In this document: one piece after another, positions 1 through 64,000 of the stretch
Position numbering within the stretch: the first letter of the stretch is position 1
Layout of the letters: every line of letters starts with the position of its first letter
Source: Candidatus Omnitrophota bacterium
GTDB taxonomy: Bacteria; Omnitrophota; Gorgyraeia; Gygaellales; Profunditerraquicolaceae
DNA length: 64,000 nt
Reading direction: 5' to 3'
Assembly (NCBI GenBank): GCA_025453395.1
Contig: JALOQK010000001.1
Location: forward strand, 10,244 to 74,243
Made by a program: the position numbers and the translations under genes
The notes under the pieces: model-generated
Database searches by the model: none
What the model saw: only the letters and a program-made list of their open reading frames with translations
What the model was told of the DNA's origin: nothing

Positions 1-666
1 CTATATATGCAATAAATGTTCGTTAGCTTTAAGCCAACTTACGTGTTTTTTATAATCGGGGATAAGCGCCCTGACCTTACACCAGAAATTCGCTGAATGA
101 TTCCGCTCTTTTATATGCGCAAGCTCATGCGCCAGCACGCAATCAATTACCTCTAACGGCGCCATGGCCAATCTCCAGCTAAAATTCAAGCTACTCTTAT
201 TCGCGCAAGAACCCCAGCGCTTCTGGGCGCCGGTAATTGCGATAGACATATTATCAACTCCTGCTTGCCTCGCATACCAAGCTATCCGCTCTTCTATTCT
301 TTGCTTGATCTGGCTCTTATACCATTCTTTAAGATTCTCTTTTGCCTTTAAAAGCATGCTTCTTGGAAAATATAAATATTCTCCGATTGATATCTGTTTT
401 TCATCCACGATTTTCAGTCTAAAAGCCTCTCCCAGATACAAAAATTCTTCTCCATCAACAAATTCTTTAGGCCTAGTTTTTGGCCGGGATTGAATATCGC
501 TTATCTTTCTTTTAATCCAGGAACTTTTCTTACTCACAAGCTTTTCAATATAATCAAGCGGCAAGCGCATAGGCGCGCGCACCGTCAAAGCCGCATCCGG
601 GCTTATAACCAGCGCAACTGTCCGACGCTTGGACCTAATAATCTTATGTATTTTAATCTGTTCCAT
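1..666 (-). CDS. YgjP/DUF45-family zinc metallohydrolase (M48-like)
   Basis: 221 aa; HELAHxxExNHSxxFW zinc-binding signature near the C-terminus; TAG stop at bases 1-3, so the gene is complete. Confidence 0.65.
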   Translation of the reverse strand: MEQIKIHKIIRSKRRTVALVISPDAALTVRAPMRLPLDYIEKLVSKKSSWIKRKISDIQSRPKTRPKEFVDGEEFLYLGEAFRLKIVDEKQISIGEYLYFPRSMLLKAKENLKEWYKSQIKQRIEERIAWYARQAGVDNMSIAITGAQKRWGSCANKSSLNFSWRLAMAPLEVIDCVLAHELAHIKERNHSANFWCKVRALIPDYKKHVSWLKANEHLLHI

Positions 667-672
667 ATTAGA

Positions 673-942
673 TTAGCGAAAATTATAGTGTTTGCGCACA
701 GCTTTCTTAATATCCCATACGCAAGAAAGGCCTTTGGGGAAAGTTACAAAATCCCCCTTGCCAAAACTTATCTTCTGTCCGTCTTTTGGCTCTATCACGA
801 CTTCGCCTTCTAAGATATAACACTCTTCTACCGAATCATAATGCCAGTTAAACCGCGAAACTTCTTTGGCCCAGATAGGCCATTCAAAAACCCCCATCTC
901 GTCAAGCTCTTCCTGGCTTAACTTCTGAACTTTGATTTCCAT
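673..942 (-). CDS. cupin-fold protein (cupin_3/DUF861-like)
   Basis: 89 aa single cupin barrel; pattern FEWPIW...ILEGEVVIE...GDFVTFPKG matches small cupin_3 proteins. Confidence 0.55.
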   Translation of the reverse strand: MEIKVQKLSQEELDEMGVFEWPIWAKEVSRFNWHYDSVEECYILEGEVVIEPKDGQKISFGKGDFVTFPKGLSCVWDIKKAVRKHYNFR

Positions 943-955
943 AAAACAGCTCCTT

Positions 956-1156
956 TTATCTGCCGCTTTTGGTTTTTATGAAATTCTCCATTGAACGGTC
1001 ATAGGTGCGCCCAGCTTTTTTATCAAAATAACAAGCCGGCAGTTCATTGTTTGAGCGATGATAGGCAATACATTCACAACACACTCCATGCCTGGGACAC
1101 CCGGGATAAGTGCAGTTACATACCGCATCATTCTTTTTCTTATTTAAGCAGTCCAT
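956..1156 (-). CDS. small cysteine-rich protein, probable metal-binding
   Basis: 66 aa with 9 Cys ([17 protein letters not shown]...ACYF). No other domain recognisable. Confidence 0.45.
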
Positions 1157-1194
1157 TTTCTCTTAAGCGCAAGGTGCGCCCATATTCCAACAAC

Positions 1195-2184
1195 CTACCT
1201 TATGATCTTCCATTCTTTTTTCGCTGAAATCATTTTACGGCATAATGTTATATCTTGCTCGGTAAATAAAGAAACCTCTTTTCGCGCAGGAAAATCTTCC
1301 AACATTATTCCCAGCGCCTCGGCTGCCCAATACCTTGCAGGCAAAAGTATTGTATCGTCTGACTCGTACAGCGGCCCCTCATCACTATTTAAGTACTTCG
1401 CCAAAACAGGAATTACCTCTGGTTGGCGTATATATTGCAGGCGGCTAAATAAGACGCTATATCTCATCATCTTGTCTTTCTCCTGCTCTACTAATTGGAT
1501 ACACCGTATTATATCCTCTTTGCTTCCCATGCGCGCCCGTGCCCTGCGCGCAGCCCAGCTAGTTGTTCCGTACCAACTACCGGCATGTTCTTTTTTCTCA
1601 TATTGACGTTCGTCTTCAAGAAGATTTTTCAATAACGACAGTATCGATTTTATATCTGCCACGCCGCAAATAAGTATAATATTATGAAAATCTCTACTGG
1701 AATCTGATTTCGCGTAATATGATAAAAAATCATTCTCCAGCCACTTCTTTGTATCTCTAGAAAAATCTGATGCGGTGAAATCTAAAAGACACTTAGCTAC
1801 ATGCGGTTGCACAAGAGGAGAAGAATCTGCCAGCGATCTGGTAAGAATACCAACGATACGGATGCGATCAGCCTTGAGGGGAGCGTTATTTACCCCTATT
1901 TGCCACAGCATTGCACAAGAAATATACCTGACGTGTTCTGAATCATCATGCATGTATCGTTCAAGGAAAGGCAATAAATTTACACCATAAGTTTCTACTA
2001 ATTGATTGGTCCTTATTGTAACTGCTTCTCTGTTCTTGGTCTGACTCATCAAAGTTGCAAGCGAGCTTTCCATTTCCGATAAAGAAGTTTCTTTTTCTTG
2101 GGAATAGCCAGAAGCCAGAATAACTGTTCCTGTGAAAACGAAACTGAATAGCAAATAAATCATTACTCTGAATTTTATCGACAT
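1195..2184 (-). CDS. secreted HEAT/PBS-lyase-like repeat protein
   Basis: 329 aa; hydrophobic N-terminal signal/anchor; repeated D-x-x-VR/VQ...A-x-x-L helical motifs typical of HEAT_2 repeats. Confidence 0.45.
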   Translation of the reverse strand: MSIKFRVMIYLLFSFVFTGTVILASGYSQEKETSLSEMESSLATLMSQTKNREAVTIRTNQLVETYGVNLLPFLERYMHDDSEHVRYISCAMLWQIGVNNAPLKADRIRIVGILTRSLADSSPLVQPHVAKCLLDFTASDFSRDTKKWLENDFLSYYAKSDSSRDFHNIILICGVADIKSILSLLKNLLEDERQYEKKEHAGSWYGTTSWAARRARARMGSKEDIIRCIQLVEQEKDKMMRYSVLFSRLQYIRQPEVIPVLAKYLNSDEGPLYESDDTILLPARYWAAEALGIMLEDFPARKEVSLFTEQDITLCRKMISAKKEWKIIR

Positions 2185-2363
2185 AAGTATCTAGTCTTAA
2201 AAGAATCACCCATTTTTTGCTCTCACAATAAAGGGGACGATTCTATTTATTCCATTATCAGGAATCATAGAAACGCCCCCTTTTGGTTGTGCTCATCACA
2301 GAAACTATATTATGGCTCGACAGAGCCCTTATTTAAGGTACGCCGCCGCATTCGCTGGGCTTA

Positions 2364-2406
2364 CTCCGGCTCGTCAGAGCCTCGCCGGAGTCCGTTTTTC
2401 TTTTTT
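2364..2406 (+). terminator. plus-strand hairpin plus T-run (ctccggc...gccggag tccgtttttctttttt)
   Basis: 7-bp GC-rich stem followed by a T-tract. No plus-strand ORF lies upstream, which suggests a small plus-strand transcript within the repeat. Confidence 0.35.
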
Positions 2407-2436
2407 AAAGGTACAGCGGCGCATTCGTTAGGATTA

Positions 2437-2479
2437 CTCCGGCTCGTCAGAGCCTCGCCGGAGTCCGTTTTTCTTTTTC
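2437..2479 (+). terminator. second copy of the plus-strand hairpin plus T-run
   Basis: Exact tandem duplicate of the 2364-2406 structure. Confidence 0.35.
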
Positions 2480-2487
2480 TATATGTT

Positions 2488-2517
2488 GCGAGAAATTATC
2501 TCCAGATAATTTCTCGC
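2488..2517. repeat. perfect 14-bp-arm palindrome (gcgagaaattatct cc agataatttctcgc) 16 nt past the tRNA-Ser(GCT) 3' end
   Basis: Perfect inverted repeat. It is nested inside a longer imperfect IR (ccgtttttctt...aagaaaaacgg). A near-identical palindrome lies at 32372-32399 beside tRNA-Ser(CGA). Confidence 0.6.
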
Positions 2518-2533
2518 ATTAAGGAAGAAAAAC

Positions 2534-2621
2534 GGAGAGGCTGGGATTTGAACCCAGGGACCCAGTTTCCCAGGTCAACTCATTAGCAGTGAGTTGCTTT
2601 CGACCACTCAGCCACCTCTCC
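2534..2621 (-). tRNA. tRNA-Ser (anticodon GCT)
   Basis: Manual fold. Acceptor GGAGAGG/CCTCTCC+G; D-arm GTGGCTGAGTGGTCGAAAGC; anticodon stem-loop ACTCA-CTGCTAA-TGAGT gives GCT; long variable arm; T-loop GGTTCAAATCC. Confidence 0.8.
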
Positions 2622-2623
2622 TT

Positions 2624-2744
2624 GAGCACAAAAATCTTTTATCCAGCGAAACTTCGCGAAGCGAAGTAAGAGCACAAAAATCTTTTATCCAGCGAAACTT
2701 CGCGAAGCGAAGTAAGAGCACAAAAATCTTTTATCTATCTCACC
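2624..2744. repeat. 2.6 copies of a 46-bp tandem repeat directly 5' of tRNA-Ser(GCT)
   Basis: Unit gagcacaaaaatcttttatccagcgaaacttcgcgaagcgaagtaa. Copies abut with no spacers. The same unit, with one substitution, is repeated at 32506-32684 upstream of tRNA-Ser(CGA). Confidence 0.7.
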
Positions 2745-2775
2745 TTGGAATAAAGGATTGCCAAGTGCGCATTTG

Positions 2776-3528
2776 CTATGCAGACTTTACCAAAATATCC
2801 AATTCCTGCTGGAATGATTGCTCGCTAATGCGCGCGTCAAAGAACATCGTAGCCTGAGCATTCAACCAGGTATCTTTAATCCTTCCGATATCCCGCTTTT
2901 GATGAATACCAGAATCATCAAAGTTAGCGTCTGAATACAGCAAAATCGAAGTATCCTGATTCTTGGATTTCTTTAGCGCAAGCATAAACTGTCCCGCGTC
3001 CTGCGTTACAAGATTAAGATGGACAATAAGCAGATTATATTTAAATTTATTGACCTCTTCCCAGAAAAGCCTCTCTTCATTAACCGGGCTGATCACGTAA
3101 TTATATTTATGCAAAGCAAGCGATACCCGGTCCACCAAAGAGGTATTGTCTGTCAATACCAGCGCCTTGGTCTGAAGTAAAGACGTAACCCGATTCACCA
3201 ACATCCCCGCATCACAAGGTTTGTCCAGAAAATCATCAACCCCAAAAACCTCAAAAGTATCCTTCATCCTGTTCTTAGCTGTAAGCATGACAACCTTGAT
3301 CCCGCGGGTAGCCAGATCCTGGCGGATTTTCTTAAACAAAGTAAACCCGTCCATTACCGGCATAATATGGTCCAAAATTATCAAATCCGGCTTCTGTCTC
3401 TGGATCTTATTCCAGGCCTCTTGTCCATCTGAAGCAACATCAACAGAAAACCCCTCAGACTCAAAACGAGCCTTTAGCACTTTCTGCACATCAACTTCAT
3501 CATCAACAACCATTATTTTCTTATTCAT
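2776..3528 (-). CDS. response regulator: receiver domain plus C-terminal receiver-like domain lacking the phospho-Asp
   Basis: N-terminal MNKKIMVVDDE...DLIILDHIMP...VVMLTA...DKP receiver. The C-terminal half aligns with the C-terminal domain of the 5896-7026 product (KALVLTD.../...LLIVHLN...) and has no Asp at the phosphorylation site. ATG at 3528 is preferred over the upstream extension. Confidence 0.7.
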   Translation of the reverse strand: MNKKIMVVDDEVDVQKVLKARFESEGFSVDVASDGQEAWNKIQRQKPDLIILDHIMPVMDGFTLFKKIRQDLATRGIKVVMLTAKNRMKDTFEVFGVDDFLDKPCDAGMLVNRVTSLLQTKALVLTDNTSLVDRVSLALHKYNYVISPVNEERLFWEEVNKFKYNLLIVHLNLVTQDAGQFMLALKKSKNQDTSILLYSDANFDDSGIHQKRDIGRIKDTWLNAQATMFFDARISEQSFQQELDILVKSA

Positions 3529-3548
3529 TTGACCTTTCCTTTTAGAAA

Positions 3549-4013
3549 TTATTGATTTTGCGCGCGCTTCTTGCGGAAGAATTCTGTCAAAAGACCAGCG
3601 CAATCTTCTTTTAAGACGCCGCCTTGCGCCTTTATGCGATGATTCAATTTTTTACTTGCGGCGATATTAAACACCGAGCCGCAGGCGCCGGTTTTAGGGT
3701 CGGCCGCGCCAAAAAATACATTTTTTACCCTGGCTAAGACAAGCGCTCCGGCGCACATACTGCAAGGTTCAATTGTAACATATAGCGCTGCGCCATTCAA
3801 CCACTTCTGCTGCAGATAATTTGTTGCGCTTGTTAAAGCGATCATCTCGGCGTGCGCGGTAGGATCTTTGAGGCGCTCAACCTGGTTATGTGCGCGGGAA
3901 ATTATCTTCCCCTCATGCACAATCACGCAGCCAACCGGAACCTCATCCTCTTCAAAGGCTTCTCTGGCCTCTTTCAAGGCCTCAAGCATGTAAAATTCAT
4001 CTAATTTCTTCAT
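3549..4013 (-). CDS. tadA: tRNA-specific adenosine-34 deaminase
   Basis: 154 aa; HAEMIAL...PCSMCAGAL zinc-binding CDA signature. Confidence 0.85.
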   Translation of the reverse strand: MKKLDEFYMLEALKEAREAFEEDEVPVGCVIVHEGKIISRAHNQVERLKDPTAHAEMIALTSATNYLQQKWLNGAALYVTIEPCSMCAGALVLARVKNVFFGAADPKTGACGSVFNIAASKKLNHRIKAQGGVLKEDCAGLLTEFFRKKRAQNQ

Positions 4014-4199
4014 GAAAGCTAAAAATTAAAAGCGTAAAACGAAAAACCACATCGTAAAATTCAAAATTTTTAATTTTAAATTATAGCTTTGCGTTTTTAG
4101 TTTTGCGCTTTTAGCTTTAAAAGCGCGCCCAGCCCTTCGACTCGTCCGCCAAAATGCGGCGTCCTCGCTCAGGACGGGCGTTGACTTGCAACAAATATA

Positions 4200-4273
4200 C
4201 GCGCCCAGCAGGAGTTGAACCTGCAACAACTTGCTCCGTAGGCAAGTGCTCTATCCAATTGAGCTATGGGCGC
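4200..4273 (-). tRNA. tRNA-Arg (anticodon ACG)
   Basis: Manual fold. Acceptor GCGCCCA/TGGGCGC+G; anticodon stem-loop CTTGC-CTACGGA-GCAAG gives ACG; T-loop GGTTCAACTCC. Confidence 0.8.
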
Positions 4274-4318
4274 ATAGTAAATGCGCGCTTGAGCCTGCCG
4301 GCAGGCAGGCAATACCGC
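4274..4318 (-). promoter_or_regulatory. conserved 5' leader/promoter element shared by both tRNA-Arg genes
   Basis: atagtaaatgcgcgcttgagcctgccggcaggcaggcaataccgc recurs at 48549-48590 with 2-3 changes. It contains the 14-bp palindrome gcctgccggcaggc and a gcgcat/atgcgc inverted repeat overlapping the tRNA 5' end. Confidence 0.4.
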
Positions 4319-4463
4319 ATAAGCGCAAGGTGCGCAAAATTTGTATGGTCGCACAAAAGAGTTTTTATTATAACCTATTTTATCGCTTATTCAAGGAGAT
4401 TGTTTTATTGCTACCCGGAATTGTTTCATAATCTTATGCGCTGCATTGGTTTAGCTAAAGCGT

Positions 4464-4712
4464 CTACTCTTTTATTTCCTCCAGTTCCTTGGCGCGCTGG
4501 GCCTGGATGCCTTCAATCTTGCTCTTGGTGTCATTAACAATGGATTTATAACTTGTGGTGCTTATGCCCTGCTCGTTAAGGGCTTTTTGAGTTTGCGTAT
4601 CGGTAATAACCGAGCCCTTCTTAAAATATTTATTCATCAGCTGAAAGTATAAAAACAAAACTATAACCGTAACAATCAATATCTCTATTAAAGCAAAACC
4701 TTTTTTAAGCAT
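4464..4712 (-). CDS. prepilin-type N-terminal cleavage/methylation domain protein (short type IV pilin or pseudopilin)
   Basis: MLKKG|FALIEILIV: Gly(-1), Phe(+1), Glu(+5) and a hydrophobic helix; 82 aa. Confidence 0.7.
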   Translation of the reverse strand: MLKKGFALIEILIVTVIVLFLYFQLMNKYFKKGSVITDTQTQKALNEQGISTTSYKSIVNDTKSKIEGIQAQRAKELEEIKE

Positions 4713-4720
4713 CCTGCCTC

Positions 4721-5896
4721 CTACTTATTATCTGCGATCTGCTTAATGTAATTTATCGGAACGGCAAAATTTACATTTTGCGAGAAAAGAAACGAAGCTA
4801 AAGTCGTAATCCCCACTACTTCCCCGTATTCATTCAAGACCGGCCCGCCGCTAGACCCCGGAGAAACCGGCGCGGTCATCTGCAAAAGTTTCATTTTATC
4901 ATTTGAGCGTATCGCGCTTATCACCCCTGTTGAAACCGACCGCTCAAAACCTGAAGGATTTCCCAAAACCACAATATCCTGACCGTTCACCAGTCGGTCT
5001 GAATCTCCGGCAAAAAGAACCGGTAGATTTTCCGCCTTGATCTTAATCAAAGCTATGTCCAGATCCGGTACCCCCTTGATAAAATACGCCTCTTTATAGG
5101 TCTTATCCCCGATTTTTACTTCGACTTGCGCCGCCGATTCTACCACGTGGAAATTGGTCGCGATCACTCCGTCGCCTGAAACCACAAACCCGCTTCCCAA
5201 ACCAAGCCGCGTTCCGTATTTATTCTTAGTGGTAATCGTGGCCACCGCAGGCATGCATTTCTGAGAGATGTCTGTGGAACTCATCTTTTTTCTTTTTCTG
5301 CGGCTTAAAAAACTTAATTTAAAATTACCTATCTCCTGCATGGAGGCGCGCTTAAGCAAAACCCCCTTCTTGGGTTTATTCACCATGGCAATAATACTTT
5401 CAAACGGATTTCGCGCCTGGTCTTTATTGTCATCTTTATAACACTGCAGGGTGTAGGCGGTAAATAACGAAATAAAAATAATGCTTAAGATTACTTTGGT
5501 TACCTTCTTGAAACGCGCGCCCGCCCAAAGATTGATCATCCCCAATGGCGAGAGAGGCGGAATAAGGGTAAAGAAAACAAACCGCTTGCGAAAATACCAT
5601 TTCAAGTTCTTTTCATTCTTATCGCGCAGGAGGTTTGAAACAATCACCATCACAAACCACGATACGATCAGACTGCCGTGAAAAATAACTATTCCTAAAA
5701 GATTGTTCCTGCCTGCCGCATATCCCAACATGGCATTGCCCCATAAAATAAGCAAAAACCCCAGAATAAGCGGATGGTCCCCCAGGTTAGCGATAAACCA
5801 GTTTTTCGCCTTTTCGGGAGTAGCCCTTTTTATCTTGCGCCGGGAAACCCGAAGATACCTTCTGATTTTATTCTTTTTCTTTTTCTTTTTCATCAT
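4721..5896 (-). CDS. membrane-anchored trypsin-like (S1C/HtrA-type) serine protease with poly-Lys N-terminus
   Basis: The C-terminal domain has GSGFVV...IATNFHVV...GNPSG...GSSGGPV catalytic signatures. The N-terminal half has several TM helices. The start is probably the MMKKKKKK Met pair, overlapping the upstream stop. Confidence 0.7.
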   Translation of the reverse strand: MMKKKKKKNKIRRYLRVSRRKIKRATPEKAKNWFIANLGDHPLILGFLLILWGNAMLGYAAGRNNLLGIVIFHGSLIVSWFVMVIVSNLLRDKNEKNLKWYFRKRFVFFTLIPPLSPLGMINLWAGARFKKVTKVILSIIFISLFTAYTLQCYKDDNKDQARNPFESIIAMVNKPKKGVLLKRASMQEIGNFKLSFLSRRKRKKMSSTDISQKCMPAVATITTKNKYGTRLGLGSGFVVSGDGVIATNFHVVESAAQVEVKIGDKTYKEAYFIKGVPDLDIALIKIKAENLPVLFAGDSDRLVNGQDIVVLGNPSGFERSVSTGVISAIRSNDKMKLLQMTAPVSPGSSGGPVLNEYGEVVGITTLASFLFSQNVNFAVPINYIKQIADNK

Positions 5897-7026
5897 TAGA
5901 GCAGAGTTGGTATCTGTCCGAGGCACTTCTCCACCATCCCCGGGAAATCCTCCTCGGCGACCCTTAAGTCAAAAAAATTATCCGCCTTTGCTTCCAGCCA
6001 CTTGTTAGAGATCTCGCGCAGCACAACAATGTTTCCTGTTTCTGTCCCGGGGGTCTTAGAATTAGAATAAATAATAACCGGGGTATCCTTATTTTTATCT
6101 TTTTTTATAAGCGCTATAAACTGCGCGGGCTCATAATTAACCACAGATGGCACATAAACTACAATGAATTTATATTTAGAAAGCGCTAGATTCTCAAACA
6201 TTTCCTTTTCAGTTTTTACCAAAACCGCTTTACAGCCTCTATCCCAAATATCCTGGCCTATTTTCTTAGCTAATCCGTCGGCATCACAAAGCACAAGCGC
6301 CTTGGGCAAAAGAAGCTCTTTGGCAAGGTCCACAAGCTCTCCCGCGTCAAAGGGTTTAGGCATAAACGCGTCTGCCCCTGCCATTTCAAAAGAATCTTTT
6401 AACGGCCCCCGGGCGGTTAAAACAATTACCGGGATACTTGAGGCGTAGGGGTCGCTTTTAATTATCTTAAAAAATTCATACCCATTCATTACCGGCATCA
6501 TAAAATCAAGTATGATCAGGTCCGGAGATTCAGATTTTACTTTCTCAAGGCCCTCTTGGCCGTTGGTGGCGGTTACCACCGCATAGCGGTTCGCTCTAAA
6601 ACGCACCTCCAGGACTTTTAACAGATCTGCTTCATCATCAATAATAAGCACCTTTTTCCCGCGGATCTCTCCTAAAAACTTACGCGCCTTGCCCGCGACT
6701 ATCCCCGGAAGAAAAGGCTTCCTAAAAGAATCATTGATCTGCCCCTCTTCAAAAAGCTCCATCATGCTGCCGTACTCACTGGCGACAATAATCGGAATAT
6801 CCTTAGTTTCATGGTCTTTTTTAAGTTTGGCCGCGAGCTGATAACCATTAATCTTAGGCAAAATCACGTCCATTATAATCAGATTCGGAACTTGCGTCTT
6901 AGCTTTCATAAACCCGTCTTCACCGTCAAAGGCCACAACCACATCATAACGCTGGGCCTCAAGCTCTTTGCGCATCAACTCCAAGACTTCCACATCATCA
7001 TCAACAATGAGTATCTTCTTTGCCAT
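5896..7026 (-). CDS. tandem-receiver response regulator (REC-REC) with C-terminal pseudo-receiver domain
   Basis: Two canonical receivers (ILIVDDD...LIIMDVILP...K; VLIIDDE...LIILDFMMP...K). The third CheY-like domain has the Asp replaced (KFIVVYVP). Confidence 0.75.
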   Translation of the reverse strand: MAKKILIVDDDVEVLELMRKELEAQRYDVVVAFDGEDGFMKAKTQVPNLIIMDVILPKINGYQLAAKLKKDHETKDIPIIVASEYGSMMELFEEGQINDSFRKPFLPGIVAGKARKFLGEIRGKKVLIIDDEADLLKVLEVRFRANRYAVVTATNGQEGLEKVKSESPDLIILDFMMPVMNGYEFFKIIKSDPYASSIPVIVLTARGPLKDSFEMAGADAFMPKPFDAGELVDLAKELLLPKALVLCDADGLAKKIGQDIWDRGCKAVLVKTEKEMFENLALSKYKFIVVYVPSVVNYEPAQFIALIKKDKNKDTPVIIYSNSKTPGTETGNIVVLREISNKWLEAKADNFFDLRVAEEDFPGMVEKCLGQIPTLL

Positions 7027-7031
7027 AATAC

Positions 7032-7406
7032 TTATTCACTTATCCTTTTTTGTATTTCACCTAAAAGATCATTTGGCTCATAAGGCTTGGCAATAAAAAA
7101 ATTACCTCCGGATTCCCTGCCGATATGCTCCTCGTCATTTTTCGTCACCAGGCAAGTCAGGAATATAACCGGAATATTCTTAGTTCCAGGATCCTGCTTT
7201 AATGCTGCCGCCACGTCCGCGCCGCTAATATCCGGCATCATAAGGTCCAAAAGGATTAAATCCGGTTTTTCTTTCTTGGCCAAGAATATAGCGTCCTCTC
7301 CATTATTGGCCTTTAGTACCGCATAGCCGGTTTTTGAAAGCCTTTGATCCAAAACTTTCAAGACATTCTGCTCGTCATCAACTACAAGTATTCTTTTCTG
7401 TGCCAT
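7032..7406 (-). CDS. single-domain response regulator (CheY-like)
   Basis: MAQKRILVVDDE...DLILLDLMMP...IFLT...KP; ATG at 7404-7406. Confidence 0.8.
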   Translation of the reverse strand: MAQKRILVVDDEQNVLKVLDQRLSKTGYAVLKANNGEDAIFLAKKEKPDLILLDLMMPDISGADVAAALKQDPGTKNIPVIFLTCLVTKNDEEHIGRESGGNFFIAKPYEPNDLLGEIQKRISE

Positions 7407-7422
7407 AAAATTATCCCCTTTC

Positions 7423-7791
7423 TTAACTAAGAAATTTTTTCGCCTTATTAACCAATCCTGCAGAATCAAACGGCTTAAGCAAGTAATCATCCGCCTTAAC
7501 CTGTTTTATCTTCTCATCAAGCTGATCCACGCTTGCGGTAAAAATTACCACCTTTATATTCTTTAACTTCTCATCGCTTTTAATTTGCTGACAAACATTG
7601 TACCCGTCTATTATAGGAAGGCGCAAATCCAGAAACATCATGTCTGGAGCAGTCTGCCGGACAAAATCCAAAGCCTGCTGGCCATTAATAGCGGTAAAAA
7701 CTTCGTAGCCGGCCATTTTCAAACGCACTATCGCTACCTTTAACACATCTGGCTCATCATCAACAACAAGTATCCTCTTAGGCATGGTCAT
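7423..7791 (-). CDS. single-domain response regulator (CheY-like)
   Basis: RILVVDDEPD...DMMFLDLRLP...VVIFTAS...LLKPFD. Confidence 0.8.
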   Translation of the reverse strand: MTMPKRILVVDDEPDVLKVAIVRLKMAGYEVFTAINGQQALDFVRQTAPDMMFLDLRLPIIDGYNVCQQIKSDEKLKNIKVVIFTASVDQLDEKIKQVKADDYLLKPFDSAGLVNKAKKFLS

Positions 7792-10553
7792 ACCCTCCGC
7801 TCTACAATAGGCAACAAGAAAGAAAATGTTGCGCCCTGTCCATATGTTGACTCTACCCAGATTTTCCCTCTATGGATCTCAATTATTTTTTTAGCGATTG
7901 CCAAACCTAGCCCCGTTCCGCCAACCTTACGCTCATTGGGAGATTCAAGCTGGCTGAACATTTGAAATAATCTATCTTTGTCTTCTTCTTTTATCCCCGG
8001 GCCGGTATCGCGCACAGATACTATCTCAACATTGCCATGCCTGCCGGTACAAACAGTGATCCCCCCTTGTTGGGTGAACTTCAAAGCGTTATTCATCAGA
8101 TTAGTCAATACCTGAATAATTTTATCCCGGTCAATTTTTATATCCGGCAGAGCTTCTTCCAAACTCATCTCTAAAGTCAAATTCTTAGCTTCTATTAAAG
8201 GCCGCATAGCCTGAACAACTTCTGATACAAGAGAATTAAGGTTTCCCTCTTTGATCTTAAAGACCATCGCCCCGGCGTCTAATTTCTGAAAATCCAATAC
8301 CTCATTAATAAGCCGCGCTAATCTGTCCATATTTTTACGGGCAATATCCAAGAATTCTTTCTGCTCGTCGTTAAGAGGCCCCAGCGTTAGATCCTGCACA
8401 AGCGCGATGCCTTCCTTTATCGCGGTCAAGGGAGTCCTTAACTCATGCGAAACAACTGAAATGAAATCCGACTTTACATGCAAAGCCTTTTCAAGGTCCT
8501 GGCTGTATTTCTCCATTTTATCCTTAGCCTCTGTTAGGTCTTCAAGGATATTAAGGGTGGCTTCCTGGACACGGCTTAGTTCTTTGGTGCGCTCTTCAAC
8601 TTTCTCCTCGAGATGTCTTGAGAAATCCTCTATTCTGTGTTTAGCAACAATAAGCGCGTCCTGCTGCTTTTTAAGCTGAACAATCATTTCCCTGAAGGCT
8701 TCTGCGAATTGTTCAATTTCATCTCCGGTCTTAATGTCTATCGGATAATCCCATTCTCCGGCGATGATCCTCTCTGCGGCTATATTCAGCTTCCTGATCG
8801 GCACAGAGAACCGCATCCCGATTTTTAAACTCAAGAATATTGCGATAGAGATTACAACAAGCATAAGCAATACCATCCCGATTATCAAATTTCCTAATGA
8901 AGCAAATAATTCTTCAATATCCTGCAAAACGCAGACATACCAAATTACTCCGTTTTTACGCAAGATCTGATTGTCTATCCTGTAAATGGAATTGAAAGAG
9001 CCGCGGCGTTTGCCAGTATCTTCTATCCTCCCGGACATCAAATCACTTCTACTTAAAGCCTTAAGTATGTCCTTTTCGCTAAACAACTGCGCGCTAAAAG
9101 GTTTTATATTTTCATGAAAGATTACGTTTCCTTTTCCATCAACTAAAGCCGCATGCCCGGTTATCCCAGCGCGATATTTCTTAAGTGGAGAGAAAAACAG
9201 CCCTATCTCAATATATTCTTTAGCCGCTCCAAGAGCCTGCCCTGCCTGATCAAAGACCGGCAAAGCTATAGGAATACTCAAGGCGTTGCTTGACTGATCC
9301 ATCTCGATATCACCGACAAAAATATCACCTTTACCTTGTGAATAGGCCTTCTGCCACCATAGCTCATCCGCCTGATAAAAATCAGTTGTTTTACGAGAGG
9401 CAGCAACCAATCCACCATAACGGTCTGTCAGAAATATCTCGGCCACTTCCCTATCCACATCTGCCAACTCTTTCAAGTCTAAACTTACCGGACTTTCCAA
9501 AAGACTCAATAATTCAGGCGCATCAGAAGCCCATAAAACATCTTTTTTGAGCATGTCTTCTACAATAGCTTCCGAAGCAACAGAAGAATATTGGGCATTC
9601 TGCTCAATAACCGCCTGCCTCCACCGGTTCTTTCCCAAATGTACCTGAAACTCATATATCTTGTTGTCGATCATATGGCCTATGGAATAAGAAAGCGCCT
9701 TGGCAACTTCTAACTGTTTACTTTTAATATCTCTAACCATAAATTGATACATCCACGAAATAATGATCACGCAAGTCAACAAAACAGAAATAACCGCCAC
9801 CGAAGAAAAAACAATAGAGAACCTTCCGGTAATACCGCGGCGTATCTCTATGCGCTTTTTATCTCCATAAAAATAAACTCCAGTTAAGAAAAAGAAACTT
9901 AAGGCCAGGATGATCGCGCAAATCATCCGGTAAAACTGGACAGGCACTCCAGTTAAATCATTAAAATTAGGATAATTGATAAAAGAGGCAAAAATAAAAT
10001 CTGCTTTGGGCACAACAATTCCGCTTAATACCCCATAAGCAAAGAAAGTTACGGAAGCAACCCACGTAGAAACTAAAACAGGCCTGGGGACTTGCTTCAT
10101 ATCTGCTTGAGAGTAAATAGAATATAGCCCTATGGCAGTCATCCATGTACCGGGCAGACAAAGGAAATAACGCGCGATTATTCCGGAAATAAGAAAGTCT
10201 TTTGTTAAAAAATACCCGAATAGCCATACAGCTACTACCGGCACCCATAGGTATTTCAAATATCTTAAATTATTATTTGCTTTGAAAATGACCCGAACCC
10301 CGAAAATAACCAAAAAAATAAAAGATAATGGAAGAAGAATTGCCCCCACAGTTTTAAGAATTGCCACATCAAACGGCTTGCCTATTAATATCAAAAGGTC
10401 AACCCACTCATTTATCCCGTGGATGAACCCGAATACTCCGATCATCCATAAATTATCGGATAAACCAAACAGGTCATTTTTCTTGGGCATCAACGAGATA
10501 ACAAGGCCCATCAGTAAAAATGCCAAACCGTAAAAGAAAAAGATTACAAGCAT
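7788..10553 (-). CDS. sensor histidine kinase: N-terminal ~8-TM domain, extracytoplasmic sensor region, HAMP, HisKA, HATPase_c
   Basis: 921 aa. H-box SHELRTPLTAI; N-box NLMNNALKFT; G1 DTGPGI; G2 GGTGLGLAI. A HAMP-like segment follows the last TM. No receiver domain. Confidence 0.85.
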   Translation of the reverse strand: MLVIFFFYGLAFLLMGLVISLMPKKNDLFGLSDNLWMIGVFGFIHGINEWVDLLILIGKPFDVAILKTVGAILLPLSFIFLVIFGVRVIFKANNNLRYLKYLWVPVVAVWLFGYFLTKDFLISGIIARYFLCLPGTWMTAIGLYSIYSQADMKQVPRPVLVSTWVASVTFFAYGVLSGIVVPKADFIFASFINYPNFNDLTGVPVQFYRMICAIILALSFFFLTGVYFYGDKKRIEIRRGITGRFSIVFSSVAVISVLLTCVIIISWMYQFMVRDIKSKQLEVAKALSYSIGHMIDNKIYEFQVHLGKNRWRQAVIEQNAQYSSVASEAIVEDMLKKDVLWASDAPELLSLLESPVSLDLKELADVDREVAEIFLTDRYGGLVAASRKTTDFYQADELWWQKAYSQGKGDIFVGDIEMDQSSNALSIPIALPVFDQAGQALGAAKEYIEIGLFFSPLKKYRAGITGHAALVDGKGNVIFHENIKPFSAQLFSEKDILKALSRSDLMSGRIEDTGKRRGSFNSIYRIDNQILRKNGVIWYVCVLQDIEELFASLGNLIIGMVLLMLVVISIAIFLSLKIGMRFSVPIRKLNIAAERIIAGEWDYPIDIKTGDEIEQFAEAFREMIVQLKKQQDALIVAKHRIEDFSRHLEEKVEERTKELSRVQEATLNILEDLTEAKDKMEKYSQDLEKALHVKSDFISVVSHELRTPLTAIKEGIALVQDLTLGPLNDEQKEFLDIARKNMDRLARLINEVLDFQKLDAGAMVFKIKEGNLNSLVSEVVQAMRPLIEAKNLTLEMSLEEALPDIKIDRDKIIQVLTNLMNNALKFTQQGGITVCTGRHGNVEIVSVRDTGPGIKEEDKDRLFQMFSQLESPNERKVGGTGLGLAIAKKIIEIHRGKIWVESTYGQGATFSFLLPIVERRV

Positions 10554-10560
10554 TTATCCA

Positions 10561-11085
10561 CTACCTTTGTTTTAACTGTGATTCTAGTTGGACAATTTGA
10601 GCTTTAAGTTCTTTCATCTTCAATTCCCTGTCCACGGTAATCCTTTGAAAACGCTCTAAGGCCTCTATCCTTTTGTGTAGCTCATCCTCTATTTTCTTGC
10701 GCTCGCTTATATCCTTAGCAACGTGCACAACTCCAGCATATTCATTATTTTCATCAAAAATGGGAGATGTAGTCACTAGCAGAGGAAAACCTATTGCCGG
10801 GTCATTAACTTCTTCTACATGCGCAAAATGATCAGCGTTAGTTTTCTCTAAGGGACATAAATGCCAAGGGCTATTAGATTTATGCATCACTTCGAAGCAT
10901 TTCATTCCTACAATCTGATCATAAGTTTTCTGCAAAAGATCCAAAGCCGCTTTATTGGCCTTGACTATTGTATGGTTCTTATCAATTATTAAGATCGTGT
11001 CTGAAATAGCGTTAAAGGTCCTGTCCCATGCGTCATGGCTTTTTCTTAAACGATCTTCCAATCCCCTGCGCTCTAGGTCATCCAT
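10561..11085 (-). CDS. PAS-domain protein with C-terminal coiled coil
   Basis: 174 aa; PAS fold pattern (FNAISDTILIIDKNHTIVKANKAAL...AGVVHVAKDISERK). Conserved Cys/His residues (CFEVMH...HLCP) may bind a cofactor. Confidence 0.6.
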   Translation of the reverse strand: MDDLERRGLEDRLRKSHDAWDRTFNAISDTILIIDKNHTIVKANKAALDLLQKTYDQIVGMKCFEVMHKSNSPWHLCPLEKTNADHFAHVEEVNDPAIGFPLLVTTSPIFDENNEYAGVVHVAKDISERKKIEDELHKRIEALERFQRITVDRELKMKELKAQIVQLESQLKQR

Positions 11086-11086
11086 C

Positions 11087-13195
11087 TTATGCCTCTTTCC
11101 TTCTTAAAAGCATCTTTACACGCGCCAAGATTTTATCCGCATCAAAAGGCTTAGTAATATAATCATCTGCTCCGAAATCAAGCCCGGCGATTTCGCTTTC
11201 CTTATCCTGGCGCGCGGTCAAAATTATTACTGGAACAGAAGCAGTCTGAAGACTGGAACGCAATTTCTTCACCGCTTCAAAACCGTTTACCTTAGGCATT
11301 GTTACATCAGAAATAATTAAATCCGGCTTTTGCTTGTACGCTAACTCCACAAGCTCGCCCCCGTCGCGAGCCATGTCCACTTCGTATCCGGCAGCCAAGA
11401 GCCTTCTTTGCAAGACCTGCAAAATATCTTCTTCATCATCAGCAATCAAAATCTTAAAGACCTGCCCGGTTTTCTTGGATTTCTGCGACAACTGCTCCTC
11501 TTGGCTTATTCCGACTACCTTGATTACTTCTTCTAAAGTCGTAACCCCATCAGCTACTTTCTGCATCCCGGATTTTAACAAAGGCACCATACCGCTATTT
11601 TTTGCCTCCTGAAACAGGCTGTCCTCATTGACTTTCTGACTTATTAACTGTTTTAACCTATCATTGATAATAACTAACTCAAATATTCCGGTGCGGCCCA
11701 AATAACCGGAAAAAGCGCATTTTTCACATCCCTTGCCCCTATAAAATTTCGTGATGTTTAATTCCTGAATATAAGGCATTAATTTTTCCTTGATATCAGC
11801 AAGCGGCGCATCTTCGGTTTTACAATGAGGACAGATAATCCTGATCAAACGCTGTGCGATGATTATATTTAACGATGAAGCTATGATATACGGCTGCAGG
11901 CCTATATCTAAAAGCCGGGTCACAGTAGCTATGGCGCTATTAGTGTGCACTGTAGAAAAAACCTGATGGCCGGTCAATGCCGAACGAAAGGCGATATCCG
12001 CGGTATCGCGGTCGCGGATCTCTCCGACCATAATCACATTAGGATCTTGGCGCAGGATATTCCTTAGTCCATTGGCAAAAGTGACATCCTTGGCAAGATT
12101 AACCTGCATTTGATTGACCCCGTCAATAAGGTACTCAATGGGATCTTCTATGGTAATAATATTCTTGGCCTCGGTCTTGACAAAATTCAAGGCCGCGTAA
12201 ATAGTCGTGGTCTTTCCAGAGCCTGTCGGCCCAGTGACTAAATTCATTCCTTGCGGTTTCTTAAGCGTTTCTTTTAACATCTGAACTTCTCTTGTGGAAA
12301 GCCCAATTTGATCTAAAGGTTTTCTTGCTTCCTGCGGATCCAATATCCTGATCGCGATAGACTCTCCGTAAAAAGCAGGCAAAATCGAAACCCTAAGATC
12401 GATCTGTCTATTACCTAAAGTAACCTTGATCCTACCGTCTTGGGGCTTGCGGCTCTCCGCAATATCAAGATGCGCGAGGATCTTGATCCTGGCAGATAAC
12501 GACAAATGAAAATTAATCGGGATCTCAAGTATATTCCTCAAGTCGCCATCCACGCGATAGCGAATAATAGAAATCTTTTCTTTAGGCTCTATGTGGATAT
12601 CTGAGGCGCGCGCCTTGATGGCGTCGGATAAAATAATATTAGCAAGTCTTATTGCCGGAGAATTCTCGTATTTTACAGACACATCAGAATAATCTTCAGG
12701 AACACTGTCCTGAATAAGCTGCAGCTGCTCGGATTCATGAAAATTTTTCAATATGTCATATACCGAATCATCCGAATTATAATGCGTGTCTATTAATTTT
12801 GTTATTTGACTTCTAGCAGCAAAAACAAGCTGCAATTTAACTGCGGGAACGGCCATTTTTATGTCATCGATAGCCAGCACATCCTGCGGGTCGCTTATTG
12901 CCAAGGCTAAATTATCATTTTCTTTGCGCAAAGGAAAAACCCCGTGCCTGCGGGCAATCGCATAGGGAAGAAGCTTTGTTGCGGCTGGATCGATTTTTTC
13001 CTGGGAAATATCTATTATCGGAAGCTTAAAAAATCTCGATGATGCGGCAAGGATATTTTCTTCGCTTATAAAACCCATCTCCACTAATAATTCCTGTATG
13101 GGTTTCTTAGCGCCGATCTGCTTGGTCTTAGCGTCGTTTAATTGACTAGCGGTGATAAGATTTTCGTTGAGCAAGAATTCCGCTAAATTGGGCAT
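11087..13195 (-). CDS. GspE/PilB-family secretion ATPase with GspE_N-like N-domain and fused C-terminal receiver domain
   Basis: 702 aa. N-terminal GspE_N-like region; Walker A GPTGSGKTTT; Asp/His boxes; tetracysteine CPHCK...CEKCAFSG. The last ~120 aa form a canonical receiver (ILIADDEED...LIISDVTMP...ILTARQD...KPFD). Confidence 0.8.
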   Translation of the reverse strand: MPNLAEFLLNENLITASQLNDAKTKQIGAKKPIQELLVEMGFISEENILAASSRFFKLPIIDISQEKIDPAATKLLPYAIARRHGVFPLRKENDNLALAISDPQDVLAIDDIKMAVPAVKLQLVFAARSQITKLIDTHYNSDDSVYDILKNFHESEQLQLIQDSVPEDYSDVSVKYENSPAIRLANIILSDAIKARASDIHIEPKEKISIIRYRVDGDLRNILEIPINFHLSLSARIKILAHLDIAESRKPQDGRIKVTLGNRQIDLRVSILPAFYGESIAIRILDPQEARKPLDQIGLSTREVQMLKETLKKPQGMNLVTGPTGSGKTTTIYAALNFVKTEAKNIITIEDPIEYLIDGVNQMQVNLAKDVTFANGLRNILRQDPNVIMVGEIRDRDTADIAFRSALTGHQVFSTVHTNSAIATVTRLLDIGLQPYIIASSLNIIIAQRLIRIICPHCKTEDAPLADIKEKLMPYIQELNITKFYRGKGCEKCAFSGYLGRTGIFELVIINDRLKQLISQKVNEDSLFQEAKNSGMVPLLKSGMQKVADGVTTLEEVIKVVGISQEEQLSQKSKKTGQVFKILIADDEEDILQVLQRRLLAAGYEVDMARDGGELVELAYKQKPDLIISDVTMPKVNGFEAVKKLRSSLQTASVPVIILTARQDKESEIAGLDFGADDYITKPFDADKILARVKMLLRRKEA

Positions 13196-13196
13196 A

Positions 13197-13571
13197 CTAT
13201 GCGGTATTTTTACCTAAAACTTCCCTTATAATGCCAAGAAGCGATTCCCAATCATAAGGTTTTTCAACATAAACCTCTGCGCCTTCTTGTTTGGCGATAT
13301 CCTTGTATTGCGGATCAGACATACCGGATAATATAACAACCGGGATACTCATCGTCTGCGAAGAGAGCTTAAGATTTTTTAAGACAGATATCCCACCGCC
13401 TGAAGGGATCATAAGGTCCAGAATGATCAAATCCGGCCTTTCTTTAATGCTGGAAGAAAGCCCTTGATAAGCATCCAAGGCTGCCAAAACTTGGAAGCCC
13501 GCAGCGTGCAGCCTTTTGGATAAAACAGCATTTACATCAACTTCATCTTCAATGATCAGGATTTTAGCCAT
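13197..13571 (-). CDS. single-domain response regulator (CheY-like)
   Basis: MAKILIIEDE...DLIILDLMIP...VVILSG...EKPYD; stop 2 nt before the GspE-receiver start. Confidence 0.8.
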   Translation of the reverse strand: MAKILIIEDEVDVNAVLSKRLHAAGFQVLAALDAYQGLSSSIKERPDLIILDLMIPSGGGISVLKNLKLSSQTMSIPVVILSGMSDPQYKDIAKQEGAEVYVEKPYDWESLLGIIREVLGKNTA

Positions 13572-13635
13572 ATAAATAAGGGTTATGTTTGTTTATCTAA
13601 TTATATCTTTTACAATAAGTTAAGCAATAAATATT

Positions 13636-14499
13636 TTACCTAGAAAATTTCCTCTTACGAACAACCCCACTAGCGCGTTTCTGCCACGGCGGCCTGTTGC
13701 TTGTTGTGCCTTCGCGCTTTACCCATGGCTTGCTTGCTGGAGCGCCTGCACTTTCGCTTCTTTGCCACGGCCTGCGCGCGCCCTCTTTCTTTTGCCACGG
13801 CTTAACCGGGCCTTCGCGTTTCTGCCAAAGGCCGGTTTTATCTTCGGATTTCTGCCAAGGCGGGCGGCTTGTTGCGCCTTCGCGTTTTTGCCACGGGGGC
13901 CTGTTGCTTGTTGTGCCTTCGCGTTTTTGCCACGGGGGCCTGTTGCTTGTTGTGCCTTCGCGTTTTTGCCACGGCCGCGCCTGTCCTTCAGGCGGCTTTT
14001 CTCCTCGATTTTTCTCCCACGGTTTAGAATATGGCGCCTTCTTGCGCCAACGCATGGGATTTTCTTTAAATTTCCTTTCGGGCATAGGTCCGGTAATTCC
14101 TGATTCGGCCCGGCGCATCATAAAACTGCGGGTGCGCCTGCCTTTCTTATATTCACCTGTTCTTTCAAAAGTAAACGCCTTAGGATGCAACTCTTTATGC
14201 TCTGGGCGTTGGTATTCGTGATGCGGCTTCTTTTCTTTCGGAACTTCTCTTTCCGGCTTCTTAGGCAATGCCGGCATGACATTTATGGCTCTTCCTAAAA
14301 TTTCTTTTCCGTTTAACGCCTCAATTGCCCTGCGCGCCTCTTCGTCGTCGGGCATCTCCACAAAACCAAATCCCCGCGAGTGCTTGCCTTTTTTGTCCAT
14401 CACAATCACAATGGAAGAAACTTTTCCATGCGCCATAAATTCCTGATAGACATCTGTCTCTTTCGCGTCAAATGATAAATTCCCTACAAAAATATTCAT
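13636..14499 (-). CDS. RRM-type RNA-binding protein with basic C-terminal tail of PWQKREG(TTSNR) tandem repeats
   Basis: N-terminal RNP-2 (IFVGNL) and RNP-1 (RGFGFVEM) motifs. The tail carries about 9 degenerate copies of R-P-P-W-Q-K-R-E-G-T-T-S-N. Confidence 0.75.
   Translation of the reverse strand: MNIFVGNLSFDAKETDVYQEFMAHGKVSSIVIVMDKKGKHSRGFGFVEMPDDEEARRAIEALNGKEILGRAINVMPALPKKPEREVPKEKKPHHEYQRPEHKELHPKAFTFERTGEYKKGRRTRSFMMRRAESGITGPMPERKFKENPMRWRKKAPYSKPWEKNRGEKPPEGQARPWQKREGTTSNRPPWQKREGTTSNRPPWQKREGATSRPPWQKSEDKTGLWQKREGPVKPWQKKEGARRPWQRSESAGAPASKPWVKREGTTSNRPPWQKRASGVVRKRKFSR
13877..13973. repeat. 39-bp exact tandem repeat (2.5 copies) inside the RRM gene tail
   Basis: ccttcgcgtttttgccacgggggcctgttgcttgttgtg occurs twice exactly and once partially. 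It encodes the PWQKREGTTSNRP units. Confidence 0.8.
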
Positions 14500-14568
14500 T
14501 TTATACCTGTCCTTTCAATATGCTGCCGCAGAAAGCGGCATACTTTGCCTTCAAATAGGCAAAGGTAC

Positions 14569-15126
14569 CTAAAAACAATTTAATATTCCCATAATCCCAA
14601 ACAATATAAAAATAACTGCACTTATCCACTTAATTGTCTTCTCCGGAATATGCTTGCGCATCACAACTCCGACGATAATACCAAAGGCATCTGCAATGAG
14701 CATGCCACATGTGGTGCCCATAAGAACACCAAGCATGTTCTGATATTTAATTGCCAAACTGATTGTGGCTAACTGCGTTTTATCCCCCATCTCTGCAAGG
14801 AAAAACGCGATTGCCACTGTGACAACCGGACCAAACTTACTTTTTTTCTTATCTTCGCCATGCAATTCATCGCCACGCAAAGTCCACAGGCCAAAGATAA
14901 TAAATGAAAAGGAAGCTAAAAAAGAAATAACCCCCATGGGGATAACAGTAGTTAAAAAACGCCCTGTTATTACCGCCAAGGAATGGTTGAGAATGGTGGC
15001 GATAAAGACCGCGAGTAATACTTTGCCAGCGTTATAGCGCGCGGCAAAGGCCATTGCCAAAAGCTGGGTTTTATCTCCGGTCTCAGCCAAAACCACAAAA
15101 ATCAAAGAACTTATAAAAGCTGTCAT
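14569..15126 (-). CDS. UPF0016/GDT1-family cation (Mn2+/Ca2+) transporter
   Basis: 185 aa, 6 TM, two E-x-G-D-K-T motifs (AETGDKTQL, AEMGDKTQL). Confidence 0.75.
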   Translation of the reverse strand: MTAFISSLIFVVLAETGDKTQLLAMAFAARYNAGKVLLAVFIATILNHSLAVITGRFLTTVIPMGVISFLASFSFIIFGLWTLRGDELHGEDKKKSKFGPVVTVAIAFFLAEMGDKTQLATISLAIKYQNMLGVLMGTTCGMLIADAFGIIVGVVMRKHIPEKTIKWISAVIFILFGIMGILNCF

Positions 15127-15129
15127 ATT

Positions 15130-18100
15130 TTACAGGCTGTGATATTCCTGTAAAGCCTTTGGGGCAAGGCACCCCCTTAGCGCTTCTTCAATTGCTTCAA
15201 TACTTGCCCGCGCTGCGGCCATGGTAGTAATATAAGGAATTTTAAGTTGAATAGCCATAATCCTTATATAACTATCGTCAAATTTGCTGTCTCTTCCGGC
15301 GGGAGTATTAATGACTGCCTGTATCTGGCTGTTTTTTATGGCGTCGGTAATATTGGGCCTGCCCTCATGAAGTTTTTTAATAAGCGTGTTTTCAATCCCA
15401 TTCTTTTCCAAGAACGCGCTTGTACTTGTGGTGGAAAGAATATTAAACCCGGATTTCTTCAAACGCTTAGCAATATCCAGCAGCTCTGGTTTATCTTTAT
15501 CATTTACCGTCAAAAGTATACTTCCTTTAAGGGGCAGTTTAAATCCGGCGGCTTCCTGCGCTTTGTAAAACGCGGCGCCAAAAGTATCAGCCATGCCCAT
15601 GACTTCTCCGGTTGCTTTCATTTCCGGGCCCAATACAGGATCAACCTCCGGAAACATGTTAAATGGAAACACTGCTTCTTTTACTCCAGTCCAGGTGATC
15701 TTGCGCTTCTTTAGCAATTCCGGAAAATCTTTGAGTTTCTTTCCCAGCATAAGATCTGTGGCAATGCGCGCGATGCGATACCCGGTAACTTTTGCTACCA
15801 AAGGCACTGTGCGCGAAGCGCGCGGGTTTGCCTCTAAAATATAAACTTTATCATTGCAGATTGCGTATTGAATATTCATCAAACCCACCACTCCCAAAGT
15901 CAAAGCTATTTTATCGGTGTAATCGCGGATGATCTTTAAATGCTCTTCTTTGATCGTGCGCGGAGGAATAGCGCAGGCAGAATCTCCCGAATGAACGCCG
16001 GCGTATTCAATATGCTCCATTACTGCCGCAACAAAAGTCTCTTTCCCGTCGCAAAGAGCGTCCACTTCTGTTTCAAGCGCGTTATCTAGAAAACGATCTA
16101 TTAACATGGGATATTCGGGTCTGACTTGTATTGCTTCAGTAGCGTATTTAGTAAGCATTTGCTGGTCGTAAATTATCTGCATACCACGGCCACCCAAGAC
16201 AAACGACGGCCTGACCATCAAAGGATAACCAATGCGCCCGGCAATGGCAACTGCCTCATCTAAGGAACGCGCAGTGCCGCTTTCCGGTTGCGGAATATCA
16301 AGCTCAATCATTTTCTGACGGAAAAGCTCTCTGTCCTCGGCAAAAGCAATACTTTCCGGAGTGGTGCCTAAGATCTTTACGCCGGATTCTTTTAATTCCT
16401 GCGCAATATTAAGCGGAGTCTGTCCCCCGAATTGCACAATCACCCCTTCTGGCTTTTCTTTTTCATAAATTGCCAAAACATCTTCCACAGTCAAAGGCTC
16501 AAAATAAAGTTTATTAGAAGTGTCATAATCCGTAGAAACTGTTTCCGGGTTGCAATTGATCATTATAGATTCATACCCAGCGTCGCGAAGGGCAAACGCC
16601 GCGTGCACACAGGTGTAATCAAATTCAATGCCCTGTCCAATGCGGTTTGGCCCACCGCCTAAGATCATGATCTTTTTATTTTTGGATACCTCTACTTCGT
16701 CTTTTCCGGGGCTGTAAGTAGAATAATAATAGGCAGCATCTTCAACACCACTTACCGGGACTTTTTCATAGCGCACGTGTTTGCCTAATTTCAGACGACG
16801 CTGGCGCACAATTTTTTCTTTGATATTATAAAGCTTGGCGATGTAGCGGTCAGAAAAACCCCATTCTTTGGCTTTTATCAAATCGCTATCGGGTAACTTC
16901 TCCCATGCAGAAGAAAGAAGTTTTTCTTCAAATTCCACAAGCTCTTTCATCTCTTTGATAAACCATTCTCCGATGTGAGTCATGGAATATAATTCCTCAA
17001 CGCTTATGCCTTTTCGTAAGGCCTCATACATAAGAAAAACACGCTGGCTTGAAGGCATAGCAAGGCGCGACTTTAATTCAGTAAGCGAAAGGTCCTTAAA
17101 ATTATTGGCGCCTCCTAAGCCATATCTACCAATTTCTAAAGAGCGGATAGATTTCTGAAATGCCTCTTTAAAAGTCTTCCCGATACTCATTACCTCGCCC
17201 ACGGCCTTCATCTGGGTGCCTAAAACATCTTTGGCCTTAGGGAACTTCTCAAAAGCCCAACGCGAGAATTTTATGACCACATAATCTCCGCTTGGAGTGT
17301 ATTTTTCTAGTGTCCCGTCGCGCCAATAAGGGATCTCGTCCAGATTAAATCCCGCGGCTAGCCTCGTAGAAACCATAGCAATAGGAAATCCGGTTGCCTT
17401 AGAGGCCAAAGCTGACGAACGCGAAGTGCGCGGATTAATCTCAATGACCACTAGGCGCCCGTCTTTTTTATTATGCGCGAATTGTATGTTTGTCCCACCC
17501 ACAACTCCGATAGCATCAACGATCTTGTAAGAGAGTTCCTGCATCTTTTTCTGCAATGCTTGCGGCACGGTCAACATAGGAGCTACACAGAAACTATCCC
17601 CTGTATGTACCCCCATAGCGTCAATATTTTCAATAAAACAAACCGTTATTTTTTGATTTTTCTGGTCGCGCACCACTTCAAGCTCAAGCTCTTCCCAGCC
17701 GATCACTGCTTCTTCAATTAATACCTGATGCACTAAACTTAAGTTCAAGCCGCGCTGGGCAACAACCTGAAGCTCCTCCACATTATAAACGATCCCGCTT
17801 CCTGTGCCGCCCATAGTGTATGCCGGGCGCACTACAACCGGATAGGAAAGTTTCTCGGCGATTTTCTGCGCCTCTTCCACGCTTAAGGCAATCTCTGAGC
17901 GAGGAACAGGAATCCCCAAATTTTTCATAGTCTCTTTAAAAACTTCCCTGTCCTCGCCGCGCTCAATGGCATCGGCTTTAACCCCGATAACTTCTACACC
18001 GTATTTCTTTAATACTCCGGATTTAGAAAGGCTTGAGGCAAGGTTCAATCCAGTCTGACCGCCTAGATTTGGCAATAAGGCGTCGGGTTTTTCTTTGGCG

Positions 18101-18333
18101 ATGATTTTCTCTAGACATTCCGGGGTCAAAGGCTCAATATAAGTCTTATCCGCCATTTCCGGATCAGTCATGATGGTGGCCGGATTAGAGTTAACTAAAA
18201 CTATTTCGTAACCGGCTTTTTTCAAGGCCTTGCAGGCTTGGGTGCCGGAATAATCAAATTCGCACGCCTGTCCGATAATTATTGGCCCAGAACCAATGAT
18301 CAATACTTTCTTGATGTCCGAACGCCGCGGCAT
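15130..18333 (-). CDS. carB: carbamoyl-phosphate synthase large subunit
   Basis: 1067 aa with duplicated ATP-grasp halves; start MPRRSDIKKVLIIGSGPI; GGAGGG Shine-Dalgarno 6 nt upstream of the ATG at 18333. Confidence 0.9.
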   Translation of the reverse strand: MPRRSDIKKVLIIGSGPIIIGQACEFDYSGTQACKALKKAGYEIVLVNSNPATIMTDPEMADKTYIEPLTPECLEKIIAKEKPDALLPNLGGQTGLNLASSLSKSGVLKKYGVEVIGVKADAIERGEDREVFKETMKNLGIPVPRSEIALSVEEAQKIAEKLSYPVVVRPAYTMGGTGSGIVYNVEELQVVAQRGLNLSLVHQVLIEEAVIGWEELELEVVRDQKNQKITVCFIENIDAMGVHTGDSFCVAPMLTVPQALQKKMQELSYKIVDAIGVVGGTNIQFAHNKKDGRLVVIEINPRTSRSSALASKATGFPIAMVSTRLAAGFNLDEIPYWRDGTLEKYTPSGDYVVIKFSRWAFEKFPKAKDVLGTQMKAVGEVMSIGKTFKEAFQKSIRSLEIGRYGLGGANNFKDLSLTELKSRLAMPSSQRVFLMYEALRKGISVEELYSMTHIGEWFIKEMKELVEFEEKLLSSAWEKLPDSDLIKAKEWGFSDRYIAKLYNIKEKIVRQRRLKLGKHVRYEKVPVSGVEDAAYYYSTYSPGKDEVEVSKNKKIMILGGGPNRIGQGIEFDYTCVHAAFALRDAGYESIMINCNPETVSTDYDTSNKLYFEPLTVEDVLAIYEKEKPEGVIVQFGGQTPLNIAQELKESGVKILGTTPESIAFAEDRELFRQKMIELDIPQPESGTARSLDEAVAIAGRIGYPLMVRPSFVLGGRGMQIIYDQQMLTKYATEAIQVRPEYPMLIDRFLDNALETEVDALCDGKETFVAAVMEHIEYAGVHSGDSACAIPPRTIKEEHLKIIRDYTDKIALTLGVVGLMNIQYAICNDKVYILEANPRASRTVPLVAKVTGYRIARIATDLMLGKKLKDFPELLKKRKITWTGVKEAVFPFNMFPEVDPVLGPEMKATGEVMGMADTFGAAFYKAQEAAGFKLPLKGSILLTVNDKDKPELLDIAKRLKKSGFNILSTTSTSAFLEKNGIENTLIKKLHEGRPNITDAIKNSQIQAVINTPAGRDSKFDDSYIRIMAIQLKIPYITTMAAARASIEAIEEALRGCLAPKALQEYHSL

Positions 18334-18431
18334 AAAATTCCCTCCTTGCCTAGAAAAGGCACACCGGCGCAATTCAAATAAGCGCCGGGTGTTGCCTAAT
18401 AATTACACACCTGGCCGACCGGGGTGCATAT

Positions 18432-18746
18432 CTACATCCCTATTTCTTTAAACATTATTTTATAATAAGACTCTATTGATTTGAACGCCTGAACCGACAA
18501 AACCCATAGAATATAAGATATAACTGCGACAATAACAGTGACGATGATTTTATTTCTTTGGCTTATCCTGGGATTTAGCCACAATAGCGGCAAGGCAAGA
18601 GGGCCCACGCATAAAAAAGCGGTAACCAATATTGAAGTCTTAAGATACCAAGGCACCTGCGGCTTTTCCTCCAGCATACTGCCGCAATGCTTGCATTTTA
18701 TAGCTTCATCTTGAATTTCTTCCGCGCAAAACGGGCATTTTTTCAT
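18432..18746 (-). CDS. zinc-ribbon membrane protein
   Basis: CPFC...CKHCG ribbon followed by two TM helices. Confidence 0.5.
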
Positions 18747-18808
18747 GGCTACTCCACCCCTGTGGAGTCTTAAAGACTATACATAAAACCCCTGCTAATG
18801 TCAAGCGC

Positions 18809-19192
18809 TTACTCGTTGCTATCTCGGACCTTGGCGCGCAGGGATTTCTTCTGTGAATGCCTGCGTTTTGCCTCTAAAACCTTTAGTTTCGCCTGGCGCG
18901 ATCTCTTACGCTTTTGCCTGCGGATTTTCTCAATGCGTTTTTTCTCTTCGGAAAGCTCGCCCAAAACTTGGGATTCAATTTTCTTTAACAAAATCCTGCG
19001 GGCGAGAAAGCGATTTTGAGCTTGCGAGCGTTCTTGCTGGCATTTAACTTCAATACCAGTTGGGATATGACGCAAGAAAACACAAGTAGCGACTTTATTC
19101 ACATTCTGACCGCCGGGGCCTTGAGCGCGGATAAATTTCTCTTCCAAGTCACTCTCCCGCACCCCCAACCGCGCCATCATTTCTTTTATCAT
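18809..19192 (-). CDS. arfB: alternative ribosome-rescue factor / peptidyl-tRNA hydrolase (ArfB/YaeJ family)
   Basis: 127 aa; GGQ motif ([10 protein letters not shown]) plus a highly basic C-terminal tail. Confidence 0.75.
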
Positions 19193-19379
19193 ATTGTAGA
19201 CGCTTTAGCTAACCTCATGCAACACAAATAATTACAAAACAATTCCGGGTGACGATTTATTAACACCTTAAGCTTATATCTAATTTATTATACCTTTGCC
19301 TATCTCACCTTGGCACAAGCGATGTTCTCCTTACACATTATATCCCCCTCATATTGTTTTAACAACTATTTATGCCGGC

Positions 19380-20474
19380 TTAATAGAGCCTGCCTGCGAG
19401 CATAAAATATATGCCGAAGGCACAGAGCATAACTGCGCAGAAAACATAAAAAACATAAAGCAGTAACCGAAAACGACAAGCGCAGGCAATGGCAATGAAA
19501 CAGGGAAAAATCACACTTAAGAACCTGCCCATAGATTGCAAACTGGTTAAAACAGGCGTGATGATCAGACAAAAAGCAAACAACGCATACCCGGCCTTTA
19601 AATAGCGCAGGACATTCCTCAGTGAAAAAATAAAAAAAAGCGTTAAGATAACGTAGAAAAGATAAAGAATGGCCTTGTCATCGGCCAGAAAATTACTAAA
19701 GGCATAATTCAAGCGGCTGAAGTTAAACAGGCCCCTTTCCCAGGCTAGTTCAGTAGAACGCAGCATAAATAAAGGATTTGTCCCGAACCTCATCCAAAGA
19801 TAACCCATATAAAATAAAAACCCCAGCGGAATAATCAAAAGGCAGTAAAAATTTGCCCTTATCCTTCTGCGGTCAAACTCAATCTTTTCCAGATAACGCA
19901 GGATCAAAGCCGGCAACAGGAAAAGCCCGACAGCCCTGCTGGCAGAGCAAAACATCGCGGATAAAGCCGCCTTACCCCAGTTGTCTCTTTCCGCATAATA
20001 AAAACTTAATACTGCCAAAAGCAGGAATAATGATTCAGCGTAAGCGGTAGAATAAAAAAATGAAAAAGGGAAAAGCGCCAACAGCAAGGTAGAATCCCAG
20101 GCCGCGCGTTCACCAAATTGCTGCTGCACAAGTTTATATAGAAAAACCAGCGCCAGTAAAAAACAGGCATTTGAGATTATAACTGCGGTAAGCGCAAGGT
20201 TATGAAAAAAGAGATTAAAAAAGAAAACCAGCATGGGGTATAGCGGGAAGAAAACAATATTCGAGCGGCCCGAGGGAACATAGGAGTAGCCGTTTTCTAC
20301 GATAGAGAAATACCACCCGCTATCAGCCCGCGCCCAATGTCGCAGCCATGCATCCAGGCTCAAGGGCGCTCCTAAATTATGCATACTGCAGGCAAATGCG
20401 GCATAAACTGCCGATAGCAAAAGTATCCGGCTGATAAGAAAAATAAATAAAGGTGCGGCCTGTTTTCTATTCAT
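19380..20474 (-). CDS. polytopic membrane protein, GT-C-type (PIG-V/DUF2029-like) glycosyltransferase candidate
   Basis: 364 aa, ~10 TM; motifs DSGWYFSIVENGY and FFPLYP resemble mannosyltransferase-type GT-C families. Confidence 0.4.
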   Translation of the reverse strand: MNRKQAAPLFIFLISRILLLSAVYAAFACSMHNLGAPLSLDAWLRHWARADSGWYFSIVENGYSYVPSGRSNIVFFPLYPMLVFFFNLFFHNLALTAVIISNACFLLALVFLYKLVQQQFGERAAWDSTLLLALFPFSFFYSTAYAESLFLLLAVLSFYYAERDNWGKAALSAMFCSASRAVGLFLLPALILRYLEKIEFDRRRIRANFYCLLIIPLGFLFYMGYLWMRFGTNPLFMLRSTELAWERGLFNFSRLNYAFSNFLADDKAILYLFYVILTLFFIFSLRNVLRYLKAGYALFAFCLIITPVLTSLQSMGRFLSVIFPCFIAIACACRFRLLLYVFYVFCAVMLCAFGIYFMLAGRLY

Positions 20475-20492
20475 CGCTCCTACAGCCCCCTA

Positions 20493-22019
20493 TCACCAAT
20501 CAATGGGAAAATAATCTTTTAAAAACTTTCCGCACCAATGTTCACCACTTAAGATTCCGTGAAAAAATGGATCGCACGCCCTTGCCGCTCCGTCCACAAT
20601 ATCTAACGGCGGCTGGAAATCATGTTTTTCTTTTTTGTAAGCAGCCAATGCTGCCGGGTCCTCATCAGTCACCCATCCTGTATCCACCGCATTCATAAAA
20701 ATTCCATATTTTGCCAAATCACCGGAAGAAGTGTGCGTCAACATATTTAAGGCGGCCTTGGCCATATTCGTATGCGGGTGGCGCGAATCTTTTTCAAAGC
20801 GGAAAAATTTCCCCTCCATCGCCGAAACATTCACAATATGTTTGCATCCGGTATTATCGCGTTTCATCATATTGGATAATTTATTACACAAAACAAATGG
20901 CGCGATAGAATTAACTAACTGCAGCTCCAGCATCTCGGCGGTAGGAACTTCGCCCAAACGCAAACGCCAGCTATTAACCTTACGCAAATCCACCTGCTGT
21001 AAATCCGCATCAAGCTTCCCAACAGGGAAAACTTCTTCCACCGCCAAACCCTGATCATAGGAATAAGGTATTTGCGAAAGTTTCGCCGAGGCGCGCAATC
21101 CCACACCGGTTATTTTCCCGTCCCAAGCTACAGGAAGGTTGGATTCTTTTGGCGCATCAAGCCTGCTTTTGCATTCTTCAAAATGCGCCAAAGGCATTCG
21201 CGTTCTTTCAGGTAAATCTTGAAAATTTAAATTCTCATTTTGCATAAGATGCGCGTAAAATCCCGGCGGCCGGCGCACAGTCTGGGCGGCGTTATTGATT
21301 AAAATATCAAGCCGGTCATATTTTTGTTGAATATAAGAGCAAAAAAGCTCAACACTTGGGATGTGGCGCAAGTCTAATCCATAAATATGCAAACGATCTG
21401 CCCACTTAGCGTAATCCTCTTCTTTGGAAAATCTTAAAGCCGAATCAATGGGAAATCTAGTTGTGGCAACAACCTTAGCCCCTGCGCGAAGCATCATCAA
21501 TGTTGCCTGATAACCGATCTTTAAGCGCGAACCAGTGATTAAAGCAGTCTTCCCCTCAAGAGGCGCGGTCTGAAACCTTTTTTGATAATTAAATTCCGCG
21601 CAAGATGGGCACATAGAATCATAGAAAAAATGCAGTTTTTTATATTCGGCTTTGCAGATATAACAATTCCGGGGAGATTTTAATTCGCTAAAGTGTTTCG
21701 GATCAATATTTTCTTGAGTAATTATTTTTGGCGCGCTAAAAACAGCTTCTTCTCTGGCCTTGCGGATGCCGGTATTTGCCCGGGCAAAGCGTTCCAACTT
21801 CAGCACCCTTTGAGTCTTGGCTTGCTTAATATCCTTATTGCGCTTCTTAATCTCATTTCTGTCTGGATAAGCTAAACGACCAGCGGCTTTCATCAAAGCA
21901 ACACGTTGCTGCTGGGAAAGAAGCATCAATTGCGAGCTGTCTTGGGCTAGAGCCTGAACGAATGCTATGTTCGCTGATATTTCTTCTTGAGTAAGATTAT
22001 TTTTCTTACGCATTAACAT
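20493..22019 (-). CDS. extended SDR-family oxidoreductase with N-terminal coiled/Zn-ribbon extension
   Basis: 508 aa; Rossmann [15 protein letters not shown]; NNAAQ. The region where YxxxK is expected reads [11 protein letters not shown]. The N-terminal 150 aa include CYIC...CPSC. Confidence 0.55.
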
Positions 22020-22021
22020 TC

Positions 22022-22516
22022 TTAACGATAATTTCCAAAAGCTAACGGCAGGGAAAAATCAAGAGTCCTTAAGTGCGCGATAACTTGCTGTAAATCATCT
22101 TTTTTAGCTGAGGATACCTTTATTTTCTCGCCTTCAATTTGGGTTTGCACTTTTAGGCCCAAATTCTTAATGATCGTATTTAACTCTTTTGCTCTCTCCT
22201 TATCAATACCCATATTGATTTCTACTTTCTGACGTAAATAACCCTCGAAAGCTTTTTCCGGGTCATTAAATTTCAGAGACTTTAATGATATCCCGCGCTT
22301 GGCCATACGAGTAACCAGCATATCGGTAAGCGCCCGAAGTTTAAAATCATTATCCGCAACTAAAGTAACCAGTTTTTCCTTACGGTCAAAGACAATCGAG
22401 GCCTTACTGTCCTTAAAATCATACCTCTGGGCAAGCTCTTTGGTTGCCTGATTCACCGCGTTATCCATTTCCTGCAAGTCAACTTCCGAAACAATATCAA
22501 AAGAAAAATTCGCCAT
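22022..22516 (-). CDS. yajQ: YajQ-family nucleotide-binding protein (UPF0234)
   Basis: 164 aa; characteristic start [16 protein letters not shown] and YajQ length. Confidence 0.75.
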
Positions 22517-22661
22517 GTTTAGTTTTCCTCTCTAATCATACCCGGATTTTATTTGTAAATCATTATCCCACATCGGTTTAGCTAAAGCGTCTACTGAACT
22601 AGAAAAGGCGGTTCTCATTCTTCCGTTATCAGGAATCACAGAGCCGCCTGTCTTGCTCAAC

Positions 22662-23639
22662 CTATAGATAAGTTTTTTTGTCCAGATAAGAAGTATAATC
22701 TTTTATTGCTTCTTCAAGTGAAGTGAATTTATGTTTACACCCGCAGGCGCTTAATTTATCCATCTTGGCTTGAGTATAATATTGATACTGCCCCTTTATT
22801 TCAGGCGGCATTTCAATATATTCTATTTTTGGGGATTTTCCTAAAGACGAGAACATGGAAAGCGCCACATCGTTCCAACTGCGCGCTTTTCCGGTACCTA
22901 AGTTATAAATTCCTGTCTTATCTAGATTCTTATAAAAATAATACATGACTTCAACAGCGTCTTTGACGTAAATAAAATCCCTTTTCTGCTCACCGTCTTT
23001 ATAACCTTCGCAATAAGATTTAAAAAGCCGCATTGACTTGCCCTCTTTTAATTCATCAAAACGCTTGCAGATAACACTCATCATCTCTTTTTTATGGTAT
23101 TCATTTGGGCCAAAGACATTGAAAAACTTTAATCCCACAGCTTTCTTAAGTAGATCATTCCGCAACAGCCACAGATCAAAGAGGTGTTTGGTGTAACCGT
23201 AAATATTAAGCGGCTGTAAACCTGACAAAGATTTTTCGGCATCATCATAGCCTAAACAGCCGTCTCCGTAAGTCGCTGCTGATGAAGCATAAATAAACTT
23301 GGCCTTATGAGAGAACGCCCACAAAGCAAGCCGCTTGGAATATTCGTAGTTGTTTTTTAAAAAATAAGAGGCGTCATTAAGGATAGTTGAACTGCAGGCG
23401 CCCATGTGAACAACTGTTTTTATTTCAGGCAGTTTCCCAGACTCTAAAATATCCAGAAAATCATTCTTCTGGATATAATCAATAAACTTCTTTCCGGAAA
23501 GATTCTTCCACTTATCGCCTGAATCAAGGTTATCCACAACGATAATATCGCTTACTCCCTGCTGGTTAAGCTTCCACAAGAAGCAACTTCCGATGAATCC
23601 TGCCCCGCCGGTTAAAATAGTGATTTCTCTCTTAGCCAT
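22662..23639 (-). CDS. hldD: ADP-L-glycero-D-manno-heptose 6-epimerase
   Basis: 325 aa; TGGAGFIGS NAD-binding motif; extended-SDR epimerase pattern. Confidence 0.75.
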   Translation of the reverse strand: MAKREITILTGGAGFIGSCFLWKLNQQGVSDIIVVDNLDSGDKWKNLSGKKFIDYIQKNDFLDILESGKLPEIKTVVHMGACSSTILNDASYFLKNNYEYSKRLALWAFSHKAKFIYASSAATYGDGCLGYDDAEKSLSGLQPLNIYGYTKHLFDLWLLRNDLLKKAVGLKFFNVFGPNEYHKKEMMSVICKRFDELKEGKSMRLFKSYCEGYKDGEQKRDFIYVKDAVEVMYYFYKNLDKTGIYNLGTGKARSWNDVALSMFSSLGKSPKIEYIEMPPEIKGQYQYYTQAKMDKLSACGCKHKFTSLEEAIKDYTSYLDKKTYL

Positions 23640-23703
23640 AATTGAATATTATACTATAAGTTACACAAGAAATAAAGGGGGCAATTCCATTAAAGCGCCC
23701 CTT

Positions 23704-24702
23704 TTACCATCTCCACCCCGCGCCAATAAGCACAGCCTTTTCTTTCTTTTCCGCAAGAAGGCGCAAATAAATCTGCCCGTTTCCTTTAAAAATATCACGC
23801 GACAGTTCTAACTCAGCGCATATTTTCTTATTCAAGCTGTTCCTAAGCTTAAATGATACTGTGCCTTTATCTCTAAGCTTGGCCTCTGCGCCAAAAACAA
23901 TTTCCTGTATTTTCCTTTCGCCGCAGCGCACTTCAAAAACCAAACCTATGTCTTCCTTTATCTTCCATTGGCCAAACAGAGTAACTACGCGCTTGAGCGG
24001 ATTATTCTTGCGCGATAGTACGATACCCAATTCATATTTAATAAATCCGTCTTTAAACAAGCCTGCGCTTATACGAAAATCAAATGCCGAGCCTGAATCC
24101 GCGTCTAAAACATAAGATAATCTCGCCTTATCTTTGATGTCCCAATACCCTTTAAAAATAAGAGTATGGATATCTTTGTTTCTGCGAACCAGATTCTTTC
24201 TTTGATAAGAATAGATGATCTGGTATTTTTCATTTATTTCCCATGCTCCTTGAAAAACCAGAATATCAGATTCGCCTTGCCCCTTATCTACTTCAAAAGT
24301 AAGCCGGTTGCGCTTATCCACCTGCCAGCAGCCGGAAAGCTCTAAGGTATAAAGCGAAGTCATGCCGTTTTTTGTATGAGTGGTAACCGCAAAAAGAAGC
24401 GAATTACTTTTGACATCCAGTATTTCACCCTGCAAGGTCAACTGCTGGCCAAAAGTTTCCCTTTTTGACTGGTCCAAGGTAAGGCGCAGCTTGTGATCTT
24501 CTGTTAAAGACCAGATACCTTTTAATTTCAGTTGATGCGGGGATTTTACTCCTTTAGGAACAGGATATTTTACATGGTAAGATAAAATATTTTGGCTGGA
24601 TATCTTGAATTGCCCGTCTAAAACCTTTCTTGATCCGCGCAAGGCGCTGTTCTTAACCGTTATCCTATTATACGGGTCAAGCTCATATCTTATTTTTTCC
24701 AT
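23704..24702 (-). CDS. hypothetical beta-rich protein built from ~6 periodic G-x-W-x-[IV] repeats
   Basis: 332 aa, no signal peptide. Repeats LKGIWSLTEDHKLRLTL, LSGCWQVDKRNRLTFEV, FQGAWEINEKYQIIYSY, FKGYWDIKDKARLSYVL, LFGQWKIKEDIGLVFEV at ~45-aa spacing. Confidence 0.4.
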   Translation of the reverse strand: MEKIRYELDPYNRITVKNSALRGSRKVLDGQFKISSQNILSYHVKYPVPKGVKSPHQLKLKGIWSLTEDHKLRLTLDQSKRETFGQQLTLQGEILDVKSNSLLFAVTTHTKNGMTSLYTLELSGCWQVDKRNRLTFEVDKGQGESDILVFQGAWEINEKYQIIYSYQRKNLVRRNKDIHTLIFKGYWDIKDKARLSYVLDADSGSAFDFRISAGLFKDGFIKYELGIVLSRKNNPLKRVVTLFGQWKIKEDIGLVFEVRCGERKIQEIVFGAEAKLRDKGTVSFKLRNSLNKKICAELELSRDIFKGNGQIYLRLLAEKKEKAVLIGAGWRW

Positions 24703-24703
24703 A

Positions 24704-25960
24704 TTACTTATTAGCTGTTATCTTCCCTGCGAGTTGGCTCTGGTAAGCGTCCAGGGCCGCAGGGAACGGCGAGAGCGTGCGCTTGATCACTCCCTGCACA
24801 ACCGATACTGCCATGCCGTAATTAGTGATAGCCACGCCTGCCTCTTTGGCCTTCTGGATACGAAAAAGCATTTCCCTGCGAGTCAGCATGCAACCTCCGC
24901 AGTGAATGACTAATTTATACTCGCTTAAATTCTCCGGATAATCTTTTCCGGAAGAAACATCAATCTGGATATCCCCTCCTATATATTGGCGCAGCCACCT
25001 GGGGATCTTGACCCTGCCGATATCGTCCTCAATGGCGTGATGACTGCAGGCCTCGGAAATCAAAACCTTATCTTGGGGTTTAAGCTTTTCAATGACTGCC
25101 GCGCCGCGGGCAGCCTCAATCAAATCTCCTTTGTAACGGGAAAAGAGAATGGAAAAAGTCGTGCATTTAACATTAACCGGCGTATCGGCAACCATCTTCA
25201 ACACCACTTGGGAATCACAGACCACAATATCTGGAGGATTTTTTAATTTATCAAGCACTGCGGCGTATTCCCTTTCCTTAACTACCACAACCCCTGAATC
25301 ATTATCCAAGGCATCGCGGATTGCCTGCACCTGCGGCAAGATAAGCCTGCCCTTAGGCGCCTGTAAATCTATCGGAACGATCAAAACCGCCAATCCTGCG
25401 GCAGGAAGAAGGTCTCCAATTAAAGGCGGCGGATTCAGAAATTCATCCGGGCAGACATTAAGGATATGCTCTTTCAAGGCGTTCAGGTATTTATCGCGAT
25501 TGGCAAGGTCCAGGCTGGAACAGGAAATAACCCGCGGCACTTTTATCCCGGAAAGAAATTCCTCATCAGGCGCTTTCAGATCAGTTTTATTCACAACCGC
25601 GATAAGCGGAATTTTTCTTTTTTGGGCCTCTTCAACAACCTGATTCTCATAAGCGTCCCAGTTTCCCGCTTCTGTTAAAAGCACAATCACATCCGAACGG
25701 TCAAAGACCTTGCGGGTTTTCTTAAGCCTTGCCTCGCCCAGAAGCGAGCTGTCATCAAGCCCGGCAGTATCCAGAAACACAACTGGCCCCACCGGCAATA
25801 ATTCCATTGTTTTTTCCACCACATCGGTAGTAGTTCCGGCGATAGAAGATGTGATAGCAATATCCTGCCCGGCAACCAGGTTCAGGAAACTTGATTTGCC
25901 GACATTAGTCCTGCCGAAGATACCAATATGCAAACGCAGTGATTTAGGAGTTTTTTTCAT
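24704..25960 (-). CDS. hydF: [FeFe]-hydrogenase H-cluster maturation GTPase
   Basis: 418 aa; N-terminal GTPase (GRTNVGKSS, DTAG); operonic with the hydG-like gene and the TM1266-like gene. Confidence 0.7.
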   Translation of the reverse strand: MKKTPKSLRLHIGIFGRTNVGKSSFLNLVAGQDIAITSSIAGTTTDVVEKTMELLPVGPVVFLDTAGLDDSSLLGEARLKKTRKVFDRSDVIVLLTEAGNWDAYENQVVEEAQKRKIPLIAVVNKTDLKAPDEEFLSGIKVPRVISCSSLDLANRDKYLNALKEHILNVCPDEFLNPPPLIGDLLPAAGLAVLIVPIDLQAPKGRLILPQVQAIRDALDNDSGVVVVKEREYAAVLDKLKNPPDIVVCDSQVVLKMVADTPVNVKCTTFSILFSRYKGDLIEAARGAAVIEKLKPQDKVLISEACSHHAIEDDIGRVKIPRWLRQYIGGDIQIDVSSGKDYPENLSEYKLVIHCGGCMLTRREMLFRIQKAKEAGVAITNYGMAVSVVQGVIKRTLSPFPAALDAYQSQLAGKITANK

Positions 25961-27350
25961 CTTGTTTGTAGCCTAAAGAAATAAGGTTATACGGATCAAA
26001 TACCTTATCTATCAATTGCTTCCCCAGTTTCTCCTCAAGAAACAAGCGCAGGTCTTCTTTCGCGGATTTTCTGAATTCATCAAGAAGCGCTTGCGCTCTA
26101 TCGTAACCGATATAAGGCAATAAAGCGGTAACAATCGCCGGGCTTCTGTTAAAATACCAGAGGCATTTTTCCGGATTGGCGATTATCCCGGAGGCGTGCG
26201 CGGCAAATATACGGTTTGTATTGATTAAAACATCCAGCGACTCAAGCAATGCCTGAGCAATAGAGGGCATAAACTCATTTATCTGCAGGCTTCCTGAAGA
26301 ACAGGATTGAGTGATAATAAGGTCATTAGCAATAACTTTCATCCCGGCTTGCGCAACTACTTCCAAGATCACCGGATTAATTTTCCCCGGCATAATTGAA
26401 GAGCCGGCTTGCGCTTTGGCTAGAGAAATCTCTCCCAAAAGATTCAACAAGCGCAGGTCATGGGAAATTTTTATTAAATTTGAAGCATGGGCTTTTAATA
26501 TTCCGGAAACCTCCACAAAGCTATCGCTGTTGGCGGTCTGGTCAAGCACTGTCTCGCCTCTTGCCAAGCCAAGGCCGGTCGCCTGGCGCAGGGTTTCTAT
26601 GACTAAGAAAATATAACTGCGCGGCGCGGTTAAACCTGTGCCTACCGCGGTCCCGCCGATATTAACCAAACGCAAGCGCTCTTCGCATTTAAAAGCCCTC
26701 CAGCGGTCGCGGGCAACAGCCTCGCTAAAGGCGCTAAATTCCAAACCCAAAGTTATGGGAACAGCTTCCTGTAATTCGGTCCGGCCGATTTTAACAACCT
26801 TAGCGAATTCCTTTTCTTTTTTCTGAAAAACTCCCTGAAGCCCGGCGATCTGTGCGCTTAATTCCCGGAATTTAAAGATAGCCGCAATCTTTAAAGCTGT
26901 AGGATATGTGTCGTTGGTAGATTGATTGAGATTAACGTCCTGGATCGGATTGACCAAAGTATAATCGCCAATTTTTCCGCCCAAGATTTCAATCGCGCGA
27001 TTAGCCAAAACTTCGTTCACATTCATATTGGTAGATGTTCCGGAGCCGCCTTGCAAAGCATCAACCGGAAAGGATTCAATAAATTTCCCCTCTGCAATTT
27101 CATCGCAAGCCTGAATGATCGCGCCAGCTTTTTGATCATCCAGAAGTTTTAATTCGCGATTTGCCTGGGCGCAGGCTTTTTTCACCAGGCAATAAGCCTT
27201 GATCAAGGAAAAATTTACTTTTTGCCCGGTAAGCGGGAAATTCTCCAGCGCCCTTTGAGTATGGATTCCCCAATAAACACCTGAGGCGATTTTCATTTCA
27301 CCAAGCGAATCTTTTTCTCTGCGATATTCCATATTCACCTTTAAAAACAC
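25944..27350 (-). CDS. aspartate ammonia-lyase / fumarase class II family protein (hydrogenase-maturation-associated AspA-like)
   Basis: 468 aa; GSSIMPGKINP signature; overlaps hydF and hydG by 17 and 10 nt. Confidence 0.75.
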   Translation of the reverse strand: MFLKVNMEYRREKDSLGEMKIASGVYWGIHTQRALENFPLTGQKVNFSLIKAYCLVKKACAQANRELKLLDDQKAGAIIQACDEIAEGKFIESFPVDALQGGSGTSTNMNVNEVLANRAIEILGGKIGDYTLVNPIQDVNLNQSTNDTYPTALKIAAIFKFRELSAQIAGLQGVFQKKEKEFAKVVKIGRTELQEAVPITLGLEFSAFSEAVARDRWRAFKCEERLRLVNIGGTAVGTGLTAPRSYIFLVIETLRQATGLGLARGETVLDQTANSDSFVEVSGILKAHASNLIKISHDLRLLNLLGEISLAKAQAGSSIMPGKINPVILEVVAQAGMKVIANDLIITQSCSSGSLQINEFMPSIAQALLESLDVLINTNRIFAAHASGIIANPEKCLWYFNRSPAIVTALLPYIGYDRAQALLDEFRKSAKEDLRLFLEEKLGKQLIDKVFDPYNLISLGYKQDEKNS

Positions 27351-28849
27351 AAGTCGCGCTCGCCGTTTTTTATCCGGCGGTGATATTCTTTAAAAGAATT
27401 TAAAATACTGGAAGAAAAATCAGCCGGCACCCTTTTTTCAATTTCGGCGATTTCACGGGCAATCAATCCTTCACCCATCTTCCTGGTATCATCGCTTGCA
27501 AAATCTTCCAGCCATTCCTGAAAAGTCAAAACCGCGTTCAATTTACACAAACACCCCTCTTTGCCGCTTTTTAACATACCCATAATATTATCCCCGGTTC
27601 TTCCGCAGCGGTAACCGGCAGTGCAAAAAGAAGTAATATATCCCATTGACGCCAGATCGCAGATCACCTCATCAAGCGAGCGGCTGTCGCCTAAAATAAA
27701 CTGCTGGATATTTTCCTCCTGCGTGTCCCCGCGTTCGCTGTAGGCTCCGATACCGACTTTGGAAGAAGCATCACGCTGGGTGCACATGGCTATAACTTCC
27801 CGCATCACTGAAGGGTTTTCCCTGCAGGTAACAATCATTCCGGCATAAGGTATAGACAGCCTCAACACTGCGACTAATTTCTTAAAATCTTCATCGCTGA
27901 CCAAGTACCCGGTATTTTTGACAAAAGGGGTATTTGCCGCCGGCTCAAGCCTGGGGAAAGACACGGTGTGCGGGCCAATACCAAAAAAACTTTCCAGGTC
28001 GCGGGCATGAGAAAGTAATCCCATTACTTCAAAGCGCCAATCATAAAGCCCAAACAGCGCTCCGATAGCCACATCATCAATTCCGGCTTCCATTGCCCGG
28101 TGCAAACTATAAAGCCGCCAGAGGTAATCGCCTTTTATGGTCTGCGCGGGATGCACCAGGCTATAAGTCTGGCGATGATAAGTCTCCTGAAAGATCTGGA
28201 AAGTCCCTATCCCCGCGGCTTTGACCTGTTTATAATCTGCGATACTCATAGAAGCGGCATTGACATTTACCCTGCGGATAGCCCCCTCGCCGCGGCGGGC
28301 CTTGACTTTTACCGCGTAAATCTGGCGCATTACTTCACAGATATAATCCGCTCCCGACGCAGGATGCTCACCAAAAACCACAATCAGCCTCTTATGCCCC
28401 AGATTTCCAGCAAGCACTTCTGCTTCTTTGCGCACTTCATCAAGGCTTAATCTCCTGCGCTTAATAACCTGATTCTCCCCGCGAAACCCGCAATAGGCGC
28501 AATTATTCACGCACAAGCTTGAGCAGTAAAGCGGCGCGAAAGTCACTATCCGGTTGTCGTAAACTTTTCTTTTGATGCGCGCGGCAGCCTGGAATATCTG
28601 TTCCCATAAATCTTGGCCTTGCACATTAAGCAAAGCCGCAGTTTCCGCCAACTCAAGTGTCTGAACATCCAAAGCTTTCTGGATAATATCCCGTATCTTG
28701 CCAGGGTCAACATTCCGCTTGGCTTCCAACAAACGCGCAATCTGCGGTTCGTCTATAAAACACCTGCCGCCTTTAAGATATTTGGCGTTCTCTTCTTCCC
28801 TGATCACTTCTTTCTTCCAATTCTTAGCTTGTTCCAGAATATTCTGCAT
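27341..28849 (-). CDS. hydG: [FeFe]-hydrogenase maturase HydG (ThiH-like radical SAM tyrosine lyase)
   Basis: 502 aa; CVNNCAYCGF radical-SAM motif; GHKRL; C-terminal extra Cys cluster (CTAGYRC...GCLC). Confidence 0.7.
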   Translation of the reverse strand: MQNILEQAKNWKKEVIREEENAKYLKGGRCFIDEPQIARLLEAKRNVDPGKIRDIIQKALDVQTLELAETAALLNVQGQDLWEQIFQAAARIKRKVYDNRIVTFAPLYCSSLCVNNCAYCGFRGENQVIKRRRLSLDEVRKEAEVLAGNLGHKRLIVVFGEHPASGADYICEVMRQIYAVKVKARRGEGAIRRVNVNAASMSIADYKQVKAAGIGTFQIFQETYHRQTYSLVHPAQTIKGDYLWRLYSLHRAMEAGIDDVAIGALFGLYDWRFEVMGLLSHARDLESFFGIGPHTVSFPRLEPAANTPFVKNTGYLVSDEDFKKLVAVLRLSIPYAGMIVTCRENPSVMREVIAMCTQRDASSKVGIGAYSERGDTQEENIQQFILGDSRSLDEVICDLASMGYITSFCTAGYRCGRTGDNIMGMLKSGKEGCLCKLNAVLTFQEWLEDFASDDTRKMGEGLIAREIAEIEKRVPADFSSSILNSFKEYHRRIKNGERDLCF

Positions 28850-28853
28850 ATTT

Positions 28854-29108
28854 TTAAACCTTAGCCAGGGTACTTTTCACGGTCACGCTCTTAAACATCC
28901 CTAACTTTCCGGTCAGTGCTCCGATTTCATCAGTAGTACCGTCCACGATCAGAGTGATCACATTCACTTTGCGTTCATGATAAGGAAAGCCCATTCTGGC
29001 GATGATGATCTTGCCGAATTCAGTTAAGATTTGATTCACTTTAGGCGCTGCTTCTTCTCTTTTTTTGATGATAACTACTACCGCTCCCAAATGTTTTTCC
29101 ATATCCAT
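28854..29108 (-). CDS. TM1266-like small protein associated with [FeFe]-hydrogenase maturation clusters
   Basis: ~84 aa starting at MDMEKHLGAVVVII. Members of this family typically sit beside hydE/F/G. The longer ORF to 29186 is probably an over-extension. Confidence 0.5.
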   Translation of the reverse strand: MDMEKHLGAVVVIIKKREEAAPKVNQILTEFGKIIIARMGFPYHERKVNVITLIVDGTTDEIGALTGKLGMFKSVTVKSTLAKV

Positions 29109-29269
29109 TCCTTTCTTTTGGTTACTAACAAATAAAAACCCCCGAGCCCTAAAAAAACAAAGCTGGGGGTAAAATTTTATTTTCATTACCCCCTCGGATT
29201 CAGAATACCTCCCTGTTCCTCAGGTATACCTTAATTATAGCACTAAAAGAAATATTGTAAAGCTTCCAG

Positions 29270-29460
29270 AAATAAAAATAAAAGGGCGTTTCTATTTCCC
29301 CATCATGAAACCATGTGAAATCATAGAGACGTCCCCCTGTTATTATAGGAATTAGATTCCGGTTCGGCAGAGCATTTATTTAAGGTACAGCGGCGCATTC
29401 GCTAGGATTACTCCGGTTCGGCAGAGCATTTATTTAAGGTACGGCGCCGCATTCGCTCAC
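29270..29460. repeat. tRNA-Ser-associated repeat element, copy 2, with internal 54-bp tandem unit
   Basis: Homologous blocks to 2190-2480. The unit ggttcggcagagcatttatttaaggtacRgcgScgcattcgct occurs twice. Confidence 0.6.
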
Positions 29461-29494
29461 TCGGCTTATCGCCTCGTGATGCTCATTGCGGCAT

Positions 29495-29529
29495 CCGTAA
29501 ATTTTTTCTTTGTCAGAAAAAATTTACGG
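29495..29529. repeat. perfect 15-bp-arm palindrome (ccgtaaattttttct ttgtc agaaaaaatttacgg) overlapping the tRNA-Ser(GGA) 3' end
   Basis: Perfect inverted repeat. Its right arm ends in the CGG that begins the tRNA 3' acceptor strand. Confidence 0.6.
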
Positions 29530-29612
29530 AGAGGGAGGGATTCGAACCCTCGGAGCCTTGCGACTCACGTGTTCTCCAGACACGCCCGTTACGACCGCTT
29601 CGGTACCTCTCC
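29527..29612 (-). tRNA. tRNA-Ser (anticodon GGA)
   Basis: Manual fold. Acceptor GGAGAGG/CCTCTCC+G; anticodon stem-loop CGTGT-CTGGAGA-ACACG gives GGA; long variable arm; T-loop GGTTCGAATCC. It directly abuts the glgP stop. Confidence 0.8.
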
Positions 29613-31622
29613 TTAATCTTTACGCTTCCAAATTTTCTCTTTATATTGATCCAGCATCCGGTAGGTATTGAAATACGCCCCCGCGCACAAGCAGTTTATC
29701 ATCATATCGATCCAGGGCGAGGAAACATCGACCTGCCCTTTTTTATTGGTCGTATAATAAATCCGCGCCATTTCCCCAAGGGCATCATACAACTGACGAG
29801 AATCTTCATTCATCTTTAAATCATGTTCGTTGCCTATATCCGTACCGTTAAACCTATAACCGAAGATCTTGCCTATCCCCTTATCTTCAGCCTCTACCAC
29901 CCATCCGTCAAGAGTGCTAACTTGAAGCACGCCGTTTAAAATCGCCTTCATGCCGCTTGTGCCGGATGCTTCAAAAGGCGGCAGCGGGTTATTAAGCCAA
30001 ATATCCACGCTTGAAATCAATTTCTTGGCAATAGAAATCCCGTAATTCTCAAGCATAACAATTTTAAAAAGGTCATACGATCCGGAAAGCTGGTCTATTT
30101 TATCAAGCAGCTGATTAATATAGGTAAAACCCAGATTGTCTTTTGGATGAGCTTTCCCGGCGAGGATTACCTGCAAGGGGCCGAATTTCTTGGCGATATC
30201 AATAAGCGCCTGGGCGTCTTGAAGGATCATCCCCGGGCGTTTGTAAGAAGCGATCCTGCGCGCCCAGCAAATAGTTAAAACATCTTTATTAATCTTCCAT
30301 TTCTCAAGCATATTACAGAAATCGGCTTTATTCTCCTGATGCGCCTGCCAGATATCAAAGCGGAAATTCATATCGCTGGCTAATTTCTTGGTTTTATCTA
30401 ATCCCATGGGATTTGCCCTAACATCTCCAATGGATGAAGAATATTTCTCAAGAAGCGCCTTAAATCTATCCGACATCCAGGTGTGAGAATGCACGCCGTT
30501 TGTCACATATTGTACCTTATCCTTATAACGGGGAAACTGCAGATGCATGACTCTTTGATGGCTTAAGGCAACCGCGTTTACTGCCCGGGATGCGTTTATG
30601 GAAAGTAGCGTCAGGTTTACTGTATCGTTATTTTCTTTACCCAATGCCTCTATTAACGCGCAGTCTTCGCTCTTAAGAATCGCGCTTAGATCGCTCACAG
30701 GATAACGGTCATGCCCGGCGGCAACCGGAGTATGGCAGGTATAAACAAAATGCTGGGATAATTCTTTTATTCCGTCGGCAGGGACGCCGCGGGCCCTGCC
30801 CACAAAAGCAAATACCGCGTGGCCTTCATTCATATGATAGGTATTGATCTTATACTTTAATTCATCTACCGCAAGAGCCCCTCCCATACCTAATACGATC
30901 CTCTGCATAATTTGCGCGGTCAGGCTTTCGCTTCTATATAACTGGTCGGTCAAACGGCGAAAACTGCCTTCATTCTCCGGAACATCCGCGTCAAGAAGCA
31001 CCAAAGGTATGACATAATCATGCTTATAGCTATAGACATAATATTTCCAAAGTTTCAAATATAGGTTGCAATTACGTAAAGACACAACAACTTTATTCTT
31101 TAGCGGAACTAGCCCCGGATACGAATGCGCGTGCCAATGCATTGCCTCGGGGAACTGGCCGTATTTAAAAAAGAACCTCTGGCGGAAATATCCGGTATTC
31201 CATAATATCCCCACTCCCACCGCCGGAAGATGATAATCCGCCATAGTCTTTAAAGTATCCCCTGCTAAAACCCCCAATCCTCCGCTATATATGGGAAGAT
31301 CCTCCAGGGAATCCAGTTTCAAAGTGAAAAAATAATCTGCCAAGCGGTAATTGGAGAAAACTTCGTGCTCTGCGACTTTATTCCTGGAATCAGTTAAACG
31401 CACAGACTGGAACCTATTATAAAAACTTGTTGCCAGGCCGTATTCCATGGAAAAATAGGCCAGAGGATTTTCTTTCTCTGATCTTAGGCGCTTCTCGGCT
31501 TCTATAATAGAGCCTAGCGGAAACCCGAAATATTTACCGTCTTTTATATCAACGCTGTAAATATTATCAAAATCATCCACCTCTACCAATGATAGAAATT
31601 CTTCTAACTGCTTGTCTGGCAT
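29613..31622 (-). CDS. glgP: alpha-glucan (glycogen/maltodextrin) phosphorylase, GT35
   Basis: 669 aa; AYFSMEYGL; YSGGLGVLAGD; PLP site EASGTSGMKAILNG. Confidence 0.85.
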   Translation of the reverse strand: MPDKQLEEFLSLVEVDDFDNIYSVDIKDGKYFGFPLGSIIEAEKRLRSEKENPLAYFSMEYGLATSFYNRFQSVRLTDSRNKVAEHEVFSNYRLADYFFTLKLDSLEDLPIYSGGLGVLAGDTLKTMADYHLPAVGVGILWNTGYFRQRFFFKYGQFPEAMHWHAHSYPGLVPLKNKVVVSLRNCNLYLKLWKYYVYSYKHDYVIPLVLLDADVPENEGSFRRLTDQLYRSESLTAQIMQRIVLGMGGALAVDELKYKINTYHMNEGHAVFAFVGRARGVPADGIKELSQHFVYTCHTPVAAGHDRYPVSDLSAILKSEDCALIEALGKENNDTVNLTLLSINASRAVNAVALSHQRVMHLQFPRYKDKVQYVTNGVHSHTWMSDRFKALLEKYSSSIGDVRANPMGLDKTKKLASDMNFRFDIWQAHQENKADFCNMLEKWKINKDVLTICWARRIASYKRPGMILQDAQALIDIAKKFGPLQVILAGKAHPKDNLGFTYINQLLDKIDQLSGSYDLFKIVMLENYGISIAKKLISSVDIWLNNPLPPFEASGTSGMKAILNGVLQVSTLDGWVVEAEDKGIGKIFGYRFNGTDIGNEHDLKMNEDSRQLYDALGEMARIYYTTNKKGQVDVSSPWIDMMINCLCAGAYFNTYRMLDQYKEKIWKRKD

Positions 31623-31700
31623 GTTTATACTAAACTCCTTTTTAACATTATAACACGTTATCTTATTTACGCTATATACTTAACTATGCAAAGGCTAAAA

Positions 31701-31787
31701 CGGTGGGGCAGGGATTCGAACCCTGGGTGGACTTGCGCCCACAACAGTTTTCAAGACTGCCGCTTTCAACCGCTCAGCCACCCCACC
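31701..31787 (-). tRNA. tRNA-Ser (anticodon TGA)
   Basis: Manual fold. Acceptor GGTGGGG/CCCCACC+G; D-arm GTGGCTGAGCGGTTGAAAGC; anticodon stem-loop GCAGT-CTTGAAA-ACTGT gives TGA; long variable arm; T-loop GGTTCGAATCC. Confidence 0.75.
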
Positions 31788-31803
31788 AGAATTTCCTATA
31801 ATC

Positions 31804-32088
31804 CTAACTATTCCAAAAGAAAATCAAGATCCCCAAGCCGCACAACACGCACACCGCTGCAAATATAATCTTGTGCCGCAAAAGCCAGTGATGAAAAACG
31901 TAAACATTCTTCTCTAAAGCGGGAAAGGAGATTTTTCTTATGCCGCCGACTTCTTTAGAGAGCCGGCTTTCTAATCTTTCATAATCCTCTGCCCTGAGAA
32001 GCAGAAAAAACGACCCGCCGATAAGAATAAAAAAACTCAATGATATCTGAAAAACTTTGAAAAGATTTACAATAACTTCATTGTCCAT
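31804..32088 (-). CDS. small membrane protein (hypothetical)
   Basis: 94 aa with two hydrophobic helices; no recognisable family. Confidence 0.35.
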   Translation of the reverse strand: MDNEVIVNLFKVFQISLSFFILIGGSFFLLLRAEDYERLESRLSKEVGGIRKISFPALEKNVYVFHHWLLRHKIIFAAVCVLCGLGILIFFWNS

Positions 32089-32317
32089 ACATGCCCTCCT
32101 CGTAAAATAGTTTTAATCCCCGAATACTCAAACTTTTTAACATATAAAAATTAAGGTGCGGCGCCGAAACCAGTCTATCGCAGACACTACGCTCGCTACG
32201 GACCTTGTCGGGCCGTTTAACGTCTGCTAAGATACCAAAACCAGTGGTTTTAGTATCCGCCTTTTGCCGCCAGTGGCGACAACAAAATACTTAACTCGCT
32301 GCTGGCTTTGTCATTAA

Positions 32318-32362
32318 GGCACTGGTTCGCCAGAGGCTCACCAGTGCCGTTTTTTCTTTTTC
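32318..32362 (+). terminator. plus-strand rho-independent terminator (ggcactgg...ccagtgcc gttttttcttttt)
   Basis: 8-bp stem, 15-nt loop, T-tract. No plus-strand ORF lies upstream, so it may terminate an sRNA from ~32150-32360. Confidence 0.4.
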
Positions 32363-32371
32363 TATATGTTT

Positions 32372-32399
32372 CGAGAAATTATCTTCAGATAATTTCTCG
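32372..32399. repeat. palindrome cgagaaattatct tc agataatttctcg 3' of tRNA-Ser(CGA)
   Basis: Same palindrome as 2488-2517 with a 2-nt loop change. It is nested in the larger IR ccgttttttctttt...aaagaaaaaacgg. Confidence 0.6.
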
Positions 32400-32416
32400 C
32401 ACAAGGAAAGAAAAAA

Positions 32417-32504
32417 CGGAGAGGGTGAGATTCGAACTCACGTGAGCCTTACGGCCCAACCGCTTTTCGAGAGCGGCCCGTTATGACCACTTCGGTACCT
32501 CTCC
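32417..32504 (-). tRNA. tRNA-Ser (anticodon CGA)
   Basis: Manual fold. Acceptor GGAGAGG/CCTCTCC+G; anticodon stem-loop CCGCT-CTCGAAA-AGCGG gives CGA; long variable arm; T-loop AGTTCGAATCT. Confidence 0.8.
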
Positions 32505-32505
32505 T

Positions 32506-32684
32506 TGAGCACAAGAATCTTTTATCTAGCGAAACTTCGCGAAGCGAAGTAAGAGCACAAGAATCTTTTATCTAGCGAAACTTCGCGAAGCGAAGTAAGA
32601 GCACAGTAAGAGCACAAGAATCTTTTATCCAGCGAAACTTCGCGAAGCGAAGTACGAGCACAAGAATCTTTTATCTAGCGAAAT
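32506..32684. repeat. ~3.8 copies of the 46-bp tandem repeat directly 5' of tRNA-Ser(CGA)
   Basis: Unit gagcacaagaatcttttatctagcgaaacttcgcgaagcgaagtaa. It is the same family as 2624-2744. One unit is truncated to 11 bp. Confidence 0.7.
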
Positions 32685-32815
32685 ACCACCGAATATGCCA
32701 AAATTATGGAACAGAATTTTGGCATATCTTATGAGGTGGTATAATCATAAAACTTAAATTTCAAATAAATTATCACCCGCCAACGCTTTATGGCGGGCAA
32801 AAATCTTTATCTAGC

Positions 32816-33508
32816 TTATTTTCTAAATAGGAAAAGCTGTTCGTAGGCCCTCTGGAAAATAAACCCTGCCCGGTCAAGAAAATTCCTGCAGAAAATCACG
32901 AAATCAAAACCCTTTAAAATAACGCTAAGGCACAAAGAAAGAAGAAAGATATTTATGATATAGATAAGCGAAAACCCAAAAAGGTAATTGGCTTTTAAGG
33001 CATCCTCTTTCTTGGTGCGCAAAGTCTTGGCGGAATAAACAAGATGCAAGCTCAAAGAGAATGCCGCCCAGAAAATAAAATACCCCAACAATCCTTCAAA
33101 CGCCCAGGATAAACAAGCATATAAAACAAGAAGAAGGATTGTATAAACCGGTAAAAGGTACGGCGCGATCCTCACCAGGGGCCTGACAAAAGTAAATATC
33201 CATTCCAGTATTTTCTGCCCGCGGGTGTAAATTTTTGCTGGTTCCCAGACAAAAAGATAAATTAATAAAAAGGCGGCTATCCCCCACCAGAAAATATCCT
33301 GGATTGCGGGATCAACTTGCATAAACTGGCTGTAGAAAGCGCTGGATATGGAATAAACAAAAGGAAGAAGCAATATTCCAAGAATAAATTTGACAAAAAT
33401 AAAAAGCCACTTTGCCCAACCGGAAAGCTTACTTTTAATTTCCGAAGCCATTGGCGAAGGTTCCGGGCCTTCCGCAGGTATATTTTTAAAAAATTCTTTC
33501 TCTGCCAT
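32816..33508 (-). CDS. polytopic membrane protein (hypothetical)
   Basis: 230 aa, ~6 TM. The true start is probably the internal Met (MASEIKSK, ~33451), because the long form overlaps the serS 3' end. Confidence 0.4.
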
Positions 33509-34754
33509 CGAAATAGGGCCTCAAGTTTTCCGGGATAACGACCGACCCGTCTTTTTGTTGATAATTTTCTAAGATCGCGATAACTGTGCGCGCTAAAGCC
33601 ACCCCTGAACCGTTTAAAGTGTGCACATAATCCAACTTCTTGGTATCCTTGCGCCGGAATTTAATATTGGCGCGGCGGGCCTGGAAATTCTCAAAATTAC
33701 TGCAGCTTGAGACTTCAAACCACTTATCGCTTCCTGCGGCATAAGCCTCTAGATCATAGCACTTGCTGGCGGCGAAACTTACATCCTGCGTGGAAAGAAG
33801 CACCACCCGATACGGCAGGCCTAATAATTGCAAAACCTCCTCGGCATTGCCCACTAATTTTTCCAACTCATCATAGGAATCTTCCGGCTTTACAAATTTA
33901 ACCATCTCTACTTTATCAAACTGATGCACGCGCGATAAACCCTTGGTGTCTTTTCCGTACGAGCCAGCTTCACGGCGAAAACAAGCACTGTAGGCAGCAT
34001 AATAAATAGGGAGATTTTCTTCCTCAAGAATATCATCACGGAAAATATTGGTTACCGGAACTTCTGCTGTGGGGATAAGAAATAAATCATCGTCTTTTAA
34101 TTTATACATATCCTCTTCCAACTTTGGAAGCTGCCCAGTGCCGGTCATCGAAGCGCGATTCACTAAAAACGGCGGGAATATTTCTGTGTATCCGTGTTTC
34201 TTGGTGTGTAAATCAAGCATAAAATTAATAAGCGCTCTTTCAAGCCGCGCGCCTAAGCCTTTATAAAGTATCCAATTTGAACCGGTGATTTTGGTGCCGC
34301 GCGGAAAATCAACGATATCTAATTTTTGGCAGATTTCTGTATGCGGCACAGGTTTAAAGTCGAACTTCGCAGGCTGACCCCAACTTCTTACAATCTTATT
34401 ATTTGAAGCATCGCCTTTGGGCAAAGAAACATGCGGGATATTGGGGATAGTCATGGCGATTTTCTTCATTGCCTCGTCAAGCGAGCGCTCTTCCTGTTCC
34501 AAAGAAGAAATCTTCTCGGAAATTTCTTTCATGGACGCAATCACCGGTTTGGCGTCTTGTTTTTCCTTAAGAAGCCGGCTTATTTCGTCGTTAGCTTTAT
34601 TTCTTTGAGCACGCAAAGATTCCATTTCTGTAGAAATCTTACGGCGGGATTCATCAAGATTTAAGAATTCATCAAGCCCAAGAGATAGATTCCTATCCTT
34701 AAGCGCCTGCCTTACTACATCCGGATTTTCGCGAATAAATTTAATATCTAACAT
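33486..34754 (-). CDS. serS: seryl-tRNA synthetase
   Basis: 422 aa; N-terminal coiled-coil arm plus class II core (motif 2 FRREAGS, motif 3 [15 protein letters not shown]). Confidence 0.9.
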
Positions 34755-34784
34755 ATTTACTCCCTAACCCTTATCACTTAACCC

Positions 34785-36239
34785 TTAACCCTTAATTACC
34801 CCTAACGGACGCATCCTGCAGACGCGTTTCGCCAAACCTGCCTCATGCACCACGCGCACCACATCATTCACATCCTTATACGCCGCAGGAGCTTCCTCCA
34901 CAATTGTGTCGCGCCCTGAAGCCTTTACAATTATACCCTTGGATTGCAAATCTTTCAATAGGATATCTTTATTTATTAAACGCAAGGCAGATGTGCGGGA
35001 TTTGACTCTACCCGCGCCATGACAAGCAGAGCCAAAGGTTTCGTCCATGGCTTTTTGCGTGCCGAACAAAAGATATGAATTTCTCCCCATATCACCGGGA
35101 ATAATTACCGGCTGGCCAAACTGGCGGTATTTATCCGGCAAGGCGGGATGCCCCGGGCCAAAGGCGCGGGTGGCGCCCTTTCTATGCACACATAAAGCTT
35201 TCTGCTCTTTTCCAACCATGTGTTTCTCTATTTTAGCGATATTATGCGCCACATCATAAAGCAAACGCATGCCTAATTTCTCCCAAGATTTACTAAAGAC
35301 GCGCGCGAAAACTTCCCGGGACAAATGCATCAAACACTGACGATTCGCCCAAGCGTAATTTGCCGCGCATTTCATTGCTCCTAAATAAGCCTTGCCTTCT
35401 TGAGAGTTAACCGGCGCGCAAGCAAGCTGGCGGTCCGGAACAGTAATGGAATATTTTTGCATGCAACCGACCATTTCTCTGGCATAATCATCGCAGATTT
35501 GATAACCAAACCCCCGCGATCCAGAATGAATCATCACAGTTACCTGCCCCAAACGCAATTCCAGCGCGTCGCAAATTTCGCGGTCATAAAGCTGGTCAAT
35601 TACCTGCACTTCCAAAAAATGATTTCCTGAACCCAATGTCCCGGACTGCGATTGCCCTCGTTTATAGGCCTTCTCTGAGACCATATCAGGAAGCGCGCCT
35701 TGCATACATCCGTTTTCTTCAGTATAAATTAAATCCTCATCTATGCCAAAACCCCTTTTCACCGCCCAACCCGCGCCCTTAAGTAATATTTCTTTTTCTT
35801 CTCTGGCGCTTAAGCGGATATCACCTTCAGAGCCCACCCCTGATGGAATATCAGAAAACAAAGCATAGACTAAAGTTTCGAGTTTATCTTTAACTTCATC
35901 ATAATCAAGGTACGTAGTCAAAAGCCTGATGCCGCAATTTATATCATACCCTACCCCTCCGGGAGAAATAACTCCTGCTTCTTCCGGGTCGGTTGCCGCC
36001 ACCCCTCCGATCGGAAAGCCAAAACCCCAGTGTATATCCGGCATGGCCAAAGACGCTCTAACAATCCCCGGCAAGAACGCCACATTTGCCACCTGTTGGA
36101 CAGCTTTATCCTGCAAAATATCCTTAAGAAGTTTTTCATCCGCGTAAATAATGCCCGGCACGCGCATGCCGCCAGTTTTAGGAACGCGCCAGCGAAAATC
36201 GTCAATTTTCTCTAATTTTATTTCAGACATCAAAGACAA
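34785..36239 (-). CDS. rtcB: RtcB-family RNA 3'-phosphate ligase
   Basis: 484 aa; conserved SGNHFLEVQ, His/Cys metal ligands, C-terminal GRV. Confidence 0.85.
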   Translation of the reverse strand: MSLMSEIKLEKIDDFRWRVPKTGGMRVPGIIYADEKLLKDILQDKAVQQVANVAFLPGIVRASLAMPDIHWGFGFPIGGVAATDPEEAGVISPGGVGYDINCGIRLLTTYLDYDEVKDKLETLVYALFSDIPSGVGSEGDIRLSAREEKEILLKGAGWAVKRGFGIDEDLIYTEENGCMQGALPDMVSEKAYKRGQSQSGTLGSGNHFLEVQVIDQLYDREICDALELRLGQVTVMIHSGSRGFGYQICDDYAREMVGCMQKYSITVPDRQLACAPVNSQEGKAYLGAMKCAANYAWANRQCLMHLSREVFARVFSKSWEKLGMRLLYDVAHNIAKIEKHMVGKEQKALCVHRKGATRAFGPGHPALPDKYRQFGQPVIIPGDMGRNSYLLFGTQKAMDETFGSACHGAGRVKSRTSALRLINKDILLKDLQSKGIIVKASGRDTIVEEAPAAYKDVNDVVRVVHEAGLAKRVCRMRPLGVIKG

Positions 36240-36645
36240 CCTGGGCCTGGTAACCGCGCGGGGTTTGGGAAAGCTTAAGTTCGTGGTAGGTAGCAGCTTT
36301 TATTTCAGTATTAACTTTATAATGATTCATATCTACGCCCACAGCAACAGCATCTATGAATTTGTCACTTACCTGATTGATCTTAAAATCCTCAAAAACC
36401 ATTGATTCCGTCTGCGACAAATACAATAATTGATTCAGCCAATTCACTAAAAGCTCTTCAGCGTTAGCGCCTTTTTGCATCACAACCATTTGATGGCTTT
36501 CTGTTTTAGAGGGATTGACTTTTTGAGCAGAAATATCAAAAAGCGCCAAGCCAGCATTACGGAAAAGGCCAGATAAGTCTTTTGCCTGCACCCGCATGCC
36601 GATATCTGCGGTATGATCTAAGATCTGGTAAAAATCTTTTCCCAT
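36223..36645 (-). CDS. archease (RtcB activator)
   Basis: 140 aa; DHTADIGMRV signature; overlaps the rtcB start. Confidence 0.75.
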   Translation of the reverse strand: MGKDFYQILDHTADIGMRVQAKDLSGLFRNAGLALFDISAQKVNPSKTESHQMVVMQKGANAEELLVNWLNQLLYLSQTESMVFEDFKINQVSDKFIDAVAVGVDMNHYKVNTEIKAATYHELKLSQTPRGYQAQVVFDV

Positions 36646-36653
36646 AGGATAAC

Positions 36654-38435
36654 TTATCTGGAATAAACCGGCCGCGCGCAGTAATGGGTATGCAGAAGCT
36701 CTTCGGATTTCTCGCCTAATGGCTTTTCCAGAAACTCCTCGTATAATTTTTTAACCGCCGGATTCTCATGGGACTTGCGGATAGGCTTATTTTTATCTTC
36801 CTCGTAAATAGCCTGCATTCTTTTCTGGCGCACTTCTGTATTAGTGGGCAAAGGCTGGCCGCCTCCGCCGATACACCCGCCGGGGCAGGTCATAATCTCA
36901 ATAAAAGCATATGGAGACTTTCCGGATTTTATTTCATCAAGCAATACGCGCGCTTTGCTTAAAGAACTTGCCACCGCCACTTTTATTTTTAAGCCATCAA
37001 TATCCACTTCCGCGGTTTTGATTCCATCTAAACCGCGCAAATTCTCAAAGTCTAGTTTTTCAAGCGTTTTTCCTGTTAACACTTCATAGGCGGTGCGCAG
37101 CGCCGCCTCCATAACTCCGCCGGTTGCGCCGAAAATTACTGCCGCGCCGGTTGAAACTCCCAGAGGTTCATCAAAATTCTCATCTTTTAATTCATTAAAA
37201 CATATCCCCGCCTCTTGTATCATGCGCGCGGCCTCGCGGGTAGTTAAAACATAATCCACGTCAAAAAACGCCTCTTCATCCTTAAGTTTCATCTTATCTT
37301 TCCAATATAAAAAGGCGCTTTTCATTTCCGCTCGCTTGGCCTCAAATTTCTTGGCAGTGCAGGGCATAATAGAAACTACCACAATATTTCTGGGGTCAAC
37401 GCCCATCTTTTGGGCGTAATAAGTCTTGGCAATTGCCCCGAACATCTGCTGGGGAGATTTACAGCTTGATACGTGTTTTAAGGCCTCAGGATAAAAATGC
37501 TCGGCAAACTTAATCCAGCCTGGCGAGCAGGAAGTAATCATCGGCAAAACACCTTTATGCTTAATGCGCTCAATCAACTCAAAACCTTCCTCCATAATGG
37601 TAAGATCGGCGCTAAACTGCGTATCAAAAACCTTATTGAATCCCATACGGCGAAGCGCGGCTGCCATTTTGCCGGTAGCCAAACTCCCCGCAGGCATGCC
37701 GAATTCCTCGCCTATGGAAGCGCGCACTGCCGGAGCAGTTTCCACTAAAACTATTTTTTTAGGGTCTGACAGATCCCGCCATACATTTTCAATCGCGCTT
37801 TGCTCAATAATCGCGCCGGTTGGACAAACCAATAAACATTGCCCGCAGTTAATACATTCAACATTGCCCAGGCCCATCTCCATAAAAGTTGAAACGTAGC
37901 TTAACTTACCGCGGTGTATAGTATCAATGGCATTTACCGACTGCACTTTAGAGCAGACCGCGATACAACGCCGGCACAAAATACATTTATCCGCGTCACG
38001 GATCAGAGAAGGAGAAGTCTTATCTACTGTAATGCCGGATTTAAGCGCCTTGACAAAAGGGGCATCTCTGACCCCCATATCATGCGCCAGGCGGCGCAAT
38101 TCGCAATGCTGATTGCGGTCGCAAAAAAAACAATCTTCAGGATGAGACGCAAGCAGCAATTCCAGATTTGTCTTGCGCGCGCGGCGCACACGCTGGCTGT
38201 TAGTAAGAATCTCCATGCCGTTGTTTACCGCGGTAACACATGAGCGCAAAAGCGTCTTTGCCCCCTTTACTTCCACGACACAAATAGAACAGCTGGCCTC
38301 TTCACTTATACCTTCAAGATAACAAAGCGTCGGGATGACAATCCCGGCGCTTCTGCAGGCTGCAAGTATCGTTGAGCCCTGAGGAACCTCTATATCTTTT
38401 CCGTCAATTTTTATGCGCACATTATTTTCCGGCAT
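36654..38435 (-). CDS. hydA: [FeFe] hydrogenase catalytic subunit HydA (M3 architecture: 2Fe-2S + accessory 4Fe-4S domains + H-domain)
   Basis: 593 aa. Motif L2 MPCTAKKFE and L3 EIMTCPGGCIGGGGQP are canonical. L1 reads ITSCSPGW (tgc tcg on the coding strand) instead of TSCCPGW. Confidence 0.85.
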   Translation of the reverse strand: MPENNVRIKIDGKDIEVPQGSTILAACRSAGIVIPTLCYLEGISEEASCSICVVEVKGAKTLLRSCVTAVNNGMEILTNSQRVRRARKTNLELLLASHPEDCFFCDRNQHCELRRLAHDMGVRDAPFVKALKSGITVDKTSPSLIRDADKCILCRRCIAVCSKVQSVNAIDTIHRGKLSYVSTFMEMGLGNVECINCGQCLLVCPTGAIIEQSAIENVWRDLSDPKKIVLVETAPAVRASIGEEFGMPAGSLATGKMAAALRRMGFNKVFDTQFSADLTIMEEGFELIERIKHKGVLPMITSCSPGWIKFAEHFYPEALKHVSSCKSPQQMFGAIAKTYYAQKMGVDPRNIVVVSIMPCTAKKFEAKRAEMKSAFLYWKDKMKLKDEEAFFDVDYVLTTREAARMIQEAGICFNELKDENFDEPLGVSTGAAVIFGATGGVMEAALRTAYEVLTGKTLEKLDFENLRGLDGIKTAEVDIDGLKIKVAVASSLSKARVLLDEIKSGKSPYAFIEIMTCPGGCIGGGGQPLPTNTEVRQKRMQAIYEEDKNKPIRKSHENPAVKKLYEEFLEKPLGEKSEELLHTHYCARPVYSR

Positions 38436-38449
38436 GGCATTTCCTTCTT

Positions 38450-41400
38450 TTATTCAATAAGCGCTTCCTCTTTCACGTCGCAACGCAGGCAACGCGAAGC
38501 TTCAATATCAACCTGTTTTCTTGATAATCCTTGCGAAACTTCCTTAAAATTACAAAGGCGTGATCCGACCGGGAGAAACTTTCCGGATTGTTTGGACTGT
38601 CTTGCCGGCTTAAGAGGAACTTTATTCCTGTATTCATGCTTTTTAAATAACTTAATAAACCTATCCTTACCGGTTAACTCTTTATCAATTACCTGCGCCG
38701 CTTTCTTGCCATAACCCATGGCTTCAACCGCGGTAGAAGGCCCGGTAACCAAATCCCCTCCCGCGTAATAACCGCTTACGTTGGCCTTGAGGGTAAAACC
38801 ATCAATCTTGACCGTGCCGTTTTTATTAAGATTGATCCCGCTTTCCCTGATAAATTCCGAATCCACGCGCTCGCCGATAGCCACCATCACCGTATCGCAG
38901 GGGATCTGGTAAGTTTCATTAGTTGCCTCGGGGATTTTTCTGCCCGCAAAGTCATAGCCTCCGGGCAGCATCTTAACAACTTCAAGCGCCTTTACCTTTT
39001 TTTGCGCATCAGCCAATATCGCCTTGGGAGAAGCAAGAAAAACAAATTTAATGCCCTCAGCTTCGGCCTCTCTTATCTCGTCTTTATTCGCTGGCATATC
39101 CTGCTTTTCTCTGCGGTAAACAACCGTAACTTTTGCGCCCAGCCTCCAGGCGGTGCGCGCGGCATCAATAGCGGCGTTACCAGCCCCGATAATCAAAACT
39201 TCCTTTCCGATGTCAATTTTCTTGCCTAGAAGAACTTCTTCCAGGAAATGCGTAGCCGAATAAACACCCGGGAATTCTTCTCCGGGGATCTGCAAAAACA
39301 TGCTTTGGTAAGAACCGGTTGCCAAAAATACCGCATCGTAATCCTGCCTTATTTGTTTAAGCCTTTCAGAATTTACTTTCTTATTAAAAACAAATTTTAC
39401 TCCCAGCTTTTTAATAAAGCCTAATTCCTTGGCAAGGATCTTTTTGGGCAGGCGATACTCAGGTATCCCGTAACGCAAAATACCGCCTGGTTGGGATTTT
39501 TCTTCGAAGACAACTACTTCGTGGCCTAAGCGCACAAGATAAAAAGCTGCGGTAAAACCTGCGGGGCCGGCTCCGATGACCGCAACTTTCTTGCCGGTCT
39601 TAGGCATTTTCTCCTTGATAAAACGCCTCAGGACTTCAGGTTCTTTCTTTAGCTTATACACCTGGTCCGCGACAAATCTGTGCACTTCGCCTTGAGAAAC
39701 TGGCTGGTCAAGGTCTTCCCTGCGACAACGCATCTTGCAATGGAAATGACAAATCCTGCCTGAAGAAGAGGGTATGGGATTATCCCGGTAGATCAGGTCA
39801 AAAGCATCTAAAAGCCTGTCTTCTTTTATAAGTTCCAGGAAACCGGGGATATTCATATGCAAAGGGCAGCTGTTTTCGCAAGGAGAAAGAAAAAGCGTCT
39901 TACACACGCCTGCATCGCAATGTTTTCCCTGAATATGTTCAAGATATTCATTGCGGAAATATTTCATAGTAGTTAATATTGGATTTGGCCCGGTCTGGCC
40001 AAGCCCGCAGAGGGCGGTATCTTTAATTACCTCGCCTAAACTTTCCAGCTGCAACAATTGCCCAAGATTTGCTTTACCCTCAGCAATAGCATTCAAGGTA
40101 TTAAGCGACTGATATAGGCCTTCACGGCAGGGAGTGCATTTTCCGCAAGATTCAGAAGTAGTAAACTCGGTAAAATAACGCGCTACATCCACCATGCAAT
40201 TGTCATCGTCCATAACCACCATCCCGCCTGAACCCATAATCGCGCCAAGCGCATTTAAGGATTCATAGTCTACAGGGGTCTTAAATAATTCTACAGGGAT
40301 ACATCCTCCGGAAGGGCCTCCGGTCTGCACAGCTTTGACTTTTTTCTTAGTCCCGGTACCTTGCCCGATATTATAGATTAACGTAAGAAGAGATTCGCCT
40401 AAAGCAAGCTCAACTAATCCGGTATTTTTTATTTTCCCCACCAAAGAAAAGACTTTTGTGCCTGAGCTTTTTTCTGTGCCGGTCTGGTTAAACCAGCTTC
40501 CGCCTTTGGCGATGATCGCCGGAATGTTACAGTATGTTTCCACATTATTGATATTTGTAGGCTTATTCCAAATCCCCTTTTGGGCGGGAAACGGCGGACG
40601 CGGACACGGCATGCCTCTTCTTCCTTCAATAGAAGCAATAAGCGCAGTTTCTTCGCCGCAGACAAAGGCCCCTGCCCCCTCAACAAGATGTATATCAAAG
40701 CAAAAATTACTGCCTAAAATGTTTTTCCCCAAAAACCCGTATTCCTGCGCTTGAAGGATAGCTTTCTGCAAACGCTCAACCGCAAGAGGATATTCCGCGC
40801 GGATATAAATAATGCCTTCATTTCCGCCCATGGCAAAGGCTGCGATAAGCATGCCTTCAATAAGCATATGCGGGTCGCTTTCAATTTCATTGCGATTCAT
40901 ATATGCTCCGGGATCGCCCTCATCAGCATTGCAGACAATATATTTCTTGTCCGCTTTTTCCTGTTTCATTAACTCCCATTTTCTCCCTGTAGGAAAACCC
41001 GCGCCTCCTCTGCCGCGAAGCTTTGACAACTTTACTTCTTCTATGACTTGTTCTGGCGACATACCGTTTATAACCTTAGCAATACTGCTATATCCGCCAA
41101 CAGCAATATACTCTTGGATATCTTCGGGATTAATCAGGCCGCAATCTCGCAAGACGATTTTTTTCTGCCATTTAAAGAAATCTACTTGATTCCATAAAGG
41201 TATCGCATCCAACCCTTGCCCATAAGTAATCTGGCCGGTTAAGTGATCCCATTTCTCTATACGGCAAAGGGCTTTTTTCTCCGGAATATTGCCACGGGAA
41301 ACAGCATCAAGTATTGCCTTAACATCTTTGGTTGTGACTTTCTGAAGAATAACAAGCGGATTTCCCGGAATAGCGATATTTACCAATGGCTCATTCACGC

Positions 41401-41605
41401 AAAAACCAAAACAACCTACCTTGGTAAGATTAATCTTGAGTTTTCTTTTAGTAATGCCACTAGCAAATGCTTTATAGACCTGGTCCGCGCCGTTACCTAT
41501 GCCACAGGTACCTAAACCCACGGCAATGCGCGGCCTGTCAGTAAAGATTTTACTCAAACCCTTTTCTCTGACCACTTGCAAATCATTCAGATTCATAATC
41601 TTCAT
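38450..41605 (-). CDS. NuoF-like (51-kDa, FMN/NADH) flavoprotein fused to a GltD-like FAD/NAD(P)H oxidoreductase domain; hydrogenase diaphorase subunit
   Basis: 1051 aa. The N-terminal region has a thioredoxin-like segment plus GRGGAGFPTGRKW FMN site and 4Fe-4S Cys clusters. The C-terminal ~450 aa have two dinucleotide folds (VAVIGAGPAGFTAA; VLIIGAGNAAIDAA), typical of glutamate synthase small-subunit-like reductases. Confidence 0.75.
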   Translation of the reverse strand: MKIMNLNDLQVVREKGLSKIFTDRPRIAVGLGTCGIGNGADQVYKAFASGITKRKLKINLTKVGCFGFCVNEPLVNIAIPGNPLVILQKVTTKDVKAILDAVSRGNIPEKKALCRIEKWDHLTGQITYGQGLDAIPLWNQVDFFKWQKKIVLRDCGLINPEDIQEYIAVGGYSSIAKVINGMSPEQVIEEVKLSKLRGRGGAGFPTGRKWELMKQEKADKKYIVCNADEGDPGAYMNRNEIESDPHMLIEGMLIAAFAMGGNEGIIYIRAEYPLAVERLQKAILQAQEYGFLGKNILGSNFCFDIHLVEGAGAFVCGEETALIASIEGRRGMPCPRPPFPAQKGIWNKPTNINNVETYCNIPAIIAKGGSWFNQTGTEKSSGTKVFSLVGKIKNTGLVELALGESLLTLIYNIGQGTGTKKKVKAVQTGGPSGGCIPVELFKTPVDYESLNALGAIMGSGGMVVMDDDNCMVDVARYFTEFTTSESCGKCTPCREGLYQSLNTLNAIAEGKANLGQLLQLESLGEVIKDTALCGLGQTGPNPILTTMKYFRNEYLEHIQGKHCDAGVCKTLFLSPCENSCPLHMNIPGFLELIKEDRLLDAFDLIYRDNPIPSSSGRICHFHCKMRCRREDLDQPVSQGEVHRFVADQVYKLKKEPEVLRRFIKEKMPKTGKKVAVIGAGPAGFTAAFYLVRLGHEVVVFEEKSQPGGILRYGIPEYRLPKKILAKELGFIKKLGVKFVFNKKVNSERLKQIRQDYDAVFLATGSYQSMFLQIPGEEFPGVYSATHFLEEVLLGKKIDIGKEVLIIGAGNAAIDAARTAWRLGAKVTVVYRREKQDMPANKDEIREAEAEGIKFVFLASPKAILADAQKKVKALEVVKMLPGGYDFAGRKIPEATNETYQIPCDTVMVAIGERVDSEFIRESGINLNKNGTVKIDGFTLKANVSGYYAGGDLVTGPSTAVEAMGYGKKAAQVIDKELTGKDRFIKLFKKHEYRNKVPLKPARQSKQSGKFLPVGSRLCNFKEVSQGLSRKQVDIEASRCLRCDVKEEALIE

Positions 41606-42126
41606 TTTTTCTTCTTTCGGGCAATCCCTTGCACGATCTGACGTAATTTACTTTCAGTCATATGGCCGTAGATAACTCCATCCACCTCTACAACCGGCGC
41701 CAACGCGCACTGGCCAAAACAAGCCACTGTCCTTAAGGTAAATTTATTGTCCGCAGTAGTTAAAAATAGCTTCTCGCCCTGATGATGGCCCTCTTCTTTC
41801 AGGCCTAGAAGCTGTTTAAGATATTCCAGAATATTTTTTGAGCGTCGGGTATGGCAGGCAGTGCCGCGGCAGATAATAATAGTATGGTCGCCTTGGGGCT
41901 TAAGATTAAAAAAAGCGTAAAAAGTAACTACCCCGTAGATTTTGGCAAGAGGGATATTGGTTTTTTGAGAAATGTATTCTAATGTTTCCTGAGGAAGATA
42001 CTTGTGGCAATTTAGCTGCTGGACTTCTTCTAATATGCCCAAAAGCGCTCCGGGATTCGAGCCATATTTAGCAATTACCCGGTCTATCTTTTTGGTATGG
42101 TTACTTTGCGTGGACATTTCCGCCAT
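41602..42126 (-). CDS. NuoE-like [2Fe-2S] thioredoxin-fold subunit of the hydrogenase (HydC/HndA type)
   Basis: 174 aa; CRGTAC...CFGQCALAP Cys pattern. There is a 4-nt overlap with the downstream flavoprotein gene. Confidence 0.75.
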   Translation of the reverse strand: MAEMSTQSNHTKKIDRVIAKYGSNPGALLGILEEVQQLNCHKYLPQETLEYISQKTNIPLAKIYGVVTFYAFFNLKPQGDHTIIICRGTACHTRRSKNILEYLKQLLGLKEEGHHQGEKLFLTTADNKFTLRTVACFGQCALAPVVEVDGVIYGHMTESKLRQIVQGIARKKKK

Positions 42127-42253
42127 TTCCGTTAAAGAATTAGCCAGCTATAATTAACGCTTATATTAGCATCAACTTATGCCTGTGTCTATTTCTTTTT
42201 AGGATCCGCTTAGCAGATGATATTTTCTTAAGAGGATTATCGGAAAATTCAAC

Positions 42254-42326
42254 TGGGCCATGCGGGAGTCGAACCTGCGACCTTGACATTAAGAGTGTCC
42301 TGCTCTACCAATTGAGCTAATGGCCC
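42254..42326 (-). tRNA. tRNA-Lys (anticodon CTT)
   Basis: Manual fold. Acceptor GGGCCAT/ATGGCCC+A; D-arm GCTCAATTGGTAGAGC; anticodon loop CTCTTAA gives CTT; T-arm GCAGGTTCGACTCCCGC with one mismatch. Confidence 0.7.
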
Positions 42327-42458
42327 TATATTCTTTATATGTAAGAGCCATTAGCGGAATCCTCCGAAGCGGAATGAATTCCCCAAAGGCCCTAATCTAT
42401 TATAGTGGAGGGATATTCTATCCTAAAATACCCCGGTTTGCAAGGCAGATTTTCATTC

Positions 42459-43871
42459 TTAATCCACTATCTGATATTCCTCTGCTCTCTTGTGAAGCAA
42501 TCGGTTTATTTCGGGGACAATAACGCCTGCGTCTAAATTCTTGGCAATAAACATGGCCATATCCAAGCAGTGATCCACATTATAGTAATCTGACATACCA
42601 AGCCTTCCTGTATATATTATATTCTCAATAGAATTTAATTCTTTAAAAATCTTATCTTTTTTCTCCTGAAAACCAAGCTCATACACAGGATAAAAAGCCG
42701 GAATCCTGACTAAACAGCTATCCAGGACCTGATTCTTATTTACAATCTTTAAGCCCTCTAACCCCTTAACGCAAAGCGCCAGGATTTCTCCATCTGGTTT
42801 CTTAAAAAGGCCGCTTTTTACTTCGCTTGTAAAATCACAGCAGATAACTGTCTTATCTTCAGGAAAACCCTTGGTCGAAATAAGCTTTTGCTCTGAGATG
42901 CGCGAAAAAACAAGCTCCTTATCCGGACAGAAAACCCAATGATCATTCAAACAACTTGGCTTATCTATTAGAAAATAAGCGATCATACTGTGGCGCATCT
43001 TCAAAAAGTTATCTTCTTGGTTAATTTTCCTATCATCAGGAAATAATAAAGAAGTAACCTCATTTAAAGGAATAGAAGAAACCAGCATATCACAGTCTAT
43101 GGCCTGTTTATTATCAAATACAACTGTCTTTATTCTCTTCTCCTCCATGATAAATTTAACCGGTTTCTGGCACGTGCGGATTATATGACCCGACCTTAGA
43201 AGATTGTTAGCTAAGCCATCACAAACCTGGTAAAAACCTTCCTGAGGGTAAAAAAAGTGGCTGGCGTCAGTAAACTTACTTTCCTTCTTTATATTTAAGA
43301 GGCGAAAAACAAGGTCGTACATATTCCTGACAGGAATTCTTTTCTTGGCAATCTGGGCGCTTAACTCTTTTGGATCTCCCCAGACTTTATACGCTAACGG
43401 TAAGAAAACCGTCTGGTAAATCTTATTGCCAAAGATATTCTTACAGTATTCTTCATAGGTAGAAGCTTCTTTCAAGAATGGCGTGCGCAGAAGTGTAAGC
43501 AATACTGAAATACTTAAATGGATAACTTCTATTGGGTTAAAAACCTTAACCAATTGCACCAATTTCACCGGATAATCCATCAATTTCCCGCGCAGAATAA
43601 TCTTATGCTTCTTTTCTACTGTCTTAAGCGTGCTATTTGAAATCTTCATAAATTCATCCATGATCCCCGGGATAACAGAATAAACCTTGTGCGGACCGTA
43701 ATCAAGTTTTATGCCTTTAAAATCATAATACCCGCACAATCCCCCCAGCCTATTTTCCTTCTCGCAAAGAACAATATCATACTTATTCAGTTTAGACAAT
43801 TCCCACGCGGCAGTTAAACCGCTTATACCGCCTCCTAAAACAATAACCTTTTGCTTATTTTTATTATTCAT
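42459..43871 (-). CDS. FAD-dependent oxidoreductase, UDP-galactopyranose-mutase (Glf)-like
   Basis: N-terminal VIVLGGGISGLTAA FAD fold; C-terminal YTGRLG-x-Y-x-Y-x-x-DMA resembles the Glf GRLGxYxYxDMD motif. The ATG at 43871 is preferred because the ORF-track start at 43886 is TTG. Confidence 0.5.
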   Translation of the reverse strand: MNNKNKQKVIVLGGGISGLTAAWELSKLNKYDIVLCEKENRLGGLCGYYDFKGIKLDYGPHKVYSVIPGIMDEFMKISNSTLKTVEKKHKIILRGKLMDYPVKLVQLVKVFNPIEVIHLSISVLLTLLRTPFLKEASTYEEYCKNIFGNKIYQTVFLPLAYKVWGDPKELSAQIAKKRIPVRNMYDLVFRLLNIKKESKFTDASHFFYPQEGFYQVCDGLANNLLRSGHIIRTCQKPVKFIMEEKRIKTVVFDNKQAIDCDMLVSSIPLNEVTSLLFPDDRKINQEDNFLKMRHSMIAYFLIDKPSCLNDHWVFCPDKELVFSRISEQKLISTKGFPEDKTVICCDFTSEVKSGLFKKPDGEILALCVKGLEGLKIVNKNQVLDSCLVRIPAFYPVYELGFQEKKDKIFKELNSIENIIYTGRLGMSDYYNVDHCLDMAMFIAKNLDAGVIVPEINRLLHKRAEEYQIVD

Positions 43872-44829
43872 CTTTTTTCCGGGCAATCATTAAATATTGA
43901 CTGGCAAAATAAGGCAGAAGCATTTCTTTAATGGGCATAAACGCATACGGAAACCTTGCAATCTTGGCCAAAGGCTTAGAATACACTTCCAAACGGCTGG
44001 CTAAATAATCATAGCTTAATTTTTGAAAGTGCATTTTATGGGAGATTCTTTTGAAACCATGCTTATCCAAATATGCCGTAAGCGTTTTAGGCGTAAAATA
44101 ATAAAGGTGCACCGAAAGTAAAAACCACCAATGCCTTCCTGAAAGACGCGCCAAGAAATCATCTATGCGCGGATAATTAATCACCAAAAGCCCCCCGGGT
44201 TTTAATATCCGATTTATTTCTTTTAGTGTTTCACCCGGAGAAGCAACATGCTCTAAAACATCCCACAAGGTAACAATATCAAAACTTTTATCCGGCAATT
44301 TCGCTTCTTCTAATACCCCGCAAAACATCTTAACAGCGTAATTCTTCCTGGCAAATTCACACAGCCACTTGGAAGGCTCTACCCCTAAAGCATCATACCC
44401 GGCATCCCGGGCAACCCTGACAAAAATCCCGGAAGCCGCCCCCACATCCAATAAATTTCCTGACCTGCACAAACCTTGAATGGCTTTAAGGCAGTTCTTA
44501 AACGTTTGACTTCTGCCTTTTTCCTGCGAAACATACTGCTTATCCTCAGCCAAAGAATAGCTTTTAACGATTAATTCCTGTTTTGCCCGAGGCGAAAGAT
44601 AAATCAAGCCGCATTTCTTACAGCGCACGGCCTGCTCAAAGAATATCTGGCTGCTCGCGGAGGAATAGATCTTTAACAACTCATCTTTTGCCTTGGGAAT
44701 CTTTGTTGGGTCTGAAGCAAAAATAACTTCGCTTTCCAAAGAAGAACTGCCGCAAAAGTCACACGGCACATCTTCATAGAGATCAAGAGAGAAGTGCTTA
44801 TTTTCTAAAGGTCTGGTAGCCATAGGCAA
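43864..44829 (-). CDS. class I SAM-dependent methyltransferase with N-terminal zinc ribbon
   Basis: CDFCGS...CKKCG ribbon; motif I LLDVGAASGIF; 321 aa. Confidence 0.7.
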   Translation of the reverse strand: MPMATRPLENKHFSLDLYEDVPCDFCGSSSLESEVIFASDPTKIPKAKDELLKIYSSASSQIFFEQAVRCKKCGLIYLSPRAKQELIVKSYSLAEDKQYVSQEKGRSQTFKNCLKAIQGLCRSGNLLDVGAASGIFVRVARDAGYDALGVEPSKWLCEFARKNYAVKMFCGVLEEAKLPDKSFDIVTLWDVLEHVASPGETLKEINRILKPGGLLVINYPRIDDFLARLSGRHWWFLLSVHLYYFTPKTLTAYLDKHGFKRISHKMHFQKLSYDYLASRLEVYSKPLAKIARFPYAFMPIKEMLLPYFASQYLMIARKKDE

Positions 44830-46159
44830 AATCTACGAACAATCTTCCCTGAATACTTGATTTAAATAGTTTCTTGATCAAGAAACTAGGCCTTAAATAA
44901 AAACGCCTGTGAAAATCATTATAATAAAAATTAAGCTTATCCCAACTAAGCGTATCATGCTGGTATATTTGGCTGGGATTGTGAAAATTATAACAGGCCC
45001 AATCTTGCGTCTTTATAAGGCCCTGCTGCTTATACTCATCGTAAATGCTTGTCCCGGGAAAAGGCACCATAATAGTTGCCTTGGCAAAATCGGGGTTTAG
45101 TCTTATGGCAAAGTCTATTGTCTTGTTAATGCTTCTTTCAGTTTCACCCGGAAACCCCAGCATAAAAAACCCCACCAACTCAAGGCCTGCTTTCTTAATC
45201 ATTCGGCTTGCGCGAAATGCCTGCTCTATTGTAATGCCTTTATTGATCTTATCAAGCATTTCCTGACAGCCGCTTTCAAACCCCACGCCCACCTGATAAC
45301 ATCCGGCTTTCCTGGCAAGCTTCAAGAATTCATCATCGATGCGATCTACCCTTACACCTGTTCTTAAATTCCAAGTCATATTGATATTGCTTCTAATAAT
45401 TGCCTCGCAGATTTCTTTTGCTTTACTAATATCAGTAGTAAATTGATCATCCAAAACATGAAATTCCCGATACCCCAGCTTCTTTAAGATAAATAGCTCC
45501 TCAACAACCCTCTTGGCAGACTTGATCCGGAATTTCCTGCCATGCACTGTCTTGTTACAAAAAGTGCAATTAAAAACACAGCCCCTGCTCATTTCTATGG
45601 GCCCCACGGGATTATTTCTGGCAATCATCCCGGGACAGGAATAGTTATTTATGTCAAACAAATGCAAAGCAGGAAACGGCAGATCCTCTATCGGCAATTC
45701 GCCGCCCTTCTCTATTATCTTGGAAACTTTCTGGCCTCGCGCTATTTTCTTGATAATCTGTTCGCCTTCGCCAACAACTGCAATATCAAAAGAGGATTCT
45801 CTCAAAACCTCTTGGGGAAGCGAAGAAGCGTGCGGCCCGCCTATAATTGTAAGGATATTTCTCGATACAGACTTGGCAATCTGACTTATTCTTGAGGCTT
45901 CGTAGAAAAGCGGCGTGGTTGAAGTAACCCCGACCATATCAGGCTCAAAATCCAGGATCCTGCTTCTGACTTGCTGCCAGATATCGTTTGCGCAAAAAGC
46001 GGATAAATCAATTATGCTTACATCTATTCCCTCTTCAATAAGGCTGGCGGCGATCATTGCCAAAGACATAACCGGCAATCTGGGAACAGCAGCCCTTATC
46101 TTGGATTTACTGTAAACACTAACCGAGCTGGGAGGATTAAATAAAATACATTTCTTCAT
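44798..46159 (-). CDS. B12-binding radical SAM protein (class B)
   Basis: N-terminal cobalamin-binding fold (ILFNPP...VSIIDL); radical SAM CVFNCTFCNK; 453 aa. Confidence 0.75.
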   Translation of the reverse strand: MKKCILFNPPSSVSVYSKSKIRAAVPRLPVMSLAMIAASLIEEGIDVSIIDLSAFCANDIWQQVRSRILDFEPDMVGVTSTTPLFYEASRISQIAKSVSRNILTIIGGPHASSLPQEVLRESSFDIAVVGEGEQIIKKIARGQKVSKIIEKGGELPIEDLPFPALHLFDINNYSCPGMIARNNPVGPIEMSRGCVFNCTFCNKTVHGRKFRIKSAKRVVEELFILKKLGYREFHVLDDQFTTDISKAKEICEAIIRSNINMTWNLRTGVRVDRIDDEFLKLARKAGCYQVGVGFESGCQEMLDKINKGITIEQAFRASRMIKKAGLELVGFFMLGFPGETERSINKTIDFAIRLNPDFAKATIMVPFPGTSIYDEYKQQGLIKTQDWACYNFHNPSQIYQHDTLSWDKLNFYYNDFHRRFYLRPSFLIKKLFKSSIQGRLFVDFAYGYQTFRK

Positions 46160-48066
46160 TTTAATATGTCAAACCAAACCAGTTTCCCGTCCTTATCAAA
46201 ATAACCGATACTATGCGCGATAATCAAAAAGCCCTCGTCGTAAAATCTTGGCCTTTTTGCCCCAATAATCTTCCCAAAAACAACTATATCCCTGTCTTCG
46301 ACCCTTTGGGCGATCCTCTGGGTAAAGCCGGGAAAAATGATCTTATTCTCGATGTATACGGCTCTTGGGAAAGGCAAAGGTTTTAGGGCCCAATATTCCG
46401 GATGATGCTCTGCCATACCCTGGCCAGGCCCAAGATAAAAAGCATGAAAACTTCTATAGCGCAAAGGATAATAACAATACGCTGCGTCAACTCTCTCAAA
46501 AGAAGGCTGCGGCCACATTATATGTATTGTCCGCATATCCGTAGGGGTTAAAATTTCACCCAGATGGCCAAATTTTTGCCTTATCTGGTCTTCTGTAACC
46601 TCAAAGCGCCTTGTATCTTTACCTGATAAATTCGCCAACCTTAAAAAAAGGGGAATCGCTATTAAACACGCAAAGAATATAATATACAGCTTGATTATTT
46701 GAGGATAAAAAGTCTTTGGCGTAAATCCAAACTCTGCTTTAACATTTTTCTTGCCCTGGAAGCCTTCAAACAGAACAAATACCCCTGCTGCCAGCAGGCA
46801 ATACATAACAATCTCCAAGGACATCCATTCACGGTCTCCTCCCATGCCGCCGTTAAATAATAATGATAATAACATCCCGGCAAAATATAAAATTATGAAT
46901 ATGCGCTGATGCCTTGGCGCAAAAAATAAAATACGCAATAATCCAATTACGGCAAAAACATTGAAGAATAATCTATTCTTCAATAATAAAATAACCAATG
47001 CCGCGATAAATAATATCGCCTTGCCCCTCTTGGCTTTTAAAGAAAACAATTGCTTGATCCTTTCCCGGTCGTAAAAATACAAAAGAAGAATCAGGAATAT
47101 GCATGCCACAAAATACGCTCCGCCCGTTTTTTCATTGCTAAAAGCGCCGAAGATGTCTCTTGCGAAGAATTTAAAGGTCCACCTTAAACCCTCAAGCAAA
47201 TTTTCCGGATGCTCAACTGCTTGCTTTAGCGCCCCCAAATACAAGGCCTTCACCATGCCGGGGTTATCGTTTTGGATATAAGAAATAGCTACGTTTTTAT
47301 CCGAATAGATATCCGATGTAAACCCTGTTCCGCGATGCGCCTGCTGCCAGATCCTTATTGCAAAAACCTCGTTTGATTCAGTAGTGCAATAAAACTTAAC
47401 TGAAAAAAGATAAAAACTTATCCCCATAAAAACTGATAAGACAGCAACTAGCGTGAGTTTCAGCGATTTCTTGGAAAAGCCGTTTAAGAAAACCGGGAAC
47501 AAGGCAACTGTTACAAGCGACAGGAAATCCCAAGGCCTTATGGTTTGCGCTAAGGCAATAAAAAAACACGCCATAAAATAATGATTTAGAGAAAAATCAT
47601 GGAAACTTCTTATTATTAAAGCAAAGGCTATAACTAAAAGCGGCTGGGCCAGAACCTCTGTGGCAAGGCTTAACTGTAAAGGCGCATTCCACATGGCAAG
47701 AAACGACAAAAATACTACTATAAATATATTATTACGCAGATCCTTTAAAAGATAAAAAGCAGTCAAGAAACTTGCTATATTTAAGAATATAAAAAAGGCT
47801 GAATATAAAACATAATTATATTTAAACAAGAATCCCAGGATTGTTAAAACTAGCGGGAATATCGGCCTGCCGGGCAGCTTAATTCCATCAACGATATCCT
47901 TTGCGCAATCAAGCCATAACAAGGCGTCATTAATAGGATGCAGCCCCATCCTGAAAACGCCAATCTGATAATTACCGGCTGTCGGCAGAAGGATCATTAA
48001 ACGAAAAGAAACAAGCGCCAATATTAAAACCAGGCAAAATAAGATAAAGCGTTTGCTCATAAGCAA
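46156..48066 (-). CDS. large polytopic membrane protein (≥12 TM) with C-terminal soluble domain; GT-C-like glycosyltransferase candidate
   Basis: 636 aa, hydrophobic N-terminal 450 aa. No specific family recognised. It overlaps the rSAM start by 4 nt. Confidence 0.4.
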   Translation of the reverse strand: MLMSKRFILFCLVLILALVSFRLMILLPTAGNYQIGVFRMGLHPINDALLWLDCAKDIVDGIKLPGRPIFPLVLTILGFLFKYNYVLYSAFFIFLNIASFLTAFYLLKDLRNNIFIVVFLSFLAMWNAPLQLSLATEVLAQPLLVIAFALIIRSFHDFSLNHYFMACFFIALAQTIRPWDFLSLVTVALFPVFLNGFSKKSLKLTLVAVLSVFMGISFYLFSVKFYCTTESNEVFAIRIWQQAHRGTGFTSDIYSDKNVAISYIQNDNPGMVKALYLGALKQAVEHPENLLEGLRWTFKFFARDIFGAFSNEKTGGAYFVACIFLILLLYFYDRERIKQLFSLKAKRGKAILFIAALVILLLKNRLFFNVFAVIGLLRILFFAPRHQRIFIILYFAGMLLSLLFNGGMGGDREWMSLEIVMYCLLAAGVFVLFEGFQGKKNVKAEFGFTPKTFYPQIIKLYIIFFACLIAIPLFLRLANLSGKDTRRFEVTEDQIRQKFGHLGEILTPTDMRTIHIMWPQPSFERVDAAYCYYPLRYRSFHAFYLGPGQGMAEHHPEYWALKPLPFPRAVYIENKIIFPGFTQRIAQRVEDRDIVVFGKIIGAKRPRFYDEGFLIIAHSIGYFDKDGKLVWFDILK

Positions 48067-48123
48067 ATAGTAATATACATTGTGCTTTTATGATATAATA
48101 ATTTAGATAAAAAGGAGGTGTTT

Positions 48124-48450
48124 ATGGATATTAATTTATTCCTTACTAATACACAACAAATGCTGGCCCCTTATTTGGAGCAATTAAGGTTATTTAAATT
48201 TTCAGTATTAAACCCGGTGATCTGGGCCATCGCGCTTATCGTTTTCTTTATACTCTCCCGCAACTGGAACGCTAATAAAGCCTTTAGCTTTTGCATAATC
48301 ACGCTTCTTATACTTTTTAGCCAAACATTTGTCAGCGACCACCTTAGTTCATCTTATGCGCTGGTGTTTGACTCATCTGTAGTCAGAATAATATTCGCGG
48401 TATTTTTCTTTATTGTCCTCTTATATTATATTTTTATACGCGAGGATTAA
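48124..48450 (+). CDS. small membrane protein (hypothetical); the only plus-strand gene supported in the window
   Basis: ATG at 48124 is preceded by a perfect AAAGGAGG Shine-Dalgarno 5 nt upstream; 3 TM helices. It is divergent from the large membrane-protein gene. Confidence 0.5.
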   Translation: MDINLFLTNTQQMLAPYLEQLRLFKFSVLNPVIWAIALIVFFILSRNWNANKAFSFCIITLLILFSQTFVSDHLSSSYALVFDSSVVRIIFAVFFFIVLLYYIFIRED

Positions 48451-48475
48451 AGCCTTCGCTGATTAATATTTTACA

Positions 48476-48548
48476 CACGCCCGAGTGGAGTCGAACCACC
48501 AATAGCCAGTTCCGAAGACTGGTGCCCTATCCATTAGGCTACGGGCGC
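48476..48548 (-). tRNA. tRNA-Arg (anticodon TCG)
   Basis: Manual fold. Acceptor GCGCCCG/CGGGCGT (G1-U72 wobble) +G; anticodon stem-loop CCAGT-CTTCGGA-ACTGG gives TCG; T-loop GGTTCGACTCC. Confidence 0.7.
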
Positions 48549-48590
48549 ATAGTAAATGCGCGACTTGCGCCTGCCGGCAGGCAATACCGC
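48549..48590 (-). promoter_or_regulatory. second copy of the conserved tRNA-Arg 5' leader/promoter element
   Basis: atagtaaatgcgcgacttgcgcctgccggcaggcaataccgc versus 4274-4318. Confidence 0.4.
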
Positions 48591-48653
48591 CGCAGAAAGC
48601 GGCGCAGCTTACATCCATTTATACAAGAAGAAACGCAATACCCGCAAATCTTC

Positions 48654-49367
48654 CTATATAATCTGGCAATTATCGCCTAAGAATTCTTTTATTTCCTTAA
48701 GCCGGTTTGCGCTTGGCGCGTTTATCCCGGGCTGCGCAGTAACCCGCACCGGAGAATTAAGCTGTATTTTGTCGGGATTAATTCTCAGGATAGCCTTTTT
48801 CAAACTCACTACATGTTCTCGGCTGTCATTTATCCCAGCAATCAACATCACCTCAAGCCAAATCTTGCCCTTATATTCCTTTCGCAAACAAATAAGGCTT
48901 TTTATGATATCTTTAACCTTTATTCCGGGTAAAGGGCAATCTACGCGCCGGAAAATATCCTGGCTGACAGCGTCAAGCGATGGGATAATCAAATCTGCCT
49001 GAAGGATCTGTTTTCTGACCTTCTGCCTGGTCAAAAGAAAACTGTTGGTAATTACCGCAACCGGGATATTAGTGATTTTCTTAACCTGGCCGATCAAATA
49101 ACCAATTTCACTGTGCAACAACGGCTCCCCGCTGCCAGAAAAAGTAATATAATCTACCTTTTCATCGGCATGAGCTTTCAACCAGCTTTTTAGCTCTTTA
49201 ATCACCTGCGGGGAAGCAACATATTCCTTAAGGCGCATAGTTTTATGGGTAACCCTGCCAAGCTGACAATATACACAATCAAAAGTACATGTCTTATATG
49301 GGGTTAGATTAATGCCTAAAGAATTGCCTAGTCTACGGGATTTTAAAGGTCCGAATATGTATTTCAT
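48654..49367 (-). CDS. radical SAM domain protein (small, MoaA/anSME-activase-like core)
   Basis: 237 aa; CTFDCVYCQLG CxxxCxxC motif; FSGSGEPLL glycine-rich SAM motif. Confidence 0.65.
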   Translation of the reverse strand: MKYIFGPLKSRRLGNSLGINLTPYKTCTFDCVYCQLGRVTHKTMRLKEYVASPQVIKELKSWLKAHADEKVDYITFSGSGEPLLHSEIGYLIGQVKKITNIPVAVITNSFLLTRQKVRKQILQADLIIPSLDAVSQDIFRRVDCPLPGIKVKDIIKSLICLRKEYKGKIWLEVMLIAGINDSREHVVSLKKAILRINPDKIQLNSPVRVTAQPGINAPSANRLKEIKEFLGDNCQII

Positions 49368-49434
49368 GGCATAAAATAAAACTCGCTTTCAAAAGATACT
49401 TAAGGTCTTTAGAAAGCGAGTTTGATAAATAAAA

Positions 49435-49707
49435 TTACTTGACTTCAATTATGCTATTTTGCGTACCAAAAGAATTAGCGATATTGCTTGAGCTGGGGTC
49501 ATTTACCCAGTTCCCATCAACAAAAAATTTATATTCATACCTTCCGGGCTTAAGGCTCTTCTTAATCATCCAGCTGCCCTTAATCCCCTTCTTAGCTTTA
49601 ATGGAGCCTGTATCCCAATTATTAAAATTACCTGCTAAGCTGACACACTTGGCGCTAGGCGCGTAAAGCTTAAATTCAACCGTCTTTGACCGCATTGTTT
49701 TAACCAT
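49435..49707 (-). CDS. CBM48/AMPK-beta-like glycogen-binding domain protein
   Basis: 90 aa; VEFKLYAPSAKCVSLAGNFNNWD...YEYKFFVDGNWVNDP early-set/CBM48 pattern. Confidence 0.65.
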   Translation of the reverse strand: MVKTMRSKTVEFKLYAPSAKCVSLAGNFNNWDTGSIKAKKGIKGSWMIKKSLKPGRYEYKFFVDGNWVNDPSSSNIANSFGTQNSIIEVK

Positions 49708-49785
49708 CCCACCCTCCTTTGTTAAGTAGTTATACCTAACAATTCAGTTTATGTCAAGAAGTTTGTATCATCTTGTCATGTAATG

Positions 49786-50589
49786 CTATACGCTTACTAT
49801 TGAGATGTCGTTTCTTTGCGCCAAAAGAATGCTCTGTTCTGGGTCGATAAAAAGGGTTTTCCCTGCCTCAAAAGCAAGGCAAGAACAGCCCGCGTGAATC
49901 ATAGTTTTAATAGTATTTAAACCCACAACCGGAACGTCAAAGCGCAAATCCTGGCAAGGCTTACTTACTTTTACAATCACGGTTTTACGCCCGCCCACAA
50001 TGCCTGCGCGGCGGATCAAATTGTCTGTCCCTTCCAACGCCTCAACCGCTACGATGGCCTTATTTTTGACTGCCACAGCCTGCCCTATATCCAAAAGCGC
50101 GATCTCTTTGGCAAGCGCGAATCCAAAATACACATCCTCCCAAGTATCAAAGCCAGGGGCATTCTTAGTAAGCTGCCCCTTCTTGGGCATATAATCTTCT
50201 AAAAACAATGTAGAGCTAATAAGCGTTATCCCGTGCTCTTCTAATTTCGAGGCAATCGCTGCGAATATTGTATCCGCGCGCCTGTCTTTTAAATCCTGCA
50301 ACAAAGCCGATAAGGCCGGGTCATTATTTACTTCTTTACTAAAAAGCCTCCATGGGCTTATTTGCCCGGCCATAACCACCTTTGTAACTTCTTCGGACTT
50401 AAATATATCAAACATCCTGGAGAACCGGCTTAAATCTAACCAGTAAACTTTGTCCACCAGGCGCGATATACTGCGGCAGGTATCGCCTTTTATGGCGATG
50501 GCCACTGTTCCCAAACCTTTTTTCTTTGCTTCTTTAGCAAAAAGCAATGGGAATTTACGGTTACCGGCGATTATTCCTATTTTTTCCAT
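49786..50589 (-). CDS. lpxI: UDP-2,3-diacylglucosamine hydrolase, LpxI/DUF1009 family
   Basis: 267 aa; MEKIGIIAGNRKFP start typical of LpxI; sits in the lpx cluster. Confidence 0.65.
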   Translation of the reverse strand: MEKIGIIAGNRKFPLLFAKEAKKKGLGTVAIAIKGDTCRSISRLVDKVYWLDLSRFSRMFDIFKSEEVTKVVMAGQISPWRLFSKEVNNDPALSALLQDLKDRRADTIFAAIASKLEEHGITLISSTLFLEDYMPKKGQLTKNAPGFDTWEDVYFGFALAKEIALLDIGQAVAVKNKAIVAVEALEGTDNLIRRAGIVGGRKTVIVKVSKPCQDLRFDVPVVGLNTIKTMIHAGCSCLAFEAGKTLFIDPEQSILLAQRNDISIVSV

Positions 50590-50592
50590 TGT

Positions 50593-51408
50593 TTAATCGT
50601 TTGATCTAAAACGGCAGGAACGGCTTAATCCCCTTTCAGAACTAAGGATAAAATTCAAAAGATAGCTTAGCTCATCATTAAGGGTAATTTCCTGTTTGAT
50701 TTTTTCTACCGCGTGCTTTGGTGAAATGCCAGAATTAAAAACAAAACGAAAGGCCTTATCCAAACTATCAATCGCTTCTTTCTTGATCCCGTGGCGCCTT
50801 AGGCCAATTAAATTAAGCCCGTAAACTTTAGCCGGATGCCCGTCGCAAGTAGAAAATGGCGGGATATCCTGAACCACTTTAGAACAACCGCCAATGATAG
50901 AAAGCATGCCTACGCGCACAAACTGATGAACCGCCACAAGTCCCCCGATAACAGCTTTGTCTTCTACGGTTACATGCCCTGCTAAAGTAGCATTGTTGGC
51001 AAAAATACAATTATTTCCTACCTGGCAATCATGAGCCACATGCGAATAAGCCATCAATAAATTATTATTGCCAATAATGGTTTTACCACCGTCGGATGTC
51101 CCGGGATTAAGCGTGCAATACTCGCGGATAATATTGTTATCGCCTATTTCAAGAAAACTATGTTCTCCCTTATATTTTAGATCTTGCGGTGCGCTTCCCA
51201 CTACTGCGCCTGTGTAAATCTGGCAATCTTTGCCCATAGTGGTATTCCCGTCAATCAGGCAGTGCGCGCCGATCTTAGAATTATCGCCTATTGCCACATT
51301 ATCAGTGATAATCGCATACGCCCCCACAGAAATATTCTTGCCTAACTTGGCTTTCTCAGAAATTATCGCTGTTTTATGTATCATGTTCTTAAGGCTCCAC
51401 AATAGCAA
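50593..51408 (-). CDS. lpxA: acyl-ACP--UDP-GlcNAc O-acyltransferase
   Basis: 271 aa; left-handed beta-helix hexapeptide repeats; LpxA-type C-terminal helical domain. Confidence 0.85.
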   Translation of the reverse strand: MLLWSLKNMIHKTAIISEKAKLGKNISVGAYAIITDNVAIGDNSKIGAHCLIDGNTTMGKDCQIYTGAVVGSAPQDLKYKGEHSFLEIGDNNIIREYCTLNPGTSDGGKTIIGNNNLLMAYSHVAHDCQVGNNCIFANNATLAGHVTVEDKAVIGGLVAVHQFVRVGMLSIIGGCSKVVQDIPPFSTCDGHPAKVYGLNLIGLRRHGIKKEAIDSLDKAFRFVFNSGISPKHAVEKIKQEITLNDELSYLLNFILSSERGLSRSCRFRSND

Positions 51409-52693
51409 ACATCAATTCCGCTTCTGCTACCACTTTTCCATCTACCCTGGCCTTGCCAAAGACTTGGCCGGTGCGAGACTTTACTTTTCCTACGATCACT
51501 TCAAAAACAAGCTGATCCCCCGGGACAACCGTCTTCCTGAATTTTACATTATTCATAGTCATGAAGAACGCCAGCTTCCCCCTGTTTTCCGGCACAGCAA
51601 GCATCATTACTCCTCCCACCTGCGCCATGGCCTCTAAAATAATCACCCCCGGCATAACCGGTTTGCCCGGGAAATGCCCCTTAAAAAAATAATCATTCAT
51701 GGTAACATTCTTGATCCCCACGGCGCGCTTGCCTAATTCTATTTCGGTGATCCTGTCCACAAAAAGAAACGGCTCTCTGTGCGGCAGGATAGCCATAATC
51801 TTCTCAACATCAAGCAGGTCTCCGGAATTAATTACCAAATCTTGTCTGGAACTGTTAGCAGATTGATCCATGATTTTTTTCATCATATTCACGTTTAAGG
51901 CGTGCCCGCTTTTTACCGCCACGATATGCGCCTTTAAAACTCCTGTTAAAAGATACGCGTCTCCAATAAGATCTAATATTTTATGCCGGACAAATTCATT
52001 GCTAAAACGAAGCTTATTCTTGATCACCCCTGTTTTGCCTACGACCAGAGTATTATCATAATTAGCCCCCAGGCCAAGCCCGTTTTTCTGTAAAAGCCCT
52101 GCTTCTTCTTCAAGACAAAATGTGCGCGAAGGCGCGATTTCTTTCTTAATATATTCTGGGGTTATAACGGCCTCAAAAAAATCGCTTTTAATAAAATCAT
52201 CGTTATATTGTAAAGTATAAGAAATCTTGAATTCATTGCTTGGAAAAACTGCCAAAGATGCTGCGCCTGCATGTATCATCATCGGCTCTTTAACAACAAA
52301 AACATTGCGCGGTTTGGACTGTTTAGCCACCCCCGCCTTTTCAAGCGCTTCTATAAAAAGAAGGCTGCTTCCGTCCATGCCGGGCAATTCCTCATGGTCG
52401 ATCTCTACGATCAGATTATCAATTTCCATAGCGCGCAAGGCAGCCATCAGATGCTCAATAGTAAATACTTGCGCCCCATCCTTTGAAATACAGGTACAGC
52501 GCGGGCTTGACGACTGTGAAAGGGCATTCTCCACGCAGGCCTTAACCTGCGGCTTATTCTGAAGGTCAACCCGCACAAAAATAATCCCCGTATCTTCAAC
52601 AGCCGGCTTAAAGACAACAGTTGCAATTTTTCCTGTATGAAGGCCTATGCCTTTTAAGGAAAACTCGCGCGCGATAGTATTTTGATTATTCAT
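51389..52693 (-). CDS. lpxC/fabZ: bifunctional LpxC (UDP-3-O-acyl-GlcNAc deacetylase) / FabZ (3-hydroxyacyl-ACP dehydratase) fusion
   Basis: 434 aa. N-terminal LpxC fold with HKILDLIGD and conserved His/Asp. The C-terminal 145 aa are a hotdog FabZ (FKGHFPGKPVMPGVIILEAMAQ). Confidence 0.85.
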   Translation of the reverse strand: MNNQNTIAREFSLKGIGLHTGKIATVVFKPAVEDTGIIFVRVDLQNKPQVKACVENALSQSSSPRCTCISKDGAQVFTIEHLMAALRAMEIDNLIVEIDHEELPGMDGSSLLFIEALEKAGVAKQSKPRNVFVVKEPMMIHAGAASLAVFPSNEFKISYTLQYNDDFIKSDFFEAVITPEYIKKEIAPSRTFCLEEEAGLLQKNGLGLGANYDNTLVVGKTGVIKNKLRFSNEFVRHKILDLIGDAYLLTGVLKAHIVAVKSGHALNVNMMKKIMDQSANSSRQDLVINSGDLLDVEKIMAILPHREPFLFVDRITEIELGKRAVGIKNVTMNDYFFKGHFPGKPVMPGVIILEAMAQVGGVMMLAVPENRGKLAFFMTMNNVKFRKTVVPGDQLVFEVIVGKVKSRTGQVFGKARVDGKVVAEAELMFAIVEP

Positions 52694-52695
52694 AT

Positions 52696-53730
52696 TTATT
52701 TCTTAATCCTGGATTCCAACTCTTCTATTTTCTTCTTTAATTCTTTTATCGTTTGATAAAGCCTGGGCAAATTCTGCACGCAGGCATTTACCTTGATCGC
52801 CTGTTCATGGATTCTTGCCGGATAGCCGGATACGATCGTCCCGGCAGAAACAGACTTAGTTACCCCTGCCTGCGCTGCGACAATCGCGCCGTCTCCAACA
52901 GTCAAATGGCCGGATAAACCTGCTTGCCCGGCCAAAGTAACATTATCCCCGATGATATTACTTCCGGAAATCCCTACCTGCGCAATTACCAAACAATTCT
53001 TTCCGATAACAACATTATGAGCTATCTGCACCAGATTATCTATCTTGGTGCCCTTGCCGATTAAAGTTTTGTCAAAACGCGCCCTGTCAATGGTAACATT
53101 AGCGCCTATCTCTACATCATCTTCCACAACTACTGTCCCAAGCTGCGGGATTTTCTGATGTTTGCCCTCTACGGCAACAAAACCAAAACCATCAGAACCA
53201 ACTACTGTGCCACTATGGATAATCACCCTGTCTGCAATAGAAACATTTTCCCGGATGCAAACATGAGAATAGATAAGAGTGTCTTTGCCGATTTTCGCCT
53301 GGTAACCAATATAGGATAAAGGATAGATAACCGTGTTATCCCCGATAACTGCTTTATCCGCGACAACAGTATACGCGCCCAAAGAAACATTCTTTCCTAA
53401 AACAACCCCCTTGCCTATTATTGCCGTAGGGGCAATTCCCGCGGGATGCTTAACCTCTAAATCCAGAAAATGCGCGGCAAGTTTTGAAAAAGCAAGCGAA
53501 GGGTCATCAACGCGGATAACCGGCTTAGAAATACCCGTTACATCTCTTGCGGTAATAATCGCTTTTGCTTTAGTCTCTTTGACAAAGGGAAGATACTTAG
53601 GATTAGCAAGAAAAGTAATATCGCCCTGTCCAGCTTCTTTTATCCCGCAGATTCCGGTAATAACTATATTACCGTCTCCAAGAAGTTCGCCCTCTAATAA
53701 CTGAGCAATTTCCTTAAGGCTCTTTTGCAT
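52696..53730 (-). CDS. lpxD: UDP-3-O-acylglucosamine N-acyltransferase
   Basis: 344 aa; N-terminal LpxD domain plus hexapeptide beta-helix. Confidence 0.85.
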
Positions 53731-53739
53731 GCCCTTATC

Positions 53740-54258
53740 TTATTTCTTATAGGTACTATTTAACATCTCTATAATCTTATCCGTAACATCCATGCCTTTG
53801 GGCTGATAGGCAACCGCCGCGGCATCAAAGATCATAGTATAGCCTTCCTTCTCTGCGTACTCGGTGATTGTTTTCTTGATATCCTGCGAAAGCTCCATCG
53901 CCCTCTGCCCCTGCTCTTTACGAAGGTCTGACTGTCTCTGCTGAGCTAAACTCTGCAGCTCTTTGTATTTACCTTCAAACTCAGAAGCCTTGGTTTCTTT
54001 TTCTTTATCGCTTAAAAGAGCAATTTTATCCCTTAAGGTCTTTACTTCATTTTGTTTTTTATCAAGCTCTGCCGTGTACGCGGCCTGCTTATCCTCAAGA
54101 AGCTTGGTATAATCTTTGGCCTTACTATACGCGTCGCCTATCCTGTCAATGCTGACATAACCAAATTTGTAATCTGCCCCAAAACAATTAAGCGCCACTA
54201 ACATCGCGATAATCCCCACGAACAAAGATGTTTTCTTCATTGCTGTTTCTCCTTTCAA
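53740..54258 (-). CDS. skp: periplasmic chaperone Skp/OmpH
   Basis: 172 aa; signal peptide; long coiled-coil with Lys/Glu-rich arms. Confidence 0.75.
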   Translation of the reverse strand: MKGETAMKKTSLFVGIIAMLVALNCFGADYKFGYVSIDRIGDAYSKAKDYTKLLEDKQAAYTAELDKKQNEVKTLRDKIALLSDKEKETKASEFEGKYKELQSLAQQRQSDLRKEQGQRAMELSQDIKKTITEYAEKEGYTMIFDAAAVAYQPKGMDVTDKIIEMLNSTYKK

Positions 54259-54279
54259 GTTTTTATTATTTTTAAAAGA

Positions 54280-56625
54280 TTAGAAGCCGTGGCTTATATT
54301 AAAATGGAATTTCCCGCTTTTGGTGTCTTCGCCAGGCTCTTTATTAAGTGGGATACCATAATCAAGCATCAAAGGGCCAATAGGAGTTTTTACTCTAACA
54401 CCTAAGCCAATGCCAGTCTTAAAGCCTCCTTTGCCTAAATCATTTTGCTTAGCCCAAACATTGCCTACATCATAAAACGCTGCCAATTTCAAGAAATCGT
54501 ATAGTGGATAAAGATATTCAATATTGCCAATAAGCAGCGCCTCGCCACCCAAGGGATCTTTAGAAACTGGGTCAATTGGCCCAACCTTGCGCTCATCATA
54601 ACCGCGCACAGTCGTAGCGCCTCCAGCAAAAAATCTTTCGTATATTGGAATTTCATCGGAGTTGCCATAAGGGCTTGCCAAACCAAGTCTGCCGCGGAAT
54701 TCCAAAGATGAATTCCTCCATAAAGGCACAAAGTGCGATGCCCTGCCGAAAAATTTAGTAAAATCTTTGCTTGCTCCCAATGGGCCACCGGCAACCTCCA
54801 TAGAACCGGTTAATAAATCCCCTTTCACAGGAGAAAAGACATTGTCCCTGCTATCAAAAGACATGCCAAACTGGACGCTGCTTATAGTGTTCTTGCCTAT
54901 TTCTTTTCTTAAGTCATTAGTAGCATCATCTGAAATATTGCTTATATCAATCTGATCATAACGATACATAAGATCTGCTTTTACATATTCTGAAATTTCT
55001 TTTCCCAAGCGCAAATCCCCTCCGGTAACATCCTCATCGTAACCGTAACCTACATTCTGCTCTCTTTTATGGCTTCTTTTATAGGCATCAAATCCAAAAG
55101 ATACCGGATAATCAAACATCCACGGCTCGGTAAAACTCAAATCAAAACCGCTGCTTAAATTACCTAAAGAAGCGCGCAGCCTTAAGTCTTGGCCGGCTCC
55201 GGTAAAATAGGGGAAATTCCTCCAGTCAAAATTTTTCTGCTCTATCTCTACAAAGCCGATAAACTGCTCAACAGTACTATAGCCTCCGCCAAAACTAAAA
55301 GACCCGGTCTTGGATTCTTTAACATCCACAATAAGGTCCTTTTTATCCGGAACAGAGGTATCTTTTGTATCGTAACTTACCTCTTCAAAAAATCCTAAAT
55401 TCTGCAGGCGCTCTTTGCTGCGCCTTAATTTCTCTCCATCAAATTTATCTGCGGGATGAATCCTTAATTCACGCCTAACCACTATATCCTTGGTCTTGAC
55501 ATTACCGGTAACCATGATTTTATCCACATAGGCGATCTGATTCTCGGTAATCTTATAAGAAATATCTACGCGGTTTGTATCAGCATTTAAAGAGGCAGAG
55601 CTTGTTATGTCAGCGGATATGTAACCTTTGTCAAAATACAAAGAACGGATGCTTGCGGAGTCATCCTTAACTGCTTCGTGGCTAAAAACTTTTCCGCTTG
55701 AACAAGCCTTTATTTGCGCCAATATATCCTTAAGGCTTACGTCATTATTCCCCTCAATCACAACATTGCCGACATAATAACGTTTTCCCTCGGTAATAAT
55801 AATGTTAACATACAGCCAGTTATTCTTCTTGCCATCAGCTCTTACCTGAGACAGCACATCCGCGTCAGTATAACCTTCGCGGGCGTAAAAAGATTTTACC
55901 CTCTCAACGTCTTCTTTTAACACCTCATCCTTAAGTATGCCGGCGTTAAAAAGCCAGGCACTTTTGGTCTTTAACAATTTCTTGATCCTTTTGGCGGGAT
56001 ACGCCTTATTGCCTTCGATATTAATGCCCTTTATGATAACTTTCTTGCCCTCGTCTACTTTAAATTCAATTTTGACCTTGCCATTTTCAGGATTGGCAGA
56101 AACATCGTAATTTATCTTAACCTGGCTAAAGCCTATCTTCTCGTACATCTTTATCAGGGTCTTTACGTCATCACCTAAATTCGGATAATCCAGATACTGC
56201 CCTTGCTTGGATTTGAGGCTTTCTTTCAGCTTTTCATCGCGGGCAGTCAAACGGTTGATGCCGGAAAAGGAAATTTTCTCAATAAGCGGACGCTCAACAA
56301 CGTTAATAATAAGTTTAATTCCATCATTGTAATCTTGGGTATCTATCTTGATATCGCTAAAAAAGCCCAGAATATAAAGCCGCTTCAGGTCATCGCTTAT
56401 CACATTTTCCTGATAGGCTGACCCCACGCGGGTTTTTATCTTGGAAATTATAGTATTGGAACTAATAGACTTATTGCCTTTTATTTCAATAGCGGTAACC
56501 AGTTTTTCCTGTTTAGCGGCGGCCGCAGAAGTTTCTTTTTCAACAGCTTGTTGAGAAAACGCGGCAGGGATTAAAAATAAAAAAAAGATCGCCGCAAGGT
56601 AAAAAGCTATATATTTTTTGGGCAT
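54280..56625 (-). CDS. bamA: outer membrane protein assembly factor BamA
   Basis: 781 aa; signal peptide; POTRA repeats; C-terminal Omp85 barrel ending ...NISHGF. Confidence 0.85.
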   Translation of the reverse strand: MPKKYIAFYLAAIFFLFLIPAAFSQQAVEKETSAAAAKQEKLVTAIEIKGNKSISSNTIISKIKTRVGSAYQENVISDDLKRLYILGFFSDIKIDTQDYNDGIKLIINVVERPLIEKISFSGINRLTARDEKLKESLKSKQGQYLDYPNLGDDVKTLIKMYEKIGFSQVKINYDVSANPENGKVKIEFKVDEGKKVIIKGINIEGNKAYPAKRIKKLLKTKSAWLFNAGILKDEVLKEDVERVKSFYAREGYTDADVLSQVRADGKKNNWLYVNIIITEGKRYYVGNVVIEGNNDVSLKDILAQIKACSSGKVFSHEAVKDDSASIRSLYFDKGYISADITSSASLNADTNRVDISYKITENQIAYVDKIMVTGNVKTKDIVVRRELRIHPADKFDGEKLRRSKERLQNLGFFEEVSYDTKDTSVPDKKDLIVDVKESKTGSFSFGGGYSTVEQFIGFVEIEQKNFDWRNFPYFTGAGQDLRLRASLGNLSSGFDLSFTEPWMFDYPVSFGFDAYKRSHKREQNVGYGYDEDVTGGDLRLGKEISEYVKADLMYRYDQIDISNISDDATNDLRKEIGKNTISSVQFGMSFDSRDNVFSPVKGDLLTGSMEVAGGPLGASKDFTKFFGRASHFVPLWRNSSLEFRGRLGLASPYGNSDEIPIYERFFAGGATTVRGYDERKVGPIDPVSKDPLGGEALLIGNIEYLYPLYDFLKLAAFYDVGNVWAKQNDLGKGGFKTGIGLGVRVKTPIGPLMLDYGIPLNKEPGEDTKSGKFHFNISHGF

Positions 56626-56694
56626 AATATAAAGGTTAGATTTATTAATAATATATTTGACTCAATATAGCATAGCTTTAATAAAAAGTAAATA

Positions 56695-58029
56695 TTATTC
56701 AAGGCGTGCCAGATTCTCAAAACGGGTATATTCTTTAATAAAGGCCAGTTTTACCGAACCCACCGGGCCGTTACGCTGTTTGGCAAGGATGATCTCTGCT
56801 GTGCCCTGATTATCCGGAGTGGGATTGTAGTATTCTTCCCTTAAGATCAAAACTACCACATCCGCGTCCTGCTCAATAGCGCCGGACTCCCTCAAATCTG
56901 ATAACTGCGGCCTATGGTCATTGCGAGATTCTACCGCGCGCGACAACTGGCTGATGGCAATTAGCGGCACATTCAATTCGCGCGCCAAAGCCTTCAATGA
57001 CCGCGATATCTCGGAAATCTCCTGTTGGCGGCTTTCTACCGAAGAAGAACCGCGCATAAGCTGCATATAATCCAGAATGATCAATTTTATATCATGATGC
57101 GCCTTAAGCCTTCTGGCCTTAGCGCGAAGCTCCATTACTGAAATAGCCGGAGTATCGTCTATGAATATCGGCGCCTCGGATAATTTACCGGCTGCGGCAG
57201 TAAGCTTCGGCCAATCAGAAGCGGCTAAATAACCTGTGCGCACCTTATGCGCGTCAACTTTGGCGTGCGCGCAAAGCATTCTCTGCACAAGCTGTTCCTT
57301 GGACATTTCAAGGCTGAAAACCGCTACGGGGATTTTCTCCACTACCCCCGCATGTTCAGCCATGCATAAAGCAAAAGCGCTCTTGCCCATGGAAGGCCTT
57401 CCCGCGATAATGATCAAATCCGAAGGCTGCAAACCGGCAGTCTTTAAATCAAAATCAATATACCCTGTGGGGACCCCCGTGACATGGGCCTTATTCTGAT
57501 ATAAACGGTCAATAGTTTCAATACTGTCTTTGATGATCTCTTTAAGATGCAGCGCTGTCCCGCGCTGATGCCGGTCGCTTATTTCAAAAACAAGCCGCTC
57601 CGCCTGATCCACCATCTGATCCACATCGCCTTGGCTTTCATAACACAAAGAAACAATGCGGGTAGCATTATTGATCAGGGTGCGCAGGATACTTTTTTCC
57701 TTGATAATATTTACGTAATGCCGGATGTTGGCTGCGGTAGGTACAGAATTAGCCAGGGAAGTAAGAAGGCTGGCCCCTCCTATTTGCTCAAGAAGCCCCT
57801 TTACTTTTAATTCGTCGGTAAGAGTAATTAGGTCAACCGCTTTATTGGCATTATACAGGTCAAGTATAGACTCATAGATCTTGCGGTGGGAATCTTTATA
57901 AAATGAATTTATTTCAAGGTTTTCTACCGCTTGGGCGATCGCCTCTTCGTCCATGAGCATGGACCCTAAGGCTGCCATTTCCGCTTCTAAATTCTGCGGT
58001 TGGAGTTTGTCTATGGAGAGTTCGGGCAT
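56695..58029 (-). CDS. dnaB: replicative DNA helicase
   Basis: 444 aa; N-terminal DnaB domain; Walker A GRPSMGKSAFAL; RecA-like core. Confidence 0.9.
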   Translation of the reverse strand: MPELSIDKLQPQNLEAEMAALGSMLMDEEAIAQAVENLEINSFYKDSHRKIYESILDLYNANKAVDLITLTDELKVKGLLEQIGGASLLTSLANSVPTAANIRHYVNIIKEKSILRTLINNATRIVSLCYESQGDVDQMVDQAERLVFEISDRHQRGTALHLKEIIKDSIETIDRLYQNKAHVTGVPTGYIDFDLKTAGLQPSDLIIIAGRPSMGKSAFALCMAEHAGVVEKIPVAVFSLEMSKEQLVQRMLCAHAKVDAHKVRTGYLAASDWPKLTAAAGKLSEAPIFIDDTPAISVMELRAKARRLKAHHDIKLIILDYMQLMRGSSSVESRQQEISEISRSLKALARELNVPLIAISQLSRAVESRNDHRPQLSDLRESGAIEQDADVVVLILREEYYNPTPDNQGTAEIILAKQRNGPVGSVKLAFIKEYTRFENLARLE

Positions 58030-58388
58030 AATAAAAGTTTAAAAGTTAAAGCGAAAAACTAAAAATTATAATTCAAAAGTAAAAAGTTAGAAACCAAAGC
58101 AAAAACTTAAAGAAGAAAAACAAACAAAATCAAAAGAGCAAATCAAAAACAGAAATTTAAAAATTTAAAATCAAATAATACCAACACATTTAACCTAAAA
58201 TACGATAATCTTAGAATTTTAACTTATATTTTAAACTTAACTTCTGACTCACCAATAATAATTTTTAATTTTATCGGATTTATTTTTGCCTTACTTTGAT
58301 TTGTTTTTGTTTTATTCTGTCTTATTTCCCTTCTTGTTTCTTACTTTTTAATTTTTACTTATAGTTTTAAATTTTTACTTTTGACTTT
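58030..58388. repeat. AT-rich low-complexity intergenic region with iterated AAAAGTAAAAAG / TTTTTACTTTT motifs
   Basis: ~360 bp, more than 80% A+T, with many 7-8-bp-phased A-tract repeats. Similar motif runs lie upstream of tadA (4030-4130) and glmU (63360-63410). Confidence 0.6.
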
Positions 58389-58832
58389 TTACTTTTTTAC
58401 TATCCACACTTTAATTTTAGTAATTACTTCCGGATGAAGCTTCACTGTAACTTCATATATACCTAAAGACTTAGCCGGCTCATCAAGAATGATCTTGTTT
58501 TTATCAATTTCTATGCCTTCATCTTTAAGCTCCGAGATTATATCTTGAACGCTTATGCTGCCGTAAAGCTTATCATCATCTTTGGTCAGAACAGGCAAGG
58601 TAAGAGACACCTTATCAAGCTTATTTTTTAATTCTAAAGCCTGCTCTTTATCCTTTTGCTGTTTTTGGTCAGCATGTTTTTTGTCATCTTCTAGTTTCTT
58701 CAAGTTAACACTGTTGACTGGAACAGCTAATTTATTGGGGATAAGGAAATTCCTGGCAAAACCGTCCTTGGCCTTGATGATTTGCCCAGCCTTACCGATC
58801 CGCTCCACATCCCGCGTAAGGATGACTTCCAT
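58389..58832 (-). CDS. rplI: 50S ribosomal protein L9
   Basis: 147 aa; MEVILTRDVERIGKAGQIIKAKDGFARNFLIP. Confidence 0.9.
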   Translation of the reverse strand: MEVILTRDVERIGKAGQIIKAKDGFARNFLIPNKLAVPVNSVNLKKLEDDKKHADQKQQKDKEQALELKNKLDKVSLTLPVLTKDDDKLYGSISVQDIISELKDEGIEIDKNKIILDEPAKSLGIYEVTVKLHPEVITKIKVWIVKK

Positions 58833-58865
58833 AAAAACCTCCCGCTTATAAAAATAAAATTCTGA

Positions 58866-59135
58866 TTAAGAACGCACGTAAGGTATCAAAGAAAGAAAGC
58901 GCGCTTTCTTAAGCGCCTCTGATGCCATTCTCTGGTGACGGGCGCAATTTCCGGTAGCGCGCACAGAAGCAATCTTGCCCCTGTCGCGGACATAAAACTC
59001 TAATCTCCTGACATCTTTATAGTCAACGCCTTTTACCTTCTCAAGGCACATCCTGCAAACCTTCTTCCTTAAGATGCCAAGCTTATTCTTATCTTTCTTA
59101 AGGTTCTTTTTAAAAAGTGGTTTCTTATCCCTCAT
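58866..59135 (-). CDS. rpsR: 30S ribosomal protein S18
   Basis: 89 aa; YKDVRRLEFYVRDRGKI motif. Confidence 0.9.
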   Translation of the reverse strand: MRDKKPLFKKNLKKDKNKLGILRKKVCRMCLEKVKGVDYKDVRRLEFYVRDRGKIASVRATGNCARHQRMASEALKKARFLSLIPYVRS

Positions 59136-59574
59136 TTAGATTGTCCTCGCTTTCTTCCAACCAGCTTGCTTCGCTTGTAGATTCAGATGAAGCAGGCGCG
59201 GCCTGTTGTTGCGCAGCAGCGTCAGGGGCTTTTCCTTCGCCGGGCTTGCCTCCCAAAAATTGCACTCTTTCCGCGCGCACCTCAATAACGCTTTTTTTCT
59301 GCCCGGTATTGTCTTCCCATGAGCGCGACTGAAGCCTGCCCTCAATAAAAACCGAACGGCCTTTTTGTAAATACTGGTTACAGACTTCCGCCTGTTTATC
59401 CCAAACTACCACGGTAATAAAACAAACTTCCTCTTTTTGTTCCTGATTACGGTCACGGTACTTGCGATTTATAGCCATTCGCAAATTAGCAACAGCAGTA
59501 CCCTGCGGGGTATAACGTAATTCCGGGTCTTTAGTAAGATTGCCGATCAACAAAACTTTATTCAGGCTTGCCAT
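59125..59574 (-). CDS. ssb: single-stranded DNA-binding protein
   Basis: 149 aa; OB fold (NKVLLIGNLTKDPELRYT); disordered Gln/Ala-rich tail ending EDNLNEG. Confidence 0.85.
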   Translation of the reverse strand: MASLNKVLLIGNLTKDPELRYTPQGTAVANLRMAINRKYRDRNQEQKEEVCFITVVVWDKQAEVCNQYLQKGRSVFIEGRLQSRSWEDNTGQKKSVIEVRAERVQFLGGKPGEGKAPDAAAQQQAAPASSESTSEASWLEESEDNLNEG

Positions 59575-59589
59575 ATATGGCTCCTTTTC

Positions 59590-59880
59590 TTAAGCCTCAA
59601 GGCGGGTAATTAAAAACCTTAAGATATTTTCGTTAAGCGTGTAAATCTGCTTTAATTTTACTATTCCCTGCGGCGGCATATTAAAACCGATCAAATAATA
59701 AACTGCCTCGCTGAATTTCTTAATCGGGAAATACAATTTCTTCCTATCTGACCAAACTCCAGAAGAAGAAACCACGCCTTCATTTTTCACGATTAGTTCC
59801 GCAAGATGCGAAAACAAAGTTTTTCTCGCCTCTTCCGGAAGATCCGGCCTGACAAGAACCATTACTTCATACTTATTCAT
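59590..59880 (-). CDS. rpsF: 30S ribosomal protein S6
   Basis: 96 aa; MNKYEVMVLVRPDL. Confidence 0.85.
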   Translation of the reverse strand: MNKYEVMVLVRPDLPEEARKTLFSHLAELIVKNEGVVSSSGVWSDRKKLYFPIKKFSEAVYYLIGFNMPPQGIVKLKQIYTLNENILRFLITRLEA

Positions 59881-60463
59881 TACACTGCTCCTTGTTTACT
59901 TTTTTATTAAAGATTTCCATTGCCTTATTAATGCCAAACTCCGCCCAGATATAACAACATTGCACTGCTTTTCTTAAGATCTGCTCTTTTTCGCCATTTT
60001 CCGATTGGGTAAATCTGGAAAGAACATATTCTGATACAAAATCCTTATCCTTGGGCCTTCCAATGCCAAGGCGCAGGCGGCAAAAATCCTTATCTTTAAG
60101 GCTTGAAGCTATGGATTCAAGGCCATGATGCCCGGCGCTTGAACCGCCTTGTTTTATTTTCATCCTGCCTAACTGCAGATCCAGGTCATCGCAGATTATC
60201 AAAATATCTCCGGAGGCAACCTTAAACTTACCCGCCAGATATTTGATGCTTGCCCCGGAAAGATTCATAAAAGTAAGAGGCCGGGCTAAAATAAATTCCT
60301 TACCTTTATAATGCATGCGGCAGAAAGCAGTCTTGCTAAAAATACCTTTTTTAAGAACAACGCCCTGTTTACGGGCAAGCGCCTCAATCGCATCAAATCC
60401 TATATTGTGGCGTGAGCCTAAATAGGCTTTACCCGGATTACCCAAACCAGCAATAAGTTTCAT
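59873..60463 (-). CDS. pth: peptidyl-tRNA hydrolase
   Basis: 196 aa; MKLIAGLGNPG...RHNIGF Pth signature. Confidence 0.9.
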   Translation of the reverse strand: MKLIAGLGNPGKAYLGSRHNIGFDAIEALARKQGVVLKKGIFSKTAFCRMHYKGKEFILARPLTFMNLSGASIKYLAGKFKVASGDILIICDDLDLQLGRMKIKQGGSSAGHHGLESIASSLKDKDFCRLRLGIGRPKDKDFVSEYVLSRFTQSENGEKEQILRKAVQCCYIWAEFGINKAMEIFNKKVNKEQCNE

Positions 60464-60465
60464 GC

Positions 60466-61140
60466 CTATTTTTTCTCAGGCTCTTGGCCTTCGGCAGCAG
60501 GGACTTCTTTCTTTTCCTTGATCACTTCCAATTCCGGCTTCTCTTCGCCTTCTACTTCCACCGGCACTTCTATTACCGGCTTATTACAAGACAAGGCAAT
60601 AGCATCCATGGGGGTCAGTATTTTCACCCCTTCAGGTACAGCCAAATCCTTAACATGTATGGAATCGCCTAATTTCAAAGAAGTAACATCTACCTCTATA
60701 TGCTTAGGGATATTTAAAGGCAAACATTCAATTTCAATTTCCCAGAGTATGTGCTCTAAAGAGCCGCCTTCCTGCTTCACGCCCACAGGTTCTCCCTTGG
60801 CCGTAAGCGGGATATTCAACTTAATTACCTTGGTAAGCGAAATCTCATTAAAATCCACGTGCACAATATCGCCTTTTACCGGATGATACTGTATTTCTTT
60901 GATCAGGCACGGCCGGTCTTTTTTGACTTTATCATCCTGAATTTTTACCTTAATGACCACGTTCTCAAGGCGGTGCTGGTGCAAAAGGTGGAACAGCTCT
61001 TTATGCGACACCTTAATGGCCTGCGCGTCTTTACCTTCAGCATAGATAACAGCAGGAATAAAGCCTGCGTCGCGGATATCCTTAACTTTTCCTCTTCCTA
61101 TTTCTTCTCTTTTTTGTGCCGCTAAAAATATTTCTTCCAT
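60466..61140 (-). CDS. rplY: 50S ribosomal protein L25 / general stress protein Ctc
   Basis: 224 aa; L25 beta-barrel plus acidic/Lys-rich C-terminal extension. Confidence 0.8.
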   Translation of the reverse strand: MEEIFLAAQKREEIGRGKVKDIRDAGFIPAVIYAEGKDAQAIKVSHKELFHLLHQHRLENVVIKVKIQDDKVKKDRPCLIKEIQYHPVKGDIVHVDFNEISLTKVIKLNIPLTAKGEPVGVKQEGGSLEHILWEIEIECLPLNIPKHIEVDVTSLKLGDSIHVKDLAVPEGVKILTPMDAIALSCNKPVIEVPVEVEGEEKPELEVIKEKKEVPAAEGQEPEKK

Positions 61141-61158
61141 GACTTTAAACTCTCCTTC

Positions 61159-62097
61159 TTAATCAAACAAACAACTCACCGATTCTTCGCGATGAATCCT
61201 CTTGATCGCCTCAGCCAATAAAGGCGCGACAGATAAAACATTGATCCGGGGATTCTTCTTCTCTTCTGTAAGGGGGATACTGTTGGTGATGACCAGCTCC
61301 TCCATATCTTTACATTTATCTATTCTCTCAATCGCCGGGCCGGAAAGAACACCATGGGTAATGGCAGCCCTTATACTTTTTGCGCCTGCCTCTTTTAAGG
61401 CATAGACTGCTTCAATAAGTGAACTTCCCGTAGCGATAAGATCGTCAGTGATAATAGCATGTTTCCCGCGCACCTCTCCTAAAATATGCAAAACCTCTGT
61501 TTTTTCAGGGGAATCGCGCCTTTTATCAATAATGGCAAGCCCTGCAGAAAGCCTCTTGGCATAGGCACGCGCCATTTTAATACTTCCCACATCCGGTGAC
61601 ACAATAACCATATCCTGCATGTGCATTTTCTTAAAATATTCAATAAAAACTCCGATGGCAAAAAGGTGGTCCACCGGAATATCAAAAAACCCCTGGATCT
61701 GCCCGGCATGCAAGTCCATAGTTAATATACGGTCTGCCCCGGCTGTAGTCAAAAGATTGGCCACTAATTTAGCGGTTATAGGAACGCGCGGCTGGTCTTT
61801 TCTGTCCTGGCGGGCATAGCCAAAATAAGGGATAACCGGAGTAATCCGGCTTGCCGAAGCCCTTTTTAAGGCATCAATCATAATTAAAAGCTCTACTAAA
61901 TTATCATTTACCGGGGGGCAGGTCGGCTGCACCAGAAAAACATCTTTACCTCTAACATTTTCATTTACCTGGACTCTAATTTCGCCTTCACTGAACTTAC
62001 CCACCAGCGTATCAGTAATTTTCATCTTAAGATAAGCGCATATCTCTTTGGCAAGTTCACTATGCGCGTTTCCGGAAATCACCGCTAATTTTTCCAT
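61159..62097 (-). CDS. prs: ribose-phosphate pyrophosphokinase
   Basis: 312 aa; PRPP-binding DLHAGQIQGFF and IITDDLIATGSS motifs. Confidence 0.9.
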   Translation of the reverse strand: MEKLAVISGNAHSELAKEICAYLKMKITDTLVGKFSEGEIRVQVNENVRGKDVFLVQPTCPPVNDNLVELLIMIDALKRASASRITPVIPYFGYARQDRKDQPRVPITAKLVANLLTTAGADRILTMDLHAGQIQGFFDIPVDHLFAIGVFIEYFKKMHMQDMVIVSPDVGSIKMARAYAKRLSAGLAIIDKRRDSPEKTEVLHILGEVRGKHAIITDDLIATGSSLIEAVYALKEAGAKSIRAAITHGVLSGPAIERIDKCKDMEELVITNSIPLTEEKKNPRINVLSVAPLLAEAIKRIHREESVSCLFD

Positions 62098-62102
62098 ATA
62101 TC

Positions 62103-63359
62103 CTACCTCTTTTTTAATAATTTAGCTGGAACCCCTACCACAGTTTTACCCGAAGGAACTTTTGTTTTTACTACTACTGACCCCGCCCCTGTCCTGGCAG
62201 AGTTACCGATAGTAACAGGAGATACCAAAACGCTATCCGAACCGATAAAAGCGTTCTTGCCGATAGTAGTATTATGTTTATTCTTGCCGTCAAAATTGGC
62301 GATCACTGTCCCGGCGCCGATATTCACATTCTGCCCTAAAGAGGCATCTCCCAAGTAGCTGAAATGTTTGACAAAAGTGCCGGATTTTATGGAAGAGCGC
62401 ACGCTTTCCACAAAATTGCCTACTACCACATTATTTCCGATTATGGTGCCTTCTCTAAGGTGGGAGCATGGGCCGACTGAACAATGTTTTCCAATTTTAA
62501 CACTTTTTTCAATAACTGTAAAGGGATAAATCACGCTATCCTGTCCAATTTTAGCCCCGTAACTTATAAAGGTTGTATCCGGGCTTATGATGGTAACACC
62601 TTTCTTCATAACCTCTTCATTGATCCTTGCCTGCATAATTTTGTTTGCCTTGGCAAGCTCAATCCGAGAGTTAACTCCTAATGCCTCATTCACATCAGAG
62701 GTTTTAATATTGCCGGTTAATCGAGCGTTTTTGTAAATAATCCCGATGACATCAGTCAGATAATACTCTTTTTTCTTGTTATTGGGCCTGACCTTGGCTA
62801 ATGAGCGCGCAAGATCTTTAGCCTTAAAACACATAATGCCGGTGTTTATTTCTTTGATATTCTTCTGAAAATCATCCGCGTCTTTTTCTTCCACGATCCC
62901 GCAGATACAGGAATATTTATCCCGCAAAATCCTGCCATAGCCTTGCGGCTTGTCCATATCCGCGGTCAAAAGTGTTACCGCGCAATCATTATCTTGGTGA
63001 TACTTAATCAGATCTTTAAGGGTCTTTTCTTTTAAAAGCGGATTATCCGCGTATAAAACCAAAACCGTGCCGGTAAAACCCTTTAGGGCGCGCATCCCCT
63101 CTTTTACCGCATCTGCAGTGCCTAAAAGTTTTTTCTGCTTTACCCTTAAAACTGCTTCGGGTAAAAGTTGGGCTACTTGCGCATAGCCATACCCTAAAAC
63201 AACAGCTGTCTTTGCCGGCTTCAGGCTCTTTGCCAAGTCCAAGACATAATTTATAAGAGGCCGCGAACACAAAAGATGAGCTGCCTTGGGCAGGATGGAT
63301 TTCATGCGCGTGCTTTTTCCCGCCGCCAGAATAATTACCGCTAAATCATTTTTTTTCAT
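62103..63359 (-). CDS. glmU: bifunctional GlcNAc-1-phosphate uridyltransferase / GlcN-1-phosphate acetyltransferase
   Basis: 418 aa; N-terminal nucleotidyltransferase VIILAAGKSTRMKS; C-terminal hexapeptide acetyltransferase. Confidence 0.85.
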   Translation of the reverse strand: MKKNDLAVIILAAGKSTRMKSILPKAAHLLCSRPLINYVLDLAKSLKPAKTAVVLGYGYAQVAQLLPEAVLRVKQKKLLGTADAVKEGMRALKGFTGTVLVLYADNPLLKEKTLKDLIKYHQDNDCAVTLLTADMDKPQGYGRILRDKYSCICGIVEEKDADDFQKNIKEINTGIMCFKAKDLARSLAKVRPNNKKKEYYLTDVIGIIYKNARLTGNIKTSDVNEALGVNSRIELAKANKIMQARINEEVMKKGVTIISPDTTFISYGAKIGQDSVIYPFTVIEKSVKIGKHCSVGPCSHLREGTIIGNNVVVGNFVESVRSSIKSGTFVKHFSYLGDASLGQNVNIGAGTVIANFDGKNKHNTTIGKNAFIGSDSVLVSPVTIGNSARTGAGSVVVKTKVPSGKTVVGVPAKLLKKR

Positions 63360-63407
63360 GATTTCTTATATTCTTGGTTTTGTTTTTTACTTTTTACTTT
63401 TACCTTT

Positions 63408-63950
63408 TTACTTTTTTATATATGCCTTGATAATTTTCTGCTCTGAAACAGGCCTATCGCCGGCATCCACAGCGGTATTCTCTATTTTCTGCACCGCGTC
63501 ATAACCGCCTGTAACTTTACCAAAAATAGTATGGCGCATGTTTAAGTGCGGCGTAGGAACAGTTGTGATAAAAAACTGGCTGCCGTTGGTATTTGGCCCG
63601 GCGTTTGCCATAGCTAAGATTCCCGGGGAATCAAATTTTACGCTTGTTGATACCTCATCTTCAAAAGGCCCGCCCCAGATAGATTCTCCGCCGCGGCCTG
63701 TGCCAGTAGGGTCTCCGCCCTGGATCATGAATTGCTTGATCACGCGGTGAAAAATTATCCCGTTATAATAACCCTTTTCGACTAAACCGACAAAATTTTC
63801 ACAAGTCTTAGGCGCCACATCCGGCATAAGTGTCAATTCAATATTCCCCTGATTTGTTTCCAAAACCACGGTTTGAGCGTCCATCGCCTGTAATCCTCCT
63901 GTGATAAGGTTAAGAAATAAAAACGCCGCAAAAATAATTATTTTCTTCAT
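63408..63950 (-). CDS. ppiB: secreted cyclophilin-type peptidyl-prolyl cis-trans isomerase
   Basis: 180 aa; signal peptide; [15 protein letters not shown]. Confidence 0.85.
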
Positions 63951-64000
63951 TTCTTGTCTCCTTTAGTTGATCTATAATGTTAGTCCCTCGCGTAAGCGCT

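Follow-up and report, generated by a model that had tools for sequence, protein, structure and literature searches.

A receiver-rich operon around a PilB-class ATPase-receiver fusion in Candidatus Omnitrophota: probable control unit for type IV filament assembly

The window, a 64-kb stretch of a Candidatus Omnitrophota contig, contains a minus-strand operon of nine tightly packed genes that runs from 13571 to 4464, a layout found both in the ORF list and in the independent JGI annotation of this DNA. With the JGI starts the intergenic gaps are, in transcription order, +1, +1, +7, -4, +16, +5, -1 and +8 nt. A first-pass annotation had described nine co-oriented genes separated by 0-10 nt; the genes stand, and the spacing exceeds that range at the single junction of 16 nt. 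Its domain listing was matched by a Pfam search of each ORF, with the N_methyl domain of the prepilin and the dCache_1 domain of the kinase scoring below cutoff. The operon is flanked by housekeeping genes.

The first gene encodes REC-A, a lone receiver of 124 aa (13197..13571, as all coordinates hereafter on the minus strand; Pfam Response_reg 71 bits), and ends 1 nt before the gene for a 702-aa PilB-class ATPase with a C-terminal receiver (11087..13195; MshEN 76, T2SSE 443 and Response_reg 101 bits). There follow a PAS-only protein of 174 aa (10561..11085; PAS_9 52 bits), with a C-terminal coiled-coil-like tail and a Cys/His motif KCFEVMH...P..LCP, and a sensor histidine kinase of 921 aa (7788..10553). 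According to Pfam and a hydropathy scan the kinase begins N-terminally with about six TM segments, continues with a periplasmic dCache-like region (dCache_1 scores 36.9 bits, under the cutoff of 45) and another TM segment, and ends in HAMP, HisKA and HATPase_c. REC-B (122 aa; 7423..7791; Response_reg 87 bits) overlaps the kinase stop by 4 nt, and is followed by a third lone receiver (124 aa by the JGI start; 7032..7406; Response_reg 86 bits) for which no clear orthologue was found in relatives, the best matches showing only 37-42% identity. A 376-aa multidomain receiver protein (5896..7026), a membrane-anchored S1C (HtrA-like) serine protease of 391 aa (4721..5896) and an orphan prepilin-like protein of 82 aa (4464..4712) complete the operon.

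The 376-aa protein has two Response_reg domains. Pfam alone detected no domain in its third part; hhalign against a REC profile did (probability 95.5%, E 1.6e-8) and revealed a Tyr in place of the phospho-Asp and loss of the Lys, which bears out the REC-REC-pseudoREC architecture proposed earlier. Only four full-length homologue clusters were found. The operon thus holds six intact receivers, one pseudo-receiver and one kinase, as had been counted before: the acidic pocket, phospho-Asp, Thr/Ser and Lys are present in six of six. A seventh receiver lies just downstream, past a tRNA-Arg and a tadA-like deaminase gene, in a REC plus pseudo-REC protein of 250 aa (2776..3528; Response_reg 108 bits) that is a paralogue of the 376-aa protein, with 37% identity to residues 123-361 of the latter. 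CheA, CheW and MCP are absent from every gene table, in line with the earlier description of a receiver-rich operon around an ATPase-receiver fusion that does not have a chemotaxis layout.

The ATPase itself consists of an MshEN domain (aa 1-150; 12746..13195), an N2D/CTD ATPase core (aa 177-560; 11516..12667), a linker and the receiver (aa 581-702; 11090..11455). The core contains the Walker A motif GPTGSGKT and a tetracysteine motif (C455, C458, C490, C493), and the corresponding columns are invariant across the 35-member alignment A1. Its AlphaFold2 (AF2) model displays three folded modules: it is confident over the ATPase core, the receiver is well folded and tethered by a low-confidence linker, and pLDDT falls below 50 only at residues 163-176 and 564-575, the latter in the linker. 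NCBIfam models score 588 bits for PilB, where the equivalog cutoff is 675.65 bits, and 555 bits for GspE, likewise below cutoff. Among solved structures PilB and PilF are nearest, the closest being Geobacter PilB 5ZFR (E 9e-134, residues 3-561), and the alignment to PilB takes in all of the N-terminal MshEN region, whereas GspE models begin only at residue 74. By sequence comparison the fusion is a predicted PilB-class assembly ATPase from end to end. It shares MshEN, the N2D/CTD core, the Walker boxes and the tetracysteine Zn motif with PilB of Geobacter (5TSG/5ZFR) and M. xanthus (3JC8) and with Thermus PilF, and differs from these by its additional C-terminal phosphorylatable receiver, its sub-cutoff equivalog score and a degenerate MshEN motif. 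Residues D587, D630, T660 and K682 of the receiver are invariant in 35 of 35 aligned family members, and the phospho-control of the ATPase that had been suggested is therefore plausible. Most likely the protein combines a motor for type IV filaments and a response regulator in one, and this architecture, in an operon with a sensor kinase and many further receivers, suggests that direct phosphorylation of the motor controls pilus building. No description of such a motor-receiver system was found in the literature searched.

The MshEN-ATPase-REC architecture is common to at least 110 homologue sequence clusters from Omnitrophota, Auribacterota, Firestonebacteria and Elusimicrobia. Over nine independent loci the conserved core is made up of REC-A, the PilB-REC fusion, the PAS/dCache kinase and REC-B. 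REC-A orthologues occupy the same position in relatives; the best matches are the upstream receivers of four loci (L086, L088, L089 and L091; 50-54% identity), and the orthologue group as a whole shows 50-59% identity, with the E-D acidic pocket in all. REC-B, the second conserved receiver of the module, has orthologues directly 3' of the kinase in five loci (L086, L088, L089, L006 and L007; 44-57% identity), the kinase core shares 52-58% identity with the fusion-adjacent kinases of L006, L007 and L008, and three loci (L006, L008 and L086) have the PAS subtype of the 174-aa protein next to their fusion ATPase. The first-pass annotation had named unconserved gene adjacency as part of what would speak against its reading; the adjacency of ATPase, kinase and receiver is kept at 50-58% identity across four phyla, so this part of the reading holds. 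That an ordinary pilB came to lie beside two-component genes by chance, or that we are dealing with an anti-phage defence island, is extremely improbable. These genomes are rich in receivers and kinases, and PADLOC gives weak domain-level matches to the receivers and the protease, but these concern generic domains only and none includes the ATPase, the flanks are housekeeping genes, and the order REC-A, fusion, kinase, REC-B recurs across phyla with orthologous receivers, a conservation of synteny that contradicts this explanation.

Aligned to the N-domains of Geobacter PilB and MshE, the MshEN domain of the fusion ATPase has two degenerate c-di-GMP motifs, NLA and PIQ replacing RLG. The relaxed consensus of the motif (PMC5013675) is matched by none of the approximately 105 N-terminally complete family members, which are related sequences rather than independent points, nor by any of nine metagenome ATPases with C-terminal extensions, whereas 32 of about 95 unfused PilB/GspE-like ORFs contain it at least once. 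Judging by the motifs, the family has probably lost c-di-GMP binding at MshEN. Sister proteins carry PilZ at the position of the receiver, and the clade formed by the ATPases also includes the PilZ-fused sister and sisters flanked by PilZ. The arrangement resembles MshEN-mediated c-di-GMP control of PilB and MshE, and the PilZ-FimX-PilB system, in that a small signalling domain attached or bound to an assembly ATPase sets pilus output, the likeness to the latter lying in the fused or adjacent PilZ of the sisters. It differs from c-di-GMP-controlled PilB and MshE, since the predicted input is His-Asp phosphotransfer and MshEN falls outside the relaxed consensus.

No platform (PilC/GspF), PilM-Q or secretin gene was detected in the 64-kb window by Pfam on all called genes and tblastn, in agreement with the earlier observation; a second T2SSE gene, other pilins and a prepilin peptidase were likewise missing from the window by the same searches. 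Seven of the nine fusion loci lack a platform, prepilin peptidase, PilM-Q and secretin within 10 kb, and unlike PilB the fusion seldom has pilC, pilT or pilM-Q as neighbours. A direct link to a pilus machine is seen in the remaining two. In L008 the fusion ATPase precedes, as PilB can, a PilC-type platform (T2SSF) and N_methyl pilins, after which the kinase follows; in L006 an N_methyl prepilin lies directly upstream of the fusion. In addition, a T4aP-type cluster of PilM, PilO and secretin is found 5-10 kb from the PilZ-fused sister ATPase, and a near-universal presence of T4aP genes in the phylum has been reported (PMC10066038). Together with the PilB class of the ATPase, these links argue against the statement that the locus is not a standard T4P, and the absent machine parts are most likely encoded elsewhere in the genome. 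The genome may also contain a second, canonical PilB, in which case the fusion ATPase would be a specialised paralogue.

By the same mechanism, a receiver-gated assembly ATPase could build not a surface pilus but a pseudopilus of T2SS type, or some other non-T4aP filament that serves secretion or DNA uptake. The sub-cutoff PilB score with GspE close behind keeps this rival in play, as does L008, where the pilin beside the ATPase weakly matches T2SSG (E 0.0037), three minor-pilin-like ORFs follow and neither PilT nor PilM-Q was found nearby; the 82-aa protein of the window moreover has a weak ComGD match. We nevertheless regard it as unlikely, as the MshEN alignment and the nearest solved structures point to PilB, the sister ATPase lies near T4aP-type genes and T4aP is reportedly near-universal in the phylum. 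A type IVa pilus is the most likely filament.

Yet another reading takes the fusion for a signalling paralogue, with the receiver as phosphate sink or scaffold, the true output elsewhere and the canonical PilB being another gene. It would fit the seven machine-free loci, which are embedded among kinases and receivers, and the unusually high ratio of receivers to kinases. Walker A, the tetracysteine motif and many residues of the catalytic core are invariant at only about 50% overall identity, however, which argues for a working ATPase, and L008 and L006 place the fusion with a platform and pilins; we consider this reading improbable.

The protease has a Trypsin_2 domain (110 bits), no PDZ domain and three TM segments with the N-terminus inside, a topology that by the hydropathy scan leaves its catalytic domain on the periplasmic side; its scores against DegP/HtrA models stay far under the cutoffs, and at least eight full-length relatives are among the 50%-identity clusters listed. 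The 82-aa protein carries a class III signal (MLKKG|FALIE) with the G-1/F+1/E+5 signature four residues after Met, its start is preceded by a GGAGG Shine-Dalgarno sequence, and NCBI annotates it as a prepilin-type domain protein. Its identification as a prepilin is backed by these features and weakened by the Pfam N_methyl score of 16.2 bits, under the 21.2 cutoff. AF2 predicts an all-helical protein (helices 3-47 and 52-81, mean pLDDT 83), and no homologue was detectable among 5.8 billion proteins. Both genes are absent from eight of the eight other fusion loci. On this distribution protease and mini-pilin are predicted lineage-specific additions and not part of the conserved system, which speaks against the role of effectors or substrate they had been given. 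A self-contained minimal system, in which a phosphorelay-driven ATPase extrudes or processes the 82-aa protein with the protease as co-effector and with neither platform nor secretin, is accordingly hard to credit and we hold it to be highly unlikely. The two genes do appear translationally coupled to the receivers (-1 and +8 nt, GGAGG overlapping the protease stop) and the window is without platform or secretin, but their absence from the related loci, the orphan status of the pilin and the platform encoded beside the fusion in L008 weigh against it. Moreover, no PilB-class ATPase is known to function in the absence of a PilC/GspF platform.

On balance, the locus probably encodes the control part of a type IV filament system, centred on the PilB-class ATPase/response regulator. 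Of the initial interpretation this retains the receiver operon, the gene adjacency and a plausible phospho-control, and drops the protease and pilin as effectors and the non-T4P reading. In such a system the kinase would sense an extracytoplasmic ligand via its dCache-like region, with the adjacent PAS protein possibly adding a cytoplasmic redox or metal cue. We infer that the kinase would autophosphorylate and pass the phosphoryl group to the motor-tethered receiver and the stand-alone receivers. Phosphorylation of the tethered receiver may then alter hexamer assembly, ATPase rate or docking to the PilC/PilM platform and so gate extension of the filament, comparable to the REC-controlled AAA+ rings of NtrC type and to PixG-P and DrdR acting in trans on PilB. 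REC-A and REC-B could act as antagonists or as sinks that compete, in the manner of PilG/PilH or PixG/PixH. Regulatory input in the clade would have moved from the motif-less MshEN to a C-terminal add-on, REC here and PilZ in the sisters, and in this genome the operon would have gained additional receivers (among them the REC-REC-pseudoREC protein and its downstream paralogue), the periplasmic membrane-anchored protease and the orphan truncated pilin. All of these lie outside the conserved system; the mini-pilin plausibly serves this machine as a minor or alternative subunit.

The idea of a receiver-gated ATPase ring derives from NtrC1 and DctD. By analogy, a receiver attached to an oligomeric P-loop ATPase could, once phosphorylated, control whether the ring assembles or is active; the fusion differs from NtrC/DctD in being a secretion/PilT-class ATPase and not an AAA+ sigma-54 activator, in having its receiver at the C-terminus rather than the N-terminus, and in lacking a DNA-binding domain. 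The protease resembles the membrane-anchored S1 proteases MarP and HtrA in its N-terminal TM anchor and periplasmic chymotrypsin-fold domain, and departs from HtrA, DegP and MarP by the missing PDZ and scores far below the family cutoffs. The 82-aa protein, with a class III signal, all-helical and without globular domain, is similar to the truncated PilA-N pilins of Geobacter; given about 9% aromatic residues it is not a clear e-pilin. Control of a pilus extension motor by phosphorylated CheY-like proteins is shared with Pil-Chp PilG/PilH of Pseudomonas, Synechocystis Tax1 PixG/PixH, where PixG-P binds PilB1 (PMC11181946), and Xanthomonas DrdR, a tandem-receiver protein that binds both PilB and PilT and stimulates their ATPase activity (PMC13507683). 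REC-A and REC-B resemble the paired antagonistic single receivers of the first two. Unlike these trans-acting proteins one receiver is here covalently fused to the motor, and in place of the CheA with MCP and CheW of Pil-Chp and Tax1 there is a classical HisKA sensor kinase. As with DrdR, the operon includes a tandem-REC protein with a pseudo-receiver, which is N-terminal in the two-domain DrdR and C-terminal in the three-domain 376-aa protein.

The nine genes lie on the minus strand and would be transcribed from 13571 towards 4464. JGI gene calls on an identical metagenome contig are concordant, with intergenic distances of +1, +1, +7, -4, +16, +5, -1 and +8 nt. The first-pass annotation had described a nine-gene receiver/ATPase operon, and Pfam recovered every domain it named: a receiver in the first product (hereafter REC-A, 13197-13571); MshEN (76 bits), T2SSE (443 bits) and a receiver in the 702-aa fusion ATPase (11087-13195); PAS in the third product (10561-11085); about six transmembrane segments in front of a dCache-like region (below cutoff), HAMP, HisKA and HATPase_c in the 921-aa kinase; two further single-receiver proteins after the kinase, among them REC-B (7423-7791); two receivers in a 376-aa protein; and three transmembrane segments with Trypsin_2 in the 391-aa protease (4721-5896). 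The last product (4464-4712) is an 82-aa protein with N-terminus MLKKG/FALIE. All six operon receivers have the full phospho-acceptor set, consisting of the acidic pocket, Asp, Thr/Ser and Lys. The third domain of the 376-aa protein gave no Pfam match at E up to 1. Its earlier designation as a pseudoreceiver was right, since profile-profile comparison finds a receiver fold (hhalign probability 95.5%) in which the Asp is replaced by Tyr and the Lys is lost. Searches at E up to 1 of the N-terminal membrane region of the kinase and of the protease N-terminus gave nothing useful.

The operon is flanked by housekeeping genes (carB, hydEFG, [FeFe] hydrogenase, bamA, lpx genes and ribosomal protein genes). 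Promoter and terminator scans returned counts close to the shuffled expectation and served only for the promoter-like site of the tRNA-Arg gene, not to draw operon boundaries; a perfect TATAAT about 30 nt upstream of REC-A is suggestive only. As had been stated, the window holds no platform, PilM-Q or secretin gene, nor does it hold a second T2SSE gene or another pilin, and the view that this is not a chemotaxis layout agrees with the absence of the CheA, CheW and MCP Pfam families from all genes of the window and of the related loci.

The fusion ATPase has a PilB-type core. Its best curated model is PilB TIGR02538, with 588.2 bits against an equivalog cutoff of 675.65, followed by GspE TIGR02533 with 555.4 bits against 630.25, so that both scores are below cutoff. 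Among solved structures the best matches, aligned over residues 3-561, are Geobacter PilB, M. xanthus PilB and Thermus PilF; none of the solved chains in the PDB spans ATPase plus receiver. An AF2 model based on the family alignment contains three confident modules, with pLDDT below 50 only at 163-176 and in the linker 564-575. The MshEN-T2SSE-REC architecture is found in 110 of the 120 best-scoring homologues (48-60% identity), which puts the family at no fewer than 110 sequence clusters counted within that set. Named sources are Omnitrophota, Auribacterota (Ca. Ancaeobacter), Firestonebacteria and Elusimicrobiaceae, and an identical sequence is present in a Candidatus Omnitrophica MAG.

An alignment of 35 fusion homologues shows the Walker A motif GPTGSGKT and the tetracysteine C455/C458/C490/C493 to be invariant, as are D587, D630, T660 and K682 of the fused receiver. 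The fusion protein could in principle be a signalling paralogue and not a motor; this is unlikely because the catalytic residues are invariant. On the best reading, the protein would be a motor for a type IV filament and, in the same molecule, a response regulator.

Genomic context was compared for nine independent loci of the clade, namely the window and the related loci L006-L008, L086, L088, L089, L090 and L091. A genome scan with the single ATPase protein had yielded only three full-length fusion loci. A metagenome scan with the family alignment was based on Walker-type patterns only and returned mostly canonical PilBs; unfit for synteny statistics, it was reused as a control set for the MshEN motif analysis and also supplied independent C-terminal fusions. 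Five loci (the window, L086, L088, L089 and L091) have a single receiver (122-125 aa) whose gene stops 1-4 nt short of the fusion gene. These five receivers form an orthologous group (REC-A) with 50-59% identity and a common E-D acidic pocket. A HisKA kinase with PAS and/or dCache sensors adjoins the fusion in all nine loci, and the kinase cores of L006, L007 and L008 are 52-58% identical to that of the window. A REC-B orthologue directly follows the kinase in six loci (window, L086, L088, L089, L006 and L007); Firestonebacteria have the kinase first, then a REC-B-like receiver and then the fusion. The notion that the genes are juxtaposed by chance, or belong to a defence island, is rejected: orthologous receivers are conserved around the fusion in relatives, and PADLOC matched anti-phage systems only at the level of REC, HATPase and protease domains, with no match on the ATPase, the PAS protein or the pilin.

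The PAS protein belongs to a subtype with the Cys/His motif KC[FY]E(L/V/I)xH...P...CP, which four of the nine loci have beside the ATPase gene (window 10561-11085; L006 around 21363; L008 around 8775; L086 around 12635) and may be a metal or redox sensor. In L086, from Ca. Gygaella obscura, a complete V/A-type ATPase operon (1617-9558) ends 70 nt before REC-A. This arrangement recalls the unusual rotary ATPases that are reported to be co-located with T4aP loci in Omnitrophota (PMC10066038).

The third single receiver, the REC-REC-pseudoREC protein, the protease and the 82-aa protein were not found in the other eight loci, and full-length homologues of the three-domain receiver protein make up only four clusters. 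The 82-aa protein had been described as prepilin-like, for which several features speak: a class III signal, MLKKG followed by FALIEILIVTVIVLFLYF, with short basic leader, Gly-1, Phe+1, Glu+5 and hydrophobic alpha1-N, a motif that occurs nowhere else in the six frames of the window; GGAGG as a strong ribosome-binding site; and a prepilin-type NCBI annotation. On the other side, it scores 16.2 bits against Pfam N_methyl, below the gathering score of 21.2, its AF2 model has two helices only and no globular C-terminal domain, it contains no Cys, and a search of 5.8 billion proteins retrieved only itself. Its identification as an e-pilin was dropped, since seven of its 77 mature residues are aromatic and the last 28 contain no aromatic residue, which is not convincing. 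The protease domain (Trypsin_2, 110 bits) has readable His (NFHV), Asp (DLDIAL) and Ser (GSSGGP) motifs. Assignment to HtrA/DegP (Do) was also discarded, with no PDZ match and 143.6 bits for TIGR02037 against a cutoff of 416.2.

The extra receivers, the periplasmic protease and the all-helical mini-pilin are lineage-specific additions to the operon. The first-pass annotation had proposed a self-contained phosphorelay that extrudes or processes a minimal pilin-like substrate. This model is contradicted because its proposed effectors, the protease and the mini-pilin, lack conservation: both are missing from the eight other loci, and the pilin has no homologues. Since this pair is confined to the lineage of the window it matters much less, and the interest of the operon rests instead on its conserved four-gene module.

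A link of the fusion ATPase to filament machinery is visible in part of the clade. In L008 the fusion gene is followed by a T2SSF platform gene (Pfam E 3e-56), an N_methyl/T2SSG-like pilin gene, three prepilin-like ORFs and a PAS kinase, and in L006 the position of REC-A is occupied by an N_methyl pilin. PilC/PilD/PilM-Q/pilin association is limited in the 64-kb window to the orphan 82-aa gene, is given in L008 by T2SSF and pilins and is partial in L006. Machine genes are absent within 10 kb of seven of the nine fusion loci, and PilC, PilM, PilO and secretin queries over all related loci matched only in their loci of origin. The filament may be T2SS-like and not T4aP, as the second-best curated model, GspE, would allow; the best curated model and the best solved relatives are of PilB type, and no gsp genes (GspF, GspL, GspD) accompany the fusion in the window.

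Neighbour joining on the ATPase core places the 52 REC fusions sampled together with the PilZ-associated sisters in one clade of 57. The sister ATPase P0117 (L173, 10001-12025) has a C-terminal PilZ domain, and PilM, PilO and secretin genes lie 5-10 kb away; the sister P0115 is flanked by stand-alone PilZ genes. Loci of close relatives with PilZ in place of the receiver, or stand-alone on the flanks, are L173, L166 (9977-12163) and L172 (8932-12228). Remoter PilB-like ATPases outside the clade likewise have C-terminal extensions by REC, REC-GAF (L150 and L155), zinc-ribbon-REC (L164) or PilZ. Signalling domains appear to dock repeatedly at the C-terminus of PilB. A PilB-like protein of about 1000 aa has a second T2SSE ATPase domain at its C-terminus (L169, 4256-7144); the PilB-likes P0112 and P0118-P0120, also of about 1000 aa, have crowded P-loop domain lists in which a second T2SSE domain is possible.

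The motif with which MshEN domains bind c-di-GMP is a tandem of the 24-residue RLGxx(L/V/I)(L/V/I)xxG(L/V/I)(L/V/I)xxxxLxxxLxxQ, for which a relaxed search form is also available (Wang et al., PMC5013675). The two halves in the window ATPase read NLAEFLLNENLI... and PIQELLVEMGFI..., with NLA and PIQ at the RLG positions, and in each half three positions fail to fit the relaxed form. Of about 105 fusion-family members with a complete N-terminus, none matched this form. In the control set at least one match was present in 32 of about 95 unfused PilB/GspE-like ORFs and in 0 of 9 ORFs with C-terminal extensions. At the level of motifs, and in sequences related to one another, this pattern would fit a shift by which the C-terminus took over regulatory input from the N-terminus. 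The only mention of such a combination in the MshEN paper is that MshEN occurs together with REC in some proteins (PMC5013675). In P0133 (412 aa, from a 3392-bp JGI contig) a relative of the tandem-receiver protein is joined to MshEN (REC-REC-MshEN). In the manner of a Rosetta-stone fusion, this hints that the N-domain of PilB may work together with tandem receivers.

We propose that the adjacent sensor kinase would feed phosphoryl input to the receiver of the motor, a pairing suggested by adjacency and by conserved synteny with a HisKA kinase, and that REC-A and REC-B would act as competing or partner receivers. More tentatively, and leaning slightly towards doubt, we extend this to the whole clade in Omnitrophota and neighbouring phyla, which are ultra-small and possibly host-dependent: a PilB receiver phosphorylated by a classical sensor kinase would have replaced c-di-GMP sensing by the degenerate MshEN domain, with PilZ in the same slot in the sisters. 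Receiver-to-motor control has parallels in PixG, which in its phosphorylated form binds PilB1 (PMC11181946), in the tandem-receiver protein DrdR, which stimulates PilB and PilT (PMC13507683), and in PilG/PilH. The NtrC-type rings, which are REC-gated, are comparable to the proposed receiver gating of a PilB-class motor.

The domains of the fusion ATPase are already annotated automatically in databases. Known controls of type IV pilus extension are c-di-GMP (through MshEN or PilZ/FimX), trans-acting CheY-like proteins and phage inhibitors. A motor with its own receiver is not among the controls in a 2024 review of PilB regulation (PMC11656802). Our comparison covered this review, the MshEN paper and two Omnitrophota genomics papers; none of the open-access papers searched describes a PilB or GspE with a fused receiver, and an earlier account elsewhere is possible. 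No route from signal to motor would be shorter than a PilB with the response regulator covalently built in. If confirmed, such a protein would be the first ATPase of the secretion superfamily for which direct gating by His-Asp phosphotransfer is shown. With at least 110 clusters in four poorly known phyla, and with independent REC, REC-GAF and PilZ fusions, the model is directly testable, the question being whether phosphorylation gates a secretion-class hexameric ATPase. Because the attachment that goes with the predatory or parasitic lifestyles proposed for Omnitrophota is believed to depend on T4aP (PMC10066038), the PilB-REC module may be a decision point for host contact; if true, the clade-wide receiver input to the motor would offer a handle on how these uncultured bacteria time pilus extension toward hosts or prey.

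Some further features of the region were noted, all on the minus strand unless only coordinates are given. Just downstream of the operon, a 250-aa REC + pseudo-REC protein (2776-3528) is a paralogue of the REC + pseudoREC part of the 376-aa protein (37% identity, FFDxRI motif common to both); their pseudo-receiver subtype is without a Pfam model. Directly upstream, an RRM-domain protein (13636-14499) carries at its C-terminus a long tail in which a PWQKREG(T/A)TS(N)RP-like unit is repeated about eight times. Four tRNA-Ser genes with anticodons GCT, GGA, TGA and CGA are present in the window, three of them within 4 kb of the seryl-tRNA synthetase gene (coordinates of the tRNA-Ser and synthetase genes: 2533-2621, 29527-29612, 31700-31788, 32417-32504 and 33486-34754). 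A tRNA-Arg(ACG) gene (4199-4274) has a promoter-like site of its own (TTGAAT-16-TATAAT, 4394-4367). A tadA-like deaminase gene (3549-4013) follows it about 185 nt downstream, and it is exactly tRNA-Arg(ACG) that the tadA-type deaminase family edits.

Follow-up and report, generated by a model that had tools for sequence, protein, structure and literature searches.

The locus examined here raises the question of whether a filament-assembly ATPase can be placed under direct two-component control through a receiver domain that is part of its own polypeptide, and whether such a protein would serve as a gated motor or in some other capacity. The original prediction, made from the sequence alone, described a full GspE core with Walker A and tetracysteine motifs, a GspE_N-like domain of its own at the N-terminus and a canonical phospho-acceptor receiver fused covalently at the C-terminus, an arrangement that it considered uncommon. 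We analysed this gene together with its homologues and with its surroundings in the window, by which we mean the whole 64-kb stretch of DNA under analysis.

Architecture of the fused protein

The gene is a single continuous reading frame, and neither a stop codon nor a frameshift separates the ATPase from the receiver anywhere within it (Table 1). Indeed, the Pfam profiles for MshEN, T2SSE (PF00437; E 6.4e-133, 443 bits) and Response_reg (E 3.9e-29; 101.5 bits against a cutoff of 30.2) match the product one after the other, with E-values far beyond chance. The predicted N-domain, core and covalent C-terminal fusion are thus all present, and the HMM annotation that had been proposed as a check returned a strong Response_reg score for the C-terminal region. 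A Foldseek search found no solved structure among PDB entries that spans MshEN, T2SSE and a receiver together. A second proposed check concerned a frameshift that would make the receiver a separate gene. We reject this reading, and with it that of an assembly error joining two genes, and attach a negligible probability to both: the frame is continuous, and 105 other clusters at 90% identity, mostly from Omnitrophota and at 48-60% identity to the window protein, contain all three domains. Counted as independent clusters, drawn from many samples, the identical architecture occurs more than 105 times, and more than 85 distant clusters have it as well.

Table 1. Coordinates (window positions) of the fused gene, of its domains and of neighbouring genes in the operon.
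Feature	Position	Strand	Remarks
PilB/GspE-class ATPase with C-terminal receiver	11087..13195	-	702 aa plus stop codon; single continuous frame
MshEN_N four-helix bundle, residues 1-55	13031..13195	-	AF2 helices; degenerate c-di-GMP motif
MshEN_C / T2SSE_N1 subdomain, residues 56-144	12764..13030	-	Pfam PF05157 (MshEN), E 1.8e-21
T2SSE ATPase core (N2D plus CTD), residues 177-558	11522..12667	-	Pfam, motifs, Foldseek
Linker between ATPase and receiver, residues 559-581	11453..11521	-	disordered, poorly conserved
Receiver domain, residues 582-694	11114..11452	-	Pfam Response_reg; D586/D587, D630, T660, K682; OmpR/PhoB-like alpha4-beta5-alpha5 face
Single-domain receiver gene	13197..13571	-	Pfam Response_reg, E 1.2e-19; TAG stop 1 nt before ATPase start codon
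PAS-domain protein, 174 aa	10561..11085	-	Pfam PAS_9, E 6.6e-14; start codon 1 nt after ATPase stop
Membrane sensor histidine kinase, 921 aa	7788..10553	-	HAMP, HisKA and HATPase_c past Pfam cutoffs; candidate phosphodonor
Three further receiver genes	5896..7791	-	REC 7423-7791; REC 7032-7490; tandem REC-REC 5896-7026

A PilB-like motor with an intact core

The core carries a Walker A motif (GPTGSGKT, residues 322-329), an Asp box (349-354), a Walker B motif (390-395), a His box (409-418) and a tetracysteine made up of CPHC (455-458) and CEKC (490-493). By these motifs and its T2SSE match the protein is a GspE/PilB-class assembly ATPase, with the full core that had been predicted. A zinc-binding tetracysteine in the CTD distinguishes assembly ATPases from PilT, whose family model (TIGR01420) scored only 174 bits against a cutoff of 319. 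In an alignment of 106 homologues, K328 of Walker A, E392, H410, H417 and all four cysteines (C455, C458, C490 and C493) are invariant, and this strict conservation of catalytic and zinc-binding residues suggests a working motor.

Among solved structures, Geobacter PilB (5zfr) comes closest, with an E-value of 8.9e-134 over residues 3-561, and the Foldseek comparison with PilB 5tsg/5tsh gave a TMt of 0.92 at an rmsd of about 2 Å. Both the PilB model of NCBIfam (TIGR02538; 588.2 bits over residues 4-560, trusted cutoff 675.65) and its GspE model (TIGR02533; 555.4 bits, trusted cutoff 630.25) scored below their trusted cutoffs. The ATPase is therefore PilB-like over its full length, yet by score it lies outside the PilB equivalog. 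PilB from Geobacter (5TSG/5ZFR) and Myxococcus and PilF from Thermus have the same order of MshEN_N, MshEN_C/N1D, N2D and CTD and share the Walker A, Walker B, Asp box, His box and tetracysteine with the fused protein, at about 43% identity. The fused protein differs from them in its extra C-terminal receiver and its degenerate c-di-GMP motif, and its gene has no neighbouring pilC, pilT or pilMNOPQ in the window.

The receiver and its linker

The linker between core and receiver has an AF2 pLDDT below 50 at residues 564-577; its length varies within the family and is 20-334 aa in distant relatives. Beyond it, all five active-site residues of a phosphorylatable receiver are present, namely D586 and D587 (ADDEED), D630 (SDVTMP), T660 and K682, as expected of the canonical phospho-acceptor that had been proposed. 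D587, D630 and T660 are invariant among the 106 homologues, conservation is at least 90% for D586 and K682, and D630 is retained in 80 of 85 distant representatives. Pseudo-receivers occur next to pilus and Tad ATPase systems, and the FimX receiver has no phospho-acceptor aspartate (PMC11656802); a domain that serves structure or localisation and never takes up a phosphoryl group might thus be supposed here as well. The (near-)invariance of the five phosphorylation-site residues argues against such a pseudo-receiver, as does the kinase encoded in the same operon, and on residue conservation we set this reading aside as very improbable.

To judge from its sequence, the receiver is of the OmpR/PhoB/PleD type. 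All of its top PDB matches are OmpR/PhoB-family or PleD receivers, GADDY (675-679), R692 and R699 of its alpha4-beta5-alpha5 face are conserved, and residues 655-699 (beta4-alpha5) align gaplessly with residues 78-122 of PhoB (24 of 45 identical) and show about 60% identity to ArlR. About 60% identity in the alpha4-beta5-alpha5 region is the hallmark of the OmpR/PhoB subfamily, and receivers of the OmpR/PhoB family and PleD work by phospho-dependent dimerisation (PMC2586830). Only the receiver type is shared with OmpR/PhoB response regulators: Pfam gave no Trans_reg_C match for a winged-helix DNA-binding domain, and the protein ends 8 residues past the receiver.

The N-terminal region and its c-di-GMP motif

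For the MshEN_N bundle, AF2 predicts helices at residues 4-10, 16-29, 33-39 and 45-56. MshE-type c-di-GMP receptors carry the tandem consensus RLGxx(L/V/I)(L/V/I)xxG(L/V/I)(L/V/I)xxxxLxxxLxxQ (PMC5013675). The 24+5+24 register of the two motifs is retained in our family, and the first-position Arg is missing from both of them in all 106 sequences; the Gly at position 3 is replaced by I/L/T or Q/H, the Gln at position 24 of motif II by V/I, and a proline occupies position 32 of MshEN_N in 100 of the 106 sequences. Gating by c-di-GMP through MshEN, considered as a candidate input, appears improbable with motifs that depart in this way from the consensus. Two machine-linked Omnitrophota ATPases (L080 and L064) keep a near-canonical c-di-GMP motif. 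It appears that a phosphorylation input took over in our family from c-di-GMP, to which many PilB/MshE proteins respond through MshEN_N.

Distribution and related fusions

No description of a C-terminal REC on a PilB/GspE ATPase was found in the searchable literature, nor does one appear in a 2024 review of PilB cofactors, so that the predicted rarity holds for the published work covered. It does not hold for sequence space. Besides the more than 105 closer clusters, at least 85 clusters at 50% identity, Elusimicrobia and WOR-3 among them, carry the C-terminal REC. In the 150 top-ranking representatives at 50% identity it is present in 86 and an N-terminal REC in 8, the two types forming separate groups. 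By these counts of sequences, the C-terminal REC on a PilB-like ATPase is common in candidate phyla and abundant in sequence space.

The variant with the receiver in front, REC-MshEN-T2SSE, was catalogued by Wang et al. 2016 (Suppl. Table 4; PMC5013675). This Gmet_3473 type (Geobacter metallireducens), known by architecture alone, is likewise a PilB/GspE-class ATPase covalently fused to a receiver; there the receiver precedes MshEN and the proteins come from beta-, gamma- and delta-proteobacteria (PMC5013675), whereas the receiver of the window protein follows the CTD and its family belongs to Omnitrophota and other candidate phyla. The N-terminal and the C-terminal fusion probably arose independently.

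Close relatives by core sequence (P0117, P0144, P0148 and P0213) hold a C-terminal PilZ in place of the REC, which argues that the C-terminus is a slot for regulatory input. MshE-type ATPases and PilB-like ATPases with a C-terminal PilZ carry an input domain on the same ATPase scaffold, the PilZ in the same C-terminal slot; their input is c-di-GMP, whereas phosphorylation is the input proposed for the window protein. A scan of genome contigs gave, among the matches listed, mostly distant unfused PilB loci, with an unfused REC-then-PilB order at L009 and L018, an N-terminal fusion at L043 and an internal fusion at L037. Among the matches listed, other Omnitrophota MAGs have separate, unfused ATPases within machine operons, and the fused protein may therefore be an accessory paralogue.

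Operon and gene neighbourhoods

The operon runs in the order REC, PilB-REC, PAS, dCache-HAMP histidine kinase and three genes with four REC domains, and the junctions on both sides of the ATPase-REC gene are 1 nt wide. Another REC at 2776-3603 is counted within it. The kinase gene lies two genes downstream of the ATPase-REC gene, and its product would be the phosphodonor of the fused receiver. Its dCache_1 match (36.9 bits) falls below the Pfam cutoff of 45, which makes the sensor domain a tentative assignment; kinases with dCache_1 on record occupy the same position in three relatives (L002, L090 and L091). Scans for promoters and terminators performed no better than shuffled controls. Across the whole window there is no pilC, pilM, secretin, pilin or other pilus or secretion machine gene.

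Twelve family contexts, spanning Omnitrophota, Firestonebacteria and Elusimicrobiaceae, place this operon among its relatives. A histidine kinase stands at most three genes away in 9 of the 12 and a single REC directly upstream of the fused gene in 7; a PAS gene takes the equivalent position in L002, L090 and L091, and REC runs comparable to that of the window occur in L001, L002, L091 and L092. A machine operon is present in only one of the 12 contexts (locus L087). There the fused gene (P0052, 53% identity) comes directly before T2SSF (pilC/gspF) and three prepilins with the signal sequence G|FTL[VL]E, which associates members of the family with filament machines.

The L087 operon is compact (E-F-pilin-pilin-pilin-large minor pilin), and gene calling over the 7 kb examined gave none of the pilMNOPQ type. 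This layout resembles that of T2SS or Com, and the GspE score nearly equals the PilB score (555 vs 588 bits); the regulated motor might accordingly drive a pseudopilus like that of type II secretion, or a machine for DNA uptake (competence), in place of a surface type IV pilus. We consider this quite unlikely, since PilB structures offer the best collinearity along the whole protein, MshEN_N bundle included, and nearly all Omnitrophota are reported to have type IVa pili (PMC10066038). Because it is about the filament served and not about the regulatory logic, it overlaps with the explanation that we favour.

The operon holds seven REC domains on six proteins and only one kinase. Such an excess of receivers, together with family contexts that are mostly signalling operons (9 of 12, vs 1 of 12 with a machine operon), is consistent with a reversed flow of signal, or with a protein that is chiefly a signalling hub. 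The receiver would then be a phosphate sink or branch point of a multi-REC network, its accessibility would be set by the nucleotide or engagement state of the ATPase, and the motor would report filament activity to the two-component system instead of taking orders from it. Indeed, M. xanthus PilB has been reported as a signalling protein in EPS regulation (PMC5544727), and phosphate-sink receivers are established in pilus chemosensory systems (PMC11181946). However, the invariant catalytic residues and zinc-binding cysteines speak for a working motor, one relative lies within a pilC-prepilin operon, and the window has no evident output domain for such a pathway. On balance we regard this signalling role as unlikely, if still worth keeping in mind.

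A proposed model for gating of the motor

The reading that we favour, and hold to be probable, if far from assured, is a filament-assembly motor gated post-translationally by the two-component system of its own operon. It builds on an architecture, on intact motifs under purifying conservation, on a linkage to the operon kinase and on the linkage of one member to pilC and prepilins, all of which are established. The protein would be a hexameric PilB-type motor for extending a pilus of type IV or a pseudopilus of type II. A signal would be sensed by the membrane kinase (7788-10553), perhaps together with the small PAS protein, and the kinase would autophosphorylate and pass its phosphoryl group to D630 of the receiver, which the flexible linker of about 20 aa tethers to the ATPase C-terminus. 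Phosphorylation of D630 would switch the OmpR/PhoB-like alpha4-beta5-alpha5 face, whereupon the receivers of neighbouring protomers might pair, or come off the ATPase ring, and thereby change how the hexamer assembles, turns over ATP or docks to the PilC/GspF platform. The single-domain receivers of the operon would compete for phosphoryl groups as sinks or branch points. In this scheme we infer the phosphotransfer from kinase to REC, the pairing of RECs and the sign of the effect on the motor.

Regulation of PilB motors by receivers has precedents in trans. PixG~P binds PilB1 and PixH is a phosphate sink (PMC11181946), and DrdR, a tandem-REC protein, binds PilB and PilT and increases their ATPase activity (PMC13507683). 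In PixG/PixH (Synechocystis), DrdR (Xanthomonas) and PilG/PilH (Pseudomonas), phospho-receivers govern the PilB motor post-translationally, with a second receiver as sink, and the window operon similarly encodes single and tandem REC proteins. These regulators are separate polypeptides, mostly fed by CheA-type kinases, whereas the receiver in the window is within the motor and the kinase is a classical HisKA protein with a membrane sensor region.

An engineered fusion of EpsE to Hcp1 reportedly stabilised hexamers and raised ATPase activity, and C-terminal oligomerisation is therefore a plausible control point. Like the receiver of the window protein, Hcp1, the hexameric partner in this construct (PDB 4KSR/4KSS), is attached C-terminally to an ATPase, here of the GspE type. 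Its oligomerisation is artificial, constitutive and hexameric, whereas a natural REC would be switchable and most likely dimeric.

A bolder version of the model, to which we give little credence, makes the fusion a two-way coupling device and not an on/off switch. Phospho-receivers paired between adjacent protomers would select one of the alternative symmetry states of the PilB hexamer, the nucleotide or load state of the motor would set the lifetime of the phosphorylation, and the motor would both obey the multi-REC network and report filament engagement to it. If true, this would be a self-contained mechanosensory and chemosensory module replacing c-di-GMP and Chp-type control in host-associated nanobacteria.

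Conclusions

In conclusion, the C-terminal REC fusion with a co-operonic kinase is real, and no experimental work on it came up in the searchable literature; the N-terminal REC variant was catalogued in 2016. PilG, PixG and DrdR are proteins separate from the PilB motors on which they act, and they contact them only transiently. When receiver and motor are naturally one polypeptide, with a conserved kinase adjacent, the stoichiometry is fixed and the partners are identified, so that the action of such receivers on the motor can be tested directly in vitro. The family shows the PilB-like C-terminus to be a modular input slot for either REC or PilZ, and its phosphorylation input coincides with the loss of the N-terminal c-di-GMP motif. 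Attachment to host cells is attributed to pili in Omnitrophota, and pilus extension gated by a signal, if true, would be relevant to how these uncultivated nanobacteria locate their hosts and engage with them.

A conserved fusion of a PilB-type ATPase to a receiver domain

PilB-REC is encoded by a single, uninterrupted ORF of 702 aa. The original prediction, a GspE core with a covalently fused C-terminal receiver (REC), was borne out by the HMM annotation that it had proposed, and every motif cited (Walker A, CPHC/CEKC, the receiver residues) was located. The fusion is real and conserved. A protein identical to PilB-REC is recorded for a Candidatus Omnitrophica MAG (272-kb contig), and the next 109 matches (48-60% identity), nearly all full length, share its three Pfam domains; most come from Omnitrophota, one from Firestonebacteria and one from Elusimicrobiaceae. 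An artefactual fusion is effectively excluded by the single ORF and by these shared domains. In a 106-sequence alignment of the family, no substitution occurs at the catalytic residues of the ATPase, at the four cysteines or at receiver positions D587, D630 and T660, and D586 and K682 are kept in at least 90% of sequences; that the domain is a pseudo-receiver is likewise effectively excluded.

Features of the window and of PilB-REC
Feature	Position	Strand	Remarks
REC-REC gene	5896-7026	-	next after REC 7032-7490
REC gene	7032-7490	-	next after REC 7423-7791
REC gene	7423-7791	-	next after histidine kinase
Histidine kinase	7788-10553	-	HAMP, HisKA, HATPase_c; next after PAS gene
PAS gene	10561-11085	-	1 nt gap after PilB-REC
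PilB-REC gene	11087-13195	-	
REC gene	13197-13571	-	1 nt gap, then PilB-REC
RRM-domain gene	13636-14499	-	287 aa
39-nt unit	13867-13974		2.8 copies, inside RRM gene
ORF	23704-24702	-	332 aa
[FeFe]-hydrogenase set	24704-29186 and 36654-42126	-	
RtcB RNA ligase, archease partner	34785-36645	-	adjoining seryl-tRNA synthetase
ORF	46156-48066	-	636 aa
Outer-membrane and lipid A block	49786-56625	-	BamA, OmpH/Skp, LpxD, LpxA, LpxI; LpxC-FabZ fusion (434 aa)
MshEN	residues 56-144		Pfam E 1.8e-21
T2SSE	residues 177-558		Pfam E 6.4e-133
Response_reg	residues 582-694		Pfam E 3.9e-29
Walker A	residues 322-329		
Asp box	residues 349-354		
Walker B	residues 390-395		
His box	residues 409-418		
Tetracysteine	residues 455-458, 490-493		CPHC, CEKC
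Receiver active site	D586/D587, D630, T660, K682		

When 1.84 billion representatives at 50% identity were searched exhaustively, 18,612 of them came out as relatives at E < 1e-30. Of the 150 best, 86 carry a C-terminal REC (MshEN-T2SSE-REC) and 8 an N-terminal one, and 13 have two ATPases in tandem; because the receiver contributes score, the ranking is tilted towards REC-bearing relatives and the counts therefore reflect abundance, not frequency. Elusimicrobia and candidate division WOR-3 are among the named members of these 50%-identity relatives. Of 85 such distant proteins with a REC at the C-terminus, 80 retain the acceptor Asp, 81 the Lys and 81 the Thr/Ser. The tandem proteins (including P0112, P0118-P0120, P0124, P0125, P0128 and P0130) hold two T2SSE cores on one polypeptide of ~1000 aa.

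An assembly-type motor with a degenerate c-di-GMP site

PilB was the best NCBIfam model (588 bits, residues 4-560) and GspE the runner-up (555 bits), with neither equivalog cutoff reached; a rival reading is that PilB-REC serves a T2SS or competence machine, not a pilus. The nearest solved structure is Geobacter PilB (E 8.9e-134, residues 3-561), with Myxococcus PilB and Thermus PilF also among the nearest, and the AlphaFold2 model (pLDDT 86.4, pTM 0.80) superposes on PilB 5TSG/5TSH at TMt ~0.92 and rmsd ~2 A. By its tetracysteine site and N-terminal domains, the protein belongs with the assembly ATPases and not with the retraction ATPases of PilT type.

The family retains the 24+5+24 register of the MshEN c-di-GMP motif (defined in PMC5013675, quoted in PMC10333796). 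The first-position Arg is missing from both motifs in 106/106 sequences, Pro occupies position 32 in 100/106, position 3 is I/L/T or Q/H instead of Gly, and motif II position 24 is V/I instead of Gln. Judged from these residues, the site is degenerate; Wang et al. (PMC5013675) ascribe the lack of c-di-GMP binding by XpsE to similar changes. Near-canonical motifs occur in the machine-linked Omnitrophota ATPases of loci L080 and L064, and other machine-linked ones are without them.

The catalogue of Wang et al. (PMC5013675) includes MshEN-T2SSE-cNMP-binding, GAF-MshEN-T2SSE and REC-MshEN-T2SSE; MshEN-T2SSE-REC is absent from that list. By core sequence alone, the nearest proteins after the fused family are unfused or C-terminal-PilZ proteins, and the PilB-like ATPases P0117, P0144, P0148 and P0213 (loci L005, L006) bear PilZ instead of REC. 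This marks the C-terminus of PilB-like ATPases as a modular input slot. Three small PilZ genes flank the ATPase gene of one unfused relative, and L006 has pilM, pilO and secretin genes ~5-10 kb away. In P0185, P0190, P0198 and P0209 (966-1528 aa), MshEN-T2SSE is followed by a double zinc ribbon, then by REC, and last by 200-750 aa that lack annotation. A third REC position, between MshEN repeats, is seen in a 1091-aa Rubrobacter sp. MAG ATPase (L037, 1727-5002; MshEN-MshEN-REC-MshEN-T2SSE).

Genomic context

The neighbourhood genes are closely packed, all on the minus strand. For dCache_1 the kinase scores 36.9 bits, short of the cutoff of 45. The whole 64-kb window is devoid of pilC, pilM, secretin and pilin genes. 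A rival reading casts PilB-REC as a signalling hub or reporter. Among 12 family contexts, nine have a histidine kinase at most three genes away, seven a single REC directly upstream of the fused gene and two neither; the order is kinase, REC, PilB-REC in Firestonebacteria and REC, PilB-REC, multi-PAS kinase in Elusimicrobiaceae. In one of the 12, the gene for relative P0052 (53% identity) runs into the start of a gene for T2SSF (PilC/GspF), after which come three prepilins bearing G|FTL[VL]E signals. Together, the kinase contexts and this operon tie the family, in different genomes, to two-component systems on the one hand and a filament machine on the other. Unfused REC-then-PilB and kinase-REC-PilB arrangements also occur (L009, L018). 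Ordinary machine operons of other Omnitrophota MAGs hold unfused ATPases (39-41% identity), so PilB-REC may be an extra paralogue.

Directly upstream of the receiver operon, a place not kept in relatives, lies a bacterial RRM-domain protein whose long basic C-terminal tail has PWQKREGTTSNRP-like repeats. Elsewhere, the hydrogenase set comprises a HydA-like large subunit, a NuoE-like ferredoxin, a NuoF-like protein (1051 aa) fused to a GltD-like flavoprotein, HydF and radical-SAM maturases, a lyase_1 protein and a TM1266-like regulator. Such a set agrees with reports of bifurcating hydrogenases in Omnitrophota. The 636-aa and 332-aa ORFs had no Pfam match at E <= 0.01. Nearly all ORFs of substantial size are minus-strand and every 2-kb bin has a negative GC skew, a pattern suggestive of a single replichore in which genes strongly favour one strand.

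A receiver of the OmpR/PhoB type and its putative role

Residues 581-701 are modelled as a canonical (beta-alpha)5 fold behind a disordered linker (pLDDT < 50 at residues 564-577). The closest solved relatives are PleD D1 and OmpR/PhoB-family receivers. No gap is needed to align the beta4-alpha5 segment with PhoB 78-122 (24/45 identical) or with ArlR, and the segment's best 60 PDB matches listed are all OmpR/PhoB-family, PleD or near kin. GADDY, R692 and R699 are kept across the family; a strongly conserved alpha4-beta5-alpha5 face is characteristic of receivers that use it to dimerise upon phosphorylation (PMC2586830). The upstream single-domain REC, as read from its sequence, does not carry this OmpR/PhoB-like signature.

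The best-supported reading is of a filament-assembly motor gated post-translationally by the co-encoded kinase through D630. Phosphotransfer, the pairing of receivers and the direction in which the motor responds are inferred: the kinase would act via D630, the OmpR-like face would pair receivers of adjacent protomers or free the receiver from the ring, and the operon's free receivers would serve as sinks. Fusing Hcp1 C-terminally to EpsE reportedly raised activity. This engineered EpsE-Hcp1 fusion (4KSR) is a precedent for PilB-REC, and an in-trans precedent is DrdR, a tandem-REC protein that binds PilB and PilT and increases the ATPase activity of both (PMC13507683).

PilB-REC-type sequences are already public under generic names, the N-terminal REC variant is catalogued and in-trans receiver control of PilB is established. 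No PilB/GspE ATPase with a receiver at its C-terminus is described in the literature searched, including a 2024 review of PilB cofactors, and the Omnitrophota survey (PMC10066038) mentions neither PilB nor two-component systems. To conclude, PilB-REC is chiefly useful as a tractable model of how receivers govern pilus-type motors.

Follow-up and report, generated by a model that had tools for sequence, protein, structure and literature searches.

The rtcBA operon of E. coli and Salmonella is controlled by the sigma-54 activator RtcR. Genes for tRNA can themselves share an operon with protein genes, as in thrU-tyrU-glyT-thrT-tufB of E. coli, which is a mixed tRNA-protein operon, and in B. subtilis we take the gene order to be serS, trnS-Ser and, further along, tadA.

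Archease-rtcB operons with neither rtcA nor rtcR are documented in many bacteria, and the RtcB of T. thermophilus requires archease for multiple turnover (PMC3973293, PMC4604427). In the T. thermophilus and P. horikoshii operon (Desai et al. 2014, 2015; PMC3973293, PMC4604427), the archease gene directly precedes rtcB and overlaps it, rtcA and rtcR are absent, and the catalytic and archease motifs are kept. All of these traits are shared by the locus analysed here, which lies in a 64,000-nucleotide stretch of DNA (the window) from a Candidatus Omnitrophota bacterium. Unlike the Thermus/Pyrococcus operon, the Omnitrophota pair runs directly into serS, with tRNA genes bracketing it, and we found no mention of an archease-rtcB linkage to serS or tRNA genes in the searchable literature.

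The other described systems differ from the locus in several respects. With the E. coli/Salmonella rtcBA operon it shares an RtcB-family RNA ligase, thought to mend broken tRNA or rRNA, but the window is without rtcA and rtcR, and its RtcB is of the longer, archease-linked type. As in the E. coli tufB operon, tRNA genes and a translation gene lie on one strand with gaps below the size expected of separate promoters; however, in the Omnitrophota cluster the tRNA genes stand on both sides of the protein genes, an RNA ligase and an aminoacyl-tRNA synthetase are among the latter, and co-transcription is putative, being judged from spacing. Finally, unlike the Bacillus serS/tRNA-Ser arrangement, the Omnitrophota group all four Ser isoacceptors, together with archease-rtcB and p230 (a 230-residue membrane protein, see below).

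Gene content of the locus

On the minus strand the genes follow in the order archease, rtcB, serS, p230, tRNA-Ser(CGA), tRNA-Ser(TGA), alpha-glucan phosphorylase and tRNA-Ser(GGA) (Table 1). A preliminary description of this DNA had placed RtcB and archease just upstream of serS, clustered serS with three tRNA-Ser genes and put a fourth near position 2534; the PF01139 and PF01951 matches, the anticodons assigned by ARAGORN, and the ARAGORN prediction of tRNA-Ser(GCT) bear this out. The gene that it named glgP does lie between two tRNA-Ser genes, its identity now being refined to an alpha-glucan phosphorylase of the TIGR02094 subfamily.

Table 1. Features of the locus, by position in the window
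Feature	Position	Strand	Evidence
tRNA-Arg(TCG)	48475..48549	-	ARAGORN; Rfam
tRNA-Lys(CTT)	42254..42326	-	ARAGORN; Rfam
NuoE-like, NuoF-like and HydA [FeFe]-hydrogenase genes	36654..42126	-	Pfam
Archease, RtcB activator	36223..36645	-	PF01951, 122 bits
RtcB 3'-phosphate/5'-hydroxyl RNA ligase, 481 aa	34785..36230	-	PF01139, 582 bits
serS, bacterial-type seryl-tRNA synthetase	33486..34754	-	TIGR00414, 529 bits
p230, 230-aa membrane protein	32816..33508	-	no Pfam/NCBIfam match
Terminator-like hairpin with T-rich tail, directly 3' of p230 stop	32773..32800	-	
46-nt-unit tandem array	32505..32700	-	TRF
tRNA-Ser(CGA)	32417..32504	-	ARAGORN; Rfam
p94, small predicted membrane protein, 94 aa	31804..32088	-	ORF
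tRNA-Ser(TGA)	31700..31788	-	ARAGORN; Rfam
Alpha-glucan phosphorylase	29613..31622	-	TIGR02094, 390 bits
tRNA-Ser(GGA)	29527..29612	-	ARAGORN; Rfam
tRNA-Arg(ACG)	4199..4274	-	ARAGORN; Rfam
tadA, tRNA adenosine deaminase	3549..4013	-	PF14437, PF00383
tRNA-Ser(GCT), fourth isoacceptor, distal end of ancestral cluster	2533..2621	-	ARAGORN; Rfam

RtcB matches PF01139 over its full length (581.6 bits, the threshold being 27; model positions 1-426 covered), aligns with T. thermophilus TTHA1785 at 564 bits and with the P. horikoshii RtcB at 561 bits, and reaches only 175 bits against NCBIfam PRK09588 (cut-off 407). In alignments to the solved proteins of T. thermophilus and P. horikoshii (2epg and 7lfq, respectively), the motifs CHGAGR, MPDxHxG, DINCG, GSGNHF, HxGSRG and HRKGAT are identical, including the guanylylated histidine (in CHGAGR) and the Cys, His and Asp residues that bind metal. 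The predicted activity is a GTP-dependent ligation of 5'-OH ends to ends that carry a 3'-phosphate or 2',3'-cyclic phosphate. In the RtcB of some relatives an intein lies directly ahead of the conserved catalytic Cys (Cys98, P. horikoshii numbering), and an intein-containing RtcB family model aligns across this point. The archease, compared with the references 4n2p and 1jw3, belongs to its family by both profile match and motifs, the alignment with P. horikoshii 4n2p showing that HTAD, KAxTYH and the C-terminal D are kept. Reading of the sequence, with the JGI gene call for the start, places the rtcB ATG 8 nt inside the archease gene, so that archease adjoins rtcB in one operon, as in archease-dependent RtcB systems.

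The Pfam assignments, which span the window, include neither an RTC (RtcA) nor an RtcR family member, in agreement with the preliminary description, and rtcB has no adjacent RtcA cyclase or sigma-54 activator of the E. coli rtcBA/rtcR type. This context suggests constitutive rather than damage-induced expression. The absence of rtcA and rtcR had also been read as resembling an archaeal/eukaryotic arrangement; since archease-rtcB pairs lacking both genes are documented in many bacteria (PMC3973293, PMC4604427), the layout is not specifically archaeal or eukaryotic.

The serS gene starts 30 nt past the rtcB stop. Its product scores 528.9 bits against the TIGR00414 equivalog model (cut-off 301.65), comprises the N-terminal coiled-coil arm and class II core (PF02403 and PF00587), and has its closest relatives in Candidatus Omnitrophota MAGs, at no more than 79% identity. 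The unannotated p230 shares its first 23 nt with the end of serS and separates serS from the tRNA genes. Its 312 homologues are all unnamed or "hypothetical", the family was seen here in Omnitrophota-type sequences only, and in most relatives p230 likewise follows serS. It is predicted to be a polytopic, all-helical membrane protein, and its AlphaFold2 model (pLDDT 81) gave no fold match. A second small protein, p94, lies between tRNA-Ser(CGA) and tRNA-Ser(TGA); its conservation is weak, some relatives encoding it likewise between tRNA-Ser genes, with tblastn matches in loci L009 and L088.

The anticodons GCU, GGA, UGA and CGA make up the full bacterial set covering the six Ser codons, and all four genes lie on the minus strand. 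They are of class II, with lengths of 86-89 nt (ARAGORN) and a long variable-arm insertion (Rfam alignments). The three clustered genes score 53-61 bits against the Rfam tRNA model, tRNA-Ser(CGA) being absent from the whole-window Rfam run solely through the speed filter; its CCA is not encoded. As the preliminary description had noted, tRNA-Ser(GGA) comes right after the phosphorylase gene, whose TAA stop (29615-29613) abuts the first tRNA base (29612) with zero spacer. The window tRNA-Ser genes have distinctive flanks of their own. A tandem array of a 46-nt unit abuts the 5' end of tRNA-Ser(CGA), and the unit recurs at 2624-2735, ahead of tRNA-Ser(GCT).

Conservation across an Omnitrophota clade

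The archease-rtcB-serS-tRNA-Ser layout is kept across a deep Omnitrophota clade. With serS as anchor, archease-rtcB is directly upstream in 21 of the 28 informative main-clade loci and tRNA-Ser is downstream in 29 of 30 Omnitrophota-type loci; with RtcB as anchor, serS is directly downstream in all 20 informative loci at 66% identity or above, and likewise in seven further loci at 62-65%. Around more distantly related archease-rtcB pairs there are neither serS nor tRNA genes, and the link of rtcB to serS/tRNA-Ser is specific to this Omnitrophota clade. The adjacency, whose restriction to a single genome the preliminary description had named as grounds for rejecting its proposal, is therefore not unique to this one, and because the clustering of serS, tRNA-Ser and rtcB recurs in dozens of related genomes it is far beyond chance.

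The junctions are short. Taking medians over 26-56 loci, the gaps are 20 nt from tRNA-Lys to archease, about 1 nt from archease to rtcB (40 relatives), 20 nt from rtcB to serS and 26 nt from p230 to the first tRNA-Ser, with serS and p230 overlapping. Overlapping or approximately 20-nt junctions are kept down to about 55-60% SerRS identity, although the genes on both sides of the block, hydrogenase and phosphorylase included, are fully turned over among relatives. A conserved tRNA-Arg/tRNA-Lys pair, whose upstream member corresponds to tRNA-Arg(TCG) of the window, precedes archease in the relatives, and in the most compact of these (L104), the cluster from tRNA-Lys through rtcB, serS, three tRNA-Ser genes, tRNA-Arg and tadA to tRNA-Ser(GCT) is contained within 5 kb.

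The identities of RtcB and SerRS co-vary (Spearman 0.75, n=46). In the serS tree, rtcB-positive loci stand at the base of the clade, followed by at least three later losses, in which rtcB-archease is gone from the locus and serS and tRNA-Ser are retained. Unrelated genes also occur inside the block: PilZ-like and membrane proteins in relatives, hydrogenase in this genome.

The rearranged copy and the possible role of RtcB

The window locus is a stretched, rearranged version of the relatives' cluster, spread over 46 kb and with a changed tRNA order. The hydrogenase genes sit between tRNA-Lys and archease, a species-specific insertion that recurs in no locus but L001, itself from the same organism. 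tRNA-Ser(CGA) now stands ahead of tRNA-Ser(TGA), as opposed to the TGA-CGA order of the ancestral block; the phosphorylase gene, a passenger that L015 and L097 also carry between their tRNA-Ser genes, separates tRNA-Ser(TGA) from tRNA-Ser(GGA), and about 25 kb separate the latter from tRNA-Arg(ACG). The terminator-like hairpin after p230 is one more loosening of the block and, taken with the distinctive tRNA-Ser flanks, it implies that the serS transcript here probably does not extend to these tRNAs. The spacing of a mixed tRNA-mRNA operon (median junctions of 20-26 nt) is seen in most relatives, and in the window it is interrupted by the hairpin and the hydrogenase genes.

The locus looks like a shared operon of tRNA and translation genes. 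Our reading, to which we give a probability of roughly 0.6, is that a cluster or operon of mixed tRNA and protein genes has been passed on vertically, that it yields an archease-dependent RtcB alongside its tRNAs, and that the window carries a stretched copy of it. The ancestral order would have been tRNA-Arg(TCG), tRNA-Lys, archease, rtcB, serS, p230, tRNA-Ser(TGA), tRNA-Ser(CGA), tRNA-Ser(GGA), tRNA-Arg(ACG), tadA and tRNA-Ser(GCT), the archease-rtcB pair and p230 having presumably joined the block in this clade. In most relatives, judging from gene spacing only, the block may be transcribed as one unit and then cut by tRNA-processing enzymes, and a multiple-turnover RtcB would thus be made constitutively with tRNAs and an essential synthetase, with no stress-sensing RtcR. 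RtcB would then be a ligase of general use and not a tRNA-Ser specialist, mending broken tRNAs or other RNAs by joining ends with 2',3'-cyclic-phosphate or 3'-phosphate to 5'-OH.

The tolerance of unrelated genes and the repeated losses of rtcB indicate that selection to keep rtcB at this locus is not strong, and order conserved inside one clade can reflect historical inertia. The linkage might even be wholly neutral, a slow rearrangement of ancestral neighbours with rtcB-archease uncoupled, functionally and regulatorily, from serS/tRNA-Ser; such an account, which would also fit the tolerated inteins and the stretching and reshuffling of the window copy, seems rather unlikely as the full explanation, given that operon-typical junctions persist to such low SerRS identities despite complete turnover of the flanks. 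The preferred reading of a mixed operon could also be carried further, to an archease-dependent RtcB that is a constitutive housekeeping member of tRNA metabolism, co-transcribed with tRNA-Lys, SerRS and tRNA-Ser because such very small cells would constantly have to re-join broken or unusually processed tRNAs. We regard this extension as quite doubtful; if true, it would make housekeeping RtcB a bacterial counterpart of the essential archaeal/eukaryotic RtcB role.

The preliminary description had suggested that the locus may be a Ser-decoding maintenance island. On such a reading RtcB and archease would specifically re-ligate damaged tRNA-Ser (for instance after attack by an anticodon nuclease), SerRS would recharge it, and selection would retain the linkage. 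Its layout has proved real and conserved, and the clustering of four Ser isoacceptors with serS and rtcB-archease over a deep clade is what such an island would lead one to expect, but a specificity of RtcB for serine tRNAs is unsupported and the proposal is very unlikely to hold. serS and tRNA-Ser outlast the cassette where it is lost, the cassette lies as near tRNA-Lys as serS in the relatives, tRNA-Arg and tadA belong to the cluster too, the block accommodates unrelated genes, more distant archease-rtcB pairs stand apart from serS and tRNA genes, and the window Pfam assignments include no nuclease or toxin gene; moreover, it is established that RtcB recognizes the chemistry of RNA ends, not RNA sequence. 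A housekeeping role in tRNA biogenesis, in which Omnitrophota would depend on RtcB and archease to seal the halves of split, permuted or enzymatically spliced tRNAs in the archaeal manner, would account for a ligase expressed alongside tRNA genes, but it appears very unlikely. The archaeal and Thermus type of the archease-linked RtcB, the apparently constitutive operon with flanking tRNA genes, and the inteins before Cys98 with the family model spanning that point would accord with it; however, all seven window tRNA genes are intron-free (ARAGORN), and the 199 tRNA predictions made for the window plus every fetched locus yield confirmed introns of group I only, which are self-splicing and require no ligase. 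In the window no gene for a tRNA splicing endonuclease was seen, and several lineages do without rtcB at the locus. With confirmed introns of group I only and no such endonuclease in the window, the features of archaeal/eukaryal enzymatic tRNA splicing are not seen here.

Enzyme-substrate pairings within and outside the phylum

The cluster contains two enzyme-substrate pairings, serS with tRNA-Ser and tadA with tRNA-Arg(ACG), the latter tRNA being the substrate of bacterial TadA. The tadA product (154 aa; PF14437 135.8 bits, PF00383 104.8 bits) contains the zinc-binding motifs HAE and PCxxC and has the length of a stand-alone TadA, and its gene is found beside tRNA-Arg in L004, L017, L023 and L104 too. 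Outside the phylum, serS followed by tRNA-Ser occurs in Bacillus (L058, L076), Syntrophales (L042, L047), Nitrospirae (L046) and others. Both Syntrophales loci hold serS, tRNA-Ser(TGA), tRNA-Ser(GCT) and tRNA-Arg(ACG) within 400 nt; in the two Bacillus loci tRNA-Ser(TGA) lies 106-115 nt past serS, with tadA 3.9 kb downstream of serS in L058.

Gene organisation around serS

All seven tRNA genes found by ARAGORN in the window lie on the minus strand, which carries nearly all genes of the 64 kb (the GC skew is negative throughout). Three of them, with anticodons CGA, TGA and GGA, follow serS on the same strand, and Pfam and NCBIfam assignments, together with the coordinates, place RtcB (the 3'-phosphate/5'-hydroxyl RNA ligase) and its activator archease just upstream. 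The preliminary description had reported this arrangement, as well as the start of tRNA-Ser(GGA) right after the phosphorylase stop codon and the lack of rtcA and rtcR, and it was right in every detail that could be checked, omitting only two ORFs: p230 (230 residues, after serS) and p94 (94 residues, between tRNA-Ser(CGA) and tRNA-Ser(TGA)). The clustered tRNA-Ser genes score 53-61 bits with the Rfam tRNA model (tRNA-Ser(CGA) was lost from the whole-window run solely through the speed filter) and none of the three encodes CCA. Junctions are tight: archease and rtcB share 8 nt at the archease stop and RtcB ATG, 30 nt separate the rtcB stop from the start of serS, and serS and p230 overlap by 23 nt. 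Pfam assignments gave no RtcA or RtcR family anywhere in the window, no nuclease or toxin gene lies near the block, and Rfam detected no leader or riboswitch (T-box included) near serS.

Features of the window and of homologous loci (L handles: fetched loci anchored on serS or RtcB, from Omnitrophota relatives and other bacteria)
Feature	Position	Strand	Basis or remark
tRNA-Arg(TCG)	48475-48549	-	ARAGORN
tRNA-Lys(CTT)	42254-42326	-	ARAGORN
NuoE-like, NuoF-like, HydA [FeFe]-hydrogenase genes	42126..36654	-	Pfam, NCBIfam
archease	36645..36223	-	Pfam, NCBIfam
RtcB	36230..34785	-	Pfam, NCBIfam
serS	34754..33486	-	Pfam, NCBIfam
p230	33508..32816	-	unannotated ORF
Shared 5' flank	2624-2735, 32505-32700	-	tandem array of 46-nt unit with palindrome CTTCGCGAAG
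tRNA-Ser(CGA)	32417-32504	-	ARAGORN
Shared 3' flank	2470-2532, 32345-32416	-	T-run, then 14-bp hairpin
p94	32088..31804	-	
tRNA-Ser(TGA)	31700-31788	-	ARAGORN
Alpha-glucan phosphorylase, subfamily TIGR02094	31622..29613	-	Pfam, NCBIfam
tRNA-Ser(GGA)	29527-29612	-	ARAGORN
GGCGCCGNACCTTAA element	29370-29526, 32151-32165, 2333-2347	-	
Hydrogenase maturation genes: TM1266-like regulator, HydG, aspartase-like, HydF	23704-29186	-	after tRNA-Ser(GGA)
tRNA-Arg(ACG)	4199-4274	-	ARAGORN
TadA-type deaminase ORF	4013..3549	-	just 3' of tRNA-Arg(ACG); pair spans 3549-4274
tRNA-Ser(GCT)	2533-2621	-	ARAGORN
ArfB-like RF-1-domain protein, 127 aa	18809-19192		
Peptidyl-tRNA hydrolase	59873-60463		
Elements similar to GGCGCCGNACCTTAA in relatives	L005 12252-12597; L017 12727-12879; L025 12081-12243		
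RtcB of ~990 aa	L010 7014-9989; L037 6896-9892		
Group I introns	L127 1204-1582 (same in L128); L017 19852-20288		Rfam RF00028

The RtcB of the window aligns with the enzymes of T. thermophilus (TTHA1785, 564 bits) and P. horikoshii (561 bits), retaining against both the motifs MPDIHWG, DINCG, GSGNHF, HSGSRG, HRKGAT and CHGAGR, while a full-length alignment of the archease with its P. horikoshii counterpart shows HTAD, KAATYH and the C-terminal Asp to be kept. Multiple turnover by T. thermophilus RtcB requires archease, and archease-rtcB operons have been reported from many bacteria (PMC4604427, PMC3973293), so that archease-rtcB lacking rtcA and rtcR is an arrangement already known from bacteria and not specific to archaea and eukaryotes, whose layout the preliminary description had likened it to. 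In several Omnitrophota (L010, L037, L114-L116, L127 and L128) RtcB is about 990 residues long, with an intein immediately before the catalytic Cys of DINCG (Cys98 in P. horikoshii numbering); the family model for intein-containing RtcB, NF038162, aligns across the insertion point.

The p230 ORF is a real gene, with 312 homologues, the few source-named ones being 'hypothetical proteins' of Candidatus Omnitrophica/Omnitrophota MAGs and one of Margulisiibacteriota. Their alignment has nineteen invariant columns, and the invariant charged residues are K40, E89, H155 and D169. No sequence match was found in Pfam, NCBIfam or the PDB. AlphaFold2 confidently predicts (pLDDT 81) an all-helical structure, consistent with a membrane protein, and comparison with the PDB gave no significant fold match. 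The protein belongs to an orphan family of putative helical membrane proteins, encountered here in Omnitrophota-type sequences only, and its gene may be translationally coupled to serS. Identical copies of SerRS and p230 are present on JGI, Logan and NCBI contigs of a Candidatus Omnitrophica MAG whose locus tags are of the MUF05 series.

The structural genes of the trimeric [FeFe]-hydrogenase and the maturation genes flank the rtcB-serS-tRNA-Ser block on both sides, and since the fetched loci of other species hold no hydrogenase homologue at this position, comparison of gene content suggests that they were inserted recently beside tRNA genes. The same co-oriented stretch carries two translation quality-control genes, encoding the ArfB-like protein and peptidyl-tRNA hydrolase, among genes for ribosomal proteins L25, S6, S18 and L9, ssb and dnaB.

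Conservation of the block and the ancestral cluster

The preliminary description had named uniqueness of the adjacency to this genome as a refuting outcome; the adjacency is instead widespread in the main Omnitrophota clade, as defined in a neighbour-joining tree of SerRS. In a serS-anchored survey (one genome per species, loci annotated by ARAGORN and tblastn), in which SerRS of the nearest species representatives, from Omnitrophota MAGs, is at most 79% identical, serS is immediately preceded by archease-rtcB in 21 of the 28 main-clade loci with sufficient flank and followed by p230 in most main-clade loci, and a tRNA-Ser lies downstream of serS in 29/30 Omnitrophota-type loci with sufficient flank. 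A second survey, anchored on RtcB in metagenome contigs, found serS directly downstream in all 20 informative loci with RtcB identity of at least 66%; between 62 and 65%, seven loci have serS in this position and nine are archease-rtcB without serS or tRNAs, as are all informative loci below 60%, and several of the serS-less loci are flanked by response-regulator genes. Genes outside the block differ among relatives while the block itself is kept, the pattern expected of an operon.

Within the SerRS tree, rtcB-positive loci form the base of the clade and rtcB-less loci fall into at least three separate groups (L025/L029/L030, L015 and L011/L019); in L011, L019 and L052, tRNA-Lys stands directly in front of serS. 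The identities of RtcB and SerRS rise and fall together (Spearman 0.75, n=46), in keeping with joint vertical descent. An origin of rtcB-archease as a mobile cassette inserted at tRNA-Lys was rejected as the main story on account of this co-variation and of the basal position of the rtcB-positive loci.

Outside the phylum, a tRNA-Ser lies within 500 nt downstream of serS in seven of roughly 44 informative loci (Bacillus L058 and L076, Syntrophales L042 and L047, Nitrospirae L046, and also L059 and L062); both Syntrophales loci continue with tRNA-Ser(GCT) and tRNA-Arg(ACG), and in Bacillus L058 tadA lies 3.9 kb downstream of serS. Only one non-Omnitrophota serS locus, L075 (Lentisphaerae), has rtcB within 10 kb. 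Pairing of serS with tRNA-Ser is thus old and found widely, and the link to rtcB-archease was added specifically in this Omnitrophota clade.

The spacing in relatives is compact, with medians of 20 nt from tRNA-Lys to archease, about 1 nt from archease to rtcB, 20 nt from rtcB to serS, an overlap of serS with p230, and 26 nt from p230 to the first tRNA-Ser; the tRNA-Ser order is TGA, CGA, GGA with only two exceptions among the sampled relatives. Where contigs are long enough (L004, L017, L023 and L104), the cluster goes on with tRNA-Arg, tadA and tRNA-Ser(GCT), and in L104 everything from tRNA-Lys to tRNA-Ser(GCT) fits within 5 kb. In the window the same elements, in the same orientation, extend over 46 kb: the hydrogenase structural genes separate tRNA-Lys from archease, tRNA-Ser(CGA) has shifted ahead of tRNA-Ser(TGA), the phosphorylase stands between tRNA-Ser(TGA) and tRNA-Ser(GGA) (in L015 and L097 it likewise stands between tRNA-Ser genes, there TGA and CGA), and about 25 kb of unrelated genes precede tRNA-Arg(ACG). 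This comparison shows that the scattered tRNA-Ser, tRNA-Arg and tadA genes are remnants of one compact ancestral cluster, which aids both annotation and the understanding of short-read assembly breaks here.

In bacteria, tRNA-Arg(ACG) is the substrate of TadA, and tadA is thus a second enzyme gene beside a substrate tRNA gene. The pairing of tadA with tRNA-Arg is kept in L004, L017, L023 and L104; in L104 this tRNA reads GCG, not ACG, and CCA is encoded.

Possible role of RtcB in the cluster

The evidence best supports a mixed tRNA-protein cluster passed on by vertical inheritance, and the spacing suggests that RtcB and archease would be co-expressed with the tRNA genes and SerRS. The Ser-decoding maintenance island proposed earlier, and with it a Ser specificity, is not supported: rtcB has been lost repeatedly while serS and tRNA-Ser remain, archease-rtcB is equally near tRNA-Lys and serS, the cluster serves tRNA-Arg and TadA too, no nuclease or toxin gene is nearby, and relatives tolerate unrelated genes inside the block (PilZ-like, membrane or secreted proteins, and the intein within rtcB).

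A neutral historical linkage of the block genes is a serious rival to the co-expressed cluster. Housekeeping splicing or joining of tRNAs by RtcB is unlikely, given that all seven tRNAs of the window are uninterrupted and that the confirmed tRNA introns in relatives are exclusively self-splicing group I introns. Such introns, located in the tRNA-Lys(UUU) and tRNA-Asn(GUU) genes of Omnitrophota-type relatives, score 58 and 62 bits and exceed the gathering score; the intron-bearing tRNA-Lys precedes the archease gene of an archease-rtcB-serS block by about 1 kb.

The best-studied bacterial RtcB case is a stress-induced operon. In this lineage, the presence of an archease-dependent RtcB in a putative operon that also includes tRNA genes and an essential synthetase suggests that the ligase acts constitutively, in connection with tRNA supply, which bears on what RtcB does in bacteria without protein-spliced tRNA introns; we regard this as a lead on constitutive RtcB function in bacteria and not as evidence for a new mechanism. 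The components are all of known kinds (an archease-RtcB operon, serS followed by tRNA-Ser, mixed tRNA-protein operons). Their combination, and its conservation across the Omnitrophota clade, did not turn up in the searchable literature, nor did any paper there connect serS or Omnitrophota with RtcB or archease.

Repeats and tRNA junctions

Although 30 kb apart and different in their tRNA bodies, tRNA-Ser(GCT) and tRNA-Ser(CGA) have flanks about 95% identical. By fuzzy matching, the 46-nt unit of the 5' flank occurs only in this organism, so it was rejected as a conserved regulatory element; its copy structure varies between assemblies, and the JGI contig Ga0392394_0000006 ends in the array. 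A promoter function was likewise rejected, as a sigma-70 scan gave no site in the array and inspection by hand at most 7/12 consensus matches.

Within the window, a GC-rich hairpin with GGCGCCGNACCTTAA after it is confined to sites 3' of tRNA-Ser genes, and the tRNA-Ser(GGA) trailer has a fold z-score of -5.2. In L005, L017 and L025 a tRNA-Ser gene is directly followed by tandem repeats of a similar element, with units of 64-73 nt that are perfect or near-perfect; being present only in this minority of relatives, the motif was rejected as a conserved element.

The phosphorylase TAA stop (29613-29615) abuts the first base of tRNA-Ser(GGA) (29612) with zero spacer; in L015 and L097 about 30-45 nt lie between the phosphorylase and the tRNA after it, and the abutment is therefore specific to this genome. 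Were both genes on one transcript, cleavage by RNase P would produce an mRNA ending exactly at its stop codon.
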